Source: a virus
UHGV virus genome: UHGV-0241990
Reading direction: 5' to 3' (one strand)
Length of the DNA stretch: 13,531 nucleotides
Shown: in pieces, positions 1 through 13,531 of the stretch
Layout of the letters: the number at the start of each line of letters is the position of its first letter
How positions within the stretch are numbered: position 1 is the stretch's first letter
Notes under the pieces: generated by a model
Told to the model about the DNA's origin: nothing
Database searches by the model: none
What the model saw: the letters and a program-made list of their open reading frames with translations, nothing else
Translations under genes and position numbers: made by a program

Positions 1-829
1 CCACCATATCGCCTAACGCATGCGGCTGGAACTGTGGGACCAGATAAGCAGTATTCTCTGGCAGACTATCCATTTGCACCACACGCAGAGCTAAGCCCGG
101 AATGCGGAAGGTCGGGAAGCCCGGCAGAATATCCTCAGGGAACATCAGACCTTTGTCGGTAATATTCTGATTGCCGAACAACAGCACTTTACGGAGCAGT
201 TCATCAGTCTGAATTGCAGCAAAGAGCTCAGCACGGCAGAACAGGGTGAAACCACGCAGAGCGCGAACAACACCACGCTGTTTAACCTTGCTCAGTGCAA
301 CCAGGTCCTGCAGCTGTTTAAGGATATCTTGAGCTAGATCCACTTCTGAAGTGGTTTGCTGTGCGCCCAGCAGTTCGCACACATTCAGTTCTTTACCCTT
401 GGTAAGGATAATTTTGTTCTCAAAGAGAGCAAGCTGGCGTGCTTCTTCATGGGTCGCGCGTAGTCCTTCACCCAGTTGAATAACACGACGAGCGGTTACA
501 GACTCTAAATTCTCTTCGGAATCTTTGCCCGGAACACGGATACCTTGCCAGTCAGAAGGATAAATAGCACTTGATGCGGCAGTGAATGCCATATCACCCG
601 TGCCCGTTTCACGCTCATCTGCGGTAATGGTAGCCATCTGTTCACCGTAGCGCGGATACTGACCGAAAGCGGTTTGTTTCACCTGGCGAACTTTGTCATA
701 TTCAAATTTAAAGGTATTGCACAGGGCTGTAGTGTTGAAGATATCCATTGCTGAAATAATCTGGTTATCCAGCGGGATGTCTTTAATCAGACCACACAGA
801 TCGCGAACTTCAAATTCTTTCTTAGCCAT
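1..829 (-). CDS. putative major capsid protein (N-terminal ~276 codons; gene runs past window start)
   Basis: Minus-strand frame opens at ATG 829..827 and runs to position 1 with no stop (frame hand-checked over several segments). GGAGG Shine-Dalgarno at 840..836, 6 nt upstream. Begins MAKKEFEVRDL. Lies directly downstream of the decoration-like gene (lambda D-E type order). Capsid call is from context and protein character, not confirmed homology. Confidence 0.5.
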   Translation of the reverse strand, partial: MAKKEFEVRDLCGLIKDIPLDNQIISAMDIFNTTALCNTFKFEYDKVRQVKQTAFGQYPRYGEQMATITADERETGTGDMAFTAASSAIYPSDWQGIRVPGKDSEENLESVTARRVIQLGEGLRATHEEARQLALFENKIILTKGKELNVCELLGAQQTTSEVDLAQDILKQLQDLVALSKVKQRGVVRALRGFTLFCRAELFAAIQTDELLRKVLLFGNQNITDKGLMFPEDILPGFPTFRIPGLALRVVQMDSLPENTAYLVPQFQPHALGDMV

Positions 830-840
830 CTTCAACCTCC

Positions 841-1176
841 TTATTGTGCAACACGCAAATCGCCATTGCTGGCAGCAATAACAGCGGCTAAGCCTTCTTT
901 ATCCACGTAGGCCGGATTGATGTAGCAACCTTTGTTCGCAACAACGATAAAAGCGTCACCAACCTCAGCACGTTCTACAACCAGCAGCGGAGTTTTACCG
1001 GTGTGCGTTGCTTTAACGAATGTTTCAACCTCGCCTTCCTCAGTCACCACAACAACAGTGCCAGCCGGAATCTCAGCCTTAACTTTGTTTTTAATTTCAA
1101 CGTCGCGAATAGAAAATTGCTCATCTGCGGCGTATGAAATGATGTGTCCGCGTGTGCGGATAGTCATATCTCTCAT
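841..1176 (-). CDS. head decoration protein-like (lambda gpD / DUF2190-like), 111 aa
   Basis: ORF from track. AGGTGA SD just upstream of ATG at 1176; stop 841-843 abuts the SD of the next gene. Beta-rich core (PLLVVERAEVGDAFIVVANKGCYINPAYV) resembles the gpD-type decoration fold pattern (recalled, not searched). Confidence 0.55.
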   Translation of the reverse strand: MRDMTIRTRGHIISYAADEQFSIRDVEIKNKVKAEIPAGTVVVVTEEGEVETFVKATHTGKTPLLVVERAEVGDAFIVVANKGCYINPAYVDKEGLAAVIAASNGDLRVAQ

Positions 1177-1229
1177 TTGATCACCTGCGATTTAAATTAA
1201 CTCCCCTCAAAGAGTTCCGGTATAACCTC

Positions 1230-1620
1230 TCAAACCACGACAGGCTCGGGCCGAAAAGTTATGCCGGAAATCTAAAGGGAAATTGATACAAGGAGAGGGA
1301 GATAGCCCCGCACCGTAGCCAAGCGGGGGCTATTCCACATGGGGAAACCGACAACAGTCGGATGATAGTTCACAGTATGGGTTACGGTTACTAGAGAGCA
1401 CTATCACGAAAGGCACTCCCCCGGATCAGTTCAGGCTGCGGTCACATCAGCGGGGAAATACCTTTCGGGATAGCTACCCACACAGAAAACCCGCAAAAGA
1501 AAACTGTGTGGATAACTAGCCCAATAGGAGAATTAATCGACCACTCAACGATGATCAGGGTAGTGTTATTTATAAGGCGGCACCGCTACCTGGTCGCCTT
1601 TACTTTGGAGGAAAATACGG
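1230..1620. other. structured, ORF-free, locally GC-enriched segment (candidate leader or ncRNA)
   Basis: No ORF of 60 aa or more on either strand. Hairpin 1302-1333 (ATAGCCCC / GGGGGCTAT arms) and hairpin 1478-1511 (8-bp stem CCACACAG / CTGTGTGG). A 9/9 DnaA-box-like TGTGGATAA at 1507-1515. Confidence 0.25.
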
Positions 1621-1943
1621 CAAATCACTTTCACCATTGATTTACGGTATATGTATATTATATCAGTATTCTCTCAAATTGTCAACCCCCTTATTATATA
1701 AATTCTAATAATTAGCGTAGTAACGGTATTTTCAGACCTCTATCAATCCCATCAATACGTCATCTCATCGCATCTATCATAACTTTTTCATTCGTGATAG
1801 ATATCTTTTGATCAATATCAATGTTTTCCGGGGATTTACCCGGTTATAGTTCGAATCAAGGAAGGGTAGCATTGATAGAGACACCCAAAGGGGTGACTGA
1901 AAGTCACCTGGCATAGCCAGTGAAAGCACCCAACCGAGCAAAC

Positions 1944-1961
1944 AAATCAACTTCTCGCAAA
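1944..1961 (+). repeat. conserved 18-nt element AAATCAACTTCTCGCAAA, copy 1
   Basis: Identical to 2463-2480; ends exactly 11 nt before the ATG at 1973. Confidence 0.7.
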
Positions 1962-1972
1962 AGGTGATAGTT

Positions 1973-2095
1973 ATGGGTATCAAGAACAGTGCCAGCGCAT
2001 GGCAAAAGGCCAGGTTTCATCACCCACACATTGTTAAGGCAATTGAGGTGGTTGGAGTTTTAGCCCTGATGTTAGCTCTGTGTGTGGAGGTGTGA
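1973..2095 (+). CDS. small hydrophobic peptide, 40 aa (MGIKNSASAWQKARFHHPHIVKAIEVVGVLALMLALCVEV)
   Basis: Not in ORF track (below its apparent length cutoff). ATG 1973 with AAGGTGA SD 5 nt upstream; stop TGA 2093-2095. Basic N-terminus and predicted C-terminal TM helix. Preceded by the conserved 18-nt element. Confidence 0.4.
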   Translation: MGIKNSASAWQKARFHHPHIVKAIEVVGVLALMLALCVEV

Positions 2096-2173
2096 GATGG
2101 GCAAAGGAGGCAAAGTATTTTTAATAGGTCTGGCAGTCTTAGATTTTGTATTAATCATCATTGAGCGGAGTTT

Positions 2174-2434
2174 ATGACGGGAACTAAAGATATTAAGAGA
2201 CTGAGGGAAGAGCTGATAGCTGAAATTAAAGCTAAGGCAAAGCAAATGGAGATAGCCGCACAAATGGATGTAGCGGAACAGATGTACAAGATGGTTGAGG
2301 AGGGAACGCCACGACAGGTCATCGCTAAAACCTTCGGTGTGGGGATCGCCACCGTGCACAGAAGGCTAAAAGCCTATGCCGACTACCACAATATCGAAAG
2401 AAAGGAGGATGGGAGATTTAAGAAGAATAAATAG
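2174..2434 (+). CDS. small HTH DNA-binding protein, 86 aa
   Basis: ORF from track; GGAG SD before ATG 2174. Helical N-terminus followed by an HTH-like segment TPRQVIAKTFGVGIATVHRRLK (resolvase / sigma region 4-type pattern). Confidence 0.75.
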   Translation: MTGTKDIKRLREELIAEIKAKAKQMEIAAQMDVAEQMYKMVEEGTPRQVIAKTFGVGIATVHRRLKAYADYHNIERKEDGRFKKNK

Positions 2435-2462
2435 TGTGAACAGTCCACCAGGTTATTAACTT

Positions 2463-2480
2463 AAATCAACTTCTCGCAAA
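2463..2480 (+). repeat. conserved 18-nt element AAATCAACTTCTCGCAAA, copy 2
   Basis: Identical to 1944-1961; ends exactly 11 nt before the ATG at 2492; followed by GGGG SD-like bases. Confidence 0.7.
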
Positions 2481-2491
2481 GGGGTACCACT

Positions 2492-3202
2492 ATGTTTAAG
2501 GGAATTATTGTTACACTATTAGCTTGCATTGTATTTGGTCCATGGGTGTTAGTAATTGCTTTGCCTCTATTACTAGTGATGAGTGTAGGGAAAGATATTA
2601 AAAAGCTGCATGCACAATATAAAGAGCACCCTGGAGCAGTCATAACAAGTCTGGTTATAGTCGCGGGGCTTATTGGCTGGGCCTACTTCTCTCTTCCCAC
2701 AGGAAATACAGCTGCAAATGTGGAAGAGGTGAACTCACAGCATGAAGAAGTGGTTAACGTCTCCGATCTTACATGGGAGGACAGGGTAAAAGCATATAAA
2801 TATATTTATGGTGTGCTAGATTGCGATCTCTCTAAAGATATAGGATGCACAGATAAATACCAGATTCACGCCTGGCTGTGGAATCATGCAGAAAAAGGTG
2901 CTTGCAACCAGATTAAAGTGGCGGTTAACAGTGGGGCACCTACTGGGAAAAATAAAGATGTTCTGACGGTATGGTGCAAGGATGTAAAAGGCAATGATCG
3001 TTGGCTACAGATGCGCCACATGGACGGTGTAAGCATAGAAACTACACGAACGGCTCGATGGTATAACGGTGAACTCGTTCACGAAGCATGGCAGAATAAC
3101 GCCTGGATCACTGAGGGAACACTCCTGAATGTTGATATGGAAGCATTGAAGATGCTTAATGAGATGTACGGTGAAGCCGTAGAAACCTCTCCTATGAAAT
3201 AA
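2492..3202 (+). CDS. membrane-anchored protein, 236 aa (two N-terminal TM helices plus soluble Cys-containing domain)
   Basis: ORF from track. Hydrophobic stretches IIVTLLACIVFGPWVLVIALPLLLV and ITSLVIVAGLIGWAYF, then a ~170-aa hydrophilic domain with several Cys. Followed immediately by a strong terminator. Confidence 0.85.
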   Translation: MFKGIIVTLLACIVFGPWVLVIALPLLLVMSVGKDIKKLHAQYKEHPGAVITSLVIVAGLIGWAYFSLPTGNTAANVEEVNSQHEEVVNVSDLTWEDRVKAYKYIYGVLDCDLSKDIGCTDKYQIHAWLWNHAEKGACNQIKVAVNSGAPTGKNKDVLTVWCKDVKGNDRWLQMRHMDGVSIETTRTARWYNGELVHEAWQNNAWITEGTLLNVDMEALKMLNEMYGEAVETSPMK

Positions 3203-3218
3203 CCACACCAACCCACCA

Positions 3219-3245
3219 GGGGGCCATCACGGCCCCTTTTTTATT
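3219..3245 (+). terminator. rho-independent terminator
   Basis: GGGGCC (3220-3225) / GGCCCC (3231-3236) stem, ATCAC loop, then TTTTTTATTT; 17 nt after the stop of the 236-aa gene. Confidence 0.85.
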
Positions 3246-3248
3246 TAT

Positions 3249-3303
3249 CCCCTATTTAACCCCTATTTAATGGGTATTTAATGCCTATTTATTGATTTAA
3301 TGG
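3249..3303. repeat. five tandem 11-bp units with TATTTAA core
   Basis: cccctatttaa (3249), cccctatttaa (3260), tgggtatttaa (3271), tgcctatttat (3282), tgatttaatgg (3293). Period is one helical turn. Confidence 0.6.
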
Positions 3304-3783
3304 TTTTGGGCATTGTTGACAGTGTAAGAGAGAGGATGTAACCCTTTTTTGCAATACTAATAAAATCAATAGCTTAGCTCAATTGGCCTTTTCTCTATTT
3401 TTGTCAAATTTAACATACCCTCAAAAACTGCAAAATCTGGCTGCAAGATTATCTGCAGCTGGATTTCTTACACCTCAATTTGTAGTATCACCCTGACTAG
3501 TTTGTGCATAAAATGAACAGTTTTTAACATTTCCTATTCACCTGGTAACCACACAAAAAGCTAAAAACGAGGCACAGATAATCTTAGAGGCCTGTTTTCT
3601 TGTTATCACTCTGGGAACGTCGTAGAAGTGATTTTGATGAAAGATGACCTACCCTATTACACCCCCATTTTTTGTTATCACAATTGCATCCTGTGCGGTG
3701 TATGGCTGTGTGCTGAAAGCGGTCTTGGGTGTGGGTGTCAGAAATATCCATTAGCGGTATTAATACCCGTCAGATGTTCGTCT

Positions 3784-3820
3784 GAGGTGCCAGGCAGGCG
3801 CTCCCCCACCTCCCTTTTTT
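3784..3820 (+). terminator. orphan terminator-like hairpin plus T-run in non-coding DNA
   Basis: GAGGTG (3784-3789) pairs CACCTC (3807-3812) with GC-rich inner pairing, followed by CC TTTTTT (3815-3820). No annotated gene upstream on this strand. Confidence 0.4.
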
Positions 3821-4368
3821 CTTCTAACAATTCTCAAATATCACACCACTGCCGACCACGTTGCTATTATGTTAATTCTTAAGCTTTGCTGTATGTTGTG
3901 CACATTATTTATTCAGGTGGCTGTACGTAAATTCTGTGCCCACTGATCATGATTTTTAAATCAGATTTTGTAGTGCGCTTTATTAGTGTAGATAAGATCT
4001 ATTATGTTAAATGCAATTTTCCCAACCCTTCAAATCAATGACTTACATGTAAGCATGCACTAACACCCCACACAGCACATTAGACGTATAGATGGCTATA
4101 TCCCACATTTTTGATTGTTTTGTAGTCATTCCCCTGATCATTTAACCAGTATAGTTTGTTCTCTGTAGACCACAAAACCGGAATTTACATCTGATTAACA
4201 TAATCTGTTAGCATGATCACCATTACCCACACAACAATAACCCCATGCAAGCCTCTTCAGGCAATTTATCGGCGTGTTGGTGTGAACAGTCTTTCATGTT
4301 CTTTATGTATTCATTGTCCTGTGTGAGGGAAGGATGGACTGCCCCAGGGGCCATAGTTATGACACCCG

Positions 4369-4404
4369 GTCAACATAACTGTTGATAAAATCAACGGGTG
4401 TTGA
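4369..4404. promoter_or_regulatory. pair of palindromic operator-like sites TCAACA-N4-TGTTGA and ATCAAC-N4-GTTGAT
   Basis: 4369-4384 TCAACATAACTGTTGA and 4389-4404 ATCAACGGGTGTTGAT share half-site TCAAC / GTTGA; centres 20 bp apart. CCCCAGGGG palindrome at 4341-4349 just upstream. Confidence 0.45.
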
Positions 4405-4525
4405 TCTGCATATTTCCCACACATGAGAGAAAATCAAAGCAAAGAGAGAGGAGAGAGGTTTGCTAGTCAAAATAGGTCAATTGACGGCTAATACAGAGTA
4501 AAAAATCAGATGCAATCACTCCCCC

Positions 4526-4795
4526 ACCTGTTGGGATTTCCTACAACCCCTTTCAGTCATACTCAGGCACCACACCCCGGTAAATATTACCGCACTAACC
4601 TGTAAAGAATTTTCACACCTGTGTGTTTATACAGTCATACTCTCCTGTTTTGCAGTCATTGCACCCATGATACACAGCCCCTAACCTGTCAAAATATTTT
4701 ACTACCCCACCAATAATACGGCCCATACCTGTAAAATATTTTTACTACTACCTGTCAAAATCTTTTACTACTACCTGTAAAAATATTTGACACTA
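4526..4795. repeat. iteron array: ACCTGT-containing ~23-bp repeats with near-palindromic core GT(C)AAAATATTTTAC
   Basis: Well-conserved copies starting near 4598, 4684, 4727, 4750, 4773 (spacings 86, 43, 23, 23 bp). Degenerate ACCTGT/CCTGT copies at 4526, 4617, 4644. Inverted repeat CGGTAAATATTACCG at 4578-4592. Confidence 0.65.
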
Positions 4796-4825
4796 ATAGA
4801 TAAAGTAATAGACCACACAATAGAT

Positions 4826-4859
4826 CCCCCCCTAACCCCCCAGGGGGGAATGGGGAGGG
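4826..4859. repeat. homopolymer C/G tract palindrome (C7-TAA-C6-A-G6-AAT-G4-A-G3)
   Basis: Read directly: ccccccctaaccccccaggggggaatggggaggg. CCCCCC A GGGGGG centred at 4842. Shorter CCCCAGGGG relative at 4341-4349. Confidence 0.5.
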
Positions 4860-5377
4860 ATCAGAGAGTGGGGAAGGTTTTCTAAGGGAAAAGCTTAACC
4901 CACAAATGAAAGCCTAAAGAGCATTAGCGACTCTTTAGGCAATATGTGTGTGGGGGTGACAATGTATTCCATACATGACACGTCACCCAATTGTGTGTGG
5001 GAGTGCCTACGGCACCTTAGCCCATGGCTAAGCCCTTCGGGTCTGTGTGTGGTCCGGCGAATGCGTCAGCATGAGGCCCACATGTGGACCGCTGCCGAAA
5101 GCTTGCCAGCGCCGGAAGGAGGCAGCAAAGAGTCTCCCGCGCGGGTGCACGCACACATATATAAAGGATACACTCATAAATCGAAAATAAGCCCCCTAAA
5201 TGGCCTTCTGGCTGCATTAACTAGTGTGAGTAGTGCAATTGCATTACCTGACCTCTAAATCGCGTTAGAATCGATTTTAGAGCGCTTAAGGCAAAAAGTG
5301 CCCTCCCTTGTGGGCTTGCTTGTGTCTGCTGTGCAGGCTATGGCACCTATAGCACACCTAAATGATAATAATTCTCA

Positions 5378-5406
5378 TTGACAATTGGTTGACAATATGA
5401 TAAGAT
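5378..5406 (+). promoter_or_regulatory. sigma70-like promoter candidate P1 with duplicated TTGACAAT
   Basis: TTGACA 5378-5383, 17-bp spacer, TAAGAT 5401-5406 (4/6). A second TTGACAAT at 5389-5396, 11 bp downstream of the first. Confidence 0.4.
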
Positions 5407-5441
5407 TATAAATAGGGGGAGAAACAGATCCGGAGGTCAAT

Positions 5442-5591
5442 GTGGAAATTACTGATGCAATAGCGATCATCAACCTGGCTGTACTGTGGTGCGGTGTTGC
5501 CTACATAGCCGGAGTAACTGCAATCGACAATCTTGAAGAAAAAATGATAGATAAATACAAAAAGATTGTTGACAATTTGACGAATGTCTGA
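5442..5591 (+). CDS. small GTG-initiated ORF, 49 aa, predicted TM helix (VEITDAIAIINLAVLWCGVAYIAGVTAIDNLEEKMIDKYKKIVDNLTNV)
   Basis: GGAGG at 5432-5436, 5 nt before GTG 5442; stop TGA 5589-5591. Not in track (short, non-ATG start). Protein-like composition, unlike the antisense track ORF 5406..5606. Confidence 0.3.
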   Translation: MEITDAIAIINLAVLWCGVAYIAGVTAIDNLEEKMIDKYKKIVDNLTNV

Positions 5592-5597
5592 TAAAAT
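5569..5597 (+). promoter_or_regulatory. near-consensus sigma70 promoter P2 for the plus-strand operon
   Basis: TTGACA 5569-5574, exactly 17-bp spacer, TAAAAT 5592-5597; predicted start ~5604, giving a ~120-nt leader before ATG 5725. Confidence 0.6.
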
Positions 5598-5724
5598 ATA
5601 AAGCATAGGGTAATTCTCATCATAGTGAATTTCCTTTAGTAGACTGGCGGGGGCTTGTCTTAAGTTCCCGTTTCTTTTTAATCATATATCGCACAGGTTA
5701 GTGAGCTAACAGGAGGCTTATACT

Positions 5725-5940
5725 ATGGCTAAAACCGGACCGATCAGCCAGCTGGTAAACTGGACTACTGACGAAATCGTCGAGAACGTACTTAAGGGGA
5801 ACTTCCGCAAAACTTCCGTTTATGCATTCATTCGTAAACATAAAGGAGAATATCCACACATTGAAGAAGCAATTTTAAAACTAAATTGCATTCGCCTTGA
5901 GCGGGAACTGGCTAAATACACCAATAACATTAATAAATAA
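5725..5940 (+). CDS. hypothetical small protein, 71 aa
   Basis: ORF from track; AGGAGG SD 5711-5716, 8 nt before ATG 5725; first gene downstream of P2. Confidence 0.7.
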   Translation: MAKTGPISQLVNWTTDEIVENVLKGNFRKTSVYAFIRKHKGEYPHIEEAILKLNCIRLERELAKYTNNINK

Positions 5941-5953
5941 TTATGGGGGAATT

Positions 5954-6820
5954 ATGGCAAGTAATTACGGGGAAAATTTTACTCCCCTTTTTAAACGTTT
6001 CATCAAATACATTTTTAAAAATCCGATTGCAAAAACTACAACCAATAAAGAAAGATTTCACTTAAACTTGTTGGAAATGACAATTTACGGTGAGATGGCA
6101 AGTTTTAATGCTGCAGGTTGTGAAATATTTATCTCTGAACAGAGATTAGCAGACGATTATGATGTTTCAAGACCGACAGTTATTAACTCGATTAAATCTC
6201 TAGAAAATGCCGGGCTTATTTCAATAGTTAAAAGTAAAGGCAAATCTAATCATTACAAACTGCTAATTACCCCTGATCAGCTTGGCAAGATGTGTGATGA
6301 GCAGGGTATTAAAACCTCCGACAGTGTGGGATCTAGTAAAGAGGCCCCCGATAATCAACAGGAAGCCCCAAAACAACCCACACAGCAAGCTAAAAAGGCC
6401 GAGGTGGTGCAATTGCCTACCCAACCTAAGAACGAGCGCAGAGAGCGCTTTAGAGACGCTGGCAAACGTGAGAAAGATGAGCACGGTTATCCGATTCTGA
6501 CAAGTGATGAGATGAACGCCAAATACAAAGGGATTCAGGCAACATTTAAGGATCGGAAGAGCATTAAACTCTCTGAATTGCGAGATGCATTTTACGGGCC
6601 GGAGGTGATGGATAAAATTAAAGGCACCGTTGAGGGTAGAATCTGGAAAGAAGATGATTATTGGCATTTAACAGAACAGGCCCTTAAGGTGGCTCAACAT
6701 GTAGCTAAAAGAGGTAAAACAATTATCATCGATTATATTAGTCATGGCTATGATGCCCCGAAAGAAAGATTGTGGAACAACTGCAAGCTTGTAAAAGGCG
6801 AATTAACCATTACAAAATAA
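5954..6820 (+). CDS. winged-HTH DNA-binding protein, candidate replication initiator or iteron-binding regulator, 288 aa
   Basis: Track ORF 5897..6820; start moved to in-frame ATG 5954 (GGGGGA upstream, avoids 44-nt overlap with previous gene). HTH segment ISEQRLADDYDVSRPTVINSIKSLENAGLISIVK, a Q/P/K/E-rich linker, then a distinct C-terminal domain. Lies ~1.2 kb downstream of the iteron array. Confidence 0.8.
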   Translation: MASNYGENFTPLFKRFIKYIFKNPIAKTTTNKERFHLNLLEMTIYGEMASFNAAGCEIFISEQRLADDYDVSRPTVINSIKSLENAGLISIVKSKGKSNHYKLLITPDQLGKMCDEQGIKTSDSVGSSKEAPDNQQEAPKQPTQQAKKAEVVQLPTQPKNERRERFRDAGKREKDEHGYPILTSDEMNAKYKGIQATFKDRKSIKLSELRDAFYGPEVMDKIKGTVEGRIWKEDDYWHLTEQALKVAQHVAKRGKTIIIDYISHGYDAPKERLWNNCKLVKGELTITK

Positions 6821-6859
6821 ACATTCTTATTTTTTACAGTATTCTAAAGGAAATTTAAA

Positions 6860-7006
6860 ATGTATGGCGATCTTGATTATTACCTGGAAAAGGAAAAATA
6901 TTTTGAAGATGAACTATCACAACATTTTTCATATTGGGAAGAATATTGTGGTTGGTTAGCTGAAGATCCAGCAGATGAAGAAAATGATTCTGACATCCCT
7001 TATTAA
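6860..7006 (+). CDS. tiny acidic protein, 48 aa (MYGDLDYYLEKEKYFEDELSQHFSYWEEYCGWLAEDPADEENDSDIPY)
   Basis: Not in track (short). AAGGA SD 8 nt before ATG 6860; stop TAA 7004-7006. Fills the otherwise empty gap between flanking genes. Strongly acidic with aromatic residues. Confidence 0.45.
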   Translation: MYGDLDYYLEKEKYFEDELSQHFSYWEEYCGWLAEDPADEENDSDIPY

Positions 7007-7104
7007 TTAATATCCCCTGTTATCCCCAAACAAACTAAATAAACAAACTAAGCACTAGAACTAGATTGATTGCCCTGATCTTTTAAACGTTCGGAGAATT
7101 AATC

Positions 7105-7593
7105 ATGTTCAAATCTGATCTTTCTGATTCCCAATTTGAAAAACTGGTAGCACTGCAGAAATATCTCCCCAGTGATGATCAACCAACACGACAGGCTAAA
7201 CACTTATTAGTCGAGGGCTTTACCCCTGAATTCGTGGCGGAATATACAGGCGTTAAACTTGAGAAAGTCCAAAAACTATATAATGAGTCCTGGAATCCAC
7301 GGTGTCGAGTTCCCCTCAGTGTCTACAACGAAATAGATAGAGATAGAAATGTCTTCGAAGATCGCCGCCGCAAATCTCTTTTAATGTGGAATTGTGGGAT
7401 GAATATTGAAGAGATAGCAAAAGAATTAAAAGTAACCTGCTTTCATATCTGGGGCTTGTTGAGTGAAATCCTGCCACGTAAGGAGCTTAATCAACGTTTG
7501 CCTAAGCCCGGTAGTCGTGCTTATCGCGAATTTATATTCATCTACCGCCGCCATAGAAATAAAGTCCAGAAAGCAATGGCCCAGAAAGCCTAA
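7105..7593 (+). CDS. putative DNA-binding protein with two sigma region 4-like HTH segments, 162 aa
   Basis: ORF from track; GGAG SD 8 nt before ATG 7105. HTH-like segments FTPEFVAEYTGVKLEKVQKL and MNIEEIAKELKVTCFHIWGLLSEIL; basic C-terminus. Confidence 0.8.
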   Translation: MFKSDLSDSQFEKLVALQKYLPSDDQPTRQAKHLLVEGFTPEFVAEYTGVKLEKVQKLYNESWNPRCRVPLSVYNEIDRDRNVFEDRRRKSLLMWNCGMNIEEIAKELKVTCFHIWGLLSEILPRKELNQRLPKPGSRAYREFIFIYRRHRNKVQKAMAQKA

Positions 7594-7666
7594 GTTTTAT
7601 CTCTTCGATTTATTTATTTTCGACTCACTTTAACCCCTTCCGGGGCTCTAATTTAAGGAATTCCAA

Positions 7667-8110
7667 ATGTCTCAAATCGCTAAATTATTATCCCAGGTAA
7701 TCAAAGCTTTCGACGCTGAAGATTCAAAAGTTCGCCAGGATCTTTTAGATGGCAAGTTTACCAACACCCTGGCATTTACCCGTGACAAAGAGCACTTCTT
7801 AAAACACAGACACCACGCTTTTGCTGAATGCAAGTCCGCTAATGGTGATGTTTTCTATGTCGATTTGGTGGTTATGGCATGTAGGCTGTGGATGATTCAG
7901 GACCTTATGCGCCAACACGGTGATGATCCTCTTATCAGCATGTGGAACAGCGCCCAGGATGGCTTTGTGATTGCTGCCTTATCCAAATCAATGATTGAGG
8001 CAGAAGGGGCAAGCCTTCAGAACATGGCAGATCTCTTTGAAATAAGCGTAGGAATGATGCAGACCATGCTCCAAGCTGTCAAACCTCTCAAACTGGTTAA
8101 TCTTGATTAA
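7667..8110 (+). CDS. hypothetical protein, 147 aa
   Basis: ORF from track; AAGGA SD 7 nt before ATG 7667. No recognisable motif. Confidence 0.8.
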   Translation: MSQIAKLLSQVIKAFDAEDSKVRQDLLDGKFTNTLAFTRDKEHFLKHRHHAFAECKSANGDVFYVDLVVMACRLWMIQDLMRQHGDDPLISMWNSAQDGFVIAALSKSMIEAEGASLQNMADLFEISVGMMQTMLQAVKPLKLVNLD

Positions 8111-8170
8111 GCTATTGATAAATAAGCACTCCCCATTTTTTGGGGGGTGCATCAATGAGAGGATATGCCT

Positions 8171-8554
8171 ATGAATATTGAAGAAATGATAGTTGAATTC
8201 GAAGAGGGTGATTTCCTGGAAGAAGGGGAGTTTAGTTACTCCCATTTTAAACAGGCGTTATTTAGCAGCGATGATAAACCACACGTTAGTGATCTTAACG
8301 ACGATGATTTATGTCGTTGGGTATGCACCCGCTTAAATGAAGATGGAAAGTATACAGGCCAAAACTTTCCAAATCTCTATTTCAAAGCACAAACATTTGA
8401 GGAAGGGCAAAGAGTGAAAAACCTGGTCGATAAAATGCTGTCAGCCGGATATTTGCATAAAGAATTATTAAATCCTAAAGCTGAAAGCAAGCGCCATTAT
8501 ATTTTTGTGTGGACTATTGGCGATAAGTGTCCACTAAGACGCAAAGGCAAATGA
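8171..8554 (+). CDS. hypothetical acidic protein, 127 aa (129 aa if started at 8165)
   Basis: Track ORF 8165..8554. GAGAGGA at 8157-8163 is only 1 nt from ATG 8165 but 7 nt from ATG 8171, so 8171 preferred. Stop TGA 8552-8554 lies 1 nt before the next ATG. Confidence 0.7.
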   Translation: MNIEEMIVEFEEGDFLEEGEFSYSHFKQALFSSDDKPHVSDLNDDDLCRWVCTRLNEDGKYTGQNFPNLYFKAQTFEEGQRVKNLVDKMLSAGYLHKELLNPKAESKRHYIFVWTIGDKCPLRRKGK

Positions 8555-8555
8555 T

Positions 8556-8792
8556 ATGAATATCTACGAAAAGATTTATCAAAAACTGGTTAAGGACTCC
8601 GAAGACACGCCCGAAGGGGTGACAATAGGTCACCTGCCAGAGGCAGCGAAAGAGGGGTCCACCATTATTAAAAGTAGCTCCCACACAGAAGGCCTCTCAA
8701 TCGAAGAGCTGGCGGAGAAATATAATATTGATAAAGAGGCCCTGAAAAGGGCTATTTCATTATCAAAATCTTTAAGACAGGGCGAGGTATAA
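8556..8792 (+). CDS. hypothetical protein, 78 aa
   Basis: ORF from track; tightly packed between neighbours (stop 8790-8792, next ATG 8794), consistent with translational coupling. Confidence 0.7.
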   Translation: MNIYEKIYQKLVKDSEDTPEGVTIGHLPEAAKEGSTIIKSSSHTEGLSIEELAEKYNIDKEALKRAISLSKSLRQGEV

Positions 8793-8793
8793 A

Positions 8794-10935
8794 ATGGCAA
8801 TGAAGGAAGTAGCCAGACTAACAAACGTTATTTACTGGGACTCTGATAAATCCTCCTGGCGAAAAGAAGTTAAACGGCTTGAGGATTATAAAAAATCCTG
8901 GAAGAAAGCTACCGACGATATAGCTAAAGCTGATTTTAAATCTAATCAGGCTGTGCTCAGAACACAAAGAACACGCGCTAAGGTGGAAGAGCAGATAGCC
9001 AGAGCTCAGAGGAAACAACAGGAAGCACAGAAGAAACAACGTGCTCAGGCTGTCAGCCGTCTGACCGGGGGCAACAATGCCGAACTTAACTCTATGCGCA
9101 AGTTCTACCAACAACAAGCCAGAGAAGCCGCCAGACAACAAAAACTGTTAGATCGTAGTGTTGGAGATGTTCAGCACAGAAAAGCACGTGTAGGGGCCAA
9201 CAGTGCACGAATCAGCAGCATGTTTGATGGATCCCTGGTTGCTCAGTTCCAAAGCAGAATCCAGAGAGTTAATGCTGATTATGCTAAAGGGGCTATTAAC
9301 CTGCAGACCTATAATCAGAAAATGGCCCGACTCAGAGCTGAAATGAAGATGGCCTCTAGAGATGCCACCACCTTTCAAAGCAAGCTAGATAAACTGGCAG
9401 CAGGTGCGAGCAAGGTGCATAACAATATCGGCAAGCTTAACAGTGCTTTAGGCAAGATAGCCATTGGCCTGACCGCTGCAGGATGGGGTATTCAGAGAGC
9501 TGTTAGTGGTGCTATGAGCGCTCAATCTGACCATAACTCAGCCTATTATGGTTTGCTTGCTCAGAACAAGGATGATAAAGCCAAGACTGACCAGCAGATG
9601 GCTTTTATCGAGAACACAGCCAACACCTACGGGATGGATCAGCGTGAGATGGAGGGTGGCTATATGCGTTTTGCTGCCGCTACTCCCACCATGAAGGAAT
9701 CTGATAAGCAGGCTCTTTTTGAGGCTATGGCGATTAAAGGCCGCTCAGTGGGTGCTACTGGCGAGCAACAGAACAGGGCGCTTGTTGCGGTCCAACAAAT
9801 GGCTTCAAAAGGAAGAGTAGCTGCGGAAGAGCTGCGTGGCCAGCTGTCAGAAGCCTTTGCAGGCTCACAACAGGATTTTCAACAGGCCGCTATTGATGCC
9901 GGAATCATCAAGAGTGCCCAGGAATTCGATAAAGCCATGGCAGATGGCAAAATCACCCTGGACAAGCTTCTTCCCTCTCTAGTGAAAATCTGGGGTGCTG
10001 CAAAAGAAACTGACGCTTTTGCTAAATCTATGCAACAGCCTGAAGTGGCACTGCAGAGAATGAGCAACCAGTTTTTTAAACTAAAGCAATCCTTTATGGG
10101 TGTTGTGGATCCTGCGGATGGCGTCATTACCCTGTCAGAATCCCTTATTTATATCTTTGAAGATTTATCCTCAATTTTCAGTAGCTCAGGTGAAGATGCC
10201 AAATCTCTCGGAGTTATGTTAGGCGAGGCAATGCATGAAATTTATTTTTGGGTCAACTGGGCTTGGTGGTGGACTAAGAAGATCGCCAAAGGCATTGGTG
10301 AGACGTTAGGCTGGACCGCACAGGATGCAGGCGAGAAGATTGGCCAGGTTGTGACCGCCCTGTTAGGCCTGAAGGTTGCAACAAGCATTGCTGGCATGGT
10401 TGGCGGCCTTATTTCCATGCTGTGGAAACTTAAAGCGGCGCTTAGTGCTTTAGTCGGTGTTGGTGATATCAGCACTGGAGGCACAGCAGGCAAAGGCAGA
10501 CCAGGTAGAGGCGGCTTTATCGGGAAAGCAGGCAGACTTGGAGGAAGATTTGCAGGTCCGGCAGGGATTGTTTTGACAGGATTTGACATTGCAAATAGCT
10601 TAGATTCCTACTGGCAGAATCCTGATAATCAGCGGCAGGAAGGAGCTAAACATCCTGAATGGTTAACCAGTATGGTTAATAGTGCTTCTAGCTTCCTTGG
10701 CCTTGATTATCGTCTGGACGCAGGACGCTACATTACCAGACCAACACCAACGGGTGGTATTGCTATTCAGAATGGAGGCTATCAGCCGACTCAAATCAGT
10801 GTAGTTCCGCAGGGTGAGATCTCCGGCAAGTGGGAGATAACCATTGATGAGGGGGGAATTGCCAGGGTGATCCAGAAGGAAGTCAGCGATCAGCTGGATT
10901 GGAAAGCCACACAGGAAGCTAATCAGCTTTTCTAA
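8794..10935 (+). CDS. tape-measure-like protein, 713 aa
   Basis: ORF from track. Long charged Q/K/R/E-rich helical N-terminus; central segment GEQQNRALVAVQQMASKGRVAAEELRGQLSEAFAG resembling the conserved tape-measure domain (recalled). Hydrophobic segments (VVTALLGLKVATSIAGMVGGLISMLW) and a Gly-rich stretch (GGTAGKGRPGRGGFIGKAGRLGGRFAG). Confidence 0.8.
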   Translation: MAMKEVARLTNVIYWDSDKSSWRKEVKRLEDYKKSWKKATDDIAKADFKSNQAVLRTQRTRAKVEEQIARAQRKQQEAQKKQRAQAVSRLTGGNNAELNSMRKFYQQQAREAARQQKLLDRSVGDVQHRKARVGANSARISSMFDGSLVAQFQSRIQRVNADYAKGAINLQTYNQKMARLRAEMKMASRDATTFQSKLDKLAAGASKVHNNIGKLNSALGKIAIGLTAAGWGIQRAVSGAMSAQSDHNSAYYGLLAQNKDDKAKTDQQMAFIENTANTYGMDQREMEGGYMRFAAATPTMKESDKQALFEAMAIKGRSVGATGEQQNRALVAVQQMASKGRVAAEELRGQLSEAFAGSQQDFQQAAIDAGIIKSAQEFDKAMADGKITLDKLLPSLVKIWGAAKETDAFAKSMQQPEVALQRMSNQFFKLKQSFMGVVDPADGVITLSESLIYIFEDLSSIFSSSGEDAKSLGVMLGEAMHEIYFWVNWAWWWTKKIAKGIGETLGWTAQDAGEKIGQVVTALLGLKVATSIAGMVGGLISMLWKLKAALSALVGVGDISTGGTAGKGRPGRGGFIGKAGRLGGRFAGPAGIVLTGFDIANSLDSYWQNPDNQRQEGAKHPEWLTSMVNSASSFLGLDYRLDAGRYITRPTPTGGIAIQNGGYQPTQISVVPQGEISGKWEITIDEGGIARVIQKEVSDQLDWKATQEANQLF

Positions 10936-10980
10936 CTGGTTGATAATAAAAGCCCCTCGGGATTTGTCATCCTTTGGGGC

Positions 10981-10992
10981 TCAACTTCTCGC
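10981..10992 (+). repeat. third copy of the core TCAACTTCTCGC
   Basis: Exact 12-nt match to the core of the 18-nt element at 1944 and 2463; lies just after a hairpin (10953-10981) downstream of the tape-measure-like gene. No start codon at the 11-nt distance. Confidence 0.5.
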
Positions 10993-11389
10993 CTGGCAAG
11001 TGTGATCATCTGCAGAGAGAAAGTCAACTCTCTTTCTGTTCACGTTTGATCATTCATACCGTTTGTTTTATATTCATCAGTGGAAACAGATCCCAGAGGT
11101 TAACGCGACCTCTAAGAGAAAATAAGCGTCTATGATCTGGAGTATCTTGTAGAGCACTGGGCTTGATGCGGCCTCACCCTAACCAAGGTGATAAACAGGC
11201 AAACGTTGGTGGTTCTGCTCTCTTACCCGGCAATAAGTGATAAGCCAAAACTAAGAGATGCCCACACGGTTTCACCGCACCGGAATATAAGCAGGTACCT
11301 GATAAAGCTGATCTACATGAAAACCTGAAAACCCCTAAATGATGCTAGTGTTTCTCCTTACCACCAACACGGCATCAAAAAGAGTTCTA

Positions 11390-11418
11390 TTGTCTGAATT
11401 CAGGATTTTGGCTATAAT
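11390..11418 (+). promoter_or_regulatory. sigma70-like promoter for the 49-aa ORF
   Basis: TTGTCT 11390-11395, 17-bp spacer, perfect TATAAT 11413-11418. Confidence 0.55.
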
Positions 11419-11452
11419 GTAGGCGTAGCAGGTCATAAGAAGGGGTGACACT

Positions 11453-11602
11453 ATGAAGAATGCCAATGCCATTAAGCGAAATAACCGCAAGATTCACGCT
11501 CGCAAGTTTCTCAAGACTGAAGAAGGCCGGAAATGGTTAGAAGAGAAGCAGAAGGAACGGCAGGAGATAAAGCTTGTGCGGGAATTATCCCAGTTTATCT
11601 AA
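11453..11602 (+). CDS. small basic protein, 49 aa (MKNANAIKRNNRKIHARKFLKTEEGRKWLEEKQKERQEIKLVRELSQFI)
   Basis: Not in track (short). AAGGGGTGA SD before ATG 11453; stop TAA 11600-11602. Own promoter and terminator. Confidence 0.6.
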   Translation: MKNANAIKRNNRKIHARKFLKTEEGRKWLEEKQKERQEIKLVRELSQFI

Positions 11603-11612
11603 TCTCAGAGAG

Positions 11613-11639
11613 AGGGGCTATCAGGCCCCTTTCTTGTCT
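11613..11639 (+). terminator. rho-independent terminator
   Basis: AGGGGC (11613-11618) / GCCCCT (11625-11630) stem, 6-nt loop, then TTCTTGTCT. Overlaps the stop codon of the convergent minus-strand gene. Confidence 0.6.
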
Positions 11640-12079
11640 ATGTCTACCCAGTATTTGATTGCACCGATCAAATCATCATAGTGGCGCATTGCATCATTGA
11701 AGCCTTTATAGCTTGCCCATTGTGGGGAAACCTTGTTATTGCTGAATTGCCCACTAATCAGGATAGTCTCCAAAATGTCGGCGTATCGCTTGCCAATTCG
11801 CTTTCTGACGGCCTCAGAGCTCCCACCCTTTACGATTGCATTAATCAGGGCTTTTGTGTGTCTCAGGCTCTCATAGAGCATTGCAGCGTGGGCAGACTCC
11901 ATAAATGAGCGCTTAGGCAAATCACCCCACCCCTCAGAGTGGATAGCCGCCAGTGTGGCGTAATTCAGGCCGCTATAGTGTTTCCCGTCATCCCAGCCAA
12001 CCGCTACACCTTCCATCTGTGAGAGCTCTTTATGCAGCTTATCCATCATGCGCTTGTCTATGGTGCACCGGACTTTCAT
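11621..12079 (-). CDS. putative virion morphogenesis protein, 152 aa
   Basis: ORF from track; start ATG overlaps the stop of the upstream gene (ATGA at 12076-12079). Segment VGWDDGKHYSGLNYATLAAIHSEGWGDLPKRSF is reminiscent of small head-tail or tail-completion proteins (weak, recalled). Confidence 0.75.
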   Translation of the reverse strand: MKVRCTIDKRMMDKLHKELSQMEGVAVGWDDGKHYSGLNYATLAAIHSEGWGDLPKRSFMESAHAAMLYESLRHTKALINAIVKGGSSEAVRKRIGKRYADILETILISGQFSNNKVSPQWASYKGFNDAMRHYDDLIGAIKYWVDIDKKGA

Positions 12080-12843
12080 TTTGTAGCATCCTTGGCAAAT
12101 TTGGCTTGCCTTTGCTGATCATAAATGTCTTTTGTGCTCATAGCCCCATCATTTTCATCGAGCAAAGTTTGTAAATTTTTAGGCTTAGCCGATGGGGTGT
12201 TGGTTGAGTTCCCGACGTTGCTATTCTTCTCAGCACTGTTAACAGCACCCTTTTGCTGTGTTTTATTCACCTTCTTACTGTTAGTGAAAACTCCGGCATT
12301 TTCGACCATCTTCACCTTGAAGGTGCGGAATTCTTCAAAAGTGCAATCAATAGTGATGCAGTCGCCAGAGGAAGAGCTACGCTTAACTTCACATTTCGTC
12401 ATGATGAAGTTCTCAAGAAGTCCGGCATCTTCACTAACCAGGCTAACCAGCTGGCGCTTGTCTCTCATTTCCATAAGTGCCTGAACAGCGGCAGCAGGGC
12501 GCATAGATTCACGGGGATTATCTGGATCAGTGTTCCGGTCGATGTAGTTCTCTTTCCGGATGATATGAGGGGAAGAGGTAACAATACCCGTAAAGCTGAC
12601 AGATTTATCTTTAATGACGGCATGGTCTGACATGGTGGTGCCATCCTCGACCGCATAGCTCGATTTCTCAACAGGGAACGAATAGCTGACATCAGAGATA
12701 GAGTCAAAGAAGATAGCCACATTATCGGTATAGTTGAAGCCATCCATTATATTTTTGTTTTGTGAATATCCCCCACACATAACAGTGAATGCAGGAGATC
12801 TCGACTCAGCTTGTTTTGCAGCTGTTAGAGCATCATTAGCCAT
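12076..12843 (-). CDS. hypothetical protein, likely structural, 255 aa (258 aa if started at 12852)
   Basis: Track ORF 12076..12852. GAGG SD is 1 nt from ATG 12852 but 10 nt from ATG 12843, so 12843 preferred. Beta-rich N-terminal part, low-complexity polar C-terminus. Confidence 0.75.
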   Translation of the reverse strand: MANDALTAAKQAESRSPAFTVMCGGYSQNKNIMDGFNYTDNVAIFFDSISDVSYSFPVEKSSYAVEDGTTMSDHAVIKDKSVSFTGIVTSSPHIIRKENYIDRNTDPDNPRESMRPAAAVQALMEMRDKRQLVSLVSEDAGLLENFIMTKCEVKRSSSSGDCITIDCTFEEFRTFKVKMVENAGVFTNSKKVNKTQQKGAVNSAEKNSNVGNSTNTPSAKPKNLQTLLDENDGAMSTKDIYDQQRQAKFAKDATK

Positions 12844-12948
12844 ATTGAACATGCCTCAAAAATGAATCTTTTCGTTGCCCTGCTTAAAATCTGCAGAAAA
12901 TACAGGGCAGTTATTCGTTAGAATCGCTTATAGCTCTTCCCGAGAGCG

Positions 12949-13209
12949 TTATTTTGCAAAACGATTATGGGCATTCAGGGCTTTTTTGCGGTCCTGTGCC
13001 TGTTTGCGTGCAATAAAATGTTCGAAAGTCTCGGCCCAGGTGCATTTATTATATTCACGGTATTTATGCATAGCCTGGCGGCTAACGTCATAGCAGGCGG
13101 CAAATGTGGAGATACGCAGGAATTCCGGCAGATCCTCGTCATCGATATGGATAATATCAAAAGGCACGTCGTCACGGTCGCCGTATAAAACAATTTTCAT
13201 AAAAGACAC
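12949..13209 (-). CDS. hypothetical small protein, 86 aa, possible HTH (AACYDVSRQAMHKY)
   Basis: ORF from track; GAGGTG SD 5 nt upstream of ATG 13209. Acidic N-terminus. Sits just downstream (minus sense) of a terminator. Confidence 0.7.
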   Translation of the reverse strand: MSFMKIVLYGDRDDVPFDIIHIDDEDLPEFLRISTFAACYDVSRQAMHKYREYNKCTWAETFEHFIARKQAQDRKKALNAHNRFAK

Positions 13210-13234
13210 CTCAAAAACTTAAGACGGGGATAAT

Positions 13235-13295
13235 AAAAAAGGGAAGAGGGAAAGACCTATCCCCGATCTCTCACCTCTTCCCTTTGCTTTTATTT
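13235..13295. terminator. bidirectional intrinsic terminator
   Basis: GGGAAGAGG (13241-13249) pairs CCTCTTCCC (13274-13282). Flanked by an A-run (13235-13240, read as T-run on the minus strand) and TTTGCTTTTATTT on the plus strand. Confidence 0.6.
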
Positions 13296-13319
13296 GGCCT
13301 TCGAAGAAGGACCTTATTT

Positions 13320-13531
13320 AGCCTTGGCTTTTGCCAGAGCAGCGGCGGCGGAGTTACTAACACTCACTTTAACCACAACCTCAGGCATCATGTTCATGAA
13401 AGCATAAGAGGATTCAATGAAGATTTCTCGTTTACCTCTGGACTCTTCCATATACATGAAAGCTTCACGTGCAGCGCCGTTTGCAAGCTTCAGGTTGCGA
13501 GCGCAAGGGCCGAAAAATTGAGTATAAACGC
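13320..13531 (-). CDS. C-terminal 70 codons of an upstream protein (ends ...VSNSAAAALAKAKAK)
   Basis: Minus-strand open frame from window edge to stop TAA at 13322-13320, hand-translated. Followed by the bidirectional terminator. Confidence 0.55.

What the first reader, a model, noticed from the sequence alone, without database searches (positions are those of the whole stretch)
1180..1950. Structured ORF-free region upstream of the head genes
About 770 bp lacks convincing ORFs and contains several stable hairpins (1302-1333; 1478-1511 with an 8-bp perfect stem; 1891-1909 GGTGACT / AGTCACC) plus a 9/9 DnaA-box-like TGTGGATAA at 1507-1515. The 1240-1620 part is locally GC-enriched compared with the surrounding AT-rich DNA. 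The head module therefore starts abruptly at the decoration gene, with no scaffold, protease or portal gene immediately upstream. The region may hold a late promoter and leader, an ncRNA, or a replication or packaging element.
Basis: seen in the sequence. Interest (0 to 1): 0.45.

Follow-up and report, generated by a model that had tools for sequence, protein, structure and literature searches.

The report
Satellite plasmid's structured regulatory RNA gene
The apparently empty stretch holds a perfect bacterial promoter that should make a roughly 350-base folded RNA, conserved in a small family of phage-like E. coli plasmids. This RNA most likely keeps the element's virus-particle genes silent, by pairing with the start of a distant regulator gene and by stopping transcription just before the capsid genes.

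Summary
Window 1177-1973 has no conserved ORF, is locally GC-rich at 1240-1620, and contains the three hairpins and the TGTGGATAA site.

The organising feature is on the minus strand. A 12/12 sigma-70 promoter with an extended -10 (1685->1657) is followed by a ~350-nt structured RNA (about 1650->1296). The RNA ends in a strong hairpin (1336->1298) about 120 nt before the 111-aa gene and the capsid gene.

Promoter, RNA architecture and 3' hairpin recur in four lineages of a 13-14.7 kb E. coli plasmid family. In two of them the hairpin is a canonical intrinsic terminator. Compensatory changes and G.U pairs fit only this strand.

An accessible segment (1538->1527) is complementary to the ribosome-binding site of a distal gene, p162 (7105-7593, a putative HTH protein). 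This complementarity is kept through entirely different sequences in all four lineages.

I read it as a c4/CI/SviR-like regulatory RNA that also acts as a terminator-gated leader of the capsid operon. No expression data exist.

The DnaA-like box is not conserved. The 1891-1909 hairpin lies in a dispensable 48-nt mobile element shared with rV5-like phages. The replication origin (iterons) is elsewhere.

There is no Rfam match. The host element looks like an undescribed plasmid-borne satellite of Vequintavirus phages.

The parts
1657..1685 (-). Promoter P1: TTGACA (1685-1680), 17-nt spacer, TG-extended TATAAT (1662-1657). The predicted transcription start is about 1650.
   Evidence: A 12/12 consensus match with TG. 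It is conserved in every lineage, including those about 55% identical in the RNA. It is one of three look-alike promoters, TTGACAAT-N12-TGATAnAAT, in the element.
1291..1650 (-). Predicted structured RNA of about 350 nt, either an sRNA or the leader of the capsid operon.
   Evidence: Fold z = -4.0. Counterparts give z = -4.0 and -4.3. In 17 variants, 55 consensus pairs are 97.7% paired, and 12 pairs show changes on both sides. Of all cells, 17% are G.U, so only 80.7% would pair on the other strand. There is no Rfam match.
1615..1650 (-). 5' hairpin A, which varies between lineages. It is followed by a CU-rich single strand, UUUUCCUCC (1615-1607).
   Evidence: Single-sequence folds. A CU-rich segment is present at the same place in the L005 and L027 lineages.
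1574..1600 (-). Hairpin B, with the loop CCAGGUAGCGGUG.
   Evidence: The loop is invariant in the 17 aligned variants, including the L005 group, and the stem shows a G-C to C-G swap. The deepest lineage, L027, has an analogous hairpin with a different loop.
1562..1575 (-). Conserved single-stranded motif UUAUAAAUAACACU. It contains a TATAAATA match.
   Evidence: Conserved apart from one base in the L005 group. The TATAAATA count in the window is 4, against 0.74 expected. Its function is unknown.
1527..1538 (-). Seed: RNA 5'-GAUUAAUUCUCC-3', complementary to the ribosome-binding site of p162.
   Evidence: A 12-nt perfect complement of 7093-7104. P(unpaired) is 0.79, against 0.40 for the whole RNA. 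The homologous segment pairs with the same gene's start region in L014, L005 and L027.
1475..1514 (-).
   Evidence: The pairs are kept in the 17 aligned variants, while the TTATCCACA box degrades to TTATCCATG, TTATCCATA and ATATCTACC. Both arms carry the element-wide motif CCCACACA.
1400..1474 (-). Helix D, a long irregular hairpin and the best-conserved helix.
   Evidence: 18 + 6 pairs. Eight pairs carry compensatory changes. The helix is kept in the deepest lineage, L027, with further compensatory changes.
1348..1361 (-). Small hairpin F (CCGAC/GUCGG).
   Evidence: A G-C to A-U swap is seen in 6 of 14 variants. The hairpin is absent in the L005 group.
1298..1336 (-). 3' hairpin of the RNA, terminator-like. 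Here it is followed by a C-rich tail, not a U-run.
   Evidence: The stem is conserved, with a G-C to C-G swap. In L005 the homologous hairpin is followed by UUUUUUU, and in L027 by UAUUUUUUU. Both are canonical intrinsic terminators.
1177..1297 (-). Variable spacer and 5'UTR of the 111-aa gene. It contains a C-rich tail, a long hairpin (about 1204-1275) and the SD GGUGAU.
   Evidence: Its length runs from about 60 nt (L005) to about 350 nt (L027), with lineage-specific insertions. No sigma-70-like promoter was found here.
841..1176 (-). The 111-aa gene, first gene of the minus-strand operon. It is followed by the major capsid gene, which runs across the window ends.
   Evidence: ORF list. RefSeq annotation of relatives. 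The protein family contains only five clusters, all from E. coli.
1879..1926 (.). 48-nt triple-hairpin insertion.
   Evidence: It is present here only in the window and L002, and absent at this site in L001, L011-L014 and L005. It is about 90% identical to a site in 33 Vequintavirus-type phage records. No copy was found in L012, L013, L005, L007 or L027.
1828..1843 (+). Conserved hairpin CCGGGGAUUUACCCGG with the flanking AAGGAAGGG. It may be part of the plus-strand promoter or operator region.
   Evidence: Conserved in the L005 group, with changes in the loop. It was flagged as terminator-like on the plus strand. Its function was not resolved.
1935..2095 (+). Invariant 5'UTR and SD (1935-1973), and the conserved 40-aa hydrophobic ORF sm40 (1974-2095). 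This ORF is the first gene of the plus-strand operon.
   Evidence: The block ACAAATCAACTTCTCGCAAAAGGTGATAGT is identical in lineages whose intergenic region is only about 61% identical. The ORF is conserved at the protein level in the window-like lineages, L014 and L005.
7093..7107 (+). Predicted target site: SD, spacer and AUG of p162 (GGAGAAUUAAUC AUG).
7105..7593 (+). p162, the predicted target gene. It is an all-helical protein with two HTH-like units.
   Evidence: Homologues are 43-83% identical across the lineages. AlphaFold pLDDT is 78. Similarity to known folds is weak only: sigma, LuxR and ParB types by Foldseek at E >= 0.3, and LuxR/NarL-type HTH by profile at E 0.09-1. No promoter or terminator separates it from the Rep gene.

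Best explanation
The region is the control region of the element, and its core is an RNA gene on the minus strand. A constitutive sigma-70 promoter (1685->1657) transcribes a ~350-nt RNA built from conserved hairpins. The RNA ends at a terminator-type hairpin (1336->1298) placed between the promoter and the capsid operon (111-aa gene, then the major capsid gene).

I propose two linked activities.

(1) In trans. An exposed segment just 5' of helix C pairs with the Shine-Dalgarno and start region of p162, a putative HTH regulator. p162 lies 5.5 kb away, downstream of the Rep gene and upstream of the tail genes. Pairing would block its translation. By polarity it could also lower expression of the tail genes behind it, while Rep is still made for plasmid maintenance.

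(2) In cis. Because the only recognisable promoter upstream of the capsid genes is followed by a terminator, capsid transcription needs read-through. That gates these genes until some signal arrives, presumably infection by an rV5-like helper phage.

What is shown by computation: the promoter, the conserved strand-specific structure, the terminator position, and the covarying complementarity. What is inferred: that the RNA is made, repression, polarity, and relief by a helper.

My estimates: a functional structured RNA exists, 0.85; it pairs with p162, about 0.55; terminator gating of the capsid operon, about 0.5.
For: Promoter. A 12/12 match with TG, kept in all four lineages.

Structure. Fold z-scores run from -4.0 to -5.3 on this strand in three lineages. 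Of all cells, 97.7% are paired. Twelve pairs changed on both sides, against 0-4 in the slid controls, and 0/500 shuffles reached the observed values. G.U pairs make the fold strand-specific: 97.7% paired, against 80.7% on the other strand. Helix D is kept with new compensatory pairs in the deepest lineage.

Terminator. Canonical hairpin plus U-run in L005 and L027 at the homologous 3' end.

Design repeated elsewhere. A look-alike promoter, P3 (5569-5597), is followed by a ~75-nt leader and an intrinsic terminator before the Rep operon. L011 has the same layout with an unrelated leader sequence.

Trans pairing. The window has a 12-nt perfect match at -12..-1 of p162. L014 has 16-18 contiguous pairs, including an A-U to U.G double change. 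L005 has 11-12 pairs formed from unrelated sequence. L027 has 22 pairs spanning -18..+7. With the segment and the target fixed in advance, p is about 0.01 for L005, <= 0.002 for L027 and <= 0.005 for L014. Cognate duplexes average -20.5 kcal/mol and non-cognate ones -12.1. The cognate RNA is the best partner for every target. The seed is accessible, P(unpaired) 0.68-0.86, in three lineages.

Non-coding. No ORF is conserved.
Against: There is no expression data of any kind.

In the window's own lineage the 3' hairpin is followed by a C-rich tail rather than a U-run. Intrinsic termination there is uncertain.

Only about four independent lineages exist, so each covariation event is counted few times.

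The window pairing was found post hoc. Its own p is only 0.02-0.07 by energy.

Within an element, other start regions reach similar or better duplex energies with the same segment. In the window these are the p111 5'UTR at -27.4 and p49 at -22.3. In L005, p162 is not among the top four.

L012 carries a naturally mismatched pair, 9 bp + 5 bp.

The seed is about half structured in L014 and L027.

The same complementarity is, at DNA level, a direct repeat. It could therefore be a shared protein-binding site.

The function of p162 is unknown.

No antiterminator protein and no conserved alternative (antiterminator) fold was identified.
Confidence: 0.55

Rival explanations
1. Purely cis-acting leader. 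The structured RNA is only the 5' leader of the capsid operon. It would be an attenuator or a processive-antitermination signal (in the manner of lambda PR'-6S-tR' with Q, or an HK022 put-like RNA). The complementarity to p162 would be coincidental or a DNA-level repeat.
For: The promoter, long leader, terminator and first structural gene are collinear in all lineages. P3 shows the same layout of promoter, terminator and operon. A second -10-like element lies directly after the -10 in all three promoters, as at sigma-dependent pause sites of lambdoid late promoters (the comparison is from my own knowledge). Other start regions give duplex energies similar to that of p162.
Against: No Q-like or N-like gene was recognised. 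No conserved alternative pairing competing with the terminator was found. The spacer between the terminator and the gene is hypervariable. This rival does not explain why the segment 5' of helix C tracks the p162 start region through four unrelated sequences.
Confidence: 0.22
2. Stand-alone non-coding RNA with another job. It might act on helper-phage transcripts or sequester a protein, as the PLE sRNA SviR acts on ICP1 mRNAs. p162 would not be the main target.
For: It has its own consensus promoter and, in two lineages, its own canonical terminator. It has loops or single strands that are highly conserved (CCAGGUAGCGGUG invariant in the 17 aligned variants; UUAUAAAUAACACU) with no partner found inside the element. 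This suggests an external ligand.
Against: No significant complementarity or similarity to the genome of Vequintavirus phage naam was found. The best match was 14 nt at E 0.7, in a non-conserved part of the RNA. There is no Rfam family.
Confidence: 0.12
3. DNA-level element. The hairpins are inverted repeats that bind proteins: the motif CCCACACA, the DnaA box, or operators for the HTH proteins. Alternatively they form part of an origin or a packaging site.
For: There is a perfect DnaA box at 1507-1515. DnaA-like 9-mers are enriched, 13 against 3.7 expected. CCCACACA is enriched, 18 against 2.3 expected, and both arms of helix C carry it. TGATAG inverted repeats lie at 1765-1800. The 48-nt element is shared with the helper phage.
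Against: The box and the motif in helix C are lost in other lineages while base pairing is kept. G.U pairs make the structure specific to one strand. The iterons and Rep are elsewhere. The 48-nt element is absent from several complete relatives.
Confidence: 0.07
4. No function: a decaying pseudogene or junk spacer whose hairpins arose by chance.
For: The RNA sequence is only 53-55% identical between lineages. Insertions and deletions are frequent.
Against: The consensus promoter is retained everywhere. Changes are compensatory. Fold z-scores are about -4 in three lineages. Several loops are invariant in the 17 aligned variants.
Confidence: 0.04

Closest known systems
c4 antisense RNA of phages P1 and P7 (immI operon; Rfam C4 family)
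   Same: It is a constitutively made, structured RNA of a plasmid-borne phage element. It pairs with the ribosome-binding region of a gene at the head of a lytic-function operon. In P1, C4 RNA controls Ant expression together with Icd (PMC8201110, introduction, citing Citron and Schuster 1990). From my own knowledge: translational repression of icd causes Rho-dependent termination before ant. That is the polarity mechanism I propose for p162 and the tail genes.
   Different: There is no sequence or structure match to the Rfam C4 model. c4 is about 77 nt and is processed from the same transcript that it regulates. This RNA is about 350 nt, has its own promoter, lies 5.5 kb from its proposed target on the other strand, and sits as a leader in front of the capsid operon.
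CI RNA and the leader of satellite phage P4 (termination-based immunity)
   Same: It is a satellite that can live as a plasmid. A constitutive promoter is followed by a structured leader. Gene silencing is by premature termination, not by a protein repressor at the promoter (own knowledge).
   Different: P4 CI pairs with sites (seqA, seqC) in its own leader to cause termination. Here the covarying partner is the start region of a distal gene. No internal seqA/seqC-like repeats were found. There is no homology.
SviR, the trans-acting sRNA of the Vibrio cholerae satellite PLE
   Same: It is a satellite-encoded sRNA, conserved across all members of the satellite family, that regulates satellite operons and structural-gene expression by base pairing (bioRxiv 10.1101/2022.04.08.487710, abstract). 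The helper ICP1 and rV5 share replication-protein relatives (PMC3606486).
   Different: SviR is induced on infection and also targets helper mRNAs. Here the promoter looks constitutive, and no helper target was found. There is no sequence relationship.
Lambda late control: PR' promoter, 6S RNA, tR' terminator and Q antiterminator
   Same: A strong constitutive promoter is followed by a terminator directly upstream of the head and tail genes, so that late genes depend on read-through (own knowledge). A -10-like repeat lies just downstream of the -10.
   Different: Lambda 6S RNA is 194 nt and has no conserved elaborate fold or trans target. No Q gene or Q-binding element was identified here.

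Membership tests
Any described RNA family (Rfam 15, including C4 antisense RNA, put, 6S, riboswitches, tmRNA, RNAI) | Score at or above the family's gathering threshold against its covariance model | tested here: not met
   There were 0 hits at gathering thresholds over the whole window. In 1100-2100 at E <= 10, only five chance-level eukaryotic or unrelated hits appeared, at 15-20 bits against thresholds of 36-75. ARAGORN found no tRNA or tmRNA.
Trans-acting base-pairing sRNA | Own promoter and a defined 3' end (terminator) | tested here: met
   Consensus promoter. Canonical terminators in L005 and L027. In the window lineage the hairpin lacks a U-run, so for the window itself this feature is inconclusive.
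Trans-acting base-pairing sRNA | Accessible seed complementary to the translation-initiation region of a target, maintained by covariation | tested here: met
   Four lineages with unrelated seed sequences keep the same target. Cognate duplexes average -20.5 and non-cognate ones -12.1 kcal/mol. Caveat: within an element, the target's rank is not exclusive.
Trans-acting base-pairing sRNA | The RNA accumulates and changes target expression; chaperone (Hfq/ProQ) dependence | not testable with these tools
   This needs Northern or RNA-seq data, reporter fusions and RIL-seq.
Terminator-gated leader (attenuator or processive antitermination) | Terminator between the promoter and the first gene of the operon | tested here: met
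   No other sigma-70-like promoter lies between 1298 and 1177.
Terminator-gated leader (attenuator or processive antitermination) | A conserved alternative (antiterminator) fold, or an identifiable antiterminator factor or site (Q/QBE, N/nut, put) | tested here: inconclusive
   GAUAGU can pair with either GCUAUC (helix D base, all lineages) or ACUAUCA (window-like lineages only). No fold competing with the terminator is conserved. No Q or N homologue appeared in Pfam or PHROGs scans of the ten plus-strand ORFs and the 111-aa gene.
DnaA-dependent origin / DnaA-box regulatory site | A conserved DnaA box or boxes next to an unwinding element or iterons | tested here: not met
   There is a single perfect box. 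It is degraded in L011-13, L014 and L005. The iterons and Rep are 3-4 kb away.
Helper-type packaging site (cos/pac mimic, as in P4 or PICIs) | A sequence shared with the helper and present in all functional members | tested here: not met
   The only shared DNA is the 48-nt element. No copy is found in L012, L013, L005, L007 or L027. A pac site elsewhere in the element is not excluded.

The most novel reading that the evidence does not exclude
The RNA is the immunity switch of a so far undescribed class of plasmid-borne satellites of virulent rV5-like (Vequintavirus) myoviruses.

One constitutive ~350-nt RNA would hold the element in its plasmid state in two ways. It would block translation of the p162 regulator, silencing the tail genes behind it by polarity while Rep is still made. 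It would also terminate its own transcript in front of the capsid genes.

Helper infection would relieve both blocks. The element would then build particles from its own capsid and tail parts together with the helper's portal, terminase and remaining parts.
Probability: 0.3. Interest if true: 0.75.

Novelty: new member of a known kind. Interest (0 to 1): 0.55.

Why it matters
If the RNA works as proposed, it would be an RNA-based on/off switch for particle genes in a plasmid-borne phage parasite of E. coli. It would be independent in sequence from the classic c4 and CI RNAs and from SviR. This would add weight to the idea that satellites and phage-plasmids repeatedly settle on antisense and termination control.

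It also gives a simple handle on the element. Seed and compensatory mutations offer a direct test of how a 13.5-kb element stays quiet as a plasmid and wakes up on infection. That element carries only a capsid protein, a tape measure and a few tail proteins related to rV5-like phages.

Such elements are currently annotated as non-mobilizable cryptic plasmids. A recent review notes that plasmid satellites are expected but almost unknown (PMC12282955).

Tried and rejected
- Rfam at gathering and at permissive thresholds, and ARAGORN: nothing.
- Megablast of the region against 50,697 phage records: nothing. The sensitive blastn found only the 48-nt element.
- Exact-pattern scans for the most conserved RNA motif (CAGGTAGCGGTG-N8-ATAAATAACAC) in viral, genome and metagenome contig collections: no hits. 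The family appears confined to E. coli plasmids.
- Protein searches with the 111-aa protein and the capsid protein found only this element family. The deepest lineage came from the p162 search instead.
- Leader-peptide idea. A frame ending at the conserved UAA is open in many variants. It lacks a start codon in L011, L013 and L014 and has no SD, and the conserved part is invariant at nucleotide level. Rejected.
- T4-type late-promoter idea for TATAAATA at 1567-1574. rV5 phages lack gp55, gp33 and gp45. Their late motif is TggTAaAAtA, that is, an extended -10 sigma-70 type (PMC3606486). The motif reads AATAAATA in L005. Not pursued.
- Search for partners of the invariant loops inside the element: none.
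- Whole-RNA RNAduplex against all start regions was uninformative, because long gapped duplexes gave a background mean of -36 kcal/mol. I replaced it with tests on a fixed segment and a fixed target.
- Complementarity of the helix C loop (CUUUUGCG) to the sm40 leader (CGCAAAAG): 9-11 pairs. It is conserved, but both partners are invariant, so there is no covariation to test. Left open.
- Pairing of the seed with the p111 5'UTR occurs only in the window lineage.
- Similarity of the RNA to the genome of helper phage naam: none.
- Function of p162: Pfam, PHROGs, NCBIfam, PDB sequence and profile searches, AlphaFold and Foldseek gave only weak HTH, LuxR or sigma-like hints.
- No covariance model was built. 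The RNA exceeds the practical calibration size, and BLAST and pattern evidence already showed one copy per element.
Full report
WHAT THE WINDOW IS

The 13,531-base window is a complete circular replicon cut open at an arbitrary point. Its two ends are contiguous in a 13,280-bp RefSeq plasmid.

Seven of 5,426 complete E. coli genomes carry a 94-98% identical copy of the region, always on plasmids of 13.3-13.7 kb. One is a 39.6-kb trimer. PLSDB types these plasmids as non-mobilizable.

Annotation and profile scans give the following genes:
- a lambda-O/DnaD-like replication initiator (5897-6820);
- an HTH protein (2174-2434);
- a tape measure protein (8794-10935);
- a Dit-like baseplate protein;
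- a major capsid protein that runs across the window ends.

There is no portal, terminase or protease gene.

Three proteins have clear relatives in the virulent rV5-like phage naam (Vequintavirus):
- the Dit-like protein, 44.7% identical, E 7e-62;
- a 152-aa protein, 44% identical, E 5e-35;
- the tape measure protein, 26% identical, E 7e-14.

The element therefore looks like a plasmid-borne satellite of such phages. I found no paper describing it. A 2025 review states that only one plasmid satellite has been demonstrated. This is context, not the finding itself.

CHECK OF THE OBSERVATION

The region lies between two divergent gene sets. On the minus strand are the 111-aa gene (start 1176), the capsid gene and three further genes. 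On the plus strand the first gene is a small ORF, not the HTH gene.

No ORF of 30 aa or more in 1177-1973 is conserved in relatives. A 40-aa hydrophobic ORF starting at 1974 is conserved at the protein level, and it sets the true right limit.

The stretch folds far better than shuffled sequence, and asymmetrically. The minus strand of 1180-1660 gives z = -5.3 and the plus strand gives z = -2.7.

THE ORGANISING FEATURE: A PROMOTER AND AN RNA ON THE MINUS STRAND

A perfect sigma-70 promoter lies at 1685->1657 on the minus strand: TTGACA, a 17-nt spacer and TATAAT, with the TG of an extended -10. It points at the GC-rich, hairpin-rich stretch and at the capsid operon behind it.

To test conservation I collected relatives through the flanking proteins. 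The 111-aa protein and the capsid protein exist only in this element family. Their contigs gave three lineages whose intergenic regions are 91%, 80% and 61% identical to the window. A search with p162 later gave a fourth, deeper lineage of 14.7 kb.

In all four lineages the promoter is retained. It is followed by 350-370 nt with the same order of elements:
- a variable 5' hairpin;
- a CU-rich single strand;
- hairpin B;
- a single-stranded stretch;
- helix C;
- the long helix D;
- a 3' hairpin.

These are documented.

In the L005 and L027 lineages the 3' hairpin is followed by a run of seven U, so it is a canonical intrinsic terminator. In the window's lineage the hairpin is stronger but is followed by a C-rich, G-poor tail.

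On 17 distinct variants the consensus structure has 55 pairs, and 97.7% of cells are paired. Twelve pairs carry changes on both sides, against 0-4 when partners are slid by 1-3 columns. No shuffle out of 500 reached the observed values.

Seventeen per cent of cells are G.U. On the opposite strand only 80.7% would pair. This argues for an RNA of minus-strand sense rather than a DNA cruciform.

The RNA cores of three lineages, 53-55% identical in sequence, each fold with z of about -4.

There is no match to any Rfam family, even at E <= 10.

- The hairpin at 1302-1333 is the 3' terminator-type hairpin of the RNA.
- The hairpin at 1478-1511 is the top of helix C.
- The DnaA-like box (1507-1515) lies in the 5' arm of helix C. 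It degrades to TTATCCATG, TTATCCATA and ATATCTACC in other lineages while the pairing is kept. It also overlaps one copy of a motif, CCCACACA, that is strongly enriched throughout the element: 18 hits against 2.3 expected.
- The origin is much more likely at the four 22-nt iterons, 4684-4794, upstream of Rep.
- The hairpin at 1891-1909 belongs to a 48-nt insertion (1879-1926). At this site the insertion is present only in the window and one relative.

The 48-nt insertion recurs elsewhere:
- in frame inside a small ORF at 8606-8653, where it adds 16-17 residues;
- three times in L014;
- at about 90% identity in an ORF-free region of 33 Vequintavirus-type phage records.

It is absent from several complete relatives. 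These points rest. It is therefore a dispensable small mobile palindromic element. It is not part of the conserved machinery and is unlikely to be the packaging site.

A COVARYING PARTNER ELSEWHERE IN THE ELEMENT

I scanned for complementarity between the RNA and the rest of the element. The longest perfect match was 12 nt. RNA 5'-GAUUAAUUCUCC-3' (1538->1527, immediately 5' of helix C) pairs with GGAGAAUUAAUC at 7093-7104, which is the Shine-Dalgarno sequence and spacer directly before the AUG of p162.

On its own this could be chance, because CU-rich segments match many ribosome-binding sites. I therefore fixed two things in advance: the RNA segment (the 35 nt before helix C plus the first 3 nt of its 5' arm, 38 nt in all) and the target (-35..+10 of the p162 homologue). 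I then asked whether the other lineages keep a duplex.

They do, with unrelated sequences:
- L014 has GAUUAGGUCUCCUAUU against AAUAGGAGAUUUAAUC. This gives 16-18 contiguous pairs, with one A-U to U.G double change relative to the window.
- L005 has UUUUUCCAAAAU against AUUUUGGAAGAG.
- L027 has GUGAUCUCAUUGUUAAAUCCCUUGAA against UUUAAGAGAUUUACCAAUAUGAUCAC. This gives 22 pairs spanning -18..+7.

Shuffle tests (p from shuffled RNA segment / shuffled start region) give the following:

| Lineage | Duplex energy (kcal/mol) | p by duplex energy | p by contiguous run |
|---|---|---|---|
| L027 | -22.0 | 0.002 / <0.001 | not run |
| L014 | -23.2 | 0.005 / 0.001 | <=0.0002 |
| L005 | -17.4 | 0.012 / 0.006 | about 0.003 |
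| window | -19.5 | 0.073 / 0.020 | about 0.001 |
| L012 | -15.8 | 0.059 / 0.034 | about 0.02 |

In a 4 x 4 matrix the cognate RNA is the best partner of every target. The means are -20.5 kcal/mol for cognate pairs and -12.1 for non-cognate pairs. The seed is predicted to be largely unpaired in three lineages.

There are weaknesses:
- Within an element other start regions reach similar energies with the same segment.
- One recombinant, L012, carries a partly mismatched pair.
- At DNA level the complementarity is a direct repeat, so it could be a shared protein site.

I put the trans interaction at about 0.55.

THE TARGET AND A PLAUSIBLE LOGIC

p162 homologues are 43-83% identical across the lineages. 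The predicted fold is all-helical with two HTH-like units, at pLDDT 78. Its only resemblances are weak: sigma, LuxR and ParB types by Foldseek at E >= 0.3, and LuxR/NarL-type HTH domains by profile at E 0.09-1. Its function is therefore open. It could be a regulator or a small-terminase-like protein.

p162 lies after Rep and a 48-aa ORF and before the putative tail genes and the tape measure gene. No promoter or terminator lies in between. It is probably on the same transcript as Rep, from a look-alike promoter P3 (5569-5597).

P3 is itself followed by a ~75-nt leader and an intrinsic terminator. In L011 the same layout is kept with an unrelated leader sequence.

So the element repeatedly places terminators between strong constitutive promoters and its operons.

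The reading I prefer is as follows. In the plasmid state the abundant RNA blocks p162 translation and, by polarity, lowers tail-gene expression while Rep is still made. The RNA's own terminator keeps capsid transcription low. This is how the c4 RNA of P1 and P7 works on icd-ant (PMC8201110 for C4, Icd and Ant; the Rho-polarity step is from my own knowledge). It also resembles the termination-based immunity of satellite P4 and the satellite sRNA SviR of PLE (bioRxiv 10.1101/2022.04.08.487710). What relieves the block is unknown.

COMPARISON WITH KNOWN SYSTEMS, AND NOVELTY

The RNA works like a member of the class of phage and satellite regulatory antisense RNAs and leaders. It is not a member of any described family, because the covariance-model tests failed.

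It differs from c4, CI and SviR in four ways:
- its size (about 350 nt);
- its own consensus promoter;
- a target on the other strand, 5.5 kb away;
- its position as a terminator-ended leader of the capsid operon.

I class it as a new member of a known kind. The host element may be the more novel object.

LIMITS

Everything here is computational. There are only four lineages, all from E. coli. The transcription start, the 3' end and any regulation remain to be shown.

The plus-strand promoter of the divergent operon was not identified with confidence. The candidates are a TTCACC-18-TATATT site at 1630-1659 that overlaps P1 and a weak site around the conserved hairpin at 1828-1843.

Noticed in passing
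whole window (1-13531); relatives L001, L002, L005-L014, L027, L028, L032: The window is a complete 13.5-kb circular E. coli plasmid. It has its own Rep and iterons, a capsid protein, a tape measure, and Dit-like and 152-aa proteins 26-45% identical to those of rV5-like phage naam. It has no portal, terminase or protease. It looks like an undescribed plasmid-borne satellite of virulent Vequintavirus phages. I found it in 7 of 5,426 complete E. coli genomes, once as a trimer.
   Followed up: partly
window 1879-1926 and 8606-8653; L014 about 5476, 7811 and 9900; phage naam about 100067 and 102217: A 48-nt element of three consecutive short hairpins (CACCC-GAA-GGGTG, GGTGACC-NNN-GGTCACC, CTGGC-NNN-GCCAG) behaves as a small mobile insertion. 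It is variably present, and when it sits in frame inside a small ORF it adds 16-17 residues. It is shared at about 90% identity with 33 Vequintavirus-type phage records.
   Followed up: partly
window 1477, 1505, 2023, 2081, 4067, 4226, 4416, 4947, 4994, 5853, 6377, 8506, 8680, 12772: The motif (C/T)CCACACA is about eight-fold enriched (18 hits with up to 1 mismatch, against 2.3 expected). In relatives it forms tandem triplets about 50 nt apart in the large ORF-free region. An inverted pair flanks the small ORF at 1974-2095 in three lineages. It is probably a protein-binding site, and it may explain the excess of DnaA-box-like 9-mers.
   Followed up: partly
window 5378-5406 and 5569-5680: Two further promoters are nearly identical to the one in the finding (TTGACAAT-N12-TGATAnAAT). 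The second is followed by a ~75-nt leader and an intrinsic terminator (5646-5680) just before the 71-aa and Rep operon. One relative (L011) keeps this layout with an unrelated leader sequence.
   Followed up: partly
window 3203-4943: A second, larger ORF-free region of 1.7 kb. It contains four 22-nt iterons (4684-4794), A/T-rich repeats (3242-3291), several DnaA-like 9-mers and G-rich palindromes (3203-3238, 4824-4851). It is the probable origin, plus other unexplored elements.
   Followed up: partly
window 1974-2095 and 2097-2177: Two small hydrophobic ORFs (40 and 26 aa) precede the HTH gene. The first is conserved at the protein level across lineages, and its 5'UTR is invariant. The loop of helix C in the RNA (CUUUUGCG) is complementary to that leader (CGCAAAAG). 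Both partners are invariant, so covariation cannot be tested.
   Followed up: partly
phage naam (MN850630) 99218-101710; L003 2155-4647: rV5-like phages carry a ~2.5-kb ORF-free region between convergent gene blocks. It is marked 'non-coding' in the rV5 genome paper and holds the phage copy of the 48-nt element. I did not examine what else it encodes.
   Followed up: no
L027 1-958 (capsid gene): In the deepest lineage the capsid protein hits Pfam Phage_cap_E (lambda gpE type). The window's capsid protein has no Pfam hit, and its only phage match is a 23% identical capsid protein of a 144-kb Serratia myovirus.
   Followed up: no

What the first reader, a model, noticed from the sequence alone, without database searches (positions are those of the whole stretch)
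1944..2494. Identical 18-nt element at a fixed 11-nt distance upstream of two start codons, with a third core copy after the tape-measure-like gene
AAATCAACTTCTCGCAAA occurs at 1944-1961 and 2463-2480, each followed by G-rich SD-like bases and an ATG exactly 11 nt later (1973 and 2492). The 12-nt core TCAACTTCTCGC recurs at 10981-10992. By rough estimate a given 12-mer should recur by chance well under once in a window this size. The flanks and downstream coding sequences are unrelated, so this is not a simple gene duplication. Candidates are a phage-specific promoter, a shared translational operator, or a processing or recombination site.
Basis: seen in the sequence. Interest (0 to 1): 0.65.

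Follow-up and report, generated by a model that had tools for sequence, protein, structure and literature searches.

The report
Predicted antisense RNA and two targets
The repeated 12-base core most likely marks the two ribosome entry sites that a small antisense RNA, encoded on the opposite strand at the "third copy", can block; this is a familiar kind of control, found here in an apparently undescribed 13.5-kb E. coli plasmid that carries phage capsid and tail genes.

Summary
The 18-mer sits at 1944-1961 and 2463-2480, each 11 nt before an ATG, and the 12-mer core recurs at 10981-10992. The window is a whole circular 13.5-kb E. coli plasmid, so this is the genome-wide count. In 31 related plasmid loci, [T/A]CAAC[T/C]TCTCGC is the only block conserved across 40 distinct sequence contexts.

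Copies 1 and 2 always lie 0-4 nt from a Shine-Dalgarno sequence. They mark the two independent ribosome entry sites of one operon. Copy 3 never precedes an ORF.

Read on the minus strand, copy 3 is GCGAGAAGUUGA. It starts at the predicted +1 of a sigma-70-like promoter (TTGACT, 17 nt, CACACT) and runs straight into a hairpin plus U-tract. Three strongly diverged alleles keep this layout.

Best explanation (confidence 0.55, no expression data): a ~50-nt trans-acting antisense sRNA pairs over 12 nt with both initiation regions (-21 kcal/mol; 17 other start sites give -3 to -9) and blocks translation. The closest analogues are type I toxin-antitoxin RNAs.

Promoter, processing-site and recombination-site readings are not supported. 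This is a new member of a known kind.

The parts
1947..1958 (+). Copy 1 (c1): predicted sRNA target, 12-mer core TCAACTTCTCGC inside the 18-mer 1944-1961. It lies 4 nt upstream of the SD AGGTGAT and at -26 to -15 relative to the sORF1 ATG (1973).
   Evidence: Core invariant in 30 of 31 family loci and 14 distinct contexts. Predicted duplex with the sRNA 5' end is -21.2 kcal/mol.
2466..2477 (+). Copy 2 (c2): predicted sRNA target, the same 12-mer inside the 18-mer 2463-2480. It lies 3 nt upstream of the SD GGGG and at -26 to -15 relative to the ATG (2492) of the variable gene.
   Evidence: Conserved in 30 of 31 loci and 21 contexts, in front of at least 5 different downstream gene alleles. Duplex -21.2 kcal/mol.
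10981..10992 (-). Copy 3 (c3), read on the minus strand: GCGAGAAGUUGA, the predicted single-stranded 5' seed of the antisense sRNA.
   Evidence: No conserved ORF follows it on the + strand (read directly). The seed starts at the predicted +1 in all three alleles. Mean unpaired probability is 0.71.
10943..10992 (-). Predicted sRNA gene of about 50 nt: seed, then terminator hairpin (GCCCC 10980-10976 pairing with GGGGC 10956-10952, inner stem GGAU/AUCC), then U-tract UUUUAUUAU (10951-10943).
   Evidence: MFE -17.3 kcal/mol, z = -3.0, 0 of 200 shuffles fold as well. The same layout occurs in alleles W2 (L135/L136) and R (most relatives), with the U-tract always on the minus strand. The region is unannotated in relatives.
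10999..11027 (-). Candidate sigma-70 promoter of the sRNA: -35 TTGACT (11027-11022), 17-nt spacer, -10 CACACT (11004-10999, A2 and T6 present), then 6 nt to +1 G at 10992.
   Evidence: Sequence read directly. GAGTTGACTT and TG.T.ACA.T are conserved columns in an otherwise diverged alignment. In the R allele the tool itself reports TTGACT-18-TAACAT with a TG extension on the minus strand. Inferred only; no expression data.
1973..2434 (+). Chain of closely spaced cistrons controlled from c1: sORF1 (1973-2095, 40 aa, hydrophobic C-terminus), sORF2 (2097-2177, 26 aa, hydrophobic) and a Hin-like HTH protein (2174-2434). Junctions are TGAgATG and ATGA.
   Evidence: A chain of closely spaced or overlapping cistrons is also present in the L136 lineage.
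2492..3202 (+). Variable membrane-anchored protein gene (236 aa) with its own ribosome entry site carrying c2. An intrinsic terminator follows at 3218-3238.
   Evidence: The downstream gene differs between relatives from the ATG onward.
1622..1645 (+). c0: a degenerate, hypervariable paralogue of the motif (AAATCA|CTTTCACCATTGA here). It lies at about +5 to +30 of the transcript from the perfect minus-strand sigma-70 promoter at 1685-1657.
   Evidence: (four alleles; the L125 allele equals 17 of 18 bases of the motif). Its complementarity to c1 and c2 is only weak in this window (z = -1.7 and +0.1).

Best explanation
The 12-mer is the shared pairing site of an antisense-RNA circuit. On the minus strand, just past the convergent tape-measure gene, lies a minimal sRNA gene. 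It consists of a sigma-70-like promoter, a 12-nt single-stranded 5' seed (GCGAGAAGUUGA) and an intrinsic terminator, about 50 nt in all in this window. The seed is perfectly complementary to the 12 nt that lie 3-4 nt upstream of the Shine-Dalgarno sequences of sORF1 (copy 1) and of the variable membrane-protein gene (copy 2). These are the two independent ribosome entry sites of one operon. sORF2 and the HTH gene follow sORF1 with a 1-nt gap and a 4-nt overlap, which suggests translational coupling. Pairing at -26 to -15 would occlude the 30S binding site and repress translation of the whole operon. Shown here: sequence complementarity, co-conservation, terminator structure and strand, promoter-like elements. 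Inferred: that the RNA is made, that it pairs, and that pairing represses rather than activates. Repression is favoured because both initiation regions are essentially unstructured and so have nothing for an activator to open. The sRNA might instead be the 3' end of the minus-strand structural operon transcript; the mechanism would be the same.
For: (1) Over 40 distinct contexts in 31 family loci, the 12-mer is the only block invariant or nearly so, while both flanks diverge. (2) c1 and c2 lie 0-4 nt from an SD in every lineage, including L135 (CGC|AGGAG) and L116. c3 never precedes a conserved ORF. (3) Three alleles of the post-TMP region (W, W2, R) are otherwise strongly diverged. All keep, on the minus strand, TTGACT, a 16-18 nt spacer, a -10-like hexamer with A2 and T6, then 6-7 nt to the seed, then a hairpin and a U-tract. 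My estimate of such a promoter lining up with a given +1 by chance is about 1e-4. (4) The U-tract follows the hairpin only on the minus strand. On the plus strand the hairpin is followed by the motif itself. (5) The predicted sRNAs fold significantly (z -3.0 to -4.1), and the seed is free in W. (6) Of 19 start sites in the plasmid, only sORF1 and the variable gene give a strong duplex with the seed: -21.2 kcal/mol against -3.4 to -9.2. (7) The one internal polymorphism, T/C at core position 6, is what pairing tolerates: R-type seed G pairs with U (wobble) or C, and W-type seed A pairs with U. (8) The motif is G-poor and its two initiation regions are no more structured than shuffled controls (local MFE -3.4 and -4.8 kcal/mol, z about 0 and -0.9). 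(9) All sub-threshold Rfam matches that overlap the predicted sRNA lie on the minus strand (weak).
Against: There are no expression data of any kind. In this window the -10 (CACACT) is poor. The -35 hexamer sits in the loop of a short inverted repeat whose arms differ between alleles (AGAGAG/CTCTCT versus CCGGA/TCCGG), so that island might be conserved as a hairpin loop rather than as a promoter. Twelve base pairs ending 3-4 nt upstream of the SD is a short, slightly upstream site for direct occlusion. In the R and W2 alleles the seed is partly paired in the MFE fold (unpaired probability 0.44-0.67). No Rfam family matches at gathering level. Seed and targets never change together in the sample, so there is no true compensatory double change. 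The plus-strand copy at c3 could equally be a decoy for some other factor.
Confidence: 0.55

Rival explanations
1. RNA operator for a protein. A plasmid-, host- or helper-encoded RNA-binding protein recognises the single-stranded 12-mer next to the SD of both genes and represses or enhances translation. The plus-strand copy in the tape-measure 3' UTR acts as a decoy or autoregulatory site.
For: The motif lies 0-4 nt from the SD in all lineages, is G-poor, and its initiation regions are no more structured than shuffled controls. At c3 the plus-strand copy is displayed single-stranded, either between hairpins (W) or in a 24-nt loop of a 12-bp hairpin (R), with unpaired probability 0.68-0.77.
Against: No RNA-binding domain was found in any plasmid protein. 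This reading does not explain the minus-strand promoter-like elements or the minus-strand orientation of the U-tract, both conserved in three diverged alleles.
Confidence: 0.13
2. DNA operator of the plasmid's own Hin-like HTH protein (2174-2434). The protein binds the asymmetric 12-bp site as a monomer or filament and acts as a roadblock or autoregulator at three places.
For: The HTH matches the Hin DNA-binding domain (PDB 1hcr, E=3.5e-4; Pfam HTH_7 E=3.6e-6). From my own knowledge, Hin binds a 12-13 bp asymmetric half-site that also contains ATCAA. The gene lies between c1 and c2.
Against: A DNA operator has no reason to stay 0-4 nt from an SD in flanks that otherwise differ completely. The predicted promoters lie 90 nt or more upstream of c1. 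ATCAA is not conserved: c2 of relatives reads TTCAA and L116 reads ACAAC.
Confidence: 0.12
3. Endoribonuclease processing site that cuts the polycistronic RNAs at cistron boundaries: before sORF1, before the variable gene and after the tape-measure gene.
For: All three copies lie at transcript or cistron boundaries on the sense strand. CAAC|UUC loosely fits the RNase E preference RN|WUU (my recollection).
Against: Known bacterial endoribonucleases read 3-7 nt or structure, not an invariant 12-mer. The T-to-C variant removes the best RNase E fit. The minus-strand gene-like layout at c3 is left unexplained.
Confidence: 0.06
4. Recombination or gene-conversion module. The copies are duplicated initiation-region cassettes that serve as homology for swapping genes, with no regulatory role.
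For: c2 lies exactly at the border between the conserved HTH gene and a downstream gene with at least 5 alleles. c1 and c2 are paralogous over about 35 nt. c0 is a decayed paralogue, and in L125 it has been converted to the motif. Short hairpin modules move around in this family.
Against: c1 lies in uniformly conserved DNA. c3 lies inside, not at the edge of, the replaced post-TMP segment. The core stays invariant while its immediate flanks diverge, which is purifying selection on the 12-mer itself.
Confidence: 0.07
5. Promoter for a phage-type (single-subunit) RNA polymerase or a helper-encoded sigma factor, so that a helper phage switches on these genes.
For: The 18-nt length and strand specificity fit, and a purine (often G) follows shortly after the core in all copies.
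Against: The replicon has no RNA polymerase or sigma gene. Only 12 nt are conserved and the would-be -3 to -1 positions vary (AAA, AGG, CTG, GAG). The leader would be 12 nt or shorter. No multi-copy occurrence exists in IMG/VR (106 single chance hits), and nothing exceeds chance in 50,697 phage records.
Confidence: 0.03

Closest known systems
hok/mok/sok type I toxin-antitoxin (plasmid R1) (my own knowledge)
   Same: A small antisense RNA blocks the ribosome entry site of a leader ORF, and a small hydrophobic peptide gene downstream is translated only by coupling to it. Here sORF1 leads to sORF2 through TGAgATG. Both are plasmid-borne.
   Different: Sok is cis-encoded and overlaps its target. 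Here the sRNA gene lies about 9 kb away (4.5 kb the other way round the circle), pairs over only 12-15 nt and has a second target. sORF2 is absent in the L116 lineage. Toxicity and RNA half-lives are unknown.
Trans-encoded type I systems tisB/istR-1, shoB/ohsC, zorO/orzO (E. coli) (my own knowledge)
   Same: A short sRNA of 60-80 nt has 18-21 nt of complementarity to the 5' UTR of an mRNA for a hydrophobic peptide under 60 aa. The pairing site lies upstream of, or at, the ribosome loading site.
   Different: Those sRNA genes are immediately divergent from the toxin gene. There is no sequence or Rfam relationship (ohsC_RNA 18 bits against a gathering score of 50). Here a second, non-toxin-like gene carries the same site.
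Immunity RNAs of phage P1/P7 (c4) and satellite P4 (CI RNA) (my own knowledge)
   Same: A phage or satellite replicon uses a small RNA whose short sequence is complementary to repeated target sites in an operon. In P1 one of the target sites covers a ribosome-binding site.
   Different: c4 and CI are processed from the same transcript as their targets, and CI acts by transcription termination. Here the RNA is convergent to an unrelated operon and has its own terminator. There is no sequence similarity.
Enterobacterial sRNAs with a 5'-terminal seed and several targets (for example RybB, OmrA/B) (my own knowledge)
   Same: The seed sits at the very 5' end, a Rho-independent terminator with a U-tail sits at the 3' end, and several mRNAs share one short conserved target sequence near the RBS.
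   Different: Those are chromosomal, Hfq-dependent and experimentally shown. Here the RNA is only predicted, is plasmid-specific and has targets on the same replicon.

Membership tests
Trans-acting base-pairing sRNA that controls translation initiation | Own transcription unit with a promoter on the sRNA strand | tested here: inconclusive
   TTGACT, 17 nt, CACACT, then 6 nt to +1 G in this window. The tool reports TTGACT-18-TAACAT (TG-extended) in relatives. These are conserved columns in a diverged alignment. The -10 is weak here, the -35 lies in an inverted repeat, and no transcript data exist.
Trans-acting base-pairing sRNA that controls translation initiation | Rho-independent terminator (hairpin plus U-tract) at the 3' end on the same strand | tested here: met
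   GCCCC...GGGGC followed by UUUUAUUAU, UUUUUCUUUU or UUUUUUCUU on the minus strand in alleles W, W2 and R. z = -3.0 to -4.1.
Trans-acting base-pairing sRNA that controls translation initiation | Accessible seed complementary to target mRNAs at or near the RBS | tested here: met
   12 of 12 complementarity to c1 and c2, which lie 3-4 nt upstream of the SD. Duplex -21.2 kcal/mol against -3.4 to -9.2 for 17 other start sites. Seed unpaired probability 0.71 in W.
Trans-acting base-pairing sRNA that controls translation initiation | Seed and target sites co-conserved across relatives | tested here: met
   c1 in 30, c2 in 30 and c3 in 26 of 31 loci, with the rest on truncated contigs. The 12-mer is the only conserved block over 40 contexts. 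The only internal change (T/C at position 6) is wobble-compatible. No double compensatory change was seen.
Trans-acting base-pairing sRNA that controls translation initiation | RNA detected and regulation demonstrated | not testable with these tools
   No transcriptome or reporter data are accessible.
Type I toxin-antitoxin system | Toxin is a small (under 60 aa) hydrophobic membrane peptide | tested here: inconclusive
   sORF1 is 40 aa (maximum Kyte-Doolittle over 17 residues = 2.43) and sORF2 is 26 aa (2.69). sORF1 is conserved in all lineages; sORF2 is missing in L116. No Pfam, NCBIfam or PHROG match. Toxicity untested.
Type I toxin-antitoxin system | Antitoxin RNA gene overlaps or lies directly next to the toxin gene | tested here: not met
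   The predicted sRNA lies at 10943-10992 and sORF1 at 1973-2095 on a 13,531-bp circle.
Type I toxin-antitoxin system | Match to a curated antitoxin RNA family | tested here: not met
   No Rfam hit at gathering score. The best are ctRNA_p42d at 23.6 of 50 bits and ohsC_RNA at 18 of 50 bits.
Single-subunit (T7-like) phage RNA polymerase promoter | Cognate polymerase in the genome, or many copies in a helper phage genome | tested here: not met
   No polymerase among the ORFs. Only single chance hits in IMG/VR, and chance-level 16-mers in 50,697 phage records.
Single-subunit (T7-like) phage RNA polymerase promoter | About 23 bp conserved through an AT-rich -4 to -1 and the +1 position | tested here: not met
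   Conservation is limited to 12 nt, and the 3' flank is AAA, AGG, CTG or GAG.
Module-boundary or recombination sequence (lambdoid boundary sequences, T4-type PeSL) | Copies lie at junctions between conserved and exchanged DNA | tested here: not met
   True for c2 only. c1 lies in uniformly conserved DNA, and c3 lies inside the exchanged segment.
DNA operator of the Hin-like HTH protein | Site positioned at a promoter and bound by the protein | not testable with these tools
   An HTH_7/Hin-like domain is present. The sites are next to the SD rather than a promoter. Binding cannot be computed here.

The most novel reading that the evidence does not exclude
The sRNA and its two targets form the timing switch of an undescribed plasmid-borne phage satellite. 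The sRNA keeps the membrane-peptide, HTH and variable-protein operon silent while the element lives as a plasmid; that operon also appears to have an FNR-type, anaerobically activated promoter. When the convergent replication-to-tape-measure operon is strongly transcribed, for example on helper infection, read-through across 10943-11030 occludes the sRNA promoter and supplies a perfectly complementary sponge (plus-strand c3). This would release translation of exclusion or lysis-like membrane proteins. Alternatively or additionally, the pair acts as a post-segregational killing module for a plasmid that carries no recognisable partition or protein toxin-antitoxin genes.
Probability: 0.18. Interest if true: 0.72.

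Novelty: new member of a known kind. Interest (0 to 1): 0.5.

Why it matters
If confirmed, the element gives a compact, testable regulatory circuit: a roughly 50-nt RNA and two 12-nt sites. It sits in a widespread but apparently undescribed family of 13.5-kb E. coli/Shigella plasmids that carry capsid, decoration, tape-measure, Dit-like and tail-completion genes but no terminase or portal. It would identify which plasmid genes are kept silent (small hydrophobic peptides, a Hin-like regulator and a hypervariable membrane protein). It would also offer a handle, through seed mutants, for asking what this plasmid family does, including whether it is a phage satellite. The regulatory principle itself is well known.

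Tried and rejected
- **Helper-phage motif.** An exact 15-mer scan of IMG/VR gave 106 single hits and no contig with more than one copy. A BLAST of a 31-mer against 50,697 phage records gave only chance-level 16-mers. A literature search for the sequence found only primers.
- **Complementarity to 16S rRNA (translational enhancer).** The duplex energy is -13.3 kcal/mol against a background of -12.3 +/- 1.7. Rejected.
- **Another antisense partner in the plasmid.** Neither the duplex scan nor a wobble-aware pattern search found anything beyond the motif's own complement.
- **Local SD-sequestering hairpin.** MFE is -2 to -5 kcal/mol and z is about 0 to -1.1. Rejected.
- **c0 as a general antisense in the leftward leader RNA.** It is strong only in L125 (z = -6). 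In this window z is -1.7 for c1 and +0.1 for c2, and the targets are not the top hits in whole-plasmid scans. Rejected as the general mechanism.
- **Small ORF after c3.** It is not conserved between alleles (read directly).
- **Rfam.** No match at E <= 1 in the whole window and none at gathering score in the c3 regions.
- **More distant relatives.** The MCP search of GTDB representative genomes, IMG/VR and JGI metagenomes found none, or only near-identical plasmids. A full plasmid of the divergent L116 lineage could not be retrieved.
- **SP6-promoter-like 11-mer at 11443-11453.** Judged a coincidence; my estimate is about 0.1-0.3 expected across the known promoter set.
Full report
**Observation.** The 18-mer AAATCAACTTCTCGCAAA occurs exactly twice, at 1944-1961 and 2463-2480 on the + strand. 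Even with 3 mismatches allowed, 0.02 matches are expected, and 0 of 200 shuffles gave two. The core TCAACTTCTCGC occurs exactly three times, at 1947, 2466 and 10981, all on the + strand. Each 18-mer is followed by 11 nt that contain an SD-like purine run, and then an ATG (1973 and 2492). The gene ending at 10935 is tape-measure-like.

**What the window is.**
- The window matches, end to end and in circular permutation, a set of 13.2-13.7 kb circular E. coli plasmids. One 39.6-kb record is a trimer and one 26.7-kb metagenome contig is a dimer.
- On the minus strand it carries a decoration-like gene, a major-capsid-like gene (PHROG 29; no tblastn match in 50,697 phage records), a Dit-like gene and a tail-completion-like gene.
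- On the plus strand it carries a small operon (sORF1, sORF2, a Hin-like HTH protein and a variable gene), a roughly 2.5-kb non-coding stretch with iterons, a replication initiator, several unknown genes and the tape-measure gene.
- The family is common in E. coli and Shigella assemblies. I found no paper that describes it.

**Conservation.**
- In 31 family loci, copy 1 (c1) is present in 30, copy 2 (c2) in 30 and copy 3 (c3) in 26. The remainder are truncated contigs.
- Over 40 distinct 70-nt contexts, the only block that stays invariant or nearly so is [T/A]CAAC[T/C]TCTCGC.
- In the divergent lineages (L116, L133-L137) both flanks of c1 and c2 are quite different, yet the core is intact.
- The functional unit is therefore the 12-mer, not the 18-mer. 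Its distance to the ATG is 13-17 nt, not strictly fixed.
- The motif is specific to this family. IMG/VR holds only single chance hits, and phage records hold only chance 16-mers.

**Position of c1 and c2.**
- Both always lie 0-4 nt 5' of a Shine-Dalgarno sequence: CGC-AAAA-GGTGA, CGC-AAA-GGGG, CGC-AAA-GGATGA and CGC-AGGAG.
- sORF1 and sORF2 are separated by 1 nt (TGAgATG, 2093-2099). sORF2 and the HTH gene overlap (ATGA, 2174-2177).
- A chain of closely spaced or overlapping cistrons, with one extra ORF, is also seen in the L136 lineage.
- The variable gene follows after a 57-nt gap. The two copies therefore mark the two independent ribosome entry sites of the operon. This points to control of translation rather than of transcription.
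- Neither initiation region is more structured than shuffled controls, and neither is complementary to 16S rRNA above background.

**Copy 3.**
- It is never followed by a conserved ORF.
- The region between the tape-measure stop and the convergent tail-completion gene exists in three strongly diverged alleles: W (this window, L117, L121), W2 (L135/L136) and R (most relatives).
- These alleles share only short islands of identity. Read on the minus strand, the islands make sense together:
  - GAGTTGACTT is a -35 element (TTGACT).
  - TG.T.ACA.T is the -10 region. It reads TGcTAACAT in R, which the scanning tool itself reports as TTGACT-18-TAACAT, and CACACT with A2 and T6 in W.
  - Six to seven nt further on, GCGAGA(A/G)GTTGA begins, at the predicted +1.
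  - Then come a GC-rich hairpin and a U-tract: UUUUAUUAU, UUUUUCUUUU or UUUUUUCUU.
- On the plus strand the same hairpin is preceded by the A-tract and followed by the motif, so it terminates minus-strand transcription.
- The predicted RNAs are 50 nt (W), 61 nt (W2) and about 91 nt (R). They fold significantly better than shuffles (z = -3.0, -4.1 and -3.5), and the seed is free in W.
- In window coordinates: -35 at 11027-11022, -10 at 11004-10999, +1 at 10992, seed 10992-10981, stem arms 10980-10976 and 10956-10952, U-tract 10951-10943.

**Pairing.**
- The seed pairs perfectly over 12 nt with c1 and c2.
- Among 19 translation start regions of the plasmid, only sORF1 and the variable gene give a strong duplex: -21.2 kcal/mol against -3.4 to -9.2 for the others.
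- The single internal polymorphism is T/C at core position 6. The R-type seed has G there, which pairs with the U of c1 and c2 by wobble and would pair perfectly with the C of c2 in L116. The W-type seed has A.

**Mechanism proposed.** A small minus-strand RNA pairs at -26 to -15 of both initiation regions. It is made either from its own promoter or as the 3' end of the structural operon transcript. Pairing hinders 30S binding and so represses the whole four-gene operon.
- Shown: complementarity, co-conservation, terminator structure and strand, and promoter-like elements.
- Inferred: that the RNA is expressed, that it pairs, and that the effect is repression.
- sORF1 (40 aa) and sORF2 (26 aa) are hydrophobic peptides. 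The closest analogues are therefore type I toxin-antitoxin systems: hok/mok/sok for the coupled leader-ORF logic, and tisB/istR-1, shoB/ohsC and zorO/orzO for short trans complementarity in the 5' UTR. Membership in that family fails on gene adjacency and on any Rfam match.
- The plus-strand c3 lies in the tape-measure 3' region. It would be a perfect sponge for the sRNA if the tape-measure operon reads through; this is speculative.

**A fourth, decayed paralogue (c0).**
- At about 1622-1645, right after a conserved block, the family has a hypervariable segment with at least four alleles. All start with AAATCA followed by a CTTC-type run. One allele (L125) equals 17 of 18 bases of the motif.
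- c0 lies at about +5 to +30 of the transcript from the perfect minus-strand promoter (TTGACA-17-TATAAT, 1685-1657). The leader of the capsid operon therefore carries an antisense-like sequence.
- Except in L125, its complementarity to c1 and c2 is weak. I do not count it as part of the mechanism in this window.

**Rivals.**
- *RNA operator for a protein, with c3 as decoy (0.13).* It fits the position and accessibility of the sites but not the minus-strand gene-like layout.
- *DNA operator of the Hin-like HTH protein (0.12).* It has a candidate binder but does not explain why the site stays next to the SD.
- *Recombination or gene-conversion cassette (0.07).* It fits c2 only.
- *Processing site (0.06).* Nothing specific supports it.
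- *Phage-polymerase promoter (0.03).* No polymerase is encoded, the 3' flank is variable, and no phage carries copies.

**Verdict.** The finding is real and functional. This is a new member of a well-known kind of regulation. Its setting, a capsid- and tail-gene-bearing mini-plasmid family, is the more unusual thing.

Noticed in passing
window 1-13531 (whole): The window is a complete circular plasmid of about 13.5 kb from a family common in E. coli and Shigella. It encodes major-capsid-like, decoration-like, tape-measure, Dit-like and tail-completion-like proteins plus a theta-type Rep with iterons, but no terminase, portal or protease. The capsid protein has no tblastn match in 50,697 phage records. 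Some records are exact multimers (a 39.6-kb trimer and a 26.7-kb dimer). It looks like an undescribed plasmid-borne phage satellite or defective element, and I found no paper on it.
   Followed up: partly
window 1808-1821 and 1845-1850: There is a perfect FNR-type palindrome, TTGATCAATATCAA. Its centre lies about 41.5-42.5 bp upstream of the start site predicted from the -10 hexamer TATAGT. The half-sites are conserved while the 4-nt spacer varies (CAAT, CCTG, GTAG) across relatives including L116. This suggests that the operon carrying copy 1 has a class II FNR-dependent (anaerobic) promoter.
   Followed up: partly
window 1641-1685 and 1200-1650 (minus strand): A perfect sigma-70 promoter on the minus strand (TTGACA-17-TATAAT with TG) overlaps a weaker plus-strand promoter (TTTACG-17-CAGTAT), which looks like a divergent switch. 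The minus-strand transcript has a conserved, structured leader of about 450 nt before the decoration and capsid genes. One hairpin (loop CAGGUAGCGGU) shows compensatory stem changes between this window and L116.
   Followed up: partly
window 1772-1779 and 1795-1802: Inverted repeat ATCTATCA-N15-TGATAGAT lies upstream of the FNR-like site. The arms are conserved and the spacer varies in relatives, so it is a likely operator for a dimeric DNA-binding protein.
   Followed up: no
window 1878-1928, 8603-8652, 5027-5046; L007 4183-4231: Modules of about 48 nt made of two or three small hairpins, starting ACAsCCCrAAGGG, occur at varying places in the family. Sites include upstream of copy 1 (present in only some plasmids), upstream of copy 2 in L007, between the 83-aa gene and the capsid gene in others, inside the 78-aa ORF, and in the long non-coding region. 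They behave like small mobile or copy-pasted intergenic elements.
   Followed up: partly
window 1622-1645: A hypervariable short segment (c0) has at least four alleles inside otherwise conserved DNA. It overlaps the -35 region of the rightward promoter and the first 30 nt of the leftward transcript. This pattern is reminiscent of specificity determinants in antisense or immunity systems.
   Followed up: partly
window 2492-3202: The gene after copy 2 is a replacement hotspot with at least five alleles (236, 225, 195, 179 and 173 aa) that differ from the ATG onward. At least two of them (this window's and L116's) share a C-terminal domain (…YKYIYGV.DCDL…KYQIHAWLWNHA…GACNQIK…) behind different N-terminal hydrophobic segments. 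There is no family match.
   Followed up: partly
window 3240-5700: About 2.5 kb has no convincing ORF. It contains four 22-23-bp iterons (4684-4794), many CCCACAC-type words and several strong hairpins. That is an unusually large non-coding share for a 13.5-kb replicon.
   Followed up: no
It overlaps the SD and ATG of a 49-aa ORF that is present only in the W allele. Judged a coincidence.
   Followed up: no

Follow-up and report, generated by a model that had tools for sequence, protein, structure and literature searches.

Does the short plus-strand operon that runs against the adjacent head genes of a small, phage-like circular element form a single accessory unit, and could its products act at the cell envelope against other phages? 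The locus occupies positions 1,973–3,245 of a 13,531-base stretch of DNA (hereafter, the window). A preliminary description, based on the letters of the window, saw in it a self-contained accessory operon that encodes a small transmembrane (TM) peptide, a helix-turn-helix (HTH) protein and a membrane-anchored, Cys-containing protein of 236 amino acids, and it suggested superinfection exclusion as a function. Comparison with related plasmids shows that the locus ends in a variable accessory slot with candidate exclusion genes, whose protein families have no known relatives.

The operon and its host plasmid

The window is a complete circle, in which the minus-strand major capsid protein (MCP) gene runs across the window junction and encodes a 348-aa protein. 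The host element is a circular Escherichia coli plasmid of approximately 13.5 kb. Near-identical circular, non-mobilizable E. coli plasmids of 13.2–13.7 kb were present in 7 of 5,426 complete genomes and in five PLSDB records, and 228 blocks of the assembly collection index the HTH protein of one relative in identical form, nearly all of them with contigs of 10–20 kb. The capsid protein matches a PHROG major head protein and is 24% identical to the MCP of rV5-like phages (Vequintavirinae). Identities to the rV5-like counterparts were also measured for the tape measure protein (TMP, 26%), a tail-completion-like protein (42%) and a Dit-like tail-tube initiator (46%). The plasmid also encodes a Rep-like winged-helix protein, with iterons, and no terminase or portal gene was detected in the open reading frame (ORF) list or by Pfam and PHROGs searches. 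Because it combines divergent rV5-like capsid and tail genes with the lack of a terminase or portal gene, the element resembles a phage satellite in plasmid form; we infer both this status and the kind of helper phage from gene content. The element was absent from every phage record searched, and literature searches for the plasmid family or for rV5 satellites returned no description. With capsid, tape-measure and tube-initiator genes of its own, the host plasmid deserves at least as much interest as the operon and may matter more. Conserved non-coding DNA makes up more than 1 kb of it.

The features of the locus are given below; the last gene of the operon is referred to as the cargo gene.

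1739–1879, no strand: operator-like cluster of four TGATAGA copies upstream of the operon, with sites largely conserved in relatives
1944–1964, plus strand: 21-nt repeat AAATCAACTTCTCGCAAAAGG, copy 1, 29 nt before the ORF40 ATG and including a Shine-Dalgarno sequence
1973–2095, plus strand: ORF40, a 40-aa tail-anchored membrane peptide predicted from hydrophobicity, with a basic N terminus and a TM helix at about residues 18–40; backbone gene
2097–2177, plus strand: ORF26, a candidate 26-aa TM peptide that was missing from the first reading; doubtful gene
2174–2434, plus strand: HTH86, 86 aa, an N-terminal helix followed by a Hin/resolvase-type HTH_7 DNA-binding domain; backbone gene
2463–2483, plus strand: 21-nt repeat AAATCAACTTCTCGCAAAAGG, copy 2, 29 nt ahead of the cargo start codon; marks the left boundary of the exchangeable slot
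2492–3202, plus strand: type A cargo gene, 236 aa, with predicted TM1 at about residues 5–30, TM2 at about 49–67 and a periplasmic domain at about 82–236
3218–3244, plus strand: intrinsic terminator (stem-loop at 3218–3238 plus U tract), common to all cargo types; right edge of the slot

The three plus-strand ORFs of the preliminary description (1973–2095, 2174–2434 and 2492–3202; 40, 86 and 236 aa) are all present as placed, and they do oppose the head genes, as a 111-aa gene (841–1176) and the MCP gene lie on the minus strand. The closing terminator was also recovered and consists of an 8-bp G+C stem at 3218–3238 followed by U6 (ΔG −15.2 kcal/mol, z = −2.8). The term self-contained is not substantiated: no convincing sigma-70 promoter was found ahead of the operon, where the best match was 9/12 at 1630–1659, or between the HTH gene and the cargo gene. 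The divergent head genes, by contrast, have a 12/12 promoter match at 1685→1657. In all relatives examined, the 21-nt repeat lies exactly 29 nt ahead of the start codon both in ORF40 and in the cargo gene; no further copy occurs elsewhere in the plasmid, and the RNA structure predicted for the region was not unusual. The 21-mer was also considered as a helper-phage motif, but this was rejected, with no match in 50 kb of rV5-like genome and IMG/VR matches at chance level.

A one-gene slot with three alternative cargoes

When the plasmids were aligned with each other, homology broke at the cargo ATG (2494–2496) and resumed at 3211 or 3245, at or just past the shared terminator. Across 20 loci, the interval held one of three alternative cargo types, each behind the same 21-mer and ahead of the same terminator.

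Type A: 236 aa, two TM helices and a Cys-containing domain; found in the window and at loci L004 and L021
Type B: 172–173 aa, polytopic (multi-TM), ending in a basic, Gly-rich tail
Type C: 195 aa, signal peptide and a Cys-containing domain; the commonest type

The alignments show a one-gene cargo site that has evidently been swapped, from ATG to stop, by recombination between plasmids. Cargo type does not follow the backbone; the flanks of the window are closest to those of a plasmid with a type B cargo (L003), and its TMP and Dit genes are closest to those of one with a type C cargo (L002). No co-variation was detected between cargo type and the TMP/Dit variant, and there is therefore no support for a specific lock-and-key relationship with the injection proteins of the element itself. 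All of the cargoes are under purifying selection (dN/dS 0.12–0.27), including the type A gene when compared with its nearest allele, that of L004 (dN/dS 0.23). The synonymous difference between these two type A alleles (pS 0.41) is much greater than that of the adjacent HTH gene (pS 0.13), and the alleles therefore predate the flanks in which they now sit. A core of approximately 60 aa that includes the Cys pair is common to types A and C (hhalign probability 88%, E = 3e-6). A common "GPW" first TM helix in types A and B was also considered, but the match was weak (E = 0.05) and it was discarded.

The description of the locus as an accessory operon therefore applies to its last gene, which is swapped between plasmids that are otherwise approximately 91–97% identical. 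ORF40 and the HTH gene belong to the backbone in 19 of 19 relatives and were found at an identity of at least 87% in every family member, whatever gene comes next; because neither varies with the cargo, the accessory label does not fit the operon in its entirety. Exchange from start codon to stop behind a common initiation region is a tidy natural case of modular cargo replacement.

Similar arrangements are known, as phage satellites carry variable antiviral hotspots, such as those of P4 and P2 (PMC9122126). Like these hotspots and the morons of temperate phages, the slot holds alternative, mutually unrelated genes between the conserved flanks of near-identical elements, it has its own terminator and its cargo is exchanged independently of the backbone. 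Unlike either, it consists of a single small gene that is replaced exactly from start to stop, and its 21-nt initiation region is also found before ORF40. A moron is defined by its own promoter and terminator, whereas no dedicated promoter was found for the slot. The slot further differs from the hotspots in that all of its cargoes are predicted envelope proteins that match no known defence, and in that the element is an autonomous plasmid and not an integrated island.

Predicted properties of the encoded proteins

The preliminary description assigned the 236-aa protein two N-terminal TM helices and a hydrophilic domain with several cysteines, and both assignments agree with our analysis: hydrophobic segments occur at about residues 5–30 and 49–67, and the C-terminal domain carries Cys111, Cys120, Cys138 and Cys162. 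Cys138 and Cys162 are invariant in the family, and Cys111 and Cys120 are present in most members. Its suggestion that this domain faces the envelope also gained ground from relatives. In one of them (P0003), the same domain, at 65% identity, follows a cleavable signal peptide that replaces both TM helices; in another (P0008), the type A domain is located behind a single anchor; and the type C proteins, which are distant relatives, begin with a signal peptide. A periplasmic location of the type A C-terminal domain thus has good support from sequence comparison, because the loop between the two TM helices is Lys-rich and positively charged, as expected for a cytoplasmic loop under the positive-inside rule, and because the P0003 and P0008 architectures and the conserved Cys pairs point the same way.

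Relatives of the type A protein fell into five clusters in a word-indexed search of 5.8 billion proteins, and an exhaustive HMM scan over 1.84 billion representatives added two more. Nearly all clusters of the family are found on E. coli contigs of approximately 13–14 kb, and none has a named function. Two distant relatives (P0006 and P0008) lie on short contigs; one appears to have its own sigma-70 promoter, and the other seems to be one of a row of small genes of phage-like character that are related to the mEp044 group, although both observations are suggestive only.

A first AlphaFold2 model of the full-length type A protein had a pLDDT of 51.5, which was too low for use. A second model of type A (pLDDT 75.9, pTM 0.74) predicts an alpha+beta fold for the soluble domain that weakly resembles PepSY and cystatin domains, with a helix on an antiparallel sheet of three to four strands over approximately 60 residues, as in YpmB, YpeB, the N-terminal domain of DsbC/DsbG and the cystatins. 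These domains, like the predicted type A domain, are exported and often membrane anchored. Foldseek searches with the type A model found no significant match in PDB or BFVD and none to exclusion proteins, and a PDB sequence search with the 236-aa protein gave no match. Likewise, cargo types A, B and C and the small peptides had no match in Pfam, PHROGs, PADLOC or NCBIfam; tblastn found none in 50,697 phage records, and none among plasmids when the 236-aa protein was the query. Taken across the family, tblastn and fold searches, no homology to a known structural or lysis protein was found.

ORF40 is intact in 19 of 19 related plasmids, and its variable sites are distributed 1/2/9 over the three codon positions (9 of 12 at the third position). 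Homologues of the same length (40 aa) and 41–49% identity are present on unrelated E. coli plasmids of 9.0–9.65 kb, where they are located downstream of a serine recombinase; they were not found in GTDB species representatives or IMG/VR. The 13.5-kb and 9-kb plasmid families have no other gene and no DNA similarity in common. Because the genes that follow the homologues again differ between the 9-kb plasmids, ORF40 is best described as a conserved, predicted small membrane peptide that heads variable operons. ORF26 begins 1 nt past the stop codon of ORF40, and its own end overlaps the HTH start as ATGA. Of 19 relatives, 12 carry it intact and the other seven have it shortened to 22 or 8 aa; it is therefore a doubtful gene that may be non-functional.

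HTH86 scores above the threshold for Pfam HTH_7 (27.5 bits, cutoff 23.8) and matches the DNA-binding domain of Hin (1hcr, E = 3.5e-4), as well as a PHROG DNA invertase, in the latter case at the C-terminal part only. In this it resembles the Hin/resolvase C-terminal domain, and inverted repeats ending in TGATAG/CTATCA are located nearby. Unlike Hin and the resolvases, HTH86 lacks a serine-recombinase catalytic domain with its active-site serine and therefore should not be able to recombine DNA. Its homologues are confined to this plasmid family, no similarity was detected between it and the recombinase of the 9-kb plasmids, and variable sites in its gene are distributed 9/7/37 over the codon positions. 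Four of the five TGATAGA copies in the 13.5-kb plasmid fall within 140 nt upstream of the operon, where they include the inverted repeat ATCTATCA (1772–1779)-N16-TGATAGAT (1796–1803). The fifth copy (5545) adjoins a promoter at 5569 that shares sequence with the head promoter. Proximity and the Hin-like half-site suggest that HTH86 may bind to the TGATAGA sites. The proposal that it could regulate the 236-aa gene fared less well in the sense of a dedicated regulator; the constancy of HTH86 across cargo types makes a DNA-binding protein or regulator at the level of the plasmid more plausible.

Candidate functions of the cargo proteins

Our best guess, to which we assign a rough probability of 0.35–0.4, is that the cargo proteins exclude phages at the level of the envelope, a reading drawn from their architecture and variability. 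The type A protein probably sits in the inner membrane via its two helices and displays a disulfide-bonded alpha+beta domain in the periplasm. There, the cargo could bind or inhibit a periplasm-exposed part of the incoming injection apparatus, for example a tail lysozyme or the tape measure, in the manner of T4 Spackle or Imm, so that helper-type or competing phages and satellites would be excluded. Binding of HTH86 to the TGATAGA inverted repeats between the divergent genes would regulate this arm of the plasmid and possibly the head promoter, and not the cargo in particular. By annotation, the baseplate of rV5-like phages includes both a tail lysozyme and a cell-wall hydrolase.

Precedents include T4 Spackle, a periplasmic inhibitor of the gp5 tail lysozyme of the superinfecting phage (PMC7677548), and Llp, which blocks the receptor (PMC9586334). 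The type A protein is like Spackle and Imm of T4, Llp of T5, Cor of phi80 and N15, gp15 of HK97 and SieA of P22 in being a small protein that is targeted to the inner membrane or periplasm and encoded by a phage-related element. It differs from all of them in its predicted alpha+beta fold and two-TM anchor, and has no sequence or fold similarity to them. More widely, no homology was found to any known superinfection-exclusion or envelope defence family (Imm, Sp, SieA, Cor, Llp, gp15 and the PADLOC models). The absence of a sequence or fold match to a known exclusion or defence protein counts against exclusion, as does the failure to identify an operon promoter. So do the ORF40 homologues of the 9-kb plasmids, because they precede cytoplasmic-looking genes and this arm is therefore not always directed at the envelope.

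If the cargoes do block phage entry, they would represent new, very small envelope-acting exclusion proteins. They would help in understanding resistance to the Vequintavirinae, which are used in phage therapy collections, and would show that exchangeable defence slots, a feature of P4-like islands, also exist on autonomous satellite-like plasmids. A fuller version of this reading, which we consider rather unlikely in all its parts, is that the slot is the exchangeable entry-immunity locus of an undescribed plasmid-borne satellite of virulent rV5-like phages. Three new families of periplasmic or inner-membrane proteins, two with a shared new disulfide-bonded PepSY-like core and one polytopic, would decide which phages or rival satellites can inject DNA into the carrier, the TMP and tube-initiator variants of the element itself would escape, and the 21-nt region would co-regulate ORF40 and the cargo.

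Another explanation is that the membrane peptide or peptides and the periplasmic cargo manipulate the helper, by tuning the timing or inhibition of its lysis or by guarding against lysis from without. Small TM peptides do adjoin a periplasmic domain, the plasmid resembles a satellite of virulent rV5-like myoviruses, and a PepSY-like fold is able to regulate lytic enzymes, as in YpeB. The PLE protein LidI reportedly collapses lysis inhibition of ICP1 and would offer a comparison. We nevertheless consider this explanation unlikely, given that Pfam, PHROGs and fold searches detected no similarity to holins, antiholins, spanins or endolysins, that ORF26 is often truncated and that a core life-cycle function is not expected of three unrelated alternative proteins.

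Bacteriocin immunity proteins generally look like small disulfide-bonded cystatin-like domains that are anchored in the inner membrane or secreted, or like small polytopic membrane proteins. The cargoes resemble both forms and are alternative alleles at one locus, which raises the idea that they are orphan immunity proteins against toxins of the periplasm or membrane (such as colicin M-type toxins, pore-forming bacteriocins, type VI secretion effectors or tailocins), with types A and C directed at periplasmic toxins and type B at pore formers. This is improbable, however: the plasmid has no toxin gene, no match to immunity families was found in Pfam or NCBIfam, and distant relatives are located in phage-like arrays of small genes.

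Similarly improbable is a role in plasmid maintenance, with ORF40, alone or together with ORF26, as a hydrophobic post-segregational-killing toxin, the HTH protein as its regulator and the cargo as an unrelated passenger. Conservation of ORF40 in two unrelated families of small, non-mobilizable plasmids without partition genes would fit such a role, but ORF40 is the lead gene of a multi-gene operon and has an initiation region in common with the cargo, and no match was found to Hok, Ldr, TisB or similar families. Unlike the type I toxin-antitoxin systems of this kind, hydrophobic ORF40 has no overlapping antisense RNA signal; neither an antisense promoter nor an Rfam antitoxin RNA was detected opposite to it.

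Finally, the notion that the ORFs are chance or decaying reading frames draws on the truncation of ORF26 in 7 of 19 relatives and on a frameshifted cargo in one integrated copy of the element, but has a negligible likelihood overall, as ORF40, the HTH gene and each of the three cargo types are under purifying selection and nearly every independent plasmid has the genes intact; it is ruled out for ORF40, HTH86 and the cargo and applies, if at all, to ORF26.

A circular plasmid with divergent rV5-like genes

The window (1–13531) is a complete circular E. coli plasmid of approximately 13.5 kb that carries divergent rV5-like genes for the major capsid protein (MCP), the tape measure protein (TMP), a Dit-like tail-tube initiator and tail completion. 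Neither a terminase nor a portal gene was found in the 13.5-kb plasmid, which looks like a plasmid-borne phage satellite that has not been described previously. Public contigs that match it number in the hundreds, and a literature search found no paper on it.

The window was compared with related-plasmid loci L001–L020 over 5900–6820, 8794–10935 and 11621–12852. The plasmids are mosaic here as well as in the cargo slot, the last gene of the operon; Rep is affected, as are the C-terminal third of the TMP and one half of the Dit/tail-completion module. In most of these relatives, only 3–69% of Rep and only about 64% of the TMP could be aligned with the window.

Two further records hold multimeric or integrated copies. 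L133 (NZ_CP043822.1, 39,610 bp) consists of three head-to-tail copies of the 13.2-kb plasmid, some of them frameshifted. This trimer may be a genuine multimer or concatemer, given that the plasmid lacks a resolvase, or else an artefact of long-read assembly. In L129 (JAQRGU010000003.1, a 94.6-kb contig), the element has been co-integrated in decayed form, its cargo and TMP genes split, and adjoins IS elements and an IncFII repA.

Promoters, repeats and the conserved non-coding stretch

Regulatory and repeat features of the window
1180–1650, minus strand: untranslated leader of ~470 nt, separating the 111-aa and MCP genes from a 12/12 sigma-70 promoter (1685→1657)
1654–1699, 5378–5406 and 5555–5600: three strong promoters
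3251–3291: four copies of (C/G)(C/G)TATTTA with 11-bp phasing, directly 3′ of the operon terminator
4583–4794: four iteron-like 22-nt repeats, ACCTGTCAAAATATTTTACTAC, plus longer copies

One of the strong promoters lies on the minus strand and drives the head genes; the other two, on the plus strand, are directed toward the replication and regulatory genes. All three have the extended sequence GTTGACAATTTG...CTGATAnAATATA in common, which suggests that a single regulator governs them. The leader contains G+C-rich hairpins, for example around 1300–1335. The (C/G)(C/G)TATTTA array differs from plasmid to plasmid, and a further copy of the motif, at 5409–5416, adjoins a promoter.

Within the ~1.3 kb at 3245–4541, the largest open reading frame is at most 84 aa, and identity among plasmids is 91–96%, equal to the conservation of coding regions. 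No tRNA was found in this stretch, and Rfam gave no match even at E ≤ 1; it may serve as a site for packaging or as an accessory region of the origin, or it may specify a long RNA. The iteron-like repeats probably mark the origin for the Rep-like protein (5897–6820).

ORF40 homologues and the type C cargo

Homologues of ORF40, the small membrane peptide encoded by the first operon gene, are encoded by 9-kb non-mobilizable plasmids of E. coli that are unrelated to this one (40 aa, 41–49% identity):

L130 (CP057337.1), 7892–8011: ORF40 homologue
L131 (CP057168.1), 8275–8394: ORF40 homologue

A serine recombinase is encoded upstream of the homologue in the 9-kb plasmids, and the downstream genes are unlike between the two records.

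The type C cargo protein ends in ...YDNGFWFF (e.g., L002 8281–8868 and L005 339–926). Judged by sequence, this aromatic C terminus resembles both the signal that outer-membrane proteins carry at their C terminus and the DegS-activating motif.

Follow-up and report, generated by a model that had tools for sequence, protein, structure and literature searches.

The four 19-bp repeats at positions 4684-4791 of the window, by which we mean the whole 13,531-nt stretch of DNA analysed here, are most likely the iterons of the vegetative (theta-type) replication origin of the element that carries them, a reading to which the sequence comparisons lend a probability of roughly 0.8. It is a known kind of element, namely an iteron origin with its cognate initiator in a lambda-like layout, newly described; its main interest resides in the specificity series that it forms with its relatives and in the undescribed capsid-bearing plasmid family to which it belongs, more than in the array itself. 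The window corresponds to essentially a whole replicon, since it matches end to end complete circular E. coli "plasmids" of 13.2-13.7 kb at 92-97% identity, and a whole circular plasmid of ~13.5 kb must carry an origin. The preliminary description had left an iteron origin, a partition centromere and a cooperative operator array standing side by side; on sequence grounds the iteron origin appears to fit best of the three, because the candidate binding protein matches phage replication-initiator families, because the array adjoins an AT-rich block and a palindrome as in ori-lambda, because no partition NTPase is encoded, and because there is no promoter in the array and no repeat-like operator at the promoters.

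The repeat array is real and stands far beyond chance. A search of the window for ACCTGTMAAAATATTTTAC (19 bp) with up to 3 mismatches returned copies starting at 4684, 4727, 4750 and 4773, all on the + strand, together with a fifth match that is the palindromic core in reverse reading; only 0.01 matches are expected against these 5, and 0 of 200 dinucleotide-preserving shuffles reached that number. The same search found no further cognate array in the window, 4684-4791 being the sole one. The 23-bp array has the top Tandem Repeats Finder score of the window (98), and 7 of the window's 9 ACCTGT hexamers fall within 4526-4778 on one strand. The cognate copies and the two elements next to them are the following:

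4684..4702, + strand: cognate iteron 1 (ACCTGTCAAAATATTTTAC), dyad centre 4695, 0 mismatches; the distal copy
4727..4745, + strand: cognate iteron 2, dyad centre 4738
4750..4768, + strand: cognate iteron 3, dyad centre 4761
4773..4791, + strand: cognate iteron 4, dyad centre 4784; adjoins the AT-rich block
4793..4826, no strand: AT-rich block starting CTAATAGATAAA, 34 bp, 71% AT; candidate DNA-unwinding element
4826..4859, no strand: conserved G/C palindrome CCCCCCCTAACCCCCCAGGGGGGAATGGGGAGGG, flanking the AT-rich block

At least five well-conserved repeats of about 23 bp had been counted previously; the four cognate copies bear this out, whereas the one at 4598 is weaker and belongs to a different class of site. 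The spacings had been given correctly, the cognate iterons starting 43, 23 and 23 bp apart with 86 bp back to 4598. The accompanying claim that the sites lie on one face of the DNA holds only approximately, because a 23-bp step at 10.5 bp per turn amounts to 2.19 turns and thus rotates the next site by about 69 degrees. Dyad symmetry is present, as had been noted, but in the form of the 15-mer GTnAAAnnnTTTnAC, which is centred at 4695, 4738, 4761 and 4784.

The start of the AT-rich block, CTAATAGATAAA, is conserved in all relatives and serves as the anchor for the distances given below; by our own count the block reaches ~83% AT in the relatives L004 and L008. Nowhere else in the window are an AT-rich block and a palindrome paired in conserved form, and this pair directly adjoins the array. 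The array lies inside a stretch of ~2.3 kb without annotated gene that is present in every relative, and the 1.16 kb that separate its end at 4791 from the start of the initiator gene at 5954 hold no annotated gene in most of them. DnaA boxes (TTATNCACA, at most 1 mismatch) are not enriched, with 21 found against 14.5 expected window-wide, and only one such match, at 4668 and with 1 mismatch, lies near the array. No IHF site was found at the array, the Rfam scan of the whole window returned nothing, no tRNAs were detected in it, and GC skew is uninformative on so small a replicon.

The putative partner of the array is encoded downstream of it:

5954..6820, + strand: candidate initiator gene, 288 aa from ATG, the same start as in the annotation of the relatives
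6152..6190, + strand: codons 67-79 (DDYDVSRPTVINS), for the turn and the first helical turns of the predicted recognition helix; iteron type follows from the class of this segment

This product is the only protein of the element that resembles a replication initiator. Over residues 56-108 it scores 26.0 bits with Pfam HTH_36 (PF13730), whose gathering cut-off is 25; among the PHROG families it hits phrog_270 'replication initiation protein' at 4.7e-12 and also several 'O-like' (1e-6 to 4e-7) and 'DnaD-like' ones, the similarity to initiators spanning mainly the winged-helix region; no matches to Pfam Phage_rep_O (E<0.1) or Rep_3 were found. An AlphaFold2 model built on 32 alleles (mean pLDDT 67.6) predicts that residues 39-103 fold as a winged-helix domain, of which 39-53, 62-68 and 73-85 are helical and 89-103 form the beta-hairpin of the wing. 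Residues 120-171 make up a linker predicted to be disordered (pLDDT below 50), and residues 172-288 a second, C-terminal folded domain. The variable stretch, residues 67-79, covers in this model the turn and the beginning of the putative recognition helix. When solved structures were searched by fold and by sequence, the matches listed were only generic dimeric winged-helix proteins (SmtB/ArsR, CodY, MarR, TubR), and no initiator structure (RepE, pi, RepA) is among the best 50 fold matches listed. In RefSeq the relatives are labelled as HTH, MarR or GntR regulators.

The full-length protein family is narrow: an exhaustive profile search of 1.84 billion proteins yielded ~4 representatives at 50% identity, the remaining matches covering the winged-helix region only. 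The nearest outgroups all carry HTH_36, several of them also DnaD_N, RepL or RP-C, and no relative of the initiator was found in the annotated phage collection. The C-terminal domain (6467-6817, residues 172-288) belongs to no recognised family; it occurs as three alleles of ~31-43% mutual identity that reassort freely with the DNA-binding domain, and these alleles may reflect different helicase, loader or helper partners. The ORFs downstream of the initiator gene (48, 162, 147, 129 and 78 aa) gave no significant family matches.

The pairing of this protein with the array emerges from a comparison of 24 related elements that carry the same initiator family, the loci having been drawn from annotated records, one metagenome scan and eight look-ups that sampled different helix/wing combinations. 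The backbones of these elements are more than 90% identical, whereas identity between their initiator alleles spans 99% to 42%. A search of relatives for the repeat unit, as had been suggested in the preliminary description, found the array at shared positions but with the site sequence swapped by type: in every type except F, four sites stand at -110, -66, -43 and -20 from the anchor CTAATAGATAAA, and in type F three sites occupy the shared positions while the first copy is displaced. The site sequences fall into seven types, which are listed here with the corresponding segment of the recognition helix:

Type A: ACCTGTMAAAATATTTTAC; helix segment SRPT(V/I)I(N/K)(S/A)I; the window and 6 others
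Type B: ACCTGTTGGAATTTCCCAC; helix segment RKDRGKIVSAI; L001, L004, L013
Type B2: ATATGCTGGAATTTCCCAC; helix segment RKDRGKIASAI; L011, L016
Type C: CCCCGGTAAATATTTCCGG; helix segment ATEKTVRSAI; L005, L026, L029
Type D: (C/T)ACTGAAGATTTCTCAC; helix segment VSDRKIIESI; L002, L024, L025
Type E: CCCCGGAAGATTTCTCCG; helix segment VSDRKIRDSI; L003, L014, L015
Type F: CNGGTAAAAATTACCG; helix segment TPKTVRTAI; L008, L010, L022

The sample comprises 13 distinct allele combinations, all from one closely related family, and two helix variants were put into a single class only afterwards. In it the iteron type has an entropy of 2.66 bits, which falls to 0 bits once the class of the recognition helix is given; it remains at 1.50 bits given the wing and at 1.87 bits given the C-terminal allele. 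The initiators are mosaics in which the wing, present in four forms, and the C-terminal domain, present in three alleles, both reassort against the helix. The DNA between array and gene (1.0-1.7 kb) is reshuffled as well, with 15-mer Jaccard indices of 0.04-0.22 for pairs of the same type and of up to 0.52 for pairs of different types. The helix thus recombines away from a wing ~40 bp distant and never from an array more than 1.1 kb off, which argues for selection on a functional pairing and not for linkage. Types D and E are particularly informative: between them the two-residue helix change from IE to RD coincides with a symmetric change from T:A to G:C in both half-sites (cTGAgAA..TTCTCAc versus cGGAgAA..TTCTCCg). 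Types A, B, B2 and E place the dyad axis in an identical register. No covariation with the iteron type was found in the 86-aa HTH_7 protein, the 162-aa and 78-aa proteins or the 71-aa upstream ORF, all four of which are either near-identical across types or vary independently of them. That the wing reads the flanks of the iterons is refuted by wing swaps that keep the iteron type (L013 versus L001; L014 versus L003). The earlier proposal that the 5954-6820 protein is the binder thereby gains strong support, as far as sequence comparison can lend it, in that helix class fully determines repeat type. The natural specificity series is unusually clean, and its seven iteron types and seven helix classes at fixed geometry provide a ready-made system for the study of winged-helix DNA recognition as well as of the way in which incompatibility groups arise by module exchange.

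Upstream of the cognate array the window also contains three single sites of other specificities:

4526..4544, + strand: foreign type-B single site (ACCTGTTGGGATTTCCTAC), type-B score 23 against 23.1-26.9 in true copies
4575..4593, + strand: foreign type-C single site (CCCCGGTAAATATTACCGC), score 18 against 15.6-19.0 in true copies
4598..4616, + strand: 'H' single site (ACCTGTAAAGAATTTTCAC), iteron-like, its cognate initiator lying outside the sample

In a position-weight scan the copy at 4526, previously taken for a degenerate one, turned out to be a full-strength type-B site, and those at 4617 and 4644, described in the same terms, both score as nothing; the type-C site at 4575-4593, which is of the cognate type of L005, L026 and L029, was absent from the earlier list of copies. 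The 4598 copy is assigned to a class of its own because the same 'H' block recurs in relatives whose own arrays belong to another type. The type-B-like site at 4526..4544 is present in all relatives and forms the left border of a hypervariable iteron zone, and single foreign sites occur in all relatives between this universal site and the array of their own, recurring at spacings of 23 and 43 bp, i.e. the quanta of a complete array. The simplest and best reading would be that the foreign sites at 4526, 4575 and 4598 are leftovers of earlier arrays after recombinational exchange of origin/initiator specificity. That they are instead maintained as decoys or handcuffing partners, titrating initiators that belong to rival siblings or to a helper, is unlikely, although ectopic origin copies that arrest lambda and block the cognate replicon offer a precedent (PMC4488673); if it were true, it would amount to a built-in, multi-specificity system of incompatibility or exclusion among competing plasmid-satellites that share a cell.

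A further observation concerns the relative L006 (NZ_CP020521.1), in which at 10592-11503 precisely the initiator gene has been replaced by that of an unrelated MarR-like winged-helix protein. The replacement protein weakly matches initiator PHROGs and comes with its own three repeats (ATCAACATATCAATnTGATATAyTTA), situated shortly downstream of the G/C palindrome; a replication module that can be exchanged would be expected to be swapped in this way, gene and repeats together. Yet an orphan type-C array survives intact in L006 without a cognate initiator gene; an array can therefore persist without a partner encoded in cis, which counts against a strict one-to-one dependence.

The element that carries the array looks like an undescribed plasmid-type phage satellite, a class of which a 2025 review knew only one example (PMC12282955). 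Its relatives are annotated with major capsid, tape measure, baseplate and HTH proteins, and family scans of the window confirm capsid, tape measure and tail-completion proteins, the structural genes being placed as follows:

13314..829, wrapping the window ends, - strand: major capsid protein
8794-10935: tape measure protein
11621-12079, - strand: tail-completion protein
12076-12852, - strand: baseplate or tail-fibre-like protein

Family scans identified no integrase, terminase, portal or partition NTPase among the ORFs of the element, and no helicase, helicase loader or primase genes were found in it. A database search returned 103 initiator clusters, nearly all of which lie on E. coli, Shigella or E. 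albertii contigs 13.3-14.4 kb long. Searches of phage databases with the element DNA, the capsid protein and the initiator gave no match, nor did a scan of viral contigs with the conserved flank, and we found nothing specific in the literature on the element family, the iteron sequences or the plasmid names. A probable replication module is identified here for a widespread and apparently undescribed family of ~13-14 kb elements that bear capsid and tail genes in E. coli, Shigella and E. albertii. Among the relatives, L029 (NZ_CP043822.1), a RefSeq 'plasmid' of 39,610 bp, consists of three head-to-tail copies of one 13.5 kb element, one of them degraded, and lists the same set of protein accessions three times; the trimer may be an assembly artefact or a real multimer, and its size of ~40 kb is near that of a phage genome. 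As a trimer of one element it was rejected as evidence on the co-residence of different types.

The surrounding non-coding DNA holds further conserved features. Two similar promoters stand upstream of the initiator operon:

5378-5406 and 5569-5597, + strand: strong sigma-70-like promoters, 10-11 of 12 consensus positions, extended -10 TG

Both share TTGACAAT..., bracket a conserved 49-aa ORF (5442-5591) and probably drive the small ORFs together with the initiator gene; neither an iteron-like site nor an inverted half-iteron operator was found at them. Promoter-like matches in the region number 8 against 7.2 expected in shuffles, and a weak one lies at 4612-4641. Directly after a terminator at 3218-3247, an 11-bp unit (CCTATTTAA-like) is repeated ~4.5 times at 3242-3291; this block is conserved throughout the relatives, even in the divergent L022, and the period of one helical turn suggests bent DNA or a protein-binding array. 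Some 95 bp downstream of the origin block, at 4943-5150, each element has 2-5 cassettes, at homologous positions in all relatives, in which a TGTG(TG)GG(G) head precedes 40-50 nt of short hairpins. The repertoire of these hairpins is limited, and their stems vary and still pair (GTGCC/GGCAC, GTGCT/AGCAC, GTCAC/GTGAC, TCCAC/GTGGA), with double changes at 3 of 7 pairs in an automatic alignment of the middle hairpin only; the number and order of the cassettes are independent of the iteron type, and Rfam gave no match. These cassettes might act as structured RNAs or as signals for single-strand priming. The window contains 19 copies of the heptamer TGTGTGG against 1.4 expected, with 0 of 200 shuffles reaching 19, in coding and non-coding DNA alike (e.g. 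4813-4819 on the - strand; 4947, 4994 and 5046 on the + strand), and one copy falls within the AT-rich block beside the iterons.

Taken as an origin, the locus would be expected to work as follows. Dimers of the 288-aa initiator would bind every iteron, itself dyad-symmetric, by way of the recognition helix in the N-terminal winged-helix domain, and the four closely spaced complexes would assemble into a nucleoprotein structure resembling the lambda 'O-some'. This structure would destabilise the AT-rich block at 4793-4826, which is bounded by the G/C palindrome, and the C-terminal domain on its flexible linker would then recruit a helicase or loader of the host or of a helper phage.

Several observations tell against this reading, namely the lack of any helicase, loader or primase gene among the ORFs scanned, the DnaA boxes that are not enriched, the missing IHF site at the array, the shortness of the AT-rich block (34 bp) with its modest 71% AT, and the orphan array of L006. 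Other functions have therefore to be weighed. The array might be no more than a locus of copy-number control and incompatibility, acting by handcuffing or titration in the manner of P1 incA, with initiation elsewhere in the 2.3 kb non-coding region: the covariation speaks for binding and not for initiation, the region contains other conserved repeats such as the 11-bp units at 3242-3291, an orphan array has been kept in L006, and ectopic origin copies are able to block a cognate replicon (PMC4488673). We consider this improbable, given that the window has no other cognate array and that this one adjoins the sole conserved pairing of AT-rich block and palindrome, as in ori-lambda. The two readings are, moreover, not truly exclusive. 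In iteron replicons, the iterons of the origin usually serve both initiation and copy control. A cooperative operator, at which the winged-helix protein would regulate a nearby promoter, e.g. in the hairpin-cassette region at 4943-5150 or in the initiator operon, is more improbable still. It would agree with the best solved-structure neighbours, which are repressors of the ArsR/SmtB, MarR and CodY type, with the regulator labels that RefSeq gives to the relatives and with the weak promoter-like match at 4612-4641; yet the strong promoters lie 600-800 bp downstream of the array, are conserved across iteron types and have no iteron-like site, and promoter-like matches are no commoner than in shuffles. 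Besides, the length of 288 aa, the long linker predicted to be disordered and a second folded domain that comes in three reassorting alleles are atypical of a simple repressor, and the plasmid would be left without any recognisable initiator.

We regard as very improbable a partition centromere of the parC or tubC kind with a winged-helix centromere-binding protein, even though TubR, itself a winged-helix centromere binder, is among the structural neighbours and short tandem arrays are common in centromeres, for no NTPase of the ParA, ParM or TubZ type was found among the element's ORFs, the protein gene lies 1.16 kb from the array and not in an adjoining par operon, and the adjoining AT-rich block and palindrome are not features of centromeres. 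The presence of capsid and tail genes without a terminase implies that a foreign packaging machine must recognise the element somewhere, and the repeats might accordingly be a packaging array (pac or cos) for the terminase of a helper phage; this is scarcely credible in view of the fact that the site sequence covaries with the element's own protein and differs between elements whose structural genes are nearly identical, whereas a site specified by a helper would behave the other way round. An iteron origin remains the reading that we prefer.

Such an origin can be compared with three known systems. It resembles those of the Rep_3 iteron plasmids (pSC101 RepA, F RepE, R6K pi, P1 RepA) in its tandem sites of ~19-23 bp beside an AT-rich region, in a plasmid-encoded initiator of apparently matching specificity and in the consequences to be expected for copy control and incompatibility. 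It differs from them in that the initiator has one winged-helix domain in the model where Rep_3 initiators have two, in that the dyad symmetry of the sites implies a dimer per site and not a monomer, and in that the window has no cluster of DnaA boxes and no inverted half-iteron operator at the rep promoters. With the HTH_36 (PF13730) initiators of phages and plasmids, which are allied to DnaD_N and RepL, it shares a protein that scores above the family threshold and outgroups that all carry HTH_36; unlike them, its full-length family is narrow and absent from the phage collection, and its C-terminal domain has no recognised family.

The closest likeness in layout is to ori-lambda, which we read directly from the phage lambda sequence that was fetched for this purpose. 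There, four dyad iterons of 18 bp, with start-to-start distances of 20, 24 and 23 bp, are followed by a purine-rich block of 78% AT and then by an inverted repeat; the window presents, in the same order, four 19-bp direct dyad iterons (43, 23 and 23 bp apart), an AT-rich block and a palindrome. The literature presents ori-lambda as a combination of iterons with an AT-rich tract (PMC7466680), and the lambda O protein as having a DNA-binding domain at its N-terminus and a P-binding domain at its C-terminus, joined by a flexible linker, with each iteron occupied by one dimer (PMC6022878). The window initiator is predicted by the model to have the same arrangement of N-terminal DNA-binding domain, linker and C-terminal domain, and it matches PHROG 'O-like' families. 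On the other hand, the array stands in non-coding DNA 1.16 kb upstream of its gene where the lambda origin lies within the initiator gene, the first iteron is 43 bp from the second, there is no P-like helicase-loader gene by the initiator, and the replicon is a plasmid-like element of 13.5 kb and not a lambdoid phage. Nor is the initiator a detectable homologue of lambda O: hhalign against the family profile gives a probability of 0.1%, and the window protein does not match Pfam Phage_rep_O (PF04492), the family to which lambda O is assigned at 5.7e-36, so that direct homology is rejected on both counts. In lambdoid phages, too, origin/initiator specificities differ from one another, and they reside in the N-terminal part of O. 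The system described here would work like ori-lambda and O but stands outside that family.

Follow-up and report, generated by a model that had tools for sequence, protein, structure and literature searches.

The block of C-runs and G-runs at 4826–4877 is a real and non-random feature, conserved in kind among related plasmids. Judged from its sequence and surroundings, there is about an even chance that the block is a cis-acting structural part of an iteron origin like that of lambda, namely its GC-rich boundary or hairpin element. The window, by which we mean the whole stretch of 13,531 nucleotides that was analysed, is essentially one complete circular plasmid of about 13.5 kb. The region 4598–4859 would very probably function as its replication origin. 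The block lies within a noncoding stretch of 2.2 kb, from about 3203 to 5440. The features of this region are collected in Table 1.

Table 1. Features of the putative origin and of the neighbouring DNA (positions in the window).
Feature	Position	Strand	Remarks
Outlying degenerate iteron (ACCTGTAAAGAATTTTCACACC)	4598–4619	+	Repeat family D5 links 4583–4616 to 4712–4745
Four 22-bp iterons (4684, 4727, 4750, 4773)	4684–4794	+	Repeat family D1, inverted repeats I8 and I10; presumed Rep binding sites
AT-rich spacer with three phased 12-mers	4795–4830	+	Candidate DNA-unwinding element
TGTGTGG copy inside second 12-mer	4813–4819	-	AT-rich replacement in L003, L006, L007, L010 and L020
GC-rich interrupted palindrome C7-TAA-C6-A-G6-AAT-G4-A-G3	4826–4859		Two-tier hairpin/cruciform possible; block in 20/20 relatives
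G-tract cluster (G6, G4, G3, G4, GG)	4843–4877	+	Potential quadruplex (+) / i-motif (-)
Hairpin B (GUGGG..UUUUCU-AAG-GGAAAA..CCCAC)	4868–4903		Predicted fold
Hairpin C (GCCTAAAGAG-9 nt-CTCTTTAGGC)	4912–4940		Terminator-like on - strand, then TTTCATTT
Three TGTGTGG separators (4947, 4994, 5046)	4947–5052	+	Delimit swappable hairpin cassettes right of conserved block
Sigma-70 promoter, consensus-like (TTGACA-17-TAAGAT)	5378–5406	+	Rightward operon leading to rep
rep, initiator with N-terminal winged helix-turn-helix, O-like/DnaD-like	5954–6820	+	PHROG, Pfam

The C/G-run block and its conservation

As read, the block begins with C7 (4826–4832), TAA, C6 (4836–4841), A (4842) and G6 (4843–4848). 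It continues with AAT, G4 (4852–4855), A, G3 (4857–4859), ATCAGAGAGT, G4 (4870–4873), AA and GG (4876–4877). An earlier note on this DNA had described it as C7-TAA-C6-A-G6 followed by G-tracts, and both the description and the coordinates match the sequence. The partial palindrome pointed out there was also confirmed. Its symmetry extends further, to the outer arms, where C7 can pair with G4-A-G3 over a 3 × 3 TAA/AAT internal loop. A two-tier hairpin (4826–4859) can be formed in this way, and it is bracketed by GATC at 4823–4826 and 4859–4862.

The arrangement was compared with shuffled sequences. C6-N-G6 was obtained in none of 1000 dinucleotide-preserving shuffles of the window, and the observed count of two C5+ runs no more than 5 nt apart was reached in 3 of 1000. 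With both strands of the 13.5 kb window considered, the motif G3+(N1-12) × 4 has a single instance, which is the G-tract cluster. The DNA fold of the two-tier hairpin has an energy of -14.2 kcal/mol, with z = -1.4 against shuffles retaining the CC/GG content, so the hairpin is not better than these. Therefore, it is the run arrangement that is significant, and not an extra stability.

The pattern CCCCWGGGG was searched in the window and gave two matches against 0.07 expected. The second match had been taken as a hint of a recurring recognition sequence. It does exist; however, it lies at 4342–4350 rather than at 4341–4349, and 5 of 10 relatives have GCTCCAGGGG or GCTCCATGGG in place of CCCCAGGGG there. 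The site is thus not conserved, and the idea of a recurring recognition sequence finds no support. Another look-alike of CCCC-A-GGGG at 3203–3223 was discarded as just the left flank of a terminator at 3218–3238.

Twenty relatives, comprising independent isolates and metagenomes, were compared for the block. In all of them (20/20) the 12-mers and the C/G-run block are present and abut the iterons, whichever class the iterons belong to. Among the relatives the first C-run has 5–7 bases, the second C-run 4–7 and the first G-run 4–6, and the spacer between the second C-run and the first G-run is A, AA or AACAA. Even between plasmids that are otherwise nearly identical, the length of each run differs by one to three bases. 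The central dyad shifts accordingly in the forms C6AG6, C7AG5, C6AAG4, C4AAG4 and C5AACAAG6. Despite this moving centre, C-runs followed by G-runs are always retained. The same holds where the surroundings differ most. In L009, unrelated DNA begins directly after GGGGAAGGTTTT, and the block is still retained. In L007 and L010, which have divergent flanks, TAA is changed to TATAAT, the spacer A to AACAA and GGGGAGGG to GGGTGGTG, and the C-runs and then the G-runs remain. A sequencing artefact at homopolymers, which had been named as one finding that would dispose of the feature, was also checked. L008, an independent metagenome contig, has run lengths identical to those of the window, and the motif occurs in 20 relatives from separate samples. 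The version in the window is therefore not an error peculiar to this record.

Since the run lengths vary and the dyad moves while the C-runs and G-runs are kept, the block would have a role in composition or fold-back rather than as an exact site of protein recognition or cleavage. The comparison argues for conservation of composition and pairing potential instead of exact geometry, in a role that would tolerate slippage. On the other hand, the plasmid family is narrow, with a backbone about 94–98% identical, and that the block is conserved is, by itself, weak evidence of a function. Relatives could be obtained solely within this narrow E. coli family, which limits the covariation tests accordingly; true compensatory change within the 4826–4859 hairpin was not seen among them.

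Some short motifs for host proteins overlap the block. A Dcm site, CCAGG, lies at its centre (4840–4844), GATC is found at both of its ends (4823 and 4859), and GGGGAGGG (4852–4859) matches the FtsK-orienting KOPS consensus GGGNAGGG. None of these Dam, Dcm and KOPS-like sites is kept across all relatives, and they were treated as incidental.

Iterons, 12-mers and initiator of the putative origin

The four main iterons are each internally dyad-symmetric, and the last three are spaced by 23 bp. The last one ends at 4794, and the C/G-run block is 32 bp from it. Between them, the stretch 4795–4825 is about 70% A+T and directly adjoins the last iteron. It is built of head-to-tail 12-mers of the form AATAGAY-N5, namely AATAGAT-AAAGT, AATAGAC-CACAC and AATAGAT-CCCCC, the third of which runs into C7. 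AATAGAY has five sites in the window, and three of them are those at 4795, 4807 and 4819. A 6-mer repeated three times at a 12-nt phase was found in 1 of 1000 shuffles. On the - strand, the 12-mers show 2, 2 and 3 mismatches, head to tail, to the oriC 13-mer GATCTnTTnTTTT. Repeats resembling the 13-mer are known in the unwinding element of iteron plasmid origins (PMC4980987). The 12-mer element is thus a candidate unwinding element, at which the DNA would melt. A clear DnaA box adjoining the C/G-run block was not found, and DnaA boxes are not enriched near it. In the cumulative GC skew, the minimum near 4750 is a local one and the global minimum lies near 1750, and the skew does not single out the origin site.

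The product of rep was assigned by profile comparison. It matches the PHROG replication-initiation families phrog_270 (4.7e-12) and phrog_186 (4e-9) and the O-like families phrog_678, 391 and 345 (1e-6 to 4e-7). In Pfam it matches HTH_36 at 26 bits, where the cut-off is 25, and also HTH_11. Rep sequences form 103 clusters, from 99% down to 42% identity, and nearly all are found on 13–14 kb contigs of E. coli, Shigella and E. albertii. Rep is hypervariable on these 13–14 kb backbones, which are otherwise about 95% identical. L003 and L007 carry an additional truncated rep-like gene upstream of the full-length rep.

The iterons fall into 5–6 sequence classes among the relatives. In 18 of the 18 loci compared, the class of the iterons agrees with that of the Rep helix-turn-helix (recognition helix), even where the remainder of Rep has another history. 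This match marks the iterons as the presumed binding sites of Rep. The signature is that of an initiator and its binding site evolving together, and the joint change of the helix-turn-helix and the iterons suggests selection for new replication or incompatibility specificities.

Downstream of the block, the segment 5351–5400 around the promoter is 97% identical in 10 of the 10 relatives compared. An ORF of 49 aa (5442–5591; WP_157794903.1 in relatives), 96–99% conserved, lies just downstream of the promoter-like site, and it overlaps a second near-consensus promoter-like site at 5569–5597. Neither this ORF nor one of 71 aa (5725–5940) gave a family match.

The iterons on the left of the block and the hairpin cassettes on its right are exchanged freely among the relatives, and the block between them is constant. 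A block and 12-mers that stay constant amid swapped iterons show the pattern that would be expected of parts working with the host machinery, not with the variable Rep. The following course of events is proposed. The O-like Rep would bind the four or five dyad-symmetric iterons (4598–4794), and the resulting strain would melt the adjoining AT-rich element of three 12-mers (4795–4830). The GC-rich block would keep the melting from going further to the right. When the DNA next to it has opened, its C-runs and G-runs could pair in many registers and fold back as a hairpin or cruciform. The fold-back may help to keep the bubble open, or it may mark the entry of the host helicase or priming proteins. 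We infer such a clamp or hairpin from the position and composition of the block. In chromosomal origins of bacteria, the unwinding element is known to have GC-rich clusters at its flanks (PMC8034659). Of the roles listed in the earlier note, the one in replication fits this context, in which the block adjoins the AT-rich element and the iterons.

On its own, the block is of an ordinary kind, namely a GC-rich palindrome next to the unwinding element of an iteron origin. It is valuable as a landmark, which pins the putative origin of an apparently undescribed family of 13–14 kb plasmids. The family also provides a natural swap, in which initiator and iterons have diversified in matched classes and the unwinding element and GC block have stayed fixed. 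This swap sets the initiator-specific parts of the origin apart from those presumably serving the host machinery, and with mini-replicons it would allow a direct test of what the GC-rich boundary does.

Alternative explanations and neighbouring hairpins

The same hairpin is also terminator-like on the - strand, and this speaks against reading it as an origin boundary. The block may instead be the end of a leftward transcript. It would then be an intrinsic terminator shielding the iterons, in which the U-rich copy of the AT-rich element comes after the hairpin. Alternatively, the G-runs of the RNA (G6-UUA-G7) would stay hybridised to the C-runs of the + strand, in an R-loop that activates or primes the origin. 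We regard this explanation as unlikely, although several observations are in line with it. A terminator scan listed both the block hairpin (4851–4824) and hairpin C (4940–4912, then TTTCATTT) on the - strand. A better U-run is found in the tail of some relatives, UAUCUUUUUAUU in L003, L006 and L020 and UUCUUUUUAUU in L007. Persistent hybrids of G-runs with C-runs have precedents in ColE1 and in mitochondrial CSB II. However, the tail in the window, AUCUAUUGUGUGG, is a poor U-tract, and the better U-run of the relatives begins about 4 nt past the stem. T-richness at this place is expected anyway of an unwinding element. A search for a conserved - strand promoter to the right found none, the best candidate (5395–5368) matching 9 of 12 positions. 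Neither a - strand gene nor an RNA family lies upstream of the terminator-like hairpin.

A second alternative looks beyond the block itself to the strong folding of the DNA on its right. The block, as hairpin A, would then open a structured RNA of the + strand, or a priming signal in single-stranded DNA, in which hairpins A, B and C (4826–4940) lead into the TGTGTGG-separated cassettes. Both strands of 4795–5160 fold far better than shuffles (z = -6.5 for + and -5.3 for -), and in a sliding scan of 3150–6000 strong structure was confined to 4750–5030. The apical stem of hairpin B is rebuilt in L010 as TTTTCAT-AGAGAG-ATGAAAA, which is a single compensatory event. Hairpin C keeps its stem in L010 with a new loop, and covariation is abundant in the downstream cassettes. 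In contrast, hairpin A is without covariation. It is retained in L009, where hairpins B and C are missing and unrelated DNA follows GGTTTT in place of B; hairpin A is therefore independent of B and C. A search of the entire window against Rfam 15 gave no match up to E = 1. A convincing conserved + strand promoter was not found upstream, and its -35 region would fall in the variable iterons. We consider it quite improbable that the block belongs to such an RNA or priming signal. The same low probability is given to the wider proposal that the block opens a conserved three-hairpin unit (4826–4940) which, with the cassettes, would form a new modular single-strand element at the origin of a previously undescribed satellite-like plasmid family. 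If true, the element might supply priming signals that are interchangeable, or an R-loop primer system like that of ColE1/CSB II.

The cassettes deserve a description of their own. They occupy 4947–5150 in the window and the same region in L001–L022, and they are separated by YTGTGTG(TG)GGG. One cassette type is a unit of 41–44 nt with three short hairpins and at least five sequence variants. Each of the three stems shows compensatory changes, as in TCAC/GTGA, GTGCC/GGCAC and TGCT/AGCA. The loop sequence is C(TNC)G on the + strand and, correspondingly, C(GNA)G on the - strand. Plasmids differ in how many cassettes they have and in what order, and L010 contains one copy in inverted orientation. 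One segment downstream resembles the type I-E CRISPR repeat of E. coli, a likeness that was judged by eye to be coincidental.

The heptamer TGTGTGG itself is in large excess, with 19 copies in the window against 1.39 expected, and 19 copies were reached in 0 of 200 shuffles. Thirteen of the 19 are in noncoding DNA, on both strands. The sites include 792, 1478, 1505, 2024, 2081, 3549, 4068, 4227, 4417, 4813, 4947, 4994, 5046 and 5854. Those at 1478 and 1505 are inverted with respect to each other, and the latter overlaps a perfect DnaA box (TTATCCACA, 1507–1515). The heptamer may serve as a binding site, or as a signal for recombination or processing. A long-range pairing of CCACACA (4813) with TGTGTGG (4947), which appeared in a predicted fold, was rejected, as the left partner is absent in five relatives.

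The block could also be a GC-rich tract that is neutral and prone to slippage, and that would persist solely owing to the youth of the family and to its place between selected elements. Neutrality would agree with run lengths that differ in nearly every relative, with a backbone identity of about 95% throughout and with a fold energy that is not special for the composition. Nevertheless, the three most divergent relatives (L007, L009 and L010) retain the arrangement despite changed, inserted or replaced flanks. This arrangement was given by 0 of 1000 shuffles, and long homopolymer runs are expected to decay when unselected. A neutral tract is thus very unlikely.

The earlier note had further proposed that the site can form a cruciform or a quadruplex. 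The hairpin or cruciform part of this claim stands, since two-tier pairing is possible. The quadruplex part fares worse. A G-tract quadruplex, or a C-tract i-motif, acting as a regulatory or fork-pausing signal would draw on the sole quadruplex-type motif of the window, with tracts present in 18 of 20 relatives. However, its loops are 3, 1 and 10 nt, so that it fits when loops of up to 12 nt are allowed, but not with short loops of up to 7 nt. The tracts are broken in L005 (GAGGAGGG) and L010 (GGGTGGTG), and the adjoining complementary C-runs would compete through hairpin or duplex formation. We give such a signal very little credence.

Equally little credence is given to a packaging (cos/pac) or nicking site for packaging of the plasmid into capsids, as variable run lengths and a shifting dyad are unlike a fixed-geometry endonuclease site and the strict coupling of the block is to the iterons. 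In its favour, a major capsid protein and tail parts are encoded with no recognisable terminase, and some signal would be needed if the plasmid is packaged; cos sites are typically GC-rich and partly symmetric. The shifting central dyad argues in particular against the nicking or restriction-like site that had been suggested. Neither the block nor the rest of the noncoding region showed DNA similarity to any of 50,697 phage records; the regions 4300–5400, 4780–4960 and 3200–4700 were searched by megablast and blastn. There was also no sign of genome ends at the block. Therefore, a cos site shared with a known phage could not be shown. For the packaging claim, this is absence of evidence and not disproof.

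The plasmid family and likeness to known origins

The close relatives of the plasmid are E. coli plasmids of 13.2–13.7 kb. They were found in 7 of 5426 complete E. coli genomes, always on a plasmid, and many further contigs of 13–14 kb exist in public assemblies of E. coli, Shigella and E. albertii. Proteins encoded by the plasmid include a major capsid protein, whose gene wraps the window ends, tail-completion-like, Dit-like and tape-measure proteins, and small helix-turn-helix proteins. Neither a portal nor a terminase was recognised among the genes of the window. From its gene content, the plasmid looks like a phage satellite or a much-reduced phage maintained as a plasmid. The capsid protein gave no tblastn match in the 50,697 phage records and no match in searches of representative genomes, IMG/VR and INPHARED. 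Scans with exact 21-mers gave none in viral contigs or species-representative genomes and two matches in metagenomes. A literature search by accession and topic found no description of these plasmids, and a tRNA/tmRNA scan of the window found none. The plasmid family, the matched Rep and iteron classes, the excess of TGTGTGG and the covarying triple-hairpin cassettes are all more surprising than the block itself.

Several other parts of the plasmid were noted. The 1.2 kb stretch 3240–4450 has no ORF of more than 84 aa and no Rfam or phage match. The idea that the noncoding region 3200–4450 is exceptionally conserved was rejected, since its identity is at the backbone level of about 96% and it is not unusually structured. 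The stretch 3240–4450 contains ATTTAACCCCTAT three times at 3243–3288 and the paired palindromes TCAACATAACTGTTGA and ATCAACGGGTGTTGAT at 4368–4406. These could be partition, packaging or operator sites. Mosaic hypervariable segments lie at 2492–3202 and 10000–11500. The 236-aa gene at 2492–3202 aligns in 1 of 10 relatives, and the others carry a gene of 173–195 aa there. Replacement between relatives also affects the tape-measure gene in its C-terminal part, together with the region that follows the gene. In the 30 kb contig L014, aminoglycoside and tetracycline resistance genes stand beside the genes of the element.

Compared with known systems, the block shares with a Rho-independent terminator a GC-rich hairpin followed by a T-rich stretch on the - strand. 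It differs in a U-tract that is weak or displaced and in having no known upstream gene or promoter. Priming by a persistent hybrid of G-run and C-run is used by ColE1 RNA II and human mitochondrial CSB II, and CSB II is a C7-T-C6 tract with length polymorphism. The likeness consists of G-run and C-run tracts at the region where replication starts. However, ColE1 and CSB II are transcription-primed, without iterons or Rep.

In RK2 oriV, a GC-rich segment borders the AT-rich element. As in RK2 oriV and E. coli oriC, the initiator sites here adjoin an unwinding element of 13-mer-like repeats (PMC4980987), and, as in chromosomal origins, a GC-rich segment borders the AT-rich element (PMC8034659). 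On the other hand, the repeats here are 12-mers rather than 13-mers, clear DnaA boxes do not adjoin the element, and Rep is O/DnaD-like and does not belong to the TrfA/RepE group.

The comparison with phage lambda, whose initiator is O, includes differences as well as likenesses. Here the iterons end at 4794 and rep begins at 5954, which places the putative origin about 1.1 kb upstream of the initiator gene, whereas that of lambda is inside it. The palindrome here is made of homopolymer C- and G-runs and the AT-rich part of three 12-mers. A P-like helicase loader was not recognised here, and there is no detectable DNA similarity. In the lambda origin, the AT-rich segment is followed by an inverted repeat of about 28 bp. 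Four iterons of 18 bp are joined there to a 38-bp AT-rich segment (PMC3349717). The putative origin of the plasmid has the same order of parts, with an O-like Rep by profile match, four main dyad-symmetric iterons, an AT-rich segment of about 35 bp directly after them, and then an inverted repeat of about 30 bp.

Follow-up and report, generated by a model that had tools for sequence, protein, structure and literature searches.

At the origin of phage lambda, four iterons are accompanied by an AT-rich region and by a palindrome on the flank, and oriV of plasmid RK2 combines iterons with an AT-rich and a GC-rich region. Hairpins also serve as single-strand initiation signals, among them the G4 complementary-strand origin with its three hairpins, the G-site downstream of oriR in plasmid R1, and the ssiA and ssiB sites of RSF1010.

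The DNA studied here, referred to as the window, is the whole stretch of 13,531 nucleotides recorded as UHGV virus genome UHGV-0241990. It is an entire circular E. coli plasmid of about 13.5 kb that carries a capsid gene and tail genes of the rV5-like type. Its relatives are circular plasmid records of 13.2–13.9 kb, and an origin must therefore lie somewhere on the replicon. The plasmid possesses capsid and tail genes and is devoid of terminase and portal genes; it has the appearance of a Vequintavirus satellite not described before, and the members of this presumed satellite family encode capsid, tape-measure, tube-initiator and tail-completion proteins of their own. A structured segment is located in a CDS-free gap of 2.2 kb. 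The features of this segment and its surroundings are given below, with the strand where one was assigned.

4590–4790: five direct repeats of the ACCTGTMAAAATATTTT type, partial palindromes with an AT-rich centre, read as Rep iterons
4793–4821: AT-rich stretch (CTAATAGATAAAGTAATAGA) with GATC and one CCACACA (4813–4819), its first part invariant in relatives
4822–4862: G/C-homopolymer hairpin (GATCCCCCCC TAA CCCCCCAGGGGGG AAT GGGGAGGGATC), run lengths varying among relatives
4912–4940: hairpin P0 (GCCTAAAGAG / CTCTTTAGGC), 10-bp stem and 9-nt loop, centre of the cassette arrangement
4944–5258, plus strand: 104-aa ORF, spurious
4945–4953, plus strand: TGTGTGTGG boundary motif, copy 1 (sequence reading, motif count)
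4955–4987: cassette A, a nested hairpin (GGTGAC..GTCACC around ATGTAT TCC ATACAT), present, missing or elsewhere in relatives
4992–5000, plus strand: boundary motif, copy 2 (same basis)
5003–5043: cassette X, the abutting hairpins GTGCC TAC GGCAC, CTTAGCC CAT GGCTAAG and CCC TTCG GGT (alignment, covariance model)
5017–5217, minus strand: 66-aa ORF, spurious
5044–5052, plus strand: boundary motif, copy 3, on the 5' border of the core (same basis)
5046–5146 (5053–5146 past the motif), plus strand: core of about 100 nt, homologous to a non-coding element of Vequintavirus phages
5061–5072, plus strand: small hairpin ATGC GTCA GCAT in the core, from the sequence
5082–5088, plus strand: conserved ATGTGGA in the core
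5091–5096 / 5121–5126, plus strand: stem P3 of the core, GCTGCC / GGCAGC, complementary in all three core versions
5097–5120, plus strand: conserved 24-nt P3 loop GAAAGCTTGCCAGCGCCGGAAGGA
5130–5142, plus strand: conserved GAGTCTCCCGCGC in the core
5145–5163: alternating purine-pyrimidine tract (GTGCACGCACACATATATA), the alternation spanning 17–26 nt in relatives whose sequences differ
5185–5300: conserved 3' block, with invariant alignment columns in relatives
5196–5204 and 5255–5263: two direct CTAAAT(G/C)GC motifs in the 3' block, conserved
5230–5247: palindrome GTAGTGCAATTGCATTAC in the 3' block, with a G.T wobble on the plus strand
5253–5281: conserved hairpin CTCTAAATCG..CGATTTTAGAG in the 3' block
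5378–5406, plus strand: strong sigma-70-like promoter, TTGACA-17-TAAGAT with extended -10, invariant in relatives
5897–6820: rep gene, matching HTH_36/HTH_11 and the replication-initiator, O-like and DnaD-like PHROG families

Direct repeats, an AT-rich stretch and a GC-rich palindromic flank follow one another in the same order as in lambdoid and plasmid iteron origins, and here, too, the initiator is an O-like / DnaD-like winged-helix protein with which the iterons co-vary: among 11 relatives, six repeat flavours pair with six groups of Rep defined by its N-terminal third, the two changing in step. The GC skew passes from −0.458 at 4501–4800 to +0.096 at 4801–5100, with the switch in sign at 4800–4950 in non-coding DNA. 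The segment may thus form the arm to the right of the repeats in an origin region of the iteron type. It differs from the known iteron origins in that the flank extends over about 400 nt of exchangeable cassettes plus a conserved core, and in that this core is common to an unrelated large virulent phage with another initiator-like protein and other repeats.

The recurring motif pointed out in the earlier note is readily found when the sequence is read directly, its three copies being spaced by 47 and 52 nt. The tail (G/A)GTG that had been attached to it applies to copy 2 (..GG AGTG), while copy 1 contains one additional G (TGTGTGT GGGGG TGA) and copy 3 continues as TCCGG. TGTGTGG, the most over-represented 7-mer of the element, was observed 19 times in the window against an expectation of 1.39 (maximum of 7 in 200 dinucleotide-preserving shuffles). 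It is enriched across the whole element, abuts hairpin units and bounds interchangeable cassettes, and CTG stands in front of only some of its copies. Considered as an oriented replication-linked motif, TGTGTGG had to be dismissed (runs test in the phage, p = 0.09; 13 of 19 sites in the plasmid), and no association with hairpins was found genome-wide.

Both inverted repeats reported previously are correct: GGTGAC (4955–4960) and GTCACC (4982–4987) enclose ATGTAT (4962–4967) and ATACAT (4971–4976), and CTTAGCC (5016–5022) is separated by CAT from GGCTAAG (5026–5032). They belong to cassettes whose order is shuffled among relatives; cassette A, which precedes cassette X in the window, follows it in L026 and is lacking in L003. 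Members of the cassette X family are about 45 nt long; a relative has between zero and three of them, which may point either way and lie at several positions. A covariance model (R1) recovered the window copy at 5003–5043 with 55 bits as well as inverted copies at L006:2457–2497 and L008:7–46; a second subfamily is located at 1875–1926 and 8603–8653 of the window. In the family alignment, 98.8% of the cells are paired, 7 of 14 pairs have changed on both sides and none on one side, and 0 of 500 shuffles paired as well. No G:U pair occurs in 84 cells, the loops are mostly 3–4 nt long, and C(UUCG)G loops are present in three cassettes. Covariation in related sequences, suggested before as a check, was thus found, since both the cassette and the P3 stems are maintained by compensatory changes. 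Insertions in L003, L010 and L006 are flanked by duplicated motifs of the TGTGG/CCACAAAG type. In L006 a cassette lies inverted on the opposite side of P0, TGTGTGG being proximal to the centre on both strands, a divergent, origin-like symmetry.

Several short hairpins adjoining one another alongside an origin, accompanied by a brief conserved sequence, liken this arrangement to the G4, G-site and ssi signals, and in at least one relative it is strand-symmetric; a CTG start triplet, however, stands beside only some units here, and priming is a proposal. T4-type PeSL and bacterial REP/BIME elements resemble the cassettes in being short intergenic palindromes that vary in number, order and orientation and are bounded by a short recurring motif. 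The cassettes differ from them in having no promoter, in consisting of three abutting hairpins and in being absent from E. coli chromosomes. Host REP/BIME-type elements were rejected on the basis of zero chromosomal copies in 5,426 complete E. coli genomes; in this set, all matches to the region were plasmid-borne and none was chromosomal.

Two hairpins precede the cassettes. The stem of P0 is invariant among the relatives and its loop is variable; on the minus strand it has the make-up of a terminator, with a 10-bp stem containing 5 GC pairs followed by the tail TTTCATTTGT, a pattern that fits this strand only. At the P0 site, L005 has another hairpin without a T tail. The G/C-homopolymer hairpin at 4822–4862 contains a C.A mismatch on the plus strand that corresponds to a G.U/G.T pair on the minus strand, and no other hairpin upstream of a minus-strand TGTGTGG is as strong (−14.1 kcal/mol).

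The core is a single-copy element that is missing in none of the 21 plasmid copies examined. Positions 5082–5146 match positions 131730–131794 of phage MaxTheCat (83% over 65 nt, E 6e-12, local blastn), and the core is one of just two non-coding stretches that plasmid and phage have in common. The phage element is unannotated; it was matched in 119 phage records, i.e., in all Vequintavirus genomes searched, and its conservation is extreme, such changes as occur falling mainly in loops. P3 pairing is kept by different sequences (GCTGCC/GGCAGC, ACCGAC/GTCGGT and GTCCGGAT/ATCCGGAC), as read by hand across the three core versions; an attempt with MAFFT and RNAalifold misaligned the stems and its output was meaningless. 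The family also includes plasmids with a V2 core, whose P3 loop differs from the phage-like one, and the V2 core gave no match to phages. Whether a plasmid carries V1 or V2 is independent of its Rep type, which fits a partner of the core other than Rep. Judged by these comparisons, the core was copied from, or is common to, the element of rV5-like phages, and would probably give plasmid and phage a handle on one machinery.

In the phage, gene bas57_0217 is followed by four copies of GTCCGTGATACGGACAC, an AT-rich tract of about 140 bp and then the element. The product of bas57_0217, a winged helix-turn-helix (wHTH) protein of only 116 aa, matches the same initiator PHROGs and HTH_36 as the plasmid Rep and aligns with its wHTH region (BLASTP E 9e-5). 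The AT-rich sequence of the plasmid is considerably shorter, about 30 nt. A divergent rV5-like contig, L024, has the same element with another upstream gene and other repeats. The element is oriented in the same way relative to the downstream genes in phage and plasmid. In MZ501094, positions 131,600–131,940 correspond to 4905–5300 of the plasmid.

The segment folds better than expected by chance on either strand. RNA folding of 4905–5345 yielded z scores of −3.58 (plus) and −3.49 (minus), folding of 4905–5170 with DNA parameters yielded −3.66 (plus) and −4.60 (minus), and no shuffle in any of these four runs folded as well as the native sequence. Such stability with DNA parameters, together with covarying stems, is a further likeness to G4-type and ssi signals. 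A crude and partly redundant count of mismatch types in the hairpins gave 6 G.T versus 11 A.C, with no plus-strand bias. G.T wobbles specific to the plus strand are found in the 5230–5247 stem and its variants (L005, L008, L006) and in the phage hairpin ATAGAAAAGCTC/GAGTTTTTCTAT; Aya and L024 have them at the foot of P3.

We favor, with reservation, the reading that the segment is a cis-acting, origin-associated element whose hairpins would form on unwinding and serve in replisome loading or priming. We infer this replication role, and DNA rather than RNA as the active form, from several observations: the fully compensatory Watson-Crick changes without G:U and the good folding of both strands with DNA parameters; the five iterons co-varying with Rep, the initiator matches of Rep and the sign change in GC skew; the same architecture in the phage and the retention of the element in L024 despite a different gene and different repeats; and the lack of an upstream sigma-70-like promoter together with the divergent symmetry of L006. 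In this scheme, the initiator bound to the iterons would open the AT-rich stretch, and the adjoining module, once single-stranded, would fold into hairpins, with the P3 stem presenting its 24-nt loop as the key one. A replisome component used in common, be it the primase-helicase of the helper phage or a host factor, might recognise these hairpins in order to load the helicase or make the first primer. The core would be the functional heart, constant in phage and plasmid while initiator and repeats are swapped; the iterons would provide each replicon with its private specificity, and the core with access to the machinery of the phage. It is conceivable, if doubtful in its entirety, that the core, as single-stranded DNA or RNA, represents an unrecognised cis module next to an initiator-like gene of rV5-like phages that was captured by widespread, undescribed plasmid satellites for helper replication or packaging, with private iterons retained and cassettes shuffling around the core. 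Several points speak against the origin reading. The phage repeats and the wHTH protein could equally be operators and a repressor; the AT-rich stretch of the plasmid is short; the cassettes vary between zero and three copies, occur also far from the origin (L008:7–46), and are probably not essential to origin function; the plus-strand-only G.T wobbles and cUUCGg loops hint at RNA; and the left/right orientation bias of TGTGTGG is not significant, nor is there a genome-wide link to hairpins.

Other explanations of the segment differ widely in their probability. That it is a small protein gene corresponding to the 104-aa ORF can practically be dismissed. Both ORFs listed previously do exist, and the longer one begins with ATG; however, it is missing or cut in each of the 10 relatives first compared (the closest one has 74 aa from another start), the cassette indels of 41–52 nt shift its frame, it lacks a match in Pfam, and no relative carries a CDS annotation at the segment. 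The 66-aa ORF gave only a chance-level Pfam match under the curated cut-off (E 0.15). The original judgement that a structured RNA or DNA element is likelier than a gene therefore stands, because the ORFs are unconserved, the hairpins are compensatory, and the core is conserved as non-coding DNA in rV5-like phages. A structured plus-strand RNA, either a stable non-coding RNA or a long leader common to rV5-like phages and the plasmid, is possible, although we are inclined to doubt it. It might serve in regulation, anti-defence, antitermination or as an origin transcript, and would be expressed from a promoter that is not sigma-70-like, e.g., a phage-specific one. The common orientation toward downstream genes, the extreme conservation in phages with its loop-concentrated changes, the covarying stems, the plus-strand-only wobbles, the three C(UUCG)G loops and the RNA z score of −3.58 would all suit such a transcript, but neither a sigma-70-like promoter upstream of the element (in the phage or on the plasmid plus strand) nor a terminator downstream of it (in plasmid or phage) was found. 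Nor does it belong to an Rfam family: searches with Rfam 15 gave no match at the gathering threshold in the window, chance-level matches (E 0.6–4.6) in 3200–5750, and solely tRNAs in the phage locus. The absence of G:U from the 84 cells of the cassette family, with its prevalent triloops, and the 6 G.T to 11 A.C mismatches also argue against RNA, as does the sole long-range helix proposed to be RNA-specific (P1, GUGUGGGAG/CUCCCGCGC), which is broken in L024. Far less probable is a minus-strand transcript that would run from 5395→5368 to P0 (4940→4912) and activate the origin or provide its primer, much as ColE1 RNA II does. A promoter-like site with 9/12 matches at 5395→5368, terminator-like sites at 4940→4912 and 4851→4824, the z score of −3.49 and the better pairing of the 4822–4862 hairpin on this strand are in its favor. 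Yet this promoter is a weak one overlapping the strong promoter of the plus strand, the L005 hairpin replacing P0 has no T tail, the phage copy has no equivalent promoter or terminator, and the wobbles of the 5230–5247 stem favor the plus strand. The segment resembles ColE1 RNA II and the T4 oriF/oriG R-loop origins in being a structured stretch of several hundred nucleotides adjoining a presumed initiation site, with G-run and C-run sequences nearby (4822–4862); it differs from them in that no convincing promoter reads through it in either direction, and from ColE1 also by its iterons and Rep protein, both of which ColE1 lacks.

We consider it improbable that the core mimics a packaging (pac) site, i.e., a recognition sequence for the helper terminase leading to headful packaging of the plasmid by rV5-like phages. 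Since it has capsid and tail genes but no terminase or portal, the plasmid needs the packaging machinery of a helper; rV5-like phages package circularly permuted DNA by the headful mode (PMC8407724, PMC13211470), the 13.5 kb of the plasmid amount to roughly one tenth of the helper genome, and the core is one of the two shared non-coding stretches. With P4 cos and cos-type PICIs the locus has in common a non-coding sequence found both in a small terminase-less element and in a large phage, and the small element here partly duplicates structural genes of the phage. In contrast to satellite cos and pac sites, the phage element has an initiator-like gene and repeats as its neighbours; terL is about 4 kb away, and no small-terminase gene was recognised nearby. 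The V2-type plasmids of the same family have another P3 loop without a phage match. The phage gene downstream of the element, gp220, was considered as a small terminase and rejected for want of a terminase signature. It has no match in Pfam, NCBIfam or PDB and only six homologues, the one from a distant phage lying amid DNA-metabolism genes without the element upstream. Equally hard to credit is that the segment merely accumulates selfish palindromic cassettes, mobile hairpin units without function for the replicon that insert or recombine at TGTGG-type sites. Copy numbers of zero to three, shuffled order, both orientations, the duplicated flanks in L003, L010 and L006, and copies elsewhere (L008:7–46; second subfamily at 1875–1926 and 8603–8653 of the window) are what such units would produce. 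They leave unexplained, however, the single-copy core present in 21/21 plasmid copies and conserved in 119 phage genomes; stem covariation reflects selection for pairing, and none of the 5,426 E. coli genomes has a chromosomal copy.

Vequintavirus phages are widely used in therapy and biocontrol. If the origin reading holds true, the core would be part of the first candidate replication-origin module for these rV5-like phages, whose origin is so far unlocated, and a satellite that keeps its private initiator and iterons would nevertheless share a cis element with its helper; a common but undescribed family of E. coli plasmid satellites would also be indicated. Even if the element were an RNA or a pac site, helper and satellite would have in common a conserved, structured and unannotated element. 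The rV5 genome paper searched for the origin by skew analysis only (PMC3606486), and our literature search found no account of Vequintavirus satellites or of the rV5 origin; searching with the motifs returned primer lists only.

An index of public assemblies lists the 49-aa protein adjoining the segment in 1,657 blocks, chiefly contigs of 10–20 kb. A scan of IMG/VR proteins found no further homologues, DNA patterns gave 0 matches in IMG/VR and GTDB genomes, and in metagenomes they matched one contig (L010). The P3-loop pattern retrieved one rV5-like contig (L015) and a chance match (L014), which was rejected as unrelated GC-rich coding DNA. ARAGORN reported neither a tRNA nor a tmRNA. A type III toxin-antitoxin RNA array or a CRISPR array was discarded because the units differ in sequence and only the boundary motif of 7–9 nt recurs; no type III toxin or cas gene is present on the replicon. 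A resemblance of phage GCCGGGCCUCCAUAG to conserved region I of RNase P was likewise dropped, as no RNase P model scored; the CCAUAG part of this sequence is unconserved (Alma, bov11, L005). A minority of the TGTGTGG copies resembles a DnaA box, with TGTGGATAA at 1507–1515 as a perfect one.

Downstream of the structured segment, and not upstream of it, the promoter at 5378–5406 serves a rightward operon composed of the 49-aa ORF (5442–5591) and then rep. The 3' block that precedes this promoter is partly common to the phage (GCCCCTAAATCGC, TGCAATCGCA) and probably binds protein or has a regulatory role in front of the early promoter. In L031, both of its CTAAAT motifs carry a C to A change simultaneously.

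Direct reading of the sequence confirmed the boundary motif TGTGTGTGG at 4945-4953, 4992-5000 and 5044-5052, the nested hairpin (GGTGAC/GTCACC enclosing ATGTAT/ATACAT) at 4955-4987, and the inverted repeat CTTAGCC-CAT-GGCTAAG at 5016-5032; the (G/A)GTG tail that the earlier note had attached to the motif holds for the second copy, but is inexact for the first and third. Folded as RNA, 4905-5345 is far more stable than shuffled sequence (z = -3.58 for the plus strand, -3.49 for the minus), and so is 4905-5170 folded as DNA (z = -3.66 and -4.60). Neither the 104-aa ORF nor the 66-aa antisense ORF is kept in the relatives compared, no CDS is called for either in their annotations, and Pfam searches returned zero matches for the former and a sub-threshold match only (E 0.15) for the latter; both can thus be set aside as non-genic. 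Stem covariation, the unconserved ORFs and a core that recurs in rV5-like phages support the proposal of the earlier note that the segment is a structured RNA or DNA element and not a gene.

The anatomy of the element was drawn from a 10-copy alignment, one metagenome contig and nine further readable public copies. Between the hairpin P0 (4912-4940) and the core (5046-5146) lie zero to three hairpin cassettes, with TGTGTGG ahead of each. The nested hairpin forms cassette A. Cassette X is a gapless run of three hairpins whose stems measure 5, 7 and 3-5 bp and whose loops measure 3-4 nt, and a longer unit, Y, is found in the compared sequences L004, L005 and L032. The order is A-X in the window, X-A in L026, X2-A in L034 and X2-A-X1 in L027, L029, L031 and L033; L003 has no cassette at this position, and extra X-type units lie 3' of the core in L003 and 3' of the 3' block in L010 and L029. 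Covariation in related sequences, named in the earlier note as a check, is present: in six aligned X-type units, 98.8% of the cells are paired, 7 of the 14 pairs have changed on both sides, one-sided (G:U) changes are absent, and the pairing score was reached by none of 500 shuffles. A covariance model of the X unit also detects inverted copies, one beyond P0 in L006, with CCCACAAAG and CCACACAAAG at its flanks, and a distant one in L008 ahead of a 236-aa gene. The variable order, number and orientation of the cassettes point to small exchangeable palindromic units at TGTGG-type sites, which are probably mobile and which, on their own, may be selfish passengers.

The core exists in two plasmid versions, V1 (window, L001-L005, L010) and V2 (L006-L009, L028), and in a phage version, VP. 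All three have ATGTGGA and GAGYCTCCCGCGC in common, and carry the stem P3 at the same place in unrelated sequences (GCTGCC/GGCAGC in V1, ACCGAC/GTCGGT in VP, GTCCGGAT/ATCCGGAC in V2); a 24-nt loop, GAAAGCTTGCCAGCGCCGKAAGGA, is common to V1 and VP. The features that follow the core are listed below.

Features 3' of the core
5145-5163: alternating purine-pyrimidine tract
5185-5300: highly conserved 3' block, with two direct CTAAAT(G/C)GC motifs and two palindromes
5196-5204 and 5255-5263: the direct CTAAAT(G/C)GC motifs

The two CTAAAT motifs change together from C to A (ATAAAT) in L031, which suggests that they are a pair of sites bound by one protein. An extra block between 5300 and 5340, absent from the window, is present in L002, L005-L008, L010, L026 and L029; it has a near-consensus promoter (TTGACA-18-TATAAG) and, some 45 nt further on, a GGGG..CCCC TTT hairpin, and may represent a gene for a small RNA.

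Megablast matches of the region were to E. coli plasmids of 13.2-13.7 kb only, so the window is essentially one entire circular replicon. Of 5,426 complete E. coli genomes, 7 contain the region, in no case on the chromosome; one of these occurrences is a 39.6-kb trimer. The replicon carries phage genes:

Phage-related genes of the replicon
Spanning the record start: major capsid protein gene, annotated in relatives
8794-10935: tape-measure protein gene, related to rV5-like myophages
11621-12079, minus strand: tail-completion-like gene, related to rV5-like myophages
12076-12852, minus strand: Dit-like tail-tube initiator gene, related to rV5-like myophages

It also encodes several HTH proteins and a 307-aa winged-helix protein (Rep) with matches to PHROGs of the replication-initiator, O-like and DnaD-like types; it has neither a terminase nor a portal gene. 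The identities of the tube initiator (46%), tail-completion-like protein (42%) and tape-measure protein (26%) to their rV5-like counterparts indicate a single phage group, Vequintavirus (about 136 kb). The replicon appears to be a plasmid-borne, as yet undescribed Vequintavirus satellite; no account of such satellites was found in the literature searched. The plasmid-satellite family is common: an index of public assemblies has 1,657 blocks with the 49-aa protein encoded beside the element, and in 1,292 of them the longest contig is 10-20 kb.

We compared the window locally with one rV5-like genome, that of Escherichia phage MaxTheCat (MZ501094). Window 5082-5146 matches phage 131,730-131,794 with 83% identity over 65 nt (E 6e-12), and TGTGTGG flanks the phage copy as well, at 131,686 and 131,809. 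Each of the 119 Vequintavirus records contains the phage element, about 340 nt long, with identities of 87-100%; it is usually without annotation or overlaid by a tiny CDS. Eight diverse phage copies are 95% identical column by column, with changes mostly in loops, and Rfam returned zero family matches to the phage copy, as for the plasmid element. The 5' hairpin of the phage is also present in L005 and L032, with two compensatory pair changes (CTCGCC/GGCGAG to CTCTCC/GGAGAG; GGCA/TGCC to GTCA/TGAC). A second piece common to plasmid and phage is a 52-nt three-hairpin unit (CACCC GAAG GGGTG AC..GTCAC CTGGC ATG GCCAG TGAAAG) at window 1875-1926 and 8603-8653. Its phage counterpart, at 90,900-90,951, falls in a 2.5-kb 'non-coding' box of that genome, and one stem of the unit shows covariation (CTGGC/GCCAG vs CTGCC/GGCAG). 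One of the two plasmid copies falls inside an annotated 78-aa ORF, and the phage copy lies directly 3' of ATAGTTGCC-type repeats and an AT-rich stretch.

The surroundings of the element in the phage resemble those in the plasmid. The CDS-free gap matching window ~3210-5440 is present in all relatives and contains, at 4590-4790, five direct repeats of the ACCTGTMAAAATATTTT type, which are read as the iterons of Rep: among 11 relatives they occur in six flavours (GTAAAATATTTT, TGGAATTTCC, GAAGATTTCTC, GGTAAATATTTCC, GGTAAAAATTACC and an unrelated ATCAAYATATCAA set) that vary in flanks and centre, and every flavour pairs with one group of Rep N-terminal sequences. Rightward there follow a short AT-rich stretch, the first part of which is invariant, a G/C-run hairpin (4822-4862), P0 and the element; the GC skew changes sign within this non-coding DNA (-0.46 at 4501-4800, +0.10 at 4801-5100). 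In the phage, the gene directly upstream of the element is bas57_0217 (116 aa, annotated 'putative transcriptional regulator'), whose product matches Pfam HTH_36 and replication-initiator PHROGs, some of them also matched by Rep, and aligns to the winged-helix region of Rep (BLASTP E 9e-5). It is followed by four direct repeats GTCCGTGATACGGACAC at 131,360-131,470, each a 21-bp inverted repeat (GTCCGTGATACGGAC), then by an AT-rich tract (~140 bp, about 80% A+T, with GATC sites) and then by the element. We regard these repeats and the AT-rich tract as a candidate, undescribed origin for the replication of rV5-like phages; in the rV5 genome paper the origin was not located (PMC3606486). The phage's cumulative GC skew reaches its minimum close to this site, although skew in this part of the genome tracks the direction of transcription. 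In the divergent rV5-like contig L024, whose neighbouring gene is only 83% identical, another gene (143 aa) lies upstream and the repeats differ (CTGATACATATTTGCATCAGAT), but the element is the same. In all three settings, one constant structured module is thus linked, in an unchanging orientation, to a DNA-binding protein and repeats that vary as a pair.

The simplest account of the segment, which we put forward tentatively and with somewhat less than even confidence, is that it forms the structured arm of a putative origin cassette. A factor common to phage and plasmid would recognise the core, acting in cis, private specificity would be supplied by the iterons and the initiator, and the hairpins would form once the DNA is unwound, as at sites of helicase loading or priming. 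Hairpins of DNA would fit the perfect Watson-Crick pairs and short loops, the lack of a sigma-70-like promoter upstream of the element, the equally good folding of both strands and the divergent arrangement of the L006 cassettes around P0. A plus-strand RNA is a serious rival, in our view somewhat less likely: conserved orientation relative to the downstream genes, some stems that allow G.T wobbles on the plus strand only, and cUUCGg loops in three cassettes speak for it, but the sole proposed RNA-only helix is not preserved in L024 and a rough tally of wobbles leans neither way. It is improbable that the element mimics a pac site; the plasmid is without a terminase and rV5-like phages use headful packaging (PMC8407724, PMC13211470), but the site that the element occupies in the phage gives no hint of packaging and the phage-like loop is missing in V2 plasmids. 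The element is outside every described family and, with the origin-arm reading, would be a new form of origin-associated structured region, notable for being common to a large group of virulent phages and a common, undescribed plasmid-satellite family.

TGTGTGG ranks first among the over-represented 7-mers of the element (19 copies in the window vs 1.39 expected; maximum 7 in 200 shuffles).

TGTGTGG/CCACACA sites in the window
792, 1478, 1505, 2024, 2081, 3549, 4068, 4227, 4417, 4813
4947, 4994, 5046, 5854, 6378, 8506, 8681, 10907, 12773

Its enrichment exceeds 10-fold in the plasmid, coding regions included, and is about 3-fold in phage MZ501094 (48 sites vs about 16.5 expected); the motif clusters in non-coding regions. 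Left of ~4880 the plus strand reads CCACACA (3549, 4068, 4227, 4417, 4813) and right of it TGTGTGG (4947, 4994, 5046), with mixed orientation elsewhere in the plasmid. A runs test of motif orientation in the phage was not significant (p = 0.09), and no association with hairpins was found outside the origin region. In the early region of the phage, TGTGTGG occurs in 5' leaders between stem-loop and ribosome-binding site. Inverted motif pairs are present in the window at 1478/1505 and 2024/2081.

The C and G homopolymer runs at 4826-4849 vary by 1-3 nt between otherwise near-identical plasmids, which may reflect real slippage or long-read sequencing error. Window 3210-4590, about 1.4 kb without a conserved ORF and C-rich on the plus strand, contains remnants of other iteron flavours (for example CACCTGTTGGGATTTCCTAC at 4526-4545, CCCCGGTAAATATTACCGCAC at 4574-4594). 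After the site equivalent to window ~4880, L005 (540-1150) and L032 have an insertion of ~600-700 bp that holds three repeats of another set and, behind them, the 5' hairpin of the phage type; these plasmids carry an unrelated Rep (17-24% identity), and this looks like a swap of the whole origin and initiator module. A second CDS-free region, 1180-2170, lies between divergent gene blocks and is GC-rich with long hairpins (for example ATAGCCCCGC..GCGGGGCTAT at about 1303-1335). It contains a perfect DnaA-box sequence (TGTGGATAA, 1507-1515), and since the cumulative GC skew of the window has its global minimum near 1.8 kb, this region could be another, or the true, origin. Two strong, near-identical promoter-like sites 191 nt apart, at 5378-5406 (TTGACAATT..GATAAGAT) and 5569-5597 (TTGACAATT..GATAAAAT), bracket the 49-aa ORF (5442-5591), the predicted product of which looks like a small membrane peptide.

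Follow-up and report, generated by a model that had tools for sequence, protein, structure and literature searches.

The window, i.e. the whole analysed stretch of 13,531 nucleotides, is a complete circular 13.5-kb plasmid of E. coli, small and virus-like, which contains iterons and encodes a capsid protein, a tape measure and Rep. It belongs to a family of 13–14-kb plasmids with capsid, tape-measure, tail-completion and baseplate-like genes of their own but with no terminase or portal; an element with such structural genes that lacks a terminase or portal probably depends on a helper. The helper phage was not identified: the tape-measure protein is only ~26% identical to those of rV5-like phages, and the capsid protein had no phage match. 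Searches for similarity to phage DNA yielded nothing relevant for the whole window (near mode) or for the control region (distant mode), and a 56-nt A/T-rich match to Lactococcus phage bIL311 was judged not meaningful. No tRNA or tmRNA genes were found in the window. We found no description of the plasmid family in the literature, where CP043822 is merely an entry in the table of one paper. Such 13.5-kb elements, equipped to encode a capsid and a tape measure, are fairly common in E. coli and apparently uncharacterised; E. coli RM10740, E275a and VTB97448v are examples of carrier strains, and the family numbers several hundred contigs.

The region 5340–5724 is the control region of a rightward operon that runs from ORF71 through rep and ORF48 to the tape-measure gene, and the iterons upstream of it are probably the origin of replication (Table 1). 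Comparison of 28 distinct relatives, which are close relatives of one another, identified the block 5343–5680 as the best-conserved non-structural part of the element.

Table 1. Features of the control region and associated sites (positions in the window)
Feature	Position	Strand	Description
P3	1657..1685	-	TTGACAAT-TTGAGAGAATACTGA-TATAAT, 12/12, extended -10; faces the capsid operon; in 7/7 complete elements
Iterons	4583..4794	+	22-nt ACCTGTCAAAATATTTTACTAC-like repeats, ~5 copies, repeat families D1, D2, D11; upstream of the control region
Fur-box-like A/T-rich element	5358..5382	.	Abuts/overlaps the P1 -35; compared with GATAATGATAATCATTATC, 15/19 at 5364-5382 and an overlapping 14/19 at 5358
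P1 (predicted)	5378..5406	+	-35 TTGACA 5378-5383; TG-extended -10 TAAGAT 5401-5406; spacing 17, 10/12; upstream of ORF49
Second TTGACAAT copy	5389..5396	+	Within the P1 spacer, 11 bp past the first copy; no -10 at the correct spacing
ORF49	5432..5591	+	SD GGAGG 5432-5436; CDS 5442-5591, GTG start; 49-aa single-pass membrane protein MEITDAIAIINLAVLWCGVAYIAGVTAIDNLEEKMIDKYKKIVDNLTNV
P2 (predicted)	5535..5597	+	A-rich UP-like upstream part 5535-5568; -35 TTGACA 5569-5574; TG 5589-5590; -10 TAAAAT 5592-5597
Leader / predicted ~76-nt small RNA	5604..5680	+	Extends from the inferred start through the U-run
SL1	5607..5636	+	5' stem-loop; RNAalifold consensus of 12 type-A leaders; 8 pairs
Antisense seed	5621..5646	+	CATAGTGAATTTCCTTTAGTAGACTG; complementary to the ORF48 translation-initiation region; inverted repeat I4, 26 nt, 81%
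Intrinsic terminator (predicted)	5646..5679	+	Hairpin 5646-5672 (12 pairs), then TCTTTTT; terminator scan and folding
Post-terminator leader and ORF71	5681..5940	+	SD AGGAGG; ORF71 5725-5940, first gene of the rep operon; PGAP annotation in relatives
Rep	5954..6820	+	Winged-helix replication initiator, lambda-O/DnaD-like N-terminal domain
Seed target	6837..6862	+	CAGTATTCTAAAGGAAATTTAAAATG; SD AAGGA 6847-6851 and ATG 6860-6862 of ORF48
ORF48	6860..7006	+	Very acidic 48-aa protein ending in ...ENDSDIPY; conserved ORF
Untranslated spacer	7007..7104	+	C-rich, G-poor (A37 C22 G11 T28); before the next gene

Within the operon, the product of rep matched phrog_270, phrog_186 and phrog_678 (E 4e-12 to 3e-7) as well as the Pfam families HTH_36 and HTH_11. 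ORF71 had no match in Pfam, PHROG, NCBIfam, PDB or PADLOC, and in a search of 5.8 billion proteins it proved to be family-specific. ORF48, for which PHROGs, NCBIfam, PADLOC and PDB gave no function, probably encodes a replication accessory protein, and its tail may resemble DDDIPF, the C-terminal tip of SSB. At the same position the type-B and L033 elements carry different acidic ORFs, with the ends DSCIPY or DEDY. The sub-lineage of L005 and L037 (and probably L028) has no separate ORF after rep; there the acidic tail, which in L005 is ORF48-like (NDSAIPY), is part of Rep as a C-terminal fusion. The spacer that follows ORF48 is a possible Rho entry site.

Promoters, ORF49 and the terminated leader

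The first-pass annotation had described a repeated 8-mer, tandem promoters and a small membrane-protein ORF in this region, all of which are present. The copies of TTGACAAT reported at 5378, 5389 and 5569 are exact plus-strand matches, and the 8-mer occurs once more on the minus strand (1685–1678); four matches compare with 0.75 expected, and none of 200 shuffled sequences reached four. The related TTGTTGACA noted at 3313 is present, but the actual reading there is TTGACAGT, without a usable -10. The repetition of the 8-mer mainly reflects the near-consensus -35 hexamers of related promoters. The copy at 5389 is present as claimed, but it is not strictly conserved in relatives, where it reads TTGTCAAT, TTGACAGT or TTGACAAG with TTGWCA retained; it is possibly an operator or a decoy -35. 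Readings of the tandem TTGACA as a PhoB box or a LexA box were ruled out by eye, as the spacing is wrong.

The two tandem promoters, P1 and P2, are present and conserved in relatives. The promoter scan recovered P2 as the proposed TTGACA-17-TAAAAT overlapping the 3' end of the GTG-initiated ORF (11/12, TG-extended). By their hexamers, a spacing in the 16–18 bp range and their conservation, P1 and P2 are predicted sigma-70 promoters. The P1 -35 and TGATAAGAT are invariant across 27 family sequences, and P2 shows no variation among 28 distinct sequences, one of which is the 38-kb contig L009. Homology with this contig starts ~55 nt upstream of the P2 -35, so P2 and the leader move jointly as a module. 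The TG of the P2 extended -10 comes from the TGA stop of ORF49, and synonymous variation is absent over P2 (0 in ORF49 codons 32–45 vs 21 in codons 2–31). No matches to the exact P1 and P2 motifs were obtained in IMG/VR or in species-representative genomes; the exact P2 motif was found in three metagenome contigs of the same family as the element.

On the opposite strand lies P3, which is by its sequence a paralogue of P2, the two forming a 46-nt, 74% inverted repeat (I1). In the sigma-70 ranking within the element P3 is the best site, and P1 and P2 are the second and fifth best. The pattern TTGACA-N14/15-TGnTAnnnT was detected at exactly three sites (P1, P2 and P3) in each of the seven complete elements.

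Comparative evidence confirmed ORF49 as a real, translated gene, on the basis of (i) its start codon, which alternates between GTG and ATG among relatives with its position unchanged, (ii) its SD, and (iii) a third-position bias (10, 7 and 23 variable columns at the first, second and third codon positions). Codons 2–31 contain 21 synonymous as against 10 amino-acid variants, and the gene is annotated by PGAP in every relative. The proposed TM helix is also there, with a mean Kyte-Doolittle hydropathy of 2.18 over 19 residues (7–25). Homologs are confined to the element family: the search of 5.8 billion proteins returned family relatives only, and no function was obtained from PHROGs, NCBIfam or PADLOC.

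Placing the transcription start at ~5604, as predicted from the position of the P2 -10, gives a leader of ~121 nt before the ATG at 5725, in agreement with the earlier estimate of ~120 nt. Its first part (5604..5680) folds with -21.6 kcal/mol (z -3.1). The SL1 pairs show some one-sided changes and one two-sided change, and the seed includes the loop and 3' arm of SL1. The GC hairpin followed by a T-rich run, previously placed at about 5645–5680, was located at 5646–5679 by the terminator scan and by folding. The hairpin is conserved, its helix being maintained by compensating changes: (i) 10 conserved pairs include changes from G-U to A-U and from U-A to U-G, (ii) in L005 and L028 a 1-nt deletion in one arm is matched by another in the opposite arm, and (iii) the apex is replaced in L008 and L014. 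Type B, whose leader is unrelated, shows a separate hairpin, GCUGGG-UUACAU-CCCAGC, followed by a U-run at the same position. A conserved, G+C-rich hairpin with a U-run of this kind is a predicted intrinsic terminator, and the sequence suggests that the leader RNA is a primary transcript bounded by P2 and this terminator.

The suggestion that the leader acts by attenuation or regulated read-through holds in part. A terminator does lie between P2 and the rep operon, and the promoter scan found no promoter-like site from the terminator to the ATG at 5725, so that expression of the operon must depend on read-through. The features of a classical attenuator were, however, not detected: neither an antiterminator fold nor a leader-peptide arrangement was found, the MFE, centroid and consensus folds all keep the terminator, and the ORF49 stop lies 55 nt before the terminator hairpin. 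We regard plain attenuation as only part of the explanation. Rfam gave no family match for the leader and none at gathering score for the whole window; at E<=10 only two sub-threshold chance matches (L20 leader and mmgR) appeared over 5300–5800, and at E<=1 nothing meaningful over 3150–5350. The P3 leader is structured like that of P2, with a stem-loop and then a second hairpin; this hairpin is not followed by a U-run, and the search for a terminator in the P3 leader was negative.

Complementarity between the leader and the ORF48 translation start

The strongest signal in the region had been omitted from the first-pass annotation, namely a seed in the leader that co-varies with the translation start of the ORF following rep. 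By ungapped scoring, no other site of the element complements the leader as well as the SD/AUG of ORF48. This scoring was used in place of RNAduplex scans of the full 76-nt leader, which were uninformative because of large interior loops, with values of about -30 to -43 kcal/mol at many sites. For the window, L001, L036 and L038, the highest-scoring site within 13 kb coincides with the SD/AUG of the ORF that follows rep, and the same top complement was obtained for L002, L004, L007 and L035 over the 2–3.4 kb searched downstream of the leader.

Seed and target covary in at least six leader/target variants, an unrelated leader type included. The matches are (i) 18/18 in A2 (L008), (ii) 16 consecutive positions inside a longer match in A3 (L033), (iii) 19/19 in L047 of A4 (L039–41, L047), (iv) 17/17 in A5 (L042–43), and (v) in type B (L034, L044–46) a match of different sequence, to a different ORF, at the same target position. 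A1–A5 share a TTCC/GGAA core by descent, and only type B is fully independent. The printed duplexes of A1–A4 and type B cover both the SD and the AUG. At least seven positions of the pair table have changes on both sides, and the conserved G:T wobbles in it agree with pairing between RNAs, not with a DNA site common to both.

Shuffled leaders matched the observed score in 2, 0, 0, 0 and 5 cases per 150 trials. The window duplex, for which the value is 2/150, is by itself only marginally above chance and is the least perfect one (21/26, with an internal 3-nt mismatch loop). The cognate duplexes range from -23.3 kcal/mol, the value of the window, to -26.9 kcal/mol, and each of them is stronger than any non-cognate combination in its row and column of the cross-matrix. 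The seed pairs far less strongly with other translation-initiation regions of the window. Pairing of the seed with the ORF71 start (-19 to -25 kcal/mol in the window, -9 to -17 in relatives) showed no covariation and was set aside as generic anti-SD pairing.

The seed is partly buried in SL1. A convincing seed target was not found in L005 and L037 (and probably L028), whose best complements are 11 nt long and located elsewhere, so seed pairing is not universal. An analogous seed/target search with the P3 leader gave nothing above background.

Proposed mechanism, alternatives and known systems

Taken as a whole, these observations make it fairly probable, in our judgement, that the leader RNA is a same-strand antisense riboregulator of ORF48. 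According to this model, P1 would transcribe ORF49, the gene of the 49-aa membrane protein, and P2, within the last ORF49 codons, would start the leader, which folds into the 5' stem-loop and the intrinsic terminator. The terminator would stop most transcripts from P1 and P2, so that P2 is predicted to yield a ~76-nt RNA in large amounts, built like the 3'-UTR-type small RNAs that have an ORF-internal promoter, and a minority of read-through transcripts would express ORF71 and Rep. The leader loop, 3' arm and linker (5621–5646) are predicted to pair with the ORF48 SD and AUG (6837–6862), which would block translation of ORF48. Such pairing could take place in trans, through the short RNA, or in cis, inside the read-through transcript; were cis pairing efficient, every read-through transcript would silence ORF48 and some relief mechanism would be needed. 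As the inhibitor would come from the plasmid's own constitutive promoter, it would exert a dosage-dependent feedback on a replication accessory protein. Loss of translation before the C-rich spacer may, in addition, keep the distal genes up to the tape measure silent with rep on. The sequence comparison shows the promoters, the coding selection on ORF49, the conserved terminator, and the complementarity together with its placement on the SD and AUG, its covariation and its specificity; in this scheme we infer the transcription start, the efficiency of termination, repression by pairing, its action in trans or in cis, Rho polarity and the role of ORF48.

More tentatively, and as a possibility that we would not yet call likely, the P2 leader RNA and the ORF48 start might form a programmable switch, and also an incompatibility or immunity determinant, in an undescribed family of 13–14-kb E. 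coli plasmids resembling plasmid-borne phage satellites. While the element is maintained as a plasmid, the abundant short RNA would block ORF48 translation, and Rho-dependent polarity would silence the morphogenetic genes while rep is made. If this is true, the natural seed/target variants would define mutually compatible element types.

Seed and target lie on the same strand in the same operon, and covariation is unable to separate cis from trans action. They might accordingly form only a long-range structure in cis, a 1.2-kb loop in the read-through mRNA that sets a fixed low translation of ORF48 or serves RNA processing, with the short RNA as a by-product. We consider this unlikely, because a consensus extended -10 promoter with a good terminator 45–75 nt further on is how small-RNA genes are normally arranged, the terminator persists even when the whole leader is replaced, and the multiple specificity types resemble trans-acting incompatibility or immunity determinants.

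A simpler proposal, which denies the pairing any function, strikes us as improbable. The hairpin would be a plain terminator or constitutive attenuator that ends the ORF49 mRNA, damps the very strong P2 and so allows little Rep, and the complementarity would combine a generic anti-SD/SD match with chance. The terminator is indeed conserved and placed as expected, the pairing core UUCC:GGAA is itself an anti-SD/SD match, the seed pairs moderately with other SD regions, the significance of the window duplex is just 2/150, and the L005 lineage has no target. However, at least seven two-sided changes outside the SD core keep the pairing, the matches of 17–19 nt in A2, A4 and A5 are perfect, in type B, with its unrelated leader, a separate complement occupies the equivalent functional position, and no non-cognate combination surpasses a cognate duplex in its row or column.

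Equally doubtful in our view is an antitermination switch, encoded by a helper or by the element and comparable to lambdoid PR'-tR'/Q or N-nut, in which P2 and P3 would be constitutive and their transcripts would end or pause in the leader; a processive antiterminator made on helper-phage infection would then allow RNA polymerase to proceed into the rep/tail and capsid operons. P2 and P3 are paralogous consensus promoters that face two long operons, both with structured leaders; a strong promoter with a nearby terminator and a long operon is the PR' layout, and the presence of structural genes with no terminase or portal makes helper dependence probable. Against this, no Q-, N- or RfaH-like protein was found among the ORFs scanned (18 in PHROGs, 10 in Pfam, 7 in NCBIfam), though such a factor could come from a helper, the hairpin of the P3 leader lacks a U-run and the terminator search there was negative, the tape-measure and capsid proteins led to no helper, and the covariation of seed and target would be left unexplained. 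Such a switch could coexist with antisense regulation of ORF48.

Finally, ORF49 might encode a type I toxin of the hok kind, in a toxin-antitoxin cassette for post-segregational killing that a small RNA controls, as a strongly conserved, plasmid-borne 49-aa protein with an N-terminal TM helix next to a small-RNA-like unit would allow, but this is highly improbable: no antisense unit was found, the sole minus-strand promoter-like site over ORF49 (9/12) is the complement of the P2 -35 region and has no terminator, the P2 RNA is of the same strand and not complementary to the ORF49 start (-12 kcal/mol), and PADLOC, NCBIfam and PHROGs gave no match.

Same-strand antisense RNAs are central to understanding quiet maintenance versus virus-like development in phage-plasmids and satellites. 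To our knowledge few such regulators are known, namely c4 of P1/P7, CI of P4, CA of N15, and IsrK. In the immI operon of P1/P7 (c4-icd-ant) the c4 target overlaps the RBS of the small downstream ORF icd, and sequence variants of c4 give the different specificities of P1/P7 heteroimmunity. The mechanism of the P4 CI RNA has been summarised (PMC4825925). By analogy, the leader RNA may work like P1 c4, P4 CI and Salmonella IsrK, with no homology to them. The likeness to c4, CI and CA comprises (i) a small RNA that is located in the leader and shares strand and operon with its target, (ii) overlap with the RBS (5621–5646 against 6837–6862), (iii) the existence of specificity variants, and (iv) hosts that are phage-plasmids or satellites; the premature termination, Rho-dependent or intrinsic, that silences distal genes might have its counterpart here in the C-rich, G-poor spacer after ORF48 (C22, G11). 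In contrast, there is no sequence or structure homology (no Rfam C4 match), the known RNAs are fragments processed by RNase P whereas the leader RNA would be a primary transcript with its own promoter and terminator, and the target is 1.2 kb away, beyond rep, in an acidic replication-linked ORF rather than in an antirepressor operon.

In the Salmonella Gifsy-1 prophage, IsrK is made from one promoter as a short terminated RNA and a read-through mRNA; the short form pairs with the long one in trans, and the pairing controls a small downstream ORF, whose translation it activates by opening structure (PMC4825925). The predicted two-isoform architecture and the complementarity of the present leader resemble this arrangement. 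The duplex here covers the SD and the AUG, so repression is expected instead of activation; there is again no homology, and the output is a replication/late operon, not an antiterminator toxin.

MicL and DapZ are 3'-UTR small RNAs with an ORF-internal promoter ('type I') that act on unlinked chromosomal mRNAs. The predicted P2 in ORF49 codons 43–49 and immediately past them (5569–5597), with a single terminator (5646–5679) shared with the mRNA, recalls their layout (MicL is listed in the references of PMC4825925). Two differences are that the target lies in the same operon and that the terminator must be leaky, because the essential rep operon is directly behind it. Copy-number countertranscripts such as CopA of R1 (target tap-repA) and RNA I of ColE2 are transcribed from the strand opposite their target. 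They share with the proposed regulator a constitutive, dosage-dependent small RNA that blocks the translation start of a small replication-tied ORF, and variants that behave like incompatibility types. The leader RNA, however, is of the same strand and 1.2 kb upstream, and its target comes after rep, not before it; no convincing minus-strand promoter was found in the leader by the promoter scan.

Compared with these systems, the leader and ORF48 represent an unrelated, naturally diversified case with at least six matched seed/target pairs. As these pairs are ready-made compensatory mutants, the mechanism is directly testable with reporter fusions, and the leader RNA offers a regulatory handle on a 13.5-kb capsid-carrying plasmid of E. 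coli.

An additional A/T-rich element at the P1 -35 resembles a Fur box. It is the best match in the window, with 9 of 200 shuffled sequences equalling its score of 15, and a Fur box at P1 is a weak lead only; its TGATAAT(A/G)AT part is retained in relatives.

The promoters, ORF49 and the leader terminator

As reported in the first-pass annotation, the + strand carries three copies of the motif TTGACAAT (5378, 5389 and 5569), and a fourth lies on the - strand (1685-1678); 0.75 matches were expected, and none of 200 shuffled sequences reached four. TTGTTGACA, noted earlier at 3313, is present in the sequence but without a usable -10. A promoter scan upheld both of the proposed + strand promoters, P1 and P2, whose hexamers are unvarying across the family sequences compared. 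The best promoter match of the element is P3, an inverted copy of P2 (74%) that faces the capsid operon. Since the pattern TTGACA-N14/15-TGnTAnnnT identifies exactly three sites (P1, P2 and P3) in each of 7 complete elements, the recurrence of TTGACAAT mostly reflects the -35 of related promoters. The copy at 5389 is loosely conserved, as TTGWCA.

Features of the window discussed in the text
Feature	Coordinates	Strand	Description
P3	1685-1657	-	12/12, TGn
P3 leader	to 1177	-	~480 nt, conserved
Direct repeat, copy 1	1877-1926		non-coding, upstream of P3
Membrane protein gene	2492-3202		follows the HTH_7 gene
ORF-less region	3212-4545		1.3 kb
Core of ORF-less stretch	3662-4261		near-invariant, without indels
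Phased repeats	3247-3305		five, ~11 bp
Iterons	~4583-4794		about five, 22 nt
Terminator-like hairpins	4824-4851, 4912-4940	-	just past the iterons
Fur-box-like site	5358-5382		15/19, overlapping 14/19
P1	5378-5406	+	TTGACA-17-TAAGAT, 10/12, TG-extended -10
ORF49	5442-5591	+	GTG start, 49 aa
P2	5569-5597	+	TTGACA-17-TAAAAT, 11/12, TG-extended -10
Seed	5621-5646	+	SL1 (5' stem-loop) loop, 3' arm, linker
Leader terminator	5646-5672	+	12 pairs, then TCTTTTT
ORF71	ATG 5725	+	first gene of the rep operon
Target	6837-6862	+	Shine-Dalgarno AAGGA and ATG of ORF48
ORF48	6860-7006	+	first ORF after rep
Direct repeat, copy 2	8603-8652		within 78-aa gene 8556-8792

The GTG-initiated ORF49 is present as described, including its predicted transmembrane helix (a 19-residue hydrophobic stretch, Kyte-Doolittle mean 2.18), and P2 does overlap its 3' end, the TGA stop codon supplying the "TG" of the extended -10. 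Comparison of 27 distinct family sequences revealed no indels and a start codon (GTG or ATG) at a fixed position, preceded by GGAGG. Variable columns at codon positions 1, 2 and 3 numbered 10, 7 and 23, and codons 2-31 displayed 21 synonymous codon variants versus 10 amino-acid variants. Judged by its pattern of substitution, ORF49 is a real gene. Codons 32-45, which cover the -35 of P2 and the A-rich stretch preceding this promoter, carry no synonymous changes, a DNA-level constraint additional to coding that fits a promoter with an UP-like element. ORF49 has no match in PHROGs, NCBIfam or PADLOC; a role as a hok-like toxin was rejected, since the promoter scan revealed no antisense unit. The best Fur-box-like site of the window lies on the -35 of P1 and is partly conserved; it is marginal against chance (9 of 200 shuffles were as good), and ORF49 might be iron-regulated.

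The hairpin and T-rich run proposed for the leader were recovered by a terminator scan and in all folds. Ten pairs are kept in 12 distinct type-A leaders, the helix being preserved via G-U/A-U and U-A/U-G changes; two terminators (L005, L028) carry 1-nt deletions matched in both arms, and in two others (L008, L014) the apex is replaced. The sequence-unrelated type-B leaders (L012-L027, L034, L044-46) have their own hairpin (GCUGGG-UUACAU-CCCAGC) and U-run at the same position. The promoter scan found no promoter-like sites between the terminator and the ATG of ORF71, and thus Rep expression must come via read-through. The earlier proposal of attenuation or regulated read-through holds in part: the leader has a terminator that transcription must pass, but conditional attenuation is unsupported and the main regulatory signal had been missed. 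No competing antiterminator was found in individual or consensus folds of the leader.

An identical P2-leader-terminator-ORF69 module was observed behind an unrelated ORF in a 38-kb contig (L009 5850-6700, Logan contig ERR13318355_18094), with homology beginning ~55 nt upstream of the -35. This 82-aa ORF is unrelated to ORF49 except for its last 26 residues, which are those of ORF49, and close to the module are a tail-fibre-like gene and a truncated Rep-like one. The contig may represent a larger relative (a phage or helper), a product of recombination or a chimeric assembly. In some other relatives (L002 at ~3190-3280, L004, L005, L006) a ~90-bp insertion is located ~130 bp upstream of P1; the window lacks it (its place would be between 5315 and 5343), and it carries a further promoter-like site, TTGACAAT-18-TATAAG, followed by a hairpin.

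Probable pairing of the leader RNA with the ORF48 start

A repeat search revealed that the seed, within the leader RNA, forms an inverted repeat with the translation start of ORF48. When the reverse complement of the leader was scored against the rest of each element, the start at the ORF48 position was the top match wherever a post-rep ORF exists; shuffled leaders matching the observed scores numbered 2, 0, 0, 0 and 5 per 150 trials.

Seed and target sequences of the leader variants
Variant	Element	Seed	Target	Pairing
A1	window	AATTTCCTTTAGTAGACTG	CAGTATTCTAAAGGAAATT	imperfect
A2	L008	AATTTCCTTTAATGAACT	AGTTCATTAAAGGAAATT	18/18
A3	L033	GGATTTCCTTAATTAACTG	CAGTTAATTAAGGAAAAC	16 consecutive
A4	L047	AATTTCCTTAAACAAAAAT	ATTTTTGTTTAAGGAAATT	19/19
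A5	L042	TTCCTTAAACAAAAAAT	ATTTTTTGTTTAAGGAA	17/17
B	L034, L044-46	TTAGTGTGCTCATAAAAACTTCTCA	TGAGATTTTATTATGAGCATATTAA	imperfect

In a 6x6 cross-matrix, the cognate duplex (-23.3 to -26.9 kcal/mol) was the strongest in each row and column, and the type-B target is the start of a different ORF, of 62 aa. At least 7 positions are altered on both sides with pairing retained. The conserved G:T wobbles argue for RNA-RNA pairing, and not for a shared DNA site. Pairing of the seed with other translation starts, used as a control, was much weaker; that with the ORF71 start was strong in the window only, without co-variation. In the L005/L037 lineage, in which the acidic tail is part of Rep and a separate post-rep ORF is absent, no convincing target of the seed was found. 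We regard functional RNA pairing as likely.

The post-rep ORFs (ORF48 and those of L033 and L044) are all small and very acidic, ending in ...DSDIPY, DSCIPY or DEDY; a similar tail, NDSAIPY, is fused to Rep in L005 (2187-3098). These ends are reminiscent of the acidic C-terminal tip of SSB, DDDIPF, which suggests a replication accessory role. By this likeness, the post-rep ORFs may mimic the SSB tail or serve as replication adaptors.

The evidence best supports a same-strand antisense riboregulator of a new variety, without homology to those known, located where replication is controlled in an uncharacterised family of capsid-encoding plasmids. P2 would produce an RNA of ~76 nt, made up of a stem-loop at the 5' end, the seed, and a U-tailed terminator, while some P2 transcripts would read through to give the ORF71-rep mRNA. 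Pairing of the seed, in trans or in cis, with the Shine-Dalgarno sequence and AUG of ORF48 should block translation, and a constitutive plasmid-borne inhibitor of a replication accessory protein would provide dosage-dependent (copy-number or incompatibility) control. The spacer after ORF48 is C-rich and G-poor (C22, G11), so the loss of ORF48 translation could also silence distal genes by polarity. We regard the mechanism in its entirety as reasonably likely.

The proposed RNA would share its same-strand antisense mode of action with c4 of P1/P7, CI of P4 and CA of N15; in P1, c4 silences ant by polarity, analogous to the distal-gene silencing proposed here. Unlike c4, CI and CA, the leader RNA is apparently a primary transcript and not an RNase P product, and unlike CopA and RNA I it is not a countertranscript. 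A promoter inside the upstream coding sequence and a shared terminator are also the layout of 3'-UTR small RNAs with ORF-internal promoters. The predicted combination of a short terminated and a read-through isoform would resemble IsrK of Gifsy-1, in which the short form, ending at a terminator, pairs with the form that reads through (PMC4825925). No Rfam model matched the window at gathering score, or 5300-5800 at E<=10, which places the leader RNA outside the c4/CI/CA and IsrK families.

The P3 leader, which precedes the capsid operon, contains in order a stem-loop, the motif UUUUCCUCC and a hairpin (AAGGCG...CGCCUU) without a U-run; a search for an antisense target revealed nothing comparable to that of the P2 leader.

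The element and its relatives

The window represents a whole circular replicon, because the gene of the 348-aa major capsid protein spans its ends. The leftward operon encodes a 111-aa ORF, the capsid protein, an 86-aa ORF, a baseplate-like protein and a tail-completion protein, and the rightward operon ORF71, a winged-helix Rep (lambda-O/DnaD-like), ORF48, four small ORFs and a 713-aa tape measure. An HTH_7 protein, a variable membrane protein and an ORF-less stretch of ~2.2 kb complete the list; neither terminase nor portal was detected among the genes of the window.

Close relatives are circular E. coli plasmids of 13.2-13.7 kb, present in 7 of 5,426 complete genomes and chromosomal in none, and public assemblies add well over 100 family members as contigs of 13-14 kb. 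Relatives take the form of 13-14-kb plasmids or contigs only, in E. coli and Shigella. In a search of 5.8 billion proteins, ORF49, ORF71 and the capsid protein had no relatives outside the family; for the capsid protein there was none below 82% identity, nor any tblastn match in 50,697 phage records. No description of this plasmid family was found in the searchable literature. The element resembles a phage satellite carried on a plasmid, or a mini phage-plasmid, of a kind not yet described. The "plasmid" NZ_CP043822.1 (39,610 bp, ~3x 13.2 kb) contains the query region three times and probably represents this element as a trimer or in concatemeric assembly. The membrane protein gene is the most variable locus (173-, 176-, 195- and 236-aa versions in relatives), has no match in PADLOC, Pfam or PHROG, and may be a hotspot for accessory genes or cargo.

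Other non-coding features

The iterons (ACCTGTCAAAATATTTTACTAC-like, spaced by 23 or 43 nt, ~600-800 bp upstream of P1) are probably the replication origin. The ORF-less region is 87-96% conserved among relatives, with substitutions lacking 3-nt periodicity; no Rfam model matches it, and a clear conserved RNA fold is lacking apart from 4200-4399 (- strand, z -4.6). It may serve in packaging or partition, or encode a non-coding RNA. The phased repeats (CCCCTATTTAA / TGGGTATTTAA / TGCCTATTTAT ...) lie close behind the terminator that follows the 236-aa gene and may represent bent DNA or an array of protein-binding sites. The window also contains a 50-nt direct repeat (78%).

Follow-up and report, generated by a model that had tools for sequence, protein, structure and literature searches.

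In Rep_3 iteron plasmids (pSC101 RepA, R6K pi, RK2 TrfA), the initiator binds direct, phased iterons beside an AT-rich region and recruits the host helicase. In these plasmids the iteron/Rep specificity defines incompatibility. The origin of phage lambda, ori-lambda, contains four iterons of 18-19 bp with hyphenated inverted symmetry and then a 39-bp high-AT region; an O dimer binds to each iteron (PMC6022878, PMC7466680). The lambda O protein binds DNA through its N-terminal domain, which a flexible linker joins to a C-terminal domain that binds P (PMC6022878, PMC7466680). In PLE, a Vibrio cholerae satellite of the virulent phage ICP1, the DNA-binding domain of RepA varies together with the iterons of the origin, as one exchangeable module, whereas the C-terminal domain varies independently of them; the pairing was confirmed by origin-swap experiments (PMC8263062).

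The DNA analysed here (the window) is 13,531 bp long and is a complete circular plasmid. It has no terminal overlap, and the major capsid ORF (829 down to 13314, minus strand, 348 aa) crosses its junction. At 91-94% identity, the window aligns with complete circular E. coli plasmids of 13.2-13.7 kb. It has ten matching places in 5426 complete E. coli genomes, all of them on plasmids and none on a chromosome. PLSDB gives no replicon type (one record was checked for typing), and no description of the plasmid family was found in the literature searched.

The product of 5954..6820 is probably the replication initiator (Rep) of this 13.5-kb circular plasmid, with the four 19-bp repeats at 4684-4791 as its iterons. 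The original prediction, that the gene and the repeats upstream of it form an ori-rep module, is supported in silico by initiator homology, by an origin-like anatomy and by covariation of the recognition helix with the iterons. No other candidate for a replication function was found in the plasmid: no other gene has a replication-related match, and no helicase, helicase loader or primase is encoded. Rfam (E<=1) and tRNA scans of the plasmid returned nothing, neither a ColE1-type RNA nor any known ncRNA. Since the circle is whole and holds no other replication gene, the plasmid without Rep would be left with no replication function. PADLOC gave sub-threshold HTH matches only, so no defence system is indicated. 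The gene and the parts of its product are as follows.

5954..6820 including the stop codon, + strand: rep, a 288-aa candidate replication initiator (start codon, homologues and matches to PHROG initiators).
5984..6301, + strand: predicted N-terminal winged-HTH (wHTH) DNA-binding domain, residues ~11-116.
6167..6208, + strand: recognition helix S72-RPTVINSIKSLEN85, whose SRPT start is a marker of the specificity class.
6311..6466, + strand: disordered Q/P/K/E-rich linker, residues 120-171.
6467..6817, + strand: C-terminal domain (CTD), residues 172-288, an orphan fold.

In the six-frame ORF list, the rep frame is the ORF 5897..6820 (+), in which the ATG at 5954 gives 288 aa. This start is supported by the N-terminus of Rep, which agrees with that of all homologues (MA[SN]N...). 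The sequence GGGGGA lies 6 nt upstream of the ATG.

The structure of Rep was predicted with AlphaFold2 using a 43-sequence alignment, and the CTD was additionally modelled alone. The wHTH contains helices at 39-53 and 62-68, the recognition helix at 73-85, and wing strands at 89-92 and 100-103. The peptide ISEQRLADDYDVSRPTVINSIKSLENAGLISIVK, quoted in the original prediction as a winged-HTH pattern, corresponds to Rep residues 60-93. Residues 120-171 have pLDDT <50, and residues 172-288 fold as a separate domain (CTD-only model, pLDDT 82.9, pTM 0.76). As the model gives a wHTH, a low-pLDDT linker and a second folded domain, the layout predicted earlier (N-terminal winged HTH, low-complexity Q/P/K/E linker, separate C-terminal domain) is real. 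The wHTH is also borne out by the Pfam models HTH_11 and HTH_36, both marginally above their gathering cut-offs for the window Rep.

An HMM comparison had been proposed along with the original prediction. The best and most consistent homology found is to phage replication initiators, not to regulators. The best nine PHROG matches of the window Rep, and 12 of the first 13, are replication proteins; the names matched are 'replication initiation protein', 'O-like' and 'DnaD-like helicase loader', which are annotations and not tested functions. The match to phrog_270 'replication initiation protein' has E=4e-12. Further matches are to phrog_186 'DnaD-like helicase loader' and to phrog_678, 391 and 345 'replication initiation O-like'. 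Both phrog_270 and phrog_678 match all 43 members of the Rep family (best E 2e-12 and 2e-10, respectively), and phrog_186 matches 41 of the 43. The PHROG matches are limited to the N-domain and the beginning of the linker.

The window Rep scores 26.2 bits against HTH_36 (PF13730), whose cut-off is 25, and thus belongs to this domain family; HTH_36 matches 43/43 members at E<=0.01 (best 1e-7), and DnaD_N matches 18/43. Unlike lambda O, Rep falls outside Phage_rep_O (PF04492), which is matched by only one of the 43 members (E=0.008) and not by the window Rep. Because Phage_rep_O fails but the O-like phrog_678 matches every member, the relation to O is a remote homology of the wHTH only. Compared with the DnaD-like phage replisome organisers (DnaD_N wHTH plus DnaB_2), Rep has neither DnaB_2 nor a DnaD C-terminal domain, and its DnaD_N score is below the cut-off. 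It also shows no membership in the Rep_3 and RepA_N models, and it has one winged helix, not the two of Rep_3 initiators. By the tests run on its sequence, Rep belongs to HTH_36, a generic domain family, and lies outside Phage_rep_O, DnaD, Rep_3 and RepA_N.

The CTD gave neither a sequence-family match nor a fold match, and no relative of it was detectable among phage proteins, which is a further difference from lambda O. A profile search with the CTD found only stand-alone CTD proteins of ~135-150 aa, without names. The CTD 'types' of the relatives were considered as unrelated domains and this was ruled out, as they align at 27-44% identity and form one diverged domain.

A search of 5.8 billion proteins yielded 103 Rep homologues, down to 42% identity. 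Their hosts are E. coli, Shigella or E. albertii without exception, and they lie on contigs of 13.3-15.7 kb, barring short fragments and one 40-kb contig. Among 1.84 billion cluster representatives, an exhaustive HMMER scan yielded only 21 proteins at E<=0.001, and the Rep family is thus essentially private to the ~13.5-kb plasmid family. No Rep match was found by tblastn against phages, and scans of IMG/VR and of GTDB species representatives gave no Rep relatives, as expected of a narrow family.

It is unlikely that the protein is instead a transcriptional regulator, that is, a master repressor or immunity protein that uses the repeats as operators and senses a helper-phage or host signal through its CTD, as satellite Stl or phage CI do. 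Two RefSeq names speak for it ('MarR family' for one homologue, 'GntR family' for another), and the marginal Pfam HTH matches count against the initiator reading. However, every regulator match covers the HTH only and lies under the curated cut-off: the Pfam scores of GntR (22.8 bits, cut-off 27), MarR (12.4, cut-off 24.6), Crp and TrmB are all below, and NCBIfam gives HTH matches only, all far below the cut-offs. CodY-type matches turn up beside those to GntR and MarR. Rep contains no effector or oligomerisation domain of these families (no FCD, UTRA or MarR dimerisation region), and the initiator families are its strongest and most consistent matches. The original prediction had named homology to a regulator family with no replication role, together with a lack of binding to the repeats, as a finding against it; what was found is regulator matches below cut-off and initiator PHROGs in 43/43 members.

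The features between the upstream sites and the rep gene are listed below. Positions of the iterons are relative to the conserved flank.

4525..4545, + strand: single B-type site CACCTGTTGGGATTTCCTACA, of a foreign specificity class; this type forms the iterons of DRGK-helix elements.
4574..4595, + strand: single E-type site ACCCCGGTAAATATTACCGCAC, of a foreign specificity class; this type forms the iterons of T[EP]KT-helix elements.
4598..4616, + strand: related upstream site ACCTGTAAAGAATTTTCAC, class 'F', present in several elements whatever the Rep class.
4684..4702, + strand: iteron 1, ACCTGTCAAAATATTTTAC, position -107, fixed in all elements.
4727..4745, + strand: iteron 2, ACCTGTAAAATATTTTTAC, position -64.
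4750..4768, + strand: iteron 3, ACCTGTCAAAATCTTTTAC, position -41.
4773..4791, + strand: iteron 4, ACCTGTAAAAATATTTGAC, position -18.
4792..4826: conserved AT-rich flank CTAATAGATAAAGTAATAGACCACACAATAGAT, candidate DNA-unwinding region, the right edge of the array in 20/20 elements.
4824..4851: G/C-rich inverted repeat with a 12-bp stem, directly beyond the AT-rich flank.
5378..5406, + strand: sigma-70-like promoter, TTGACA-17-TAAGAT, in a region 77-99% identical across elements.
5569..5597, + strand: sigma-70-like promoter, TTGACA-17-TAAAAT with an upstream TG, 11/12 consensus matches.
5725..5940, + strand: 71-aa ORF directly upstream of rep, kept in relatives and probably co-transcribed.

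The array consists of four 19-bp copies of ACCTGTMAAAATATTTKAC, spaced by 43, 23 and 23 bp. Each copy is an imperfect (hyphenated) palindrome, GTMAAAAT/ATTTTKAC, and the iterons are therefore probably bound by dimers. The consensus ACCTGTMAAAATATTTTAC (<=3 mismatches) was found only at 4684, 4727, 4750 and 4773, apart from one of these palindromic sites being matched on the reverse strand as well. By chance 0.01 would be expected, and the observed count was reached in 0/200 shuffles. Iterons had been claimed across 4500-4800; the repeats are real, but the array proper is the four repeats at 4684-4791, and 4500-4680 holds single sites of other classes.

The first 13 bases of the flank anchor the array in every relative. 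The GC content of 4760-4819 is 27%, and 4793-4945 is 66-100% identical to the aligned relatives, with most bins at ~100%; the exception is L015, at ~5-12% over 4880-4945. Strong fold z-scores extend across 4700-5000. The cumulative GC skew has a local minimum at 4790-4850, which is only suggestive, and the skew of the whole plasmid tracks gene orientation and is uninformative on the origin. DnaA boxes occur in the plasmid at 1507 and 3503 only, which is chance level, and none adjoins the array; no IHF consensus site adjoins it either. By analogy with ori-lambda (PMC6022878), the flank at 4792-4826 may serve as the unwinding region.

The array and rep are 1.16 kb apart with the promoters in between, which counts against their pairing, as do the missing DnaA box and IHF site beside the array and the lack of a helicase loader gene. 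A promoter had been claimed at this place, and two strong sigma-70-like promoters are indeed there, of which 5569-5597 is probably the P2 of the original prediction. Both face the 49-aa ORF, the 71-aa ORF and rep. The 71-aa ORF has no family match.

This anatomy also bears on the regulator reading. Palindromic repeats are typical of repressor operators. However, class A sites, the type found in the window array, occur nowhere else in the plasmid, neither at the two strong promoters nor near the capsid and tail operons. Four phased direct copies beside a conserved AT-rich block resemble an origin, not an operator, and a plasmid whose Rep were a repressor would have no replication function at all.

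Centromeres are arrays of short repeats, and the present array resembles one in this respect. If the repeats were a centromere, the protein would act in partition as a ParR- or TubR-type adaptor that binds the centromere; its sequence has a weak match to TubR of pBtoxis (4aso, E=0.08). We regard this as extremely improbable. The TubR match is not significant, the initiator homology is far stronger, and nothing in the 13.5 kb codes for a partition NTPase (ParA, ParM or TubZ).

As an initiator with its iterons, the locus resembles lambda in several respects. Rep also has an N-terminal wHTH, a flexible linker and a C-terminal domain, and PHROG O-like families match its N-domain. Here too, four iterons of ~19 bp with hyphenated symmetry are followed by a conserved AT-rich stretch, and then by a GC-rich palindrome; specificity classes of the N-domain pair with iterons, as in lambda. 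In contrast, the iterons of ori-lambda lie inside the initiator gene, whereas here they are in non-coding DNA upstream. No P-type helicase loader gene follows rep, and no P-, DnaC- or DnaB-type partner gene adjoins it. The logic proposed for Rep is the same as for the Rep_3 initiators, except that the present iterons are palindromic and no DnaA box is adjacent.

We compared the recognition helix and the iterons in the window and 19 further complete elements (n=20), all oriented on the conserved flank. Repeats stand at -107, -64, -41 and -18 relative to the flank CTAATAGATAAAG in 20/20 elements. The iteron sequences form five classes, which have a common AT-rich centre and differ in their outer half-site bases. 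The classes pair with helix starts as follows.

Class A: iterons GTAAAATATTTTAC, helix start SRPT (S72-T75 in the window).
Class B: iterons TGGAATTTCCCA, inside ACCTGT...ACAGGT, helix start DRGK.
Class C: iterons CCGGAGAATTTCTCCGG, helix start SDRKIRD.
Class D: iterons CTGAGAATTTCTCA, helix start SDRKIIE.
Class E: iterons CGGTAAAWATTACCG, helix start T[EP]KT.

The helix start matches the iteron class in 19/20 elements. In a permutation test on 16 non-redundant elements, which are not phylogenetically independent, the helix-iteron mutual information was reached 0 times in 200,000. On the same 16 elements, the CTD class showed no association with the iteron class (p ~1). The Rep proteins are mosaics in which N-domain and CTD classes are freely combined. 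The same N-domain and the same iterons occur with different CTDs in L003 compared with L006 and L013, in L004 compared with L019, in L005 compared with L020, and in L007 compared with L008 and L021. Overall, the Rep proteins of the window and L007 are 80% identical, but within the wHTH they disagree at 14 of 35 positions, and the two arrays have different iterons.

Between the array and the helix lie blocks that are ~90-100% identical across most classes (4793-4945, except in L015, and 5331-5620). Because the CTD, which is nearer to the helix, is uncoupled from the array by recombination, and because conserved blocks lie between array and helix, the association is not simple linkage. The covariation is good computational evidence that Rep binds to the iterons. 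As indirect evidence (19/20 elements, 0/200,000 permutations), it would fit an iteron-type theta replicon.

Predictions for other elements were fixed beforehand, and 5/6 held, including 4/4 class predictions. P0057 was of class C, P0053 of class D and P0100 of class E, each as predicted. P0074 has a chimeric Rep, with an IRD helix and the wing of another class, and its iterons are of class C, that of the helix. Thus the helix, not the wing, tracks specificity at the outer bases. In the large SRPTIIKAIK class (P0026, P0042), one array is common within the class, as predicted. A new iteron class had also been predicted for it and this was wrong, as the array is the class A array of the window. 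The outcome fits a weaker hypothesis, in which a similar helix start goes with the same sites.

The one exception among the 20 elements is plasmid NZ_CP020521.1 (L015), which has class E iterons and a very divergent wHTH protein with the helix LQPNIARAIKKLEAEG. The wHTH of this protein is 26% identical to that of the window. The protein lacks a CTD, and its C-terminus is an acidic tail, ...NDSAIPY. It still matches initiator PHROGs, and the linker core QEAPKQ..QQ is retained even here. This wHTH may read class E sites as well; otherwise the simple helix code is incomplete. The absence of the CTD from the L015 protein indicates that the CTD is replaceable.

The most variable genes of the family are Rep, the tape measure gene, the 71-aa ORF and the 2492-3202 slot, and the rest is mostly 93-100% conserved. 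Such variability of Rep is as expected of an incompatibility or specificity determinant. In lambdoid phages, immunity repressors and operators also show high, matching allelic diversity, and to this extent the paired diversity of protein and sites would suit the regulator reading as well. Short wHTH paralogues were considered as the true iteron binders and rejected, as the window has none and their helix classes in relatives mismatch the local array.

For the Rep-iteron pair, RepA and the origin of PLE are the closest evolutionary parallel. In both, the iterons are semi-palindromic, lie in non-coding DNA and change together with the DNA-binding domain, the CTD varies independently, and the module has been swapped repeatedly. 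In contrast, the PLE RepA DNA-binding domain belongs to the RepA_N family whereas that of Rep is HTH_36, O-like or DnaD-like. PLE resides in the chromosome and does not replicate until infection, whereas the present element is found as a free plasmid. PLE has two specificity classes, compared with at least five here. These helix-iteron classes, five of them on a near-isogenic backbone, provide a natural series for studies of the wHTH recognition code and of incompatibility. If confirmed, Rep and its iterons would constitute a new, untyped E. coli replicon.

Among the genes of the plasmid are those for a major capsid protein (phrog_29), a tape measure protein, a Dit-like 'tail tube initiator' and a Neck1 or tail-completion protein (phrog_222). 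The Dit-like protein shares 45-46% identity with its rV5-like Vequintavirinae counterpart (E ~1e-58), and the best full-length matches of the tape measure protein are Vequintavirinae tape measures. The phage matches of the capsid protein are to myophages of 133-150 kb only. The plasmid lacks portal, terminase, sheath and tube genes, and a megablast of the window against INPHARED phages gave no match.

Non-coding DNA is shared with rV5-like phages too: ~65-130 bp (5082-5149) are 83-87% identical to a region in ~120 rV5-like genomes. The 65-bp rV5-like stretch was considered as a structured RNA and rejected (z = 0.24).

Given capsid and tail genes akin to those of rV5-like phages and this shared stretch, a plasmid-borne satellite of virulent phages is a serious possibility, and the plasmid may be such a satellite. 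The Rep-iteron pair would then also be the maintenance module of an apparent plasmid-form satellite of virulent rV5-like phages, and knowing the replicon is the first step to tractable derivatives for testing the satellite idea.

With capsid and tail genes but no terminase, an element depends on a packaging signal. In lambda, the wHTH protein Nu1 binds repeated R sites. The window protein could by this comparison be a packaging-specificity factor like a small terminase, with the repeats as a pac or cosB site directing the terminase of the helper; the existence of a trimeric record of ~40 kb would agree with this. We consider this very unlikely. No terminase small-subunit match was found in Pfam, PHROGs or NCBIfam, and the N-domain is homologous to initiators. 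A packaging signal should suit a conserved helper terminase, yet the array splits into five classes in an otherwise conserved family. The ultra-conserved region 3400-4270 is a better pac or cos candidate. This region was also considered as a hidden gene or structured RNA and rejected, as its substitutions lack 3-periodicity and it gives no fold z-score signal.

One further small ORF follows rep.

6860..7006, + strand: 48-aa very acidic ORF ending ...DEENDSDIPY.

An ORF of this kind, ending in acidic residues and Tyr, is found after rep in 18/20 elements, in three non-homologous versions. In L015 the acidic tail is fused to the wHTH protein, and in L021 none was detected. The 48-aa product is a possible partner of Rep or acidic-tail adaptor.

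From the computed domain architecture, N-domain homology, array architecture and helix-iteron covariation we propose a mechanism in which we infer DNA binding, dimer binding, origin melting and everything that concerns the CTD. At each iteron, an imperfect palindrome, the N-terminal wHTH would bind as dimers. The outer half-site bases around the AT-rich centre, which all classes have in common, would be read by the first residues of the recognition helix (SRPT...). The four sites, phased at 43, 23 and 23 bp, would allow a nucleoprotein complex to form, which would stress and open the AT-rich flank at 4792-4826. The CTD, presented by the flexible linker and possibly joined by the small acidic-tail peptide, would recruit a helicase or primosome from outside the plasmid. 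We infer this recruitment step, as the plasmid has no helicase loader gene and the CTD is an orphan. The helicase or primosome would come from the host during plasmid maintenance and perhaps from a helper phage after infection.

A broader reading, which we offer tentatively as a possible one, joins replication and satellite biology. The Rep-iteron pair would be both the autonomous replicon and the incompatibility/specificity determinant of undescribed plasmid-borne satellites of virulent rV5-like (Vequintavirinae) phages. The orphan CTD and the acidic peptide with its SSB-tip-like ...DSDIPY would recruit the replisome, that of the host before infection and possibly that of the helper after it. 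N-domain-only paralogues and single foreign-class sites might then serve co-resident elements in competing with one another, as trans-dominant origin blockers or as decoys. Such paralogues and single 'foreign-class' sites occur in many members of the family.

The 13,531 bp of the window represent a single complete circular plasmid. It carries the following phage structural genes:

829 down to 13314, spanning the junction, minus strand: major capsid protein
8794-10935: tape measure
11621-12079, minus strand: tail-completion or Neck1 protein
12076-12852, minus strand: Dit-like tail tube initiator

No portal, terminase, sheath or tube genes were found in the 13,531-bp plasmid. The Dit-like protein shares 45-46% identity with its counterpart from rV5-like Vequintavirinae, which were also the source of the best full-length matches to the tape measure. 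The plasmid appears to be a satellite of virulent rV5-like phages in plasmid form, so far undescribed.

The plasmid also resembles these phages in a non-coding sequence of its own. The GC-rich, non-coding stretch at 5082-5149 (similarity extends over ~5045-5205) is 83-87% identical to a region of ~120 rV5-like phage genomes, where it is mostly unannotated. In rV5, the counterpart falls within the small ORF 78, which adjoins the GntR-like ORF 79. No RNA-structure signal was detected in 5082-5149 (z=0.24). Possibly the stretch serves in regulation or packaging, as a signal in common with a helper phage.

A second non-coding region, ~850 bp at 3400-4270, is more conserved than every gene. Against 10 of the 12 relatives in the alignment, its identity is mostly 94-100%, with 100-bp bins ranging over 87-100%; the other two, L008 and L011, diverged across part of the region. 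Substitutions in 3400-4270 showed no 3-periodicity (39/38/32), and the region gave neither a fold z-score signal nor an Rfam match. The following sites were located:

3364: IHF-consensus site
3503: DnaA box
4033: IHF-consensus site

Candidate roles for this region are a pac or cos site, or some other site acting in cis.

One related record, L002 (NZ_CP043822.1, 39,610 bp), is listed in RefSeq as a "plasmid" and consists of a 13.2-kb unit repeated as a head-to-tail trimer, with one of the unit copies rearranged. Unless the trimer is an artefact of assembly, it is a genuine multimer, roughly of phage-capsid size.

Directly 3′ of rep, a highly acidic ORF of 48 aa (6860-7006, plus strand) was found, with the C-terminal end ...DEENDSDIPY. 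This end is similar to the C-terminal tip of E. coli SSB, DDDIPF. An acidic mini-ORF is located 3′ of rep in 18 of the 20 elements. It exists in three non-homologous versions, each of which terminates in acidic residues plus Tyr, and the version goes with the class of the Rep CTD. In L015 (NZ_CP020521.1), the wHTH protein itself bears the acidic tail as a fusion; in L021, another relative, no acidic mini-ORF or tail was detected.

Many relatives carry a second wHTH paralogue, consisting of the N-domain only, between the 71-aa ORF and rep. The helix class of this paralogue differs from the class of the local iterons. The window has no such paralogue gene; upstream of its own array, two foreign iteron classes are each represented by a single site. 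The paralogue genes in four relatives and the two sites are as follows:

L003, 8692-9057: N-domain-only wHTH paralogue
L004, 6546-6932: N-domain-only wHTH paralogue
L005, 2858-3358: N-domain-only wHTH paralogue
L006, 5383-5901: N-domain-only wHTH paralogue
Window, 4525-4545: single foreign-class iteron site
Window, 4574-4595: single foreign-class iteron site

The paralogues and foreign-class sites could be leftovers of module swapping, or tools for competition between elements.

Other regions vary among the relatives. At 2492-3202 (plus strand), the window encodes a predicted membrane protein of 236 aa, which matched no families or defence systems. In relatives, the ORFs in this slot are 173-239 aa long and either unrelated or diverged; the slot is possibly a cargo or exclusion hotspot. 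With 64-91% identity among relatives, the tape measure protein is far more variable than the structural genes beside it, which are mostly 90-100% identical except in the divergent L021. The non-coding block at 4945-5330, which contains three TGTGTGTGG repeats, is likewise mosaic among the elements.

Follow-up and report, generated by a model that had tools for sequence, protein, structure and literature searches.

The 13,531-nucleotide stretch of DNA analysed here (UHGV virus genome UHGV-0241990, hereafter the window) encodes a 162-aa protein with two predicted helix-turn-helix (HTH) modules. This protein defines an orphan family that is unrecognised by the profile and structure libraries searched, and it is tentatively proposed to be a sequence-specific, bipartite DNA-binding regulator of the operons of its own element. 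The window itself is a complete circular E. coli plasmid replicon of approximately 13.5 kb.

The two-HTH gene and its protein family

The two-HTH gene occupies positions 7105–7593 of the + strand (stop codon included), starts with ATG and is preceded by a GGAG ribosome-binding site on the same strand (7093–7096), 8 nt 5′ of the start codon. The ORF is regarded as a real gene because homologous protein clusters exist and because its dN/dS against four sister plasmids is 0.05–0.21 wherever synonymous changes exist; the gene is under purifying selection. Nine close protein clusters, with 45–98% identity to the gene product, were recovered from 5.8 billion proteins; seven of them are named E. coli by source, and they lie mostly on contigs of 13–15 kb. 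When 1.84 billion representatives were scanned in full with HMMER, 108 matched, some of them full-length relatives of 150–215 aa. Long proteins with 5–12 tandem HTH repeats (e.g. P0011, 818 aa) match at the level of the motif and were rejected as relatives. By profile search the family comprises 69 clusters, all from Enterobacteriaceae or metagenomes and none with a name or a Pfam domain, which are found on the 13–15 kb E. coli contigs, on the chromosomes of Klebsiella, Raoultella, Citrobacter and Ewingella, and on metagenomic contigs. No homologue was found in 50,697 phage records (tblastn, E ≤ 1).

Gene content of the plasmid

The window matches circular E. coli plasmids of 13.2–13.7 kb with 92–97% identity in seven of 5,426 complete genomes; a 39.6 kb record with three matching places looks like a multimer. 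The major capsid protein is encoded on the − strand by a 352-codon open frame that crosses the window junction, with the N-terminal part at 1–829 and the C-terminal part at 13314–13531. This frame is 98% identical to the annotated capsid protein of the sister plasmids, and its product is only 22–25% identical to any phage capsid protein. The neighbouring head-decoration-like protein (111 aa; 841–1176, − strand) clusters with proteins of the chromosomal islands described below, and its homologue in island L005 matches the head decoration family phrog_2680 (E = 2.6e-6). The − strand also encodes an 86-aa protein, a Dit-like baseplate protein (12076–12852; Pfam Dit_like, E = 3.8e-25) and a tail-completion/Neck1 protein (11621–12079; phrog_222, E = 1.6e-29). 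The last of these is 49% identical to proteins of myoviruses of about 140–150 kb (phiTE, CB7, KaOmega and others), and the matches include 112 Escherichia phage records. No portal, terminase or protease was detected in the gene content of the plasmid.

On the + strand, genes for an HTH_7 protein (2174–2434) and a 236-aa protein with a hydrophobic N-terminal stretch (2492–3202) are encoded. A region of about 2.5 kb without ORFs contains the iterons (ACCTGTAAAATATTTTTACTAC-like, 4–5 copies; 4598–4794, + strand), which mark the presumed origin. The ORF-free region also holds ATTTAAT/ATTTGAT repeats at 3242–3305, phased at 10–11 bp. Unlike the 22–26-bp iterons, which differ between elements, these phased repeats recur in the islands L005, L006 and L007; they were not found in L003 and are doubtful in L008 and L009, and they could represent no more than an AT-rich unwinding element. 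Two non-coding blocks of the plasmid, 1201–1600 and 3201–4400, are highly conserved, and neither Rfam (E ≤ 1) nor the phage DNA searches gave a match to them.

The operon of the two-HTH gene begins with p71 (5725–5940, + strand), which by phmmer clustering belongs to a family present in all related elements. The next gene encodes a replication initiator-like protein with a winged HTH of the O-like/DnaD-like kind (5897–6820, + strand; phrog_270, E = 4.7e-12; HTH_36, HTH_11). A 48-aa ORF, the two-HTH gene and three small ORFs follow, and the last gene encodes the tape-measure protein (8794–10935, + strand; TMP_3). The two-HTH gene is the fourth of this same-strand run, which extends from a promoter-like site at 5569–5597 through the end of the tape-measure gene at 10935, and it is co-transcribed with the initiator gene from this promoter-like strong sigma-70 site. 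Further HTH proteins of the element are encoded at 2174–2434, by p71 and at 8556–8792.

Related plasmids and chromosomal islands

Besides the window, seven sister or divergent plasmids (L001, L002, L010, L011, L012, L014 and L015) and five islands carry the two-HTH gene. It always lies just 3′ of an initiator-like gene, adjacent to it in the islands, where its start is 12–20 nt after the initiator stop, and with one small ORF between the two in several plasmids. The chromosomal relatives (L003–L009) are integrase-bearing islands of roughly 10–15 kb in Klebsiella, Citrobacter and uncultured bacteria. Their gene order is a protein of about 142 aa, a protein of about 50–70 aa, an initiator-like protein of varying family, the two-HTH protein and a protein of about 120 aa, followed by a gap of 450–750 nt, the decoration-like protein and the capsid protein (Phage_cap_E); L009 additionally carries a tape-measure gene. 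Phmmer clustering identifies only four families common to the window and all five islands, namely the p71/142-aa, two-HTH, decoration-like and capsid families. The p71 family members are 142–148 aa long in four of the five islands, and in L008 the gene is split into calls of 105 and 33 aa.

The same plan is kept in the divergent E. coli plasmids L014 and L015, whose two-HTH proteins are 45% and 56% identical to that of the window. In L010 and L012 the initiator and the iterons are replaced by unrelated sequence and the two-HTH gene is 90–100% identical in DNA. In L010, whose initiator gene has almost no similarity at the DNA level, the identity of the two-HTH gene is 90–98%. In sister plasmids whose initiator is 65–82% identical the two-HTH protein differs by 4–5 aa. 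The iterons change together with the initiator and independently of the two-HTH gene. The two-HTH gene is conserved across these initiator swaps and therefore serves something conserved other than the replication module. A role as an excisionase or in partition was rejected, as the gene is kept in integrase-free plasmids and in chromosomal islands alike.

The core set used by SatelliteFinder for cfPICIs includes terL, portal, head-tail adaptor and connector genes, and tail genes are forbidden (PMC10085698). The elements described here fall outside this definition: no terminase, portal or protease was detected, and genes of the tape-measure, Dit-like and tail-completion kinds are present in the plasmid form. 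No published description of a capsid-encoding element family with the two-HTH gene was found in the literature, and this capsid-encoding, satellite-like type of enterobacterial element is apparently undescribed.

Predicted structure and conserved residues

The structure of the monomer was predicted with AlphaFold2 from an alignment of eight sequences and then from one of 73 sequences, with mean pLDDT of 77.7 and 82.3, respectively, and both runs agree on two helical domains. Domain 1 consists of helices at residues 8–20, 26–36, 41–48 and 52–61, and domain 2 of helices at 83–96, 101–108, 112–120, 125–130, 138–149 and 151–161. The two HTH-like segments that a sequence-only reading of the window had recognised in the protein reappear here as two tri-helical modules. 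Module 1 (HTH1) comprises residues 26–61 with the helices 26–36, 41–48 and 52–61 (7180–7287, + strand) and has block-mean pLDDT of 80–93 over residues 21–60. Module 2 (HTH2) comprises residues 83–120 with the helices 83–96, 101–108 and 112–120 (7351–7464, + strand), and its pLDDT exceeds 90 from residue 91. The predicted models show the generic HTH fold in both units, at pLDDT of about 80–95, and the sequence matches the typical HTH pattern G-x-x-x-x-E-I-A-x-x-L-x-(V/L)-(S/P)-x-x-T-V. In an hhalign comparison the HTH1 and HTH2 halves are in register across 33 columns (P = 0.0019, with a probability of only 14%); the two modules share a motif type, and a duplication does not follow from this result.

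The modules are joined by a linker of residues 62–82 with low confidence (block-mean pLDDT of 61 and 49 over residues 61–80, and below 50 at residues 72–79). Each run has a pTM of 0.48, consistent with two units that are mobile with respect to one another. The basic tail noticed in the sequence-only reading is borne out: residues 137–162 (7513–7590, + strand) contain eight K/R and one D/E in 26 aa, have a pI of 11.5 and are predicted to form helices 138–149 and 151–161, the first of which packs confidently on domain 2 in the model. The pI of the whole protein is 9.6 and that of domain 1 (residues 1–62) is acidic at 5.2. The exposed faces of the third helices in HTH1 and HTH2 are not notably basic; in HTH2 this helix consists largely of hydrophobic residues (CFHIWGLLS; family consensus LPLFTVxxxL). 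No long helical hairpin or ring-forming core is predicted in the model.

The residues L35, G38, N64, R68, L119 and P133 are invariant in the 73-sequence alignment, and K32, V44, V55, L58, G98, L101 and I104 are nearly so. Within the family, column conservation is strongest in HTH1. The conserved element that stands out above the others is the motif W63-N64-P65-R66-C67-R68 (WNPRCR; 7291–7308, + strand), which sits in the flexible linker directly after HTH1 and whose N64 and R68 are present in 73 of 73 sequences. Paired domains, Tc3 and Hin are bipartite HTH proteins with a linker that lies in the DNA groove. By analogy, we infer that the Arg-bearing WNPRCR linker contacts DNA, in the minor groove, between two half-sites. 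R149 is present in 58 of the 73 family sequences, and the C-terminal tails differ between the sub-families.

Sequence and fold searches

The protein was compared with the profile libraries Pfam, PHROGs, NCBIfam and PADLOC and with the structure libraries PDB and BFVD, and individual family members were also compared with Pfam (18 members) and PHROGs (73 members). No match exceeded any curated threshold for the protein in the four profile libraries or for its family members in Pfam and PHROGs. The sub-threshold Pfam matches of HTH2 are to HTH_40 (E = 0.0068), HTH_23 (E = 0.026), Sigma70_r4 over residues 78–111 (E = 0.015, 15.2 bits against a cut-off of 24.1) and Sigma70_r4_2 (E = 0.096, 12.8 bits against a cut-off of 25.7). 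HTH1 matches KorA, HTH_23 and the small-terminase family phrog_7067, all below threshold. Among the 18 family members, HTH_23 is matched in five, Sigma70_r4 in four (best E = 1.4e-4), and KorA, Sigma70_r4_2 and HTH_40 in three each, while Mor, HTH_7 and Terminase_5 (E = 0.18) are matched once each. The Mor match (PF08765) has an E-value of 0.018, and the protein of the window has no match to this family. Sigma70_r2 gave no match in the 18 members (E ≤ 1) or in the protein of the window (E ≤ 10). Two tandem segments resembling sigma region 4 had been proposed from the sequence; a resemblance is retained for HTH2 alone, below threshold (15.2 against 24.1 bits), and is lost for HTH1. The HMM comparison with sigma-70 region 4 and regulator families that had been suggested as a check yields this weak HTH2 match and nothing at threshold. 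HTH2 is weakly assigned, by sub-threshold sequence matches throughout, to the sigma region 4 or LuxR-GerE type.

A profile search of the PDB aligned the DNA-binding domains of LiaR, VraR and DesR with HTH2 (E 0.07–1), and these alignments were lost with a deeper profile, which recovers only designed helical repeats and Cbp1 (2lvs, E = 0.004). Foldseek comparison of the two AlphaFold2 models with the PDB and BFVD gave best E-values of 0.026–0.34, to generic multi-HTH proteins. The matches listed include sigma factors, Cbp1, HNF-1, AraC-type and NarL/LiaR-type proteins, Mor and transposase- or paired-type phage proteins. Among these, sigma factors come up often at low scores (E 0.3–3, TM about 0.17), and LuxR/GerE-type proteins have E-values of 1.5–4. 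No small terminase subunit is among the 50 listed matches of either PDB search, and no Q antiterminator is among the listed Foldseek matches. The protein is described as an HTH fold present twice and belonging to no described family because all searches remained sub-threshold, and every weak match, by sequence or by fold, is a DNA-binding HTH protein.

Several known systems are similar to the protein in part. HTH2 (residues 83–120) aligns in register with sigma-70 region 4 and the LuxR-GerE proteins (NarL, LiaR, VraR, DesR), and its fold type is alike. Unlike these proteins, the two-HTH protein has neither a receiver domain nor sigma region 2, and it carries an additional, different HTH in front of HTH2 and two extra helices packed behind it. 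The paired/HTH_23 proteins (Tc1-IS630 transposases), HNF-1 with its POU domain and homeodomain, and archaeal Cbp1 likewise have two HTH units on a flexible, Arg-containing tether. Cbp1, a CRISPR-repeat-binding protein, is the best PDB fold match (2lvs, E = 0.26). The two-HTH protein differs from this group in its WNPRCR motif and basic C-terminal helix and in having no transposase catalytic domain, and it has no significant homology to its members. The Mor and C activators of phage Mu are also small, with a C-terminal HTH and a basic end, and Mor (PDB 1rr7) is in the Foldseek list (E = 2.6). However, Mor and C have an N-terminal dimerisation domain instead of a second HTH, and they activate weak promoters, whereas the promoters of the present element are consensus sigma-70. 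Residues 8–64 weakly match the plasmid repressor KorA (TrfB) (E = 0.065, 13.9 bits against a cut-off of 26.7), with a best E-value of 0.0031 among the three matching members of 18. Both proteins are plasmid-borne, but KorA has one HTH and a dimerisation domain. Small terminase subunits have an N-terminal HTH and a small size in common with the protein, and the element needs helper packaging; in contrast to them, the two-HTH protein has no predicted ring-forming core, no fold match and only sporadic sub-threshold sequence matches.

Promoters, leaders and candidate operators

The promoter-like site of the two-HTH operon (5569–5597, + strand) has the form TTGACA-17-TAAAAT with a TG extension and agrees with the sigma-70 consensus at 11 of 12 positions. 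It is separated from the first gene by a 127-nt leader that contains a terminator-like hairpin (5646–5672, + strand). The capsid operon has a promoter-like site at 1657–1685 on the − strand (TTGACA-17-TATAAT with TG, 12 of 12 positions), followed by a 480-nt leader. The same promoter elements are found in L001, L012 and L015, with differing spacers. No alternative sigma factor or classical activator is needed because both operon promoters are near-perfect sigma-70 promoters, and the need for a sigma-like appropriator of RNA polymerase, as the sequence-only reading had envisaged, falls away.

The capsid leader block at 1201–1600 is 90–100% identical across the sister plasmids, and its part at 1401–1600 reaches 98–100%. 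In the islands the capsid promoter is likewise followed by a leader of 450–750 nt. In L005, L007 and L009 this promoter is TG-extended and the leader behind it holds three, one and two to three intrinsic terminators, respectively; none was detected in the capsid leader of the window or in L003. The operons seem to be controlled at a step after initiation. The two-HTH gene is second-to-last before the capsid promoter in four of the five islands; one further small gene follows it in L007, and a tape-measure gene is added in L009. By analogy, this placement recalls that of late-gene regulators at the end of an early operon.

No operator is evident because the two operon promoters share little beyond their core elements. 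A shared operator in these two similar promoters was rejected, with only the −35 and the extended −10 conserved across the sister plasmids. A palindrome-bearing 50-nt element (1877–1926 and 8603–8652) is unlikely to be a binding site, given that its copies lie at changing places; copies also occur inside coding genes, and the intergenic copy is a stop-interrupted fragment of a 78-aa gene. The sequence AAGGGGTGAC was discarded as a motif: it has three copies against 0.69 expected, seven of 200 shuffles reach three, and one copy is a ribosome-binding site.

Proposed function of the two-HTH protein

The transcription factor that had been suggested from the sequence stands in the form of a DNA-binding regulator, and not in the sigma or anti-sigma form. 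A DNA-binding regulator is the best-supported reading by virtue of the two predicted HTH modules, the Arg-bearing invariant linker, the basic tail and the weak matches to DNA-binding proteins, and we hold it tentatively, as possible and short of probable. Purifying selection, the core-gene status, the retention of the gene across initiator swaps and its placement in the islands also speak for it. According to this proposal, two dissimilar tri-helical HTH domains connected by a flexible tether would each read one half of an extended, asymmetric DNA site. The invariant Asn64 and Arg68 of the linker would lie in the groove between the half-sites, and the basic C-terminal helix would add non-specific affinity for nucleic acid. 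The protein would control life-cycle genes of the element, above all the decoration-capsid operon, either by repression of the strong promoters or by read-through of the long leaders that follow them; the host sigma factor would be neither replaced nor captured. Counting against the proposal are that no DNA target was found, that the two operon promoters reveal no operator, that terminators were not detected in the capsid leaders of the window and L003, that domain 1 is acidic and the exposed third-helix faces are not notably basic, that all family matches stay below curated thresholds and that the other HTH proteins of the element could be the regulators. An extended form, which we consider unlikely with both of its versions taken together, makes the protein a switch that ties the element, whether capsid-encoding plasmid or island, to infection by a large lytic myovirus. 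In one version it would be a new kind of DNA-bound antiterminator, Q-like in logic and not in fold, that permits RNA polymerase from the consensus promoters to pass the long leaders with their terminators and enter the decoration-capsid genes; in the other it would represent a new class of packaging-specificity protein.

A packaging-specificity factor can also be considered in its own right, as a TerS-like or cos/pac-binding adaptor that marks the element DNA for the terminase of a helper. An element with capsid, decoration and tail genes but without terminase or portal needs to be recognised for packaging, the two-HTH gene strictly co-occurs with the capsid gene in intact elements, and the variation of the C-terminal tails between sub-families is what a contact specific to the helper would lead one to expect. 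Clear homology to small terminase subunits, which the sequence-only reading had named as a sign of a non-regulatory protein, was not found: the matches are limited to phrog_7067 (E = 0.055 for the protein of the window; three of 73 members, best 0.0024) and the single Terminase_5 match. The model has no oligomerisation hairpin, the PDB Foldseek lists hold no small subunit, the phage records searched hold no homologue, and in the plasmids the gene sits in the initiator operon and not beside the head genes, which together make this role improbable. The position just 3′ of an initiator-like gene in every element would be compatible with an accessory of replication or maintenance, which would bind origin-proximal DNA and act in origin opening, helicase loading or copy-number control. 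The phased ATTTAAT/ATTTGAT arrays in the ORF-free regions of the window and of L005, L006 and L007 would be candidate targets. However, the protein co-varies with neither initiator nor iterons, the arrays are not found in L003 and are doubtful in L008 and L009, and similarity to known helicase loaders is lacking, so that we regard this explanation as unlikely too.

Two further explanations are less probable again. Satellites commonly encode small proteins that interfere with their helper. The HTH-like bundles could accordingly be protein-interaction modules that bind no nucleic acid and, for instance, sense or inhibit a helper-phage protein, as the acidic domain 1 and the largely hydrophobic third helix of HTH2 would allow; against this stand the overall pI of 9.6, the invariant linker arginine, the basic tail and the typical HTH sequence pattern, and such a role is very unlikely. 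Slightly more doubtful still is a sigma-like factor or an appropriator that would bind RNA polymerase of the host or of a helper and steer the enzyme to late genes. The protein resembles group-4 sigma factors in size and in its layout of two helical domains connected by a flexible linker, HTH2 has weak matches to Sigma70_r4 and Sigma70_r4_2, and many of the low-scoring Foldseek matches are sigma factors. Yet no sign of a sigma or anti-sigma factor emerged: Sigma70_r2 is absent from the 18 members (E ≤ 1), the Foldseek matches have E-values of 0.3–3 at a TM of about 0.17, domain 1 is predicted to be an ordinary HTH and not a region-2 bundle, and the promoters of the element are near-perfect sigma-70 promoters.

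Taken by itself, the two-HTH protein is one more uncharacterised HTH regulator of ordinary fold. Its value comes from its context as a hallmark gene, one of four conserved across enterobacterial elements of about 10–15 kb that exist as plasmids or as integrase-bearing islands. These elements carry their own capsid and decoration genes and sometimes tape-measure, Dit-like and tail-completion genes, with no terminase or portal. If the protein is indeed a master regulator or a packaging determinant of these elements, it would provide a genetic handle on how they sense and exploit a helper phage.

Capsid operon promoter and leader

The promoter and leader of the capsid operon occupy 1177-1685 on the minus strand. 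The promoter is a perfect sigma-70 consensus (TTGACA-17-TATAAT) with a TG motif, and it is separated from the decoration and capsid genes by an untranslated leader of 480 nt. The block from 1201-1600 is 90-100% identical across the sister plasmids, a group of related circular E. coli plasmids, rising to 98-100% within 1401-1600. The homologous capsid leaders of the island loci, which are integrase-bearing relatives, measure 450-750 nt and contain one to three intrinsic terminators. The consensus promoter, the long conserved leader and the terminators in the island leaders suggest that the decoration and capsid genes are controlled through antitermination or a structured RNA. In three islands the capsid promoter also overlaps the palindrome TTGATAATGATTATCATTT (L005, 11125-11153; also L008 and L009). 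This palindrome closely resembles the Fur box consensus, and this resemblance hints at iron-responsive or repressor control of these three promoters.

Conserved ORF-free region and replication module

An ORF-free stretch of approximately 1.2 kb (3201-4400) shows stronger conservation than many genes do: identity is about 87-99%, and for the most part 92-99%, across all five sister plasmids. Comparisons of this stretch with Rfam, at a threshold as loose as E <= 1, and with phage DNA gave no match, and no tRNA was identified in it. The stretch could encode a large non-coding RNA or serve as a cis-acting packaging or partition site. Within the stretch lies an array of ATTTAAT/ATTTGAT-type repeats (3242-3305) phased at 10-11 bp. 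Such arrays recur within the ORF-free regions of elements that are otherwise unalignable, namely the islands L005 (7477-7517), L006 (6515-6564) and L007 (5587-5612), and could act as an unwinding element or provide a conserved core protein with a series of binding sites.

Next comes the block at 4400-6900, whose iterons and initiator gene act as an interchangeable module: in two sister plasmids, L010 and L012, it shares almost no similarity with the window at the DNA level, while the flanking genes are more than 90% identical. Two successive promoter-like sites of a single type, TTGACAAT...TGATAA[A/G]AT, are located 5' of the initiator operon at 5378-5406 and 5569-5597. They flank a short ORF with a GTG start (5442-5591, 49 aa), and a 49-aa hypothetical protein is annotated at the equivalent position in the sister plasmids. 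The duplication of promoter-like sites upstream of the initiator operon is also present in L015, a more divergent E. coli plasmid.

The profile of the two-HTH protein family additionally retrieved three long proteins of up to 818 aa (P0011, P0013 and P0020), which are natural arrays of 6-12 HTH repeats, each about 55 aa long and rich in K and E.

Repeated segment and variable stretches

Two palindromes, GGTGAC-N5-GTCACC and CTGGC-N3-GCCAG, lie in a 50-nt segment that is present twice (1877-1926 and 8603-8652, 78% identity between copies). One copy is located within a 78-aa gene; the other, which is intergenic, reads in translation as a piece of this gene interrupted by stops. Because its position and copy number differ among the sister plasmids, the segment was probably left behind by recombination. 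The tape-measure gene shows no DNA similarity to the sister plasmids over its C-terminal third (10165-10660), and neither does most of the convergent intergenic region of ~685 nt (10935-11645). This intergenic region contains a highly basic 49-aa ORF with a good ribosome-binding site (11453-11602).

Tail genes and the nature of the element

The tail-completion/Neck1 protein gene (11621-12079) and the Dit-like protein gene (12076-12852) are both encoded on the minus strand. The tail-completion/Neck1 protein exhibits 49% identity with proteins of ~140-150 kb myoviruses (phiTE, CB7 and KaOmega) and matches 112 Escherichia phage records; the capsid protein shares at most 25% identity with any phage capsid. 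Based on these two comparisons, the helper or target phage of the element is likely a large lytic myovirus.

The whole window (1-13531) is a complete circular E. coli plasmid of ~13.5 kb, present in 7 of the 5,426 complete genomes compared. One record, 39.6 kb long, matches the window in three places and looks like a multimer. The plasmid encodes capsid, decoration-like, tape-measure, Dit-like and tail-completion proteins, and no portal, terminase or protease was detected in 1-13531. Integrated relatives with integrases are present in Klebsiella, Citrobacter and metagenomic contigs. The plasmid and its relatives look like an undescribed family of satellite-like or phage-interfering elements that falls outside the definitions of both cfPICIs and P4-like satellites.

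Follow-up and report, generated by a model that had tools for sequence, protein, structure and literature searches.

The window analysed here, a DNA stretch of 13,531 nt in total, is a circular permutation of a complete E. coli plasmid of about 13.5 kb, and we consider it reasonably likely (probability about 0.6) that this plasmid is an undescribed satellite, or "hitcher", of rV5-like virulent myophages (Vequintavirus and its relatives), which would swap in its own tape measure protein (TMP) and tail-tube initiator to produce chimeric tails. That the window comprises the whole replicon follows from the open reading frame (ORF) of the major capsid protein (MCP), which runs from position 829 to 1 and then from 13531 to 13314, closing across the window ends. 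The element is present as a circular plasmid of 13.2-13.7 kb in seven complete E. coli genomes, with zero chromosomal placements, and the order of its 16 genes is identical across these plasmids and hundreds of contigs of ~13.5 kb, none of them chromosomal, as it is among isolates from five continents. The exact TMP was found in 51 contig blocks, mostly of 10-20 kb; a 26.7-kb contig carrying it is a tandem dimer of the element, one 39.6-kb record contains three copies, and contigs with homologs measure 13.3-14.3 kb.

This circularity also bears on an earlier note, made from the linear sequence, which had read the position of the TMP gene as a possible mosaic junction or rearranged morphogenesis module and had advised inspecting the gene order past both edges. 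There is nothing there to inspect, since the window closes on itself. The idea that the module was rearranged within a complete phage whose other tail genes lie outside the window could draw on the GC step from 0.38-0.44 in the genes upstream of TMP to 0.48 in TMP, and on the re-assortment of modules among sister plasmids, but it is already refuted by the closure; moreover, complete circular records of equal size exist, and the dimer and trimer assemblies repeat the same 16 genes and nothing else. We give it practically no credence: what the window shows is the full gene complement conserved in a family of 13.5-kb circular plasmids.

The plasmids are non-conjugative; MOB-suite types them as non-mobilizable, and PLSDB gives for them a mobility type only, with no replicon type. 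Pfam and PHROGs searches of the element yielded no integrase and no terminase, portal, sheath, tube, baseplate wedge, fibre or lysis gene; nor did we recognise a terminase subunit, a pac/cos site or a tail assembly chaperone on the plasmid. The window contains no tRNAs, and Rfam searches stayed empty both with gathering thresholds and with E values of up to 1. Searched as a whole at the nucleotide level, the window matched none of 50,697 phage records, and an IMG/VR scan with TMP found nothing; the element has therefore never been seen in virion-derived data. In the literature, we found neither this family of plasmids nor a satellite of rV5 described. The features of the window are compiled in Table 1.

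Table 1. Positions of genes and noncoding features in the 13,531-nt window.
Feature	Position	Strand	Basis or remark
Major capsid protein (MCP), 348 aa	5' part 1..829, 3' part 13314..13531	-	wraps circle; phrog_29
g111, first gene of structural operon	841..1176	-	position of decoration gene in rV5-type phage
Sigma-70 consensus promoter (1685-1657) and structured leader	1177..1685	-	12/12 promoter matches
48-nt double-hairpin mini-element	1877..1924	+	second copy 8603-8653 inside g78
HTH_7 protein (2174-2434) and variable membrane protein (2492-3202)	2174..3202	+	accessory/hot-spot locus
Conserved noncoding DNA with repeated CCCACACA motifs	3300..4400		4.7% divergence
Iterons, 22-23 nt, 5-6 copies; probable replication origin	4583..4794		direct repeats
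Hairpin island, 65 nt	5082..5146	+	also in Vequintavirus genomes
Two sigma-70 promoters (5378-5406, 5569-5597) flanking 49-aa ORF (5442-5591)	5378..5597	+	
g71, opens plus-strand operon	5725..5940	+	
Rep-like winged-helix initiator	5897..6820	+	phrog_270 E 4.7e-12; HTH_36, HTH_11
g162, predicted tandem-HTH protein	7105..7593	+	46% identity in divergent sister element L015
g147, conserved gene	7667..8110	+	
g129, 127-129 aa, orphan with predicted winged-helix core	8165..8554	+	structure model
g78, small protein, C-terminal HTH	8556..8792	+	translationally coupled to TMP
Tape measure protein (TMP), 713 aa	8794..10935	+	ATG start; Pfam, PHROG, phmmer matches
Hypervariable cassette between convergent operons	10936..11620		45% divergence among sister plasmids
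g152, Vequintavirus connector-module gene homolog	11621..12079	-	phrog_222 E 1.6e-29
Dit-like tail-tube initiator, 255-258 aa	12076..12852	-	PF21821 E 3.8e-25; phrog_5197 E 5e-100
g86, 83-86 aa, small, between MCP and tube initiator	12949..13209	-	94-100% conserved

By profile and alignment evidence, the product of the last plus-strand ORF is a genuine TMP, in line with the hallmarks ascribed to it in the earlier note. The profile search which that note had called for recovered a TMP_3 domain (Pfam PF20155) at residues 260-435, scoring 53.7 bits against a curated cut-off of 41 (E 2.9e-14), and TIGR02675 was matched at 31.4 bits against a cut-off of 21.35. The protein belongs to the Vequintavirus TMP family phrog_5255 (E 1.9e-139), in which rV5-type TMP scores 1130 bits. 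Used as a single sequence, it matched the solved TMP of phiTE (9cuy_W, phmmer E 4.2e-21) and Bas63 gp017 (E 3.5e-14), and tblastn aligned it over its full length with the TMP of the Vequintavirus MaxTheCat at 24.7% identity (E 2e-19). The alignment with rV5-type TMP is collinear from end to end; both termini are conserved, and the motif MRKFYQQQA is invariant. A charged helical N-terminus (1-200) precedes the TMP_3 core and is followed, beyond it, by an aromatic patch (484-493), a hydrophobic stretch (516-557), a Gly-rich segment (551-600) and a C-terminal domain (640-713); the C-terminal third is variable.

Only four genes on the plasmid are phage-like, namely those for TMP, the tail-tube initiator, the connector-module protein g152 and MCP, leaving the set of virion and packaging genes incomplete, as in a satellite. 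Contrary to the claim that no distal tail genes flank TMP, the Dit-like tube initiator lies 1.1 kb downstream of it in convergent orientation, with g152 in between. It is 45.6% identical to the "tail tube initiator" of MaxTheCat (tblastn, E 7e-62) and matches the phiTE tube initiator 9cuy_K with an E value of 2.7e-34. The distance of 8 kb that had been stated for the capsid gene proved to be an artefact of linearisation: on the circle, the 3' end of the MCP gene lies 2.4 kb from the TMP stop codon, in a convergent operon. MCP matches phrog_29 with an E value of 5.9e-20 and is 24% identical to MaxTheCat MCP (tblastn, E 5e-10). For g152, the corresponding values are 41.7% identity and E 6e-35 (MaxTheCat, tblastn); its counterpart bas57_0011 is located between the adaptor and head-completion genes in Vequintavirus. 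Among the chains of the solved phiTE and phi92 virions, none matches g152 or its rV5-type ortholog, and we therefore rejected the assignment of g152 as a virion neck protein and refer to it as a connector-module gene only. The gene at the head of the operon, g111, had no family match in Pfam/PHROG-type profile searches and has a weak homolog upstream of MCP in element L017; homology to the rV5-type decoration protein was rejected for want of sequence support. The 474-nt leader of the operon has a fold z-score of -6.7 and diverges by 2.6%, compared to a dS of 0.11-0.19 in MCP. Since TMP is collinear with its phage counterpart and accompanied by its natural partner, the tube initiator, the evidence points to a structural role in hybrid satellite tails.

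The setting of TMP on the plus strand is indeed unlike a conventional tail module. As had been noted, it closes an AT-rich operon that opens with DNA-binding and small genes, here the Rep-like winged-helix initiator, for which the most likely start is 5954 (288 aa), and several HTH proteins; it is the last member of a tightly spaced same-strand gene string spanning 5725-10935. The spacers between g129, g78 and TMP are 1 nt each, and g78 contains a 48-nt mini-insertion that keeps the reading frame. Relative to g129, g78 lies in the +1 frame, and a slippery heptamer is absent, confirming that a -1 frameshift cannot join the two ORFs. Profile and structure checks identified neither a tube protein nor a chaperone among them, yielding a winged-helix model for g129 and an HTH for g78. 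A chaperone assignment for the pair was rejected: PHROG and Pfam hits were absent, the proteins are unlike rV5-type TAC, and the frame is wrong. On these models, both are small DNA-binding proteins, presumably regulators, and not chaperones.

The absence of an upstream chaperone pair, together with the hydrophobic stretch and the variable C-terminal third of TMP, would be compatible with a TMP homolog that has taken on a task outside the virion, such as membrane activity, entry exclusion or lysis, by means of its hydrophobic and Gly-rich segment, with the other phage genes being unrelated cargo. Such recruitment is very unlikely, however, considering that the end-to-end collinearity with rV5-type TMP includes both virion-docking termini, that at least five divergent families of such elements all keep TMP linked with the tube initiator, and that in seven plasmids compared the TMP allele type covaries with the C-terminal tail of the tube initiator. 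The other role that had been suggested for a TMP-like protein is thus not needed. Divergent elements of 14.9, 15.2, 19 and 20.7 kb again combine a Dit-like gene with TMP, g152 and MCP being optional. Sample RHB39 contains, besides a related element of 20.7 kb, an rV5-like "plasmid" of 137.6 kb. A scan of species-representative genomes with TMP found nothing, and a second scan, with the tube initiator, recovered one 20-kb MAG contig, which is distantly related and has Rep- and Dit-like genes.

All four structural genes are under purifying selection and free of frameshifts, with dN/dS values of 0.07-0.31 for TMP, 0.09-0.24 for the tube initiator, 0.09-0.16 for g152 and 0.06-0.13 for MCP. These values (0.06-0.31 overall, zero frameshifts) speak against the element being what decay has left of a once larger phage-plasmid or prophage, with structural genes that would now be functionless. 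The incomplete virion gene set and the large noncoding stretches, of about 1 kb and about 2.5 kb, might be expected of a remnant, but the gene order is the same on five continents, several divergent lineages have kept the same core, and among sister plasmids noncoding DNA changes less than synonymous sites do. We consider decay highly improbable. Variation is found in alleles and at particular loci: plasmids differ in how Rep and TMP alleles are combined by re-assortment, the iteron region and Rep alleles vary together, and the hypervariable cassette, which includes a basic 49-aa ORF (11453-11602), is 73% identical at the nucleotide level to element L017.

Several noncoding features connect the plasmid with its proposed helper lineage. 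The 65-nt hairpin, with 83-85% identity and three compensatory pairs, occurs only in 119 rV5-type genomes among 50,697 phage records, and the 48-nt element only in 66 Vequintavirus-type genomes among the same records; both islands are 80-90% identical to the phage copies. The CCCACACA motif (CCACACA), observed 19 times versus 1.5 expected, also clusters within noncoding zones of rV5-type phage. All four virion proteins share their PHROG (5255, 5197, 222 and 29) with the rV5-type counterparts, and the GC content of the plasmid (44.0%) is close to that of the candidate helper phage (43.6%). Four homologous proteins and two noncoding islands limited to Vequintavirus-type genomes hence link the element to this lineage; the closest phage homologs are only 24-50% identical, which tells against the satellite reading. 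The winged-helix Rep with its nearby 22-23-nt direct repeats marks the replicon as iteron-type. Both operons have near-consensus sigma-70 promoters, the two on the plus strand resembling each other and the minus-strand promoter, which suggests that they may be expressed helper-free, unless repressed or attenuated by the structured leader.

From the gene content we infer that the plasmid depends on a helper, and the satellite cycle that we propose would proceed as follows. The plasmid replicates autonomously, having a Rep-like gene and iterons. Upon infection by an rV5-like phage, plasmid TMP and tube initiator would displace the phage versions in the baseplate hub and tube lumen, while sheath, tube, baseplate, fibres, portal and terminase, as well as the chaperone pair, would be borrowed from the phage. 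Because plasmid TMP has 713 aa compared to 778 in the phage, the chimeric tail would be about 8-10 nm shorter. Plasmid MCP would build or redirect small capsids sized for 13.5 kb; lacking a portal, scaffold and protease of its own, it would need helper partners at 24% identity. The common noncoding hairpins and CCCACACA sites might let helper factors work on plasmid DNA.

The same proteins could also act against the phage. If the plasmid served to interfere with phages, the diverged TMP, initiator, connector protein and MCP would be poison subunits or decoys that co-assemble with rV5-like parts and abort virion assembly. The host population would thereby be protected, and the plasmid itself would remain unpackaged. 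The strong sigma-70 promoters, suggesting expression before infection, would suit such a function, as would the variable accessory locus and variable cassette, which resemble defence hot spots, and no packaging function was recognised by Pfam or PHROGs; interference with tail assembly is a known defence strategy (PMC11364771), and PLE11 too blocks helper tails. Still, we regard interference alone as unlikely. Four full-length, collinear structural proteins under purifying selection exceed the needs of a decoy, the size range of 13.2-14.3 kb is tight over hundreds of copies, PADLOC found no defence system on the element, and a non-mobilizable plasmid that is nonetheless widespread and recombining needs a transfer route. 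In any case, interference and satellite roles are compatible, as PLE illustrates.

Extended to its relatives, the satellite reading would describe a widespread superfamily of autonomous E. coli plasmids of 13-21 kb that exploit virulent rV5-like myophages by means of doubly hybrid virions and recruit helper factors via mimicked hairpins and CCCACACA sites. In these virions, a plasmid-encoded capsid protein and an exchanged tail core of TMP, tube initiator and connector factor would be combined with sheath, tube, baseplate, portal and terminase stolen from the phage. We consider the chances of this wider proposal to be about even. Members of the superfamily would be without precedent both as plasmid-resident satellites of tailed phages and as E. 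coli satellites with a strictly lytic helper. If correct, the satellite reading would explain how these E. coli plasmids, "non-mobilizable" and numbering in the hundreds, spread. Phages of the rV5 type are frequent candidates for therapy and biocontrol, so that an element in the host that parasitises or blocks such phages is relevant to phage efficacy. With rV5-like phages available in the BASEL collection and complete sequenced genomes of plasmid-bearing strains, natural carriers including 7_14_47A, E275a and JNE25-003, the system is tractable, and could help to answer how a satellite TMP wins over the helper TMP in tail assembly.

Compared to the tail core of Vequintavirinae (rV5, MaxTheCat; phiTE, PDB 9CUY/9MJN, PMC11972413), the four plasmid proteins fall into the same PHROGs but are only 24-46% identical, and the other roughly 40 virion genes are missing. 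Where rV5-type phage has, ahead of TMP, a canonical chaperone pair with a -1 frameshift (slippery TTTTTTC), the plasmid has its two DNA-binding ORFs. Phage-plasmids of the P1, N15 and SSU5 types are likewise extrachromosomal replicons with phage genes, but they encode complete virions, which a plasmid of 13.5 kb and 16 genes cannot. One plasmid satellite has been reported, that of an inovirus, a filamentous phage, and the same 2025 review considers that further ones possibly exist, still undiscovered (PMC12282955).

Among chromosomal satellites, cf-PICIs resemble the plasmid in their size of about 13-15 kb and in encoding their own major capsid protein, and some are reported, in the legend to Extended Data Fig. 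10 of PMC12987554, to have putative tmp genes. In contrast to the plasmid, they are chromosomal and steal tails only, encoding integrase, portal, protease/scaffold, head-tail connectors and TerS; none of these hallmark genes (portal, protease/scaffold, connectors, TerS, integrase) was found on the plasmid by Pfam and PHROGs. P4, the satellite of P2, is likewise an E. coli satellite and can persist as a multicopy plasmid, and its genome of 11.6 kb fits a small capsid. It differs in having no virion structural protein, in its Sid/Psu, alpha primase and integrase, and in its temperate helper, and no homology to the plasmid was detected. EPIPs of Mycolicibacterium are satellites reported with TMP and MCP and a tail length unlike that of the helper (bioRxiv 2025, PMC12822802), yet they have an actinobacterial host, a siphophage prophage as helper, a serine integrase, TerS, a scaffold and free infective particles.

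The chimeric tail module of the PLE satellites of ICP1, a lytic Vibrio cholerae myophage, was experimentally shown in 2026 and consists of TMP, TAC and the hub protein BhuB (Mathur, Boyd et al., Nature 2026, PMC12987554). PLE TMP and BhuB, which are 20% and 41% identical to the phage versions, enter tails that are 10 nm shorter, and deletion of PLE tmp lowers transduction by 96-99.9% (PMC12987554). PLE is an integrated island with an integrase, uses the ICP1 coat protein and encodes TAC, whereas the plasmid is autonomous, iteron-type, integrase-free and without chromosomal copies, carries its own MCP and connector-module gene, and has no recognisable TAC. Like PLE, the plasmid is a small element linked to a large virulent myophage and does not encode sheath, tube or fibres. 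Compared by description, both encode a TMP that is about 20-25% identical, and a hub-proximal protein that is about 41-46% identical, to its phage counterpart, and in both TMP is shorter than that of the phage, by 95 aa in PLE and by 65 aa in the plasmid. If our reading is correct, the chimeric-tail strategy, so far confined to Vibrio PLE and ICP1, would reach E. coli and plasmids.

The MCP (major capsid protein) ORF leaves the window at position 1 and resumes from 13531 to 13314, encoding a single 348-aa protein; the window holds one whole replicon, circularly permuted. Of 5,426 complete E. coli genomes searched by megablast, 7 carry the sequence, on a plasmid every time and never on a chromosome. 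Six of the seven plasmid records are circular and 13.2-13.7 kb long, while the seventh (NZ_CP043822.1) measures 39.6 kb and holds three copies. Given circular closure and plasmid-only records, nothing exists beyond the window edges. The six plasmids that we retrieved carry an identical set of 16 genes in identical order, and the MCP cluster has 441 members. A 26.7-kb contig (ENA NODE_350) is a head-to-tail dimer; both it and the trimer could have arisen during assembly, or they could be genuine multimers or concatemers, in which case they would be relevant to headful packaging.

The circle also changes the view of gene order. The earlier note had placed the capsid and decoration genes far from the tape measure protein (TMP) gene and had seen no distal tail gene beside it. 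In fact, the gene for the capsid and the one in the decoration position are both part of a minus-strand operon (g111, MCP, g86, Dit-like gene, g152) that converges on the TMP gene; the two stop codons lie just 686 bp apart. The Dit-like product of this operon is a tail-tube initiator, matching the tube initiator chain of phiTE with E 2.7e-34. The DNA between the convergent operons is a hypervariable cassette, with 45% divergence and large indels among sister plasmids; it is 73% identical over 581 nt to an otherwise distant element, L017 (4475-5049). A membrane-protein gene marks an accessory hot spot, occupied in most sister plasmids by unrelated genes for 173-195 aa; PADLOC returned no match at this locus.

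Features of the plasmid (window coordinates)
Feature	Position	Strand	Remarks
Leader	1177-1650	-	474 nt; preceded by a perfect sigma-70 promoter (1685-1657), followed by the first structural gene
Promoter	1657-1685	-	
48-nt double hairpin	1877-1924		
48-nt double hairpin, second copy	8603-8653		in frame inside g78
Membrane-protein gene	2492-3202		236 aa
11-bp tandem repeats	3242-3291		immediately past the terminator of the membrane-protein gene
Noncoding region	3300-4400		1.1 kb without credible ORF
Iterons	4583-4794		22-23 nt
65-nt hairpin	5082-5146		common to plasmid and rV5-type genomes
Promoter	5378-5406	+	
Promoter	5569-5597	+	
Co-directional gene string	5725-10935	+	ends with TMP gene
TMP gene	8794-10935	+	713 aa
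Hypervariable cassette	10936-11620		
Small ORF in cassette	11453-11602		49 aa, small basic protein
Dit-like tail-tube initiator gene	12076-12852	-	258 aa; PF21821 E 3.8e-25, phrog_5197 E 5e-100

That the 713-aa product is a TMP, as first proposed from its hallmarks, is borne out by every comparison: Pfam TMP_3 (53.7 bits against a gathering threshold of 41, residues 260-435), TIGR02675, PHROG 5255 (E 1.9e-139) and, by phmmer, the TMP chain of the solved phiTE virion (E 4.2e-21) and Bas63 gp017 (E 3.5e-14). Its layout is typical for a TMP, comprising from the N-terminus a charged helical part of 200 residues, the TMP_3 core, an aromatic patch, a hydrophobic segment (516-557), a Gly-rich segment and a conserved C-terminal domain. 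The exact sequence is on record in 51 contig blocks, mostly of 10-20 kb and none with chromosomal flanks, and homologs down to 71% identity all lie on contigs of 13.3-14.3 kb. The gene closes a tightly packed string that opens with a Rep-like winged-helix protein and several HTH proteins, and, as the earlier note had observed, g129 and g78, the two small ORFs directly upstream, cannot be joined by a -1 frameshift, g78 lying in the +1 frame of g129 without a slippery heptamer. The spacers at these ORFs are 1 nt. We rejected both as tail chaperones, since a search of 1.84 billion representative proteins gave only three matches for g129 (two are real relatives, both from sister elements), g78 has an HTH at its C-terminus, and the rV5-like helper phage has at the equivalent position a canonical chaperone pair (phrog_3840, open -1 frame, TTTTTTC slippery site).

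Lytic myophages of the rV5-like type, the putative helpers, encode homologs of four plasmid proteins; the 135-kb Vequintavirus MaxTheCat served as comparison genome. The initiator is 45.6% identical to the MaxTheCat tail tube initiator (E 7e-62), g152 41.7% to bas57_0011 (E 6e-35), the TMP 24.7% over its full length (E 2e-19) and the MCP 24% (E 5e-10), with a common PHROG within each pair; on phrog_5255 the helper TMP reaches 1130 bits, and on phrog_5197 the helper initiator has E 5.6e-147. The two TMPs align collinearly from first to last residue, with a conserved N-terminus and C-terminal domain and nine invariant residues, MRKFYQQQA; the plasmid protein is 65 residues shorter, with most of the difference in the helical region at the N-terminus. 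In the structure of phiTE, the tube initiator forms the first hexameric ring on the hub, and the puncturing device is the docking place of the TMP C-terminus (PMC11972413). On these roles, the plasmid therefore carries the ruler and the ring from which the ruler grows. In the helper, bas57_0011 is flanked by genes for an adaptor and a head-completion protein, yet it matches no chain of the phiTE and phi92 virion models, which is why we call g152 only a connector-module gene, coding for a putative virion component. The MCP is very diverged: tblastn against 50,697 phage records gave nothing at E 1e-6 or better, the homolog search found none outside the plasmid family, and its best solved relative is the phiTE MCP (E 6e-4). 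Genes for terminase, portal, protease, scaffold, sheath, tube, wedge, fibre or lysis proteins were not found on the plasmid.

With the initiator as query, we found more small elements, at 41-61% identity. L015 (14.9 kb; initiator 59%, g152 50%, TMP 38%, g162 46%) shares the architecture of the window, L017 (E. coli, 15.2 kb; MCP 29%, initiator 48%, TMP 29%) has another backbone with resolvase and AntA, and L018/L019 (E. coli, 19 kb) encode initiator, TMP and a g152-like protein, in that order, on a single strand, as does the complete circular plasmid CP057043 (L020; 20.7 kb, 20,690 bp). The constant core of the examined elements is TMP plus tube initiator. Besides the family of the window, at least four lineages (L015, L017, L018/L019, L012, L020; 14.9-20.7 kb) pair a Dit-like initiator with an rV5-type TMP, and their backbones differ (resolvase, AntA, tyrosine recombinase, HNH, Lambda_Kil). 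The assignment of L012 to a Clostridia MAG is probably a binning error. PLSDB entry CP057073 (137,565 bp, strain RHB39-C03) is an rV5-like phage genome deposited as a circular E. coli 'plasmid', and CP057043 (strain RHB39-C22) stems from a different isolate within that series of cattle-faeces samples, RHB39.

Against six sister plasmids, dN/dS is 0.06-0.13 for the MCP, 0.09-0.24 for the initiator, 0.09-0.16 for g152 and 0.07-0.31 for the TMP, values that point to structural genes in use. Modules re-assort: sister plasmid L002 has a TMP allele 98.7% identical to that of the window but a Rep of only 46%, whereas L007 has a Rep of 99% and a TMP of only 71%. Across the seven genomes compared, the initiator's C-terminal tail changes along with TMP allele type, a pattern that is no more than suggestive. 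The Rep gene co-varies with the iteron region among plasmids, as expected of incompatibility types. Noncoding divergence is 2.6% in the leader and 4.7% in the ORF-free region, which has no Rfam match, compared to 11-19% at synonymous sites of the neighbouring MCP gene. The leader folds far better than shuffled sequence (z -6.7) and may be regulatory, gating capsid and tail gene expression. All three promoters share an extended sequence, TTGACAATT...TGATA.AAT, suggesting one common repressor/operator logic across both operons.

GC content is 44.0% in the plasmid and 43.6% in the helper, and in two short noncoding islands the similarity between plasmid and phage is far above that of any protein. 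Among 50,697 phage records, the 48-nt element occurs only in 66 and the 65-nt hairpin only in 119 Vequintavirus-type genomes, of Escherichia/Shigella phages with 131-144 kb, at 80-90% identity and mostly in unannotated DNA. These hits include 'Campylobacter phage' records, MG0656xx (~135-140 kb), whose TMP, initiator and noncoding islands are of the rV5 type and do not differ from those of coliphages; they are probably mislabelled or contaminant Vequintavirus genomes. The 48-nt element, found in MaxTheCat at 90900-90951 and 93061-93110, is present or absent independently at both plasmid sites among sister plasmids (g78 has 78 aa with the insertion and 61 aa otherwise); it resembles a very small mobile or recombining element that plasmid and phage exchange. 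In the 65-nt hairpin, which may be an RNA or a protein-binding cassette close to the origin, the stem reads GCTGCC/GGCAGC in the window and ACCGAC/GTCGGT in the phage; the three compensatory pairs enclose a 24-nt loop that is conserved. In L002 the flanks are kept, but another hairpin stands between them. The heptamer CCACACA occurs at 19 sites (1.5 expected), mostly in noncoding DNA and mainly within 1478-5052. Most (C)CCACACA sites are kept in all sister plasmids, and in the helper the heptamer clusters at 90-93 kb and 130.8-131.8 kb, the noncoding zones that hold both islands. A protein of the helper or of the plasmid is a candidate to bind at these sites.

The element is a small autonomous plasmid with a reduced, selected set of rV5-type structural genes and cis elements common to the phage, and we infer that it is a satellite. 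Upon infection by an rV5-like phage, plasmid TMP and initiator would nucleate tails on helper hubs; these would polymerise helper tube and sheath, and their length would be reduced by about 8-10 nm (1.26-1.5 Å for each of 65 residues; the phiTE TMP has 811 aa for ~102 nm, PMC11972413). By analogy with P4 and SaPI capsids, the plasmid MCP might give or redirect small capsids suited to 13.5 kb, and helper factors could act on the mimicked sites in replication, transcription or packaging. The weak points of the satellite reading are that we found no packaging function on the plasmid and no helper at close identity, that both operons have near-consensus sigma-70 promoters, and that the plasmid was never seen in virion-derived collections. 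The main rival is a purely interfering role against phage, which may coexist with the satellite role.

In public databases, the plasmid genes bear automatic names such as 'tape measure protein', 'major capsid protein' and 'phage baseplate protein'; our literature search found no paper on these plasmids or on any rV5 satellite. A 2025 review lists a single known plasmid satellite, of an inovirus (PMC12282955), and the first reports of satellite-encoded TMPs date from 2025-2026. The closest precedent established by experiment is PLE, the satellites of Vibrio cholerae phage ICP1. PLE encodes its own TMP, tail assembly chaperone and hub protein (20%, 20% and 41% identity to ICP1), its TMP and hub protein become part of tails that are shortened by 10 nm, and without tmp its transduction falls by 96-99.9% (PMC12987554).
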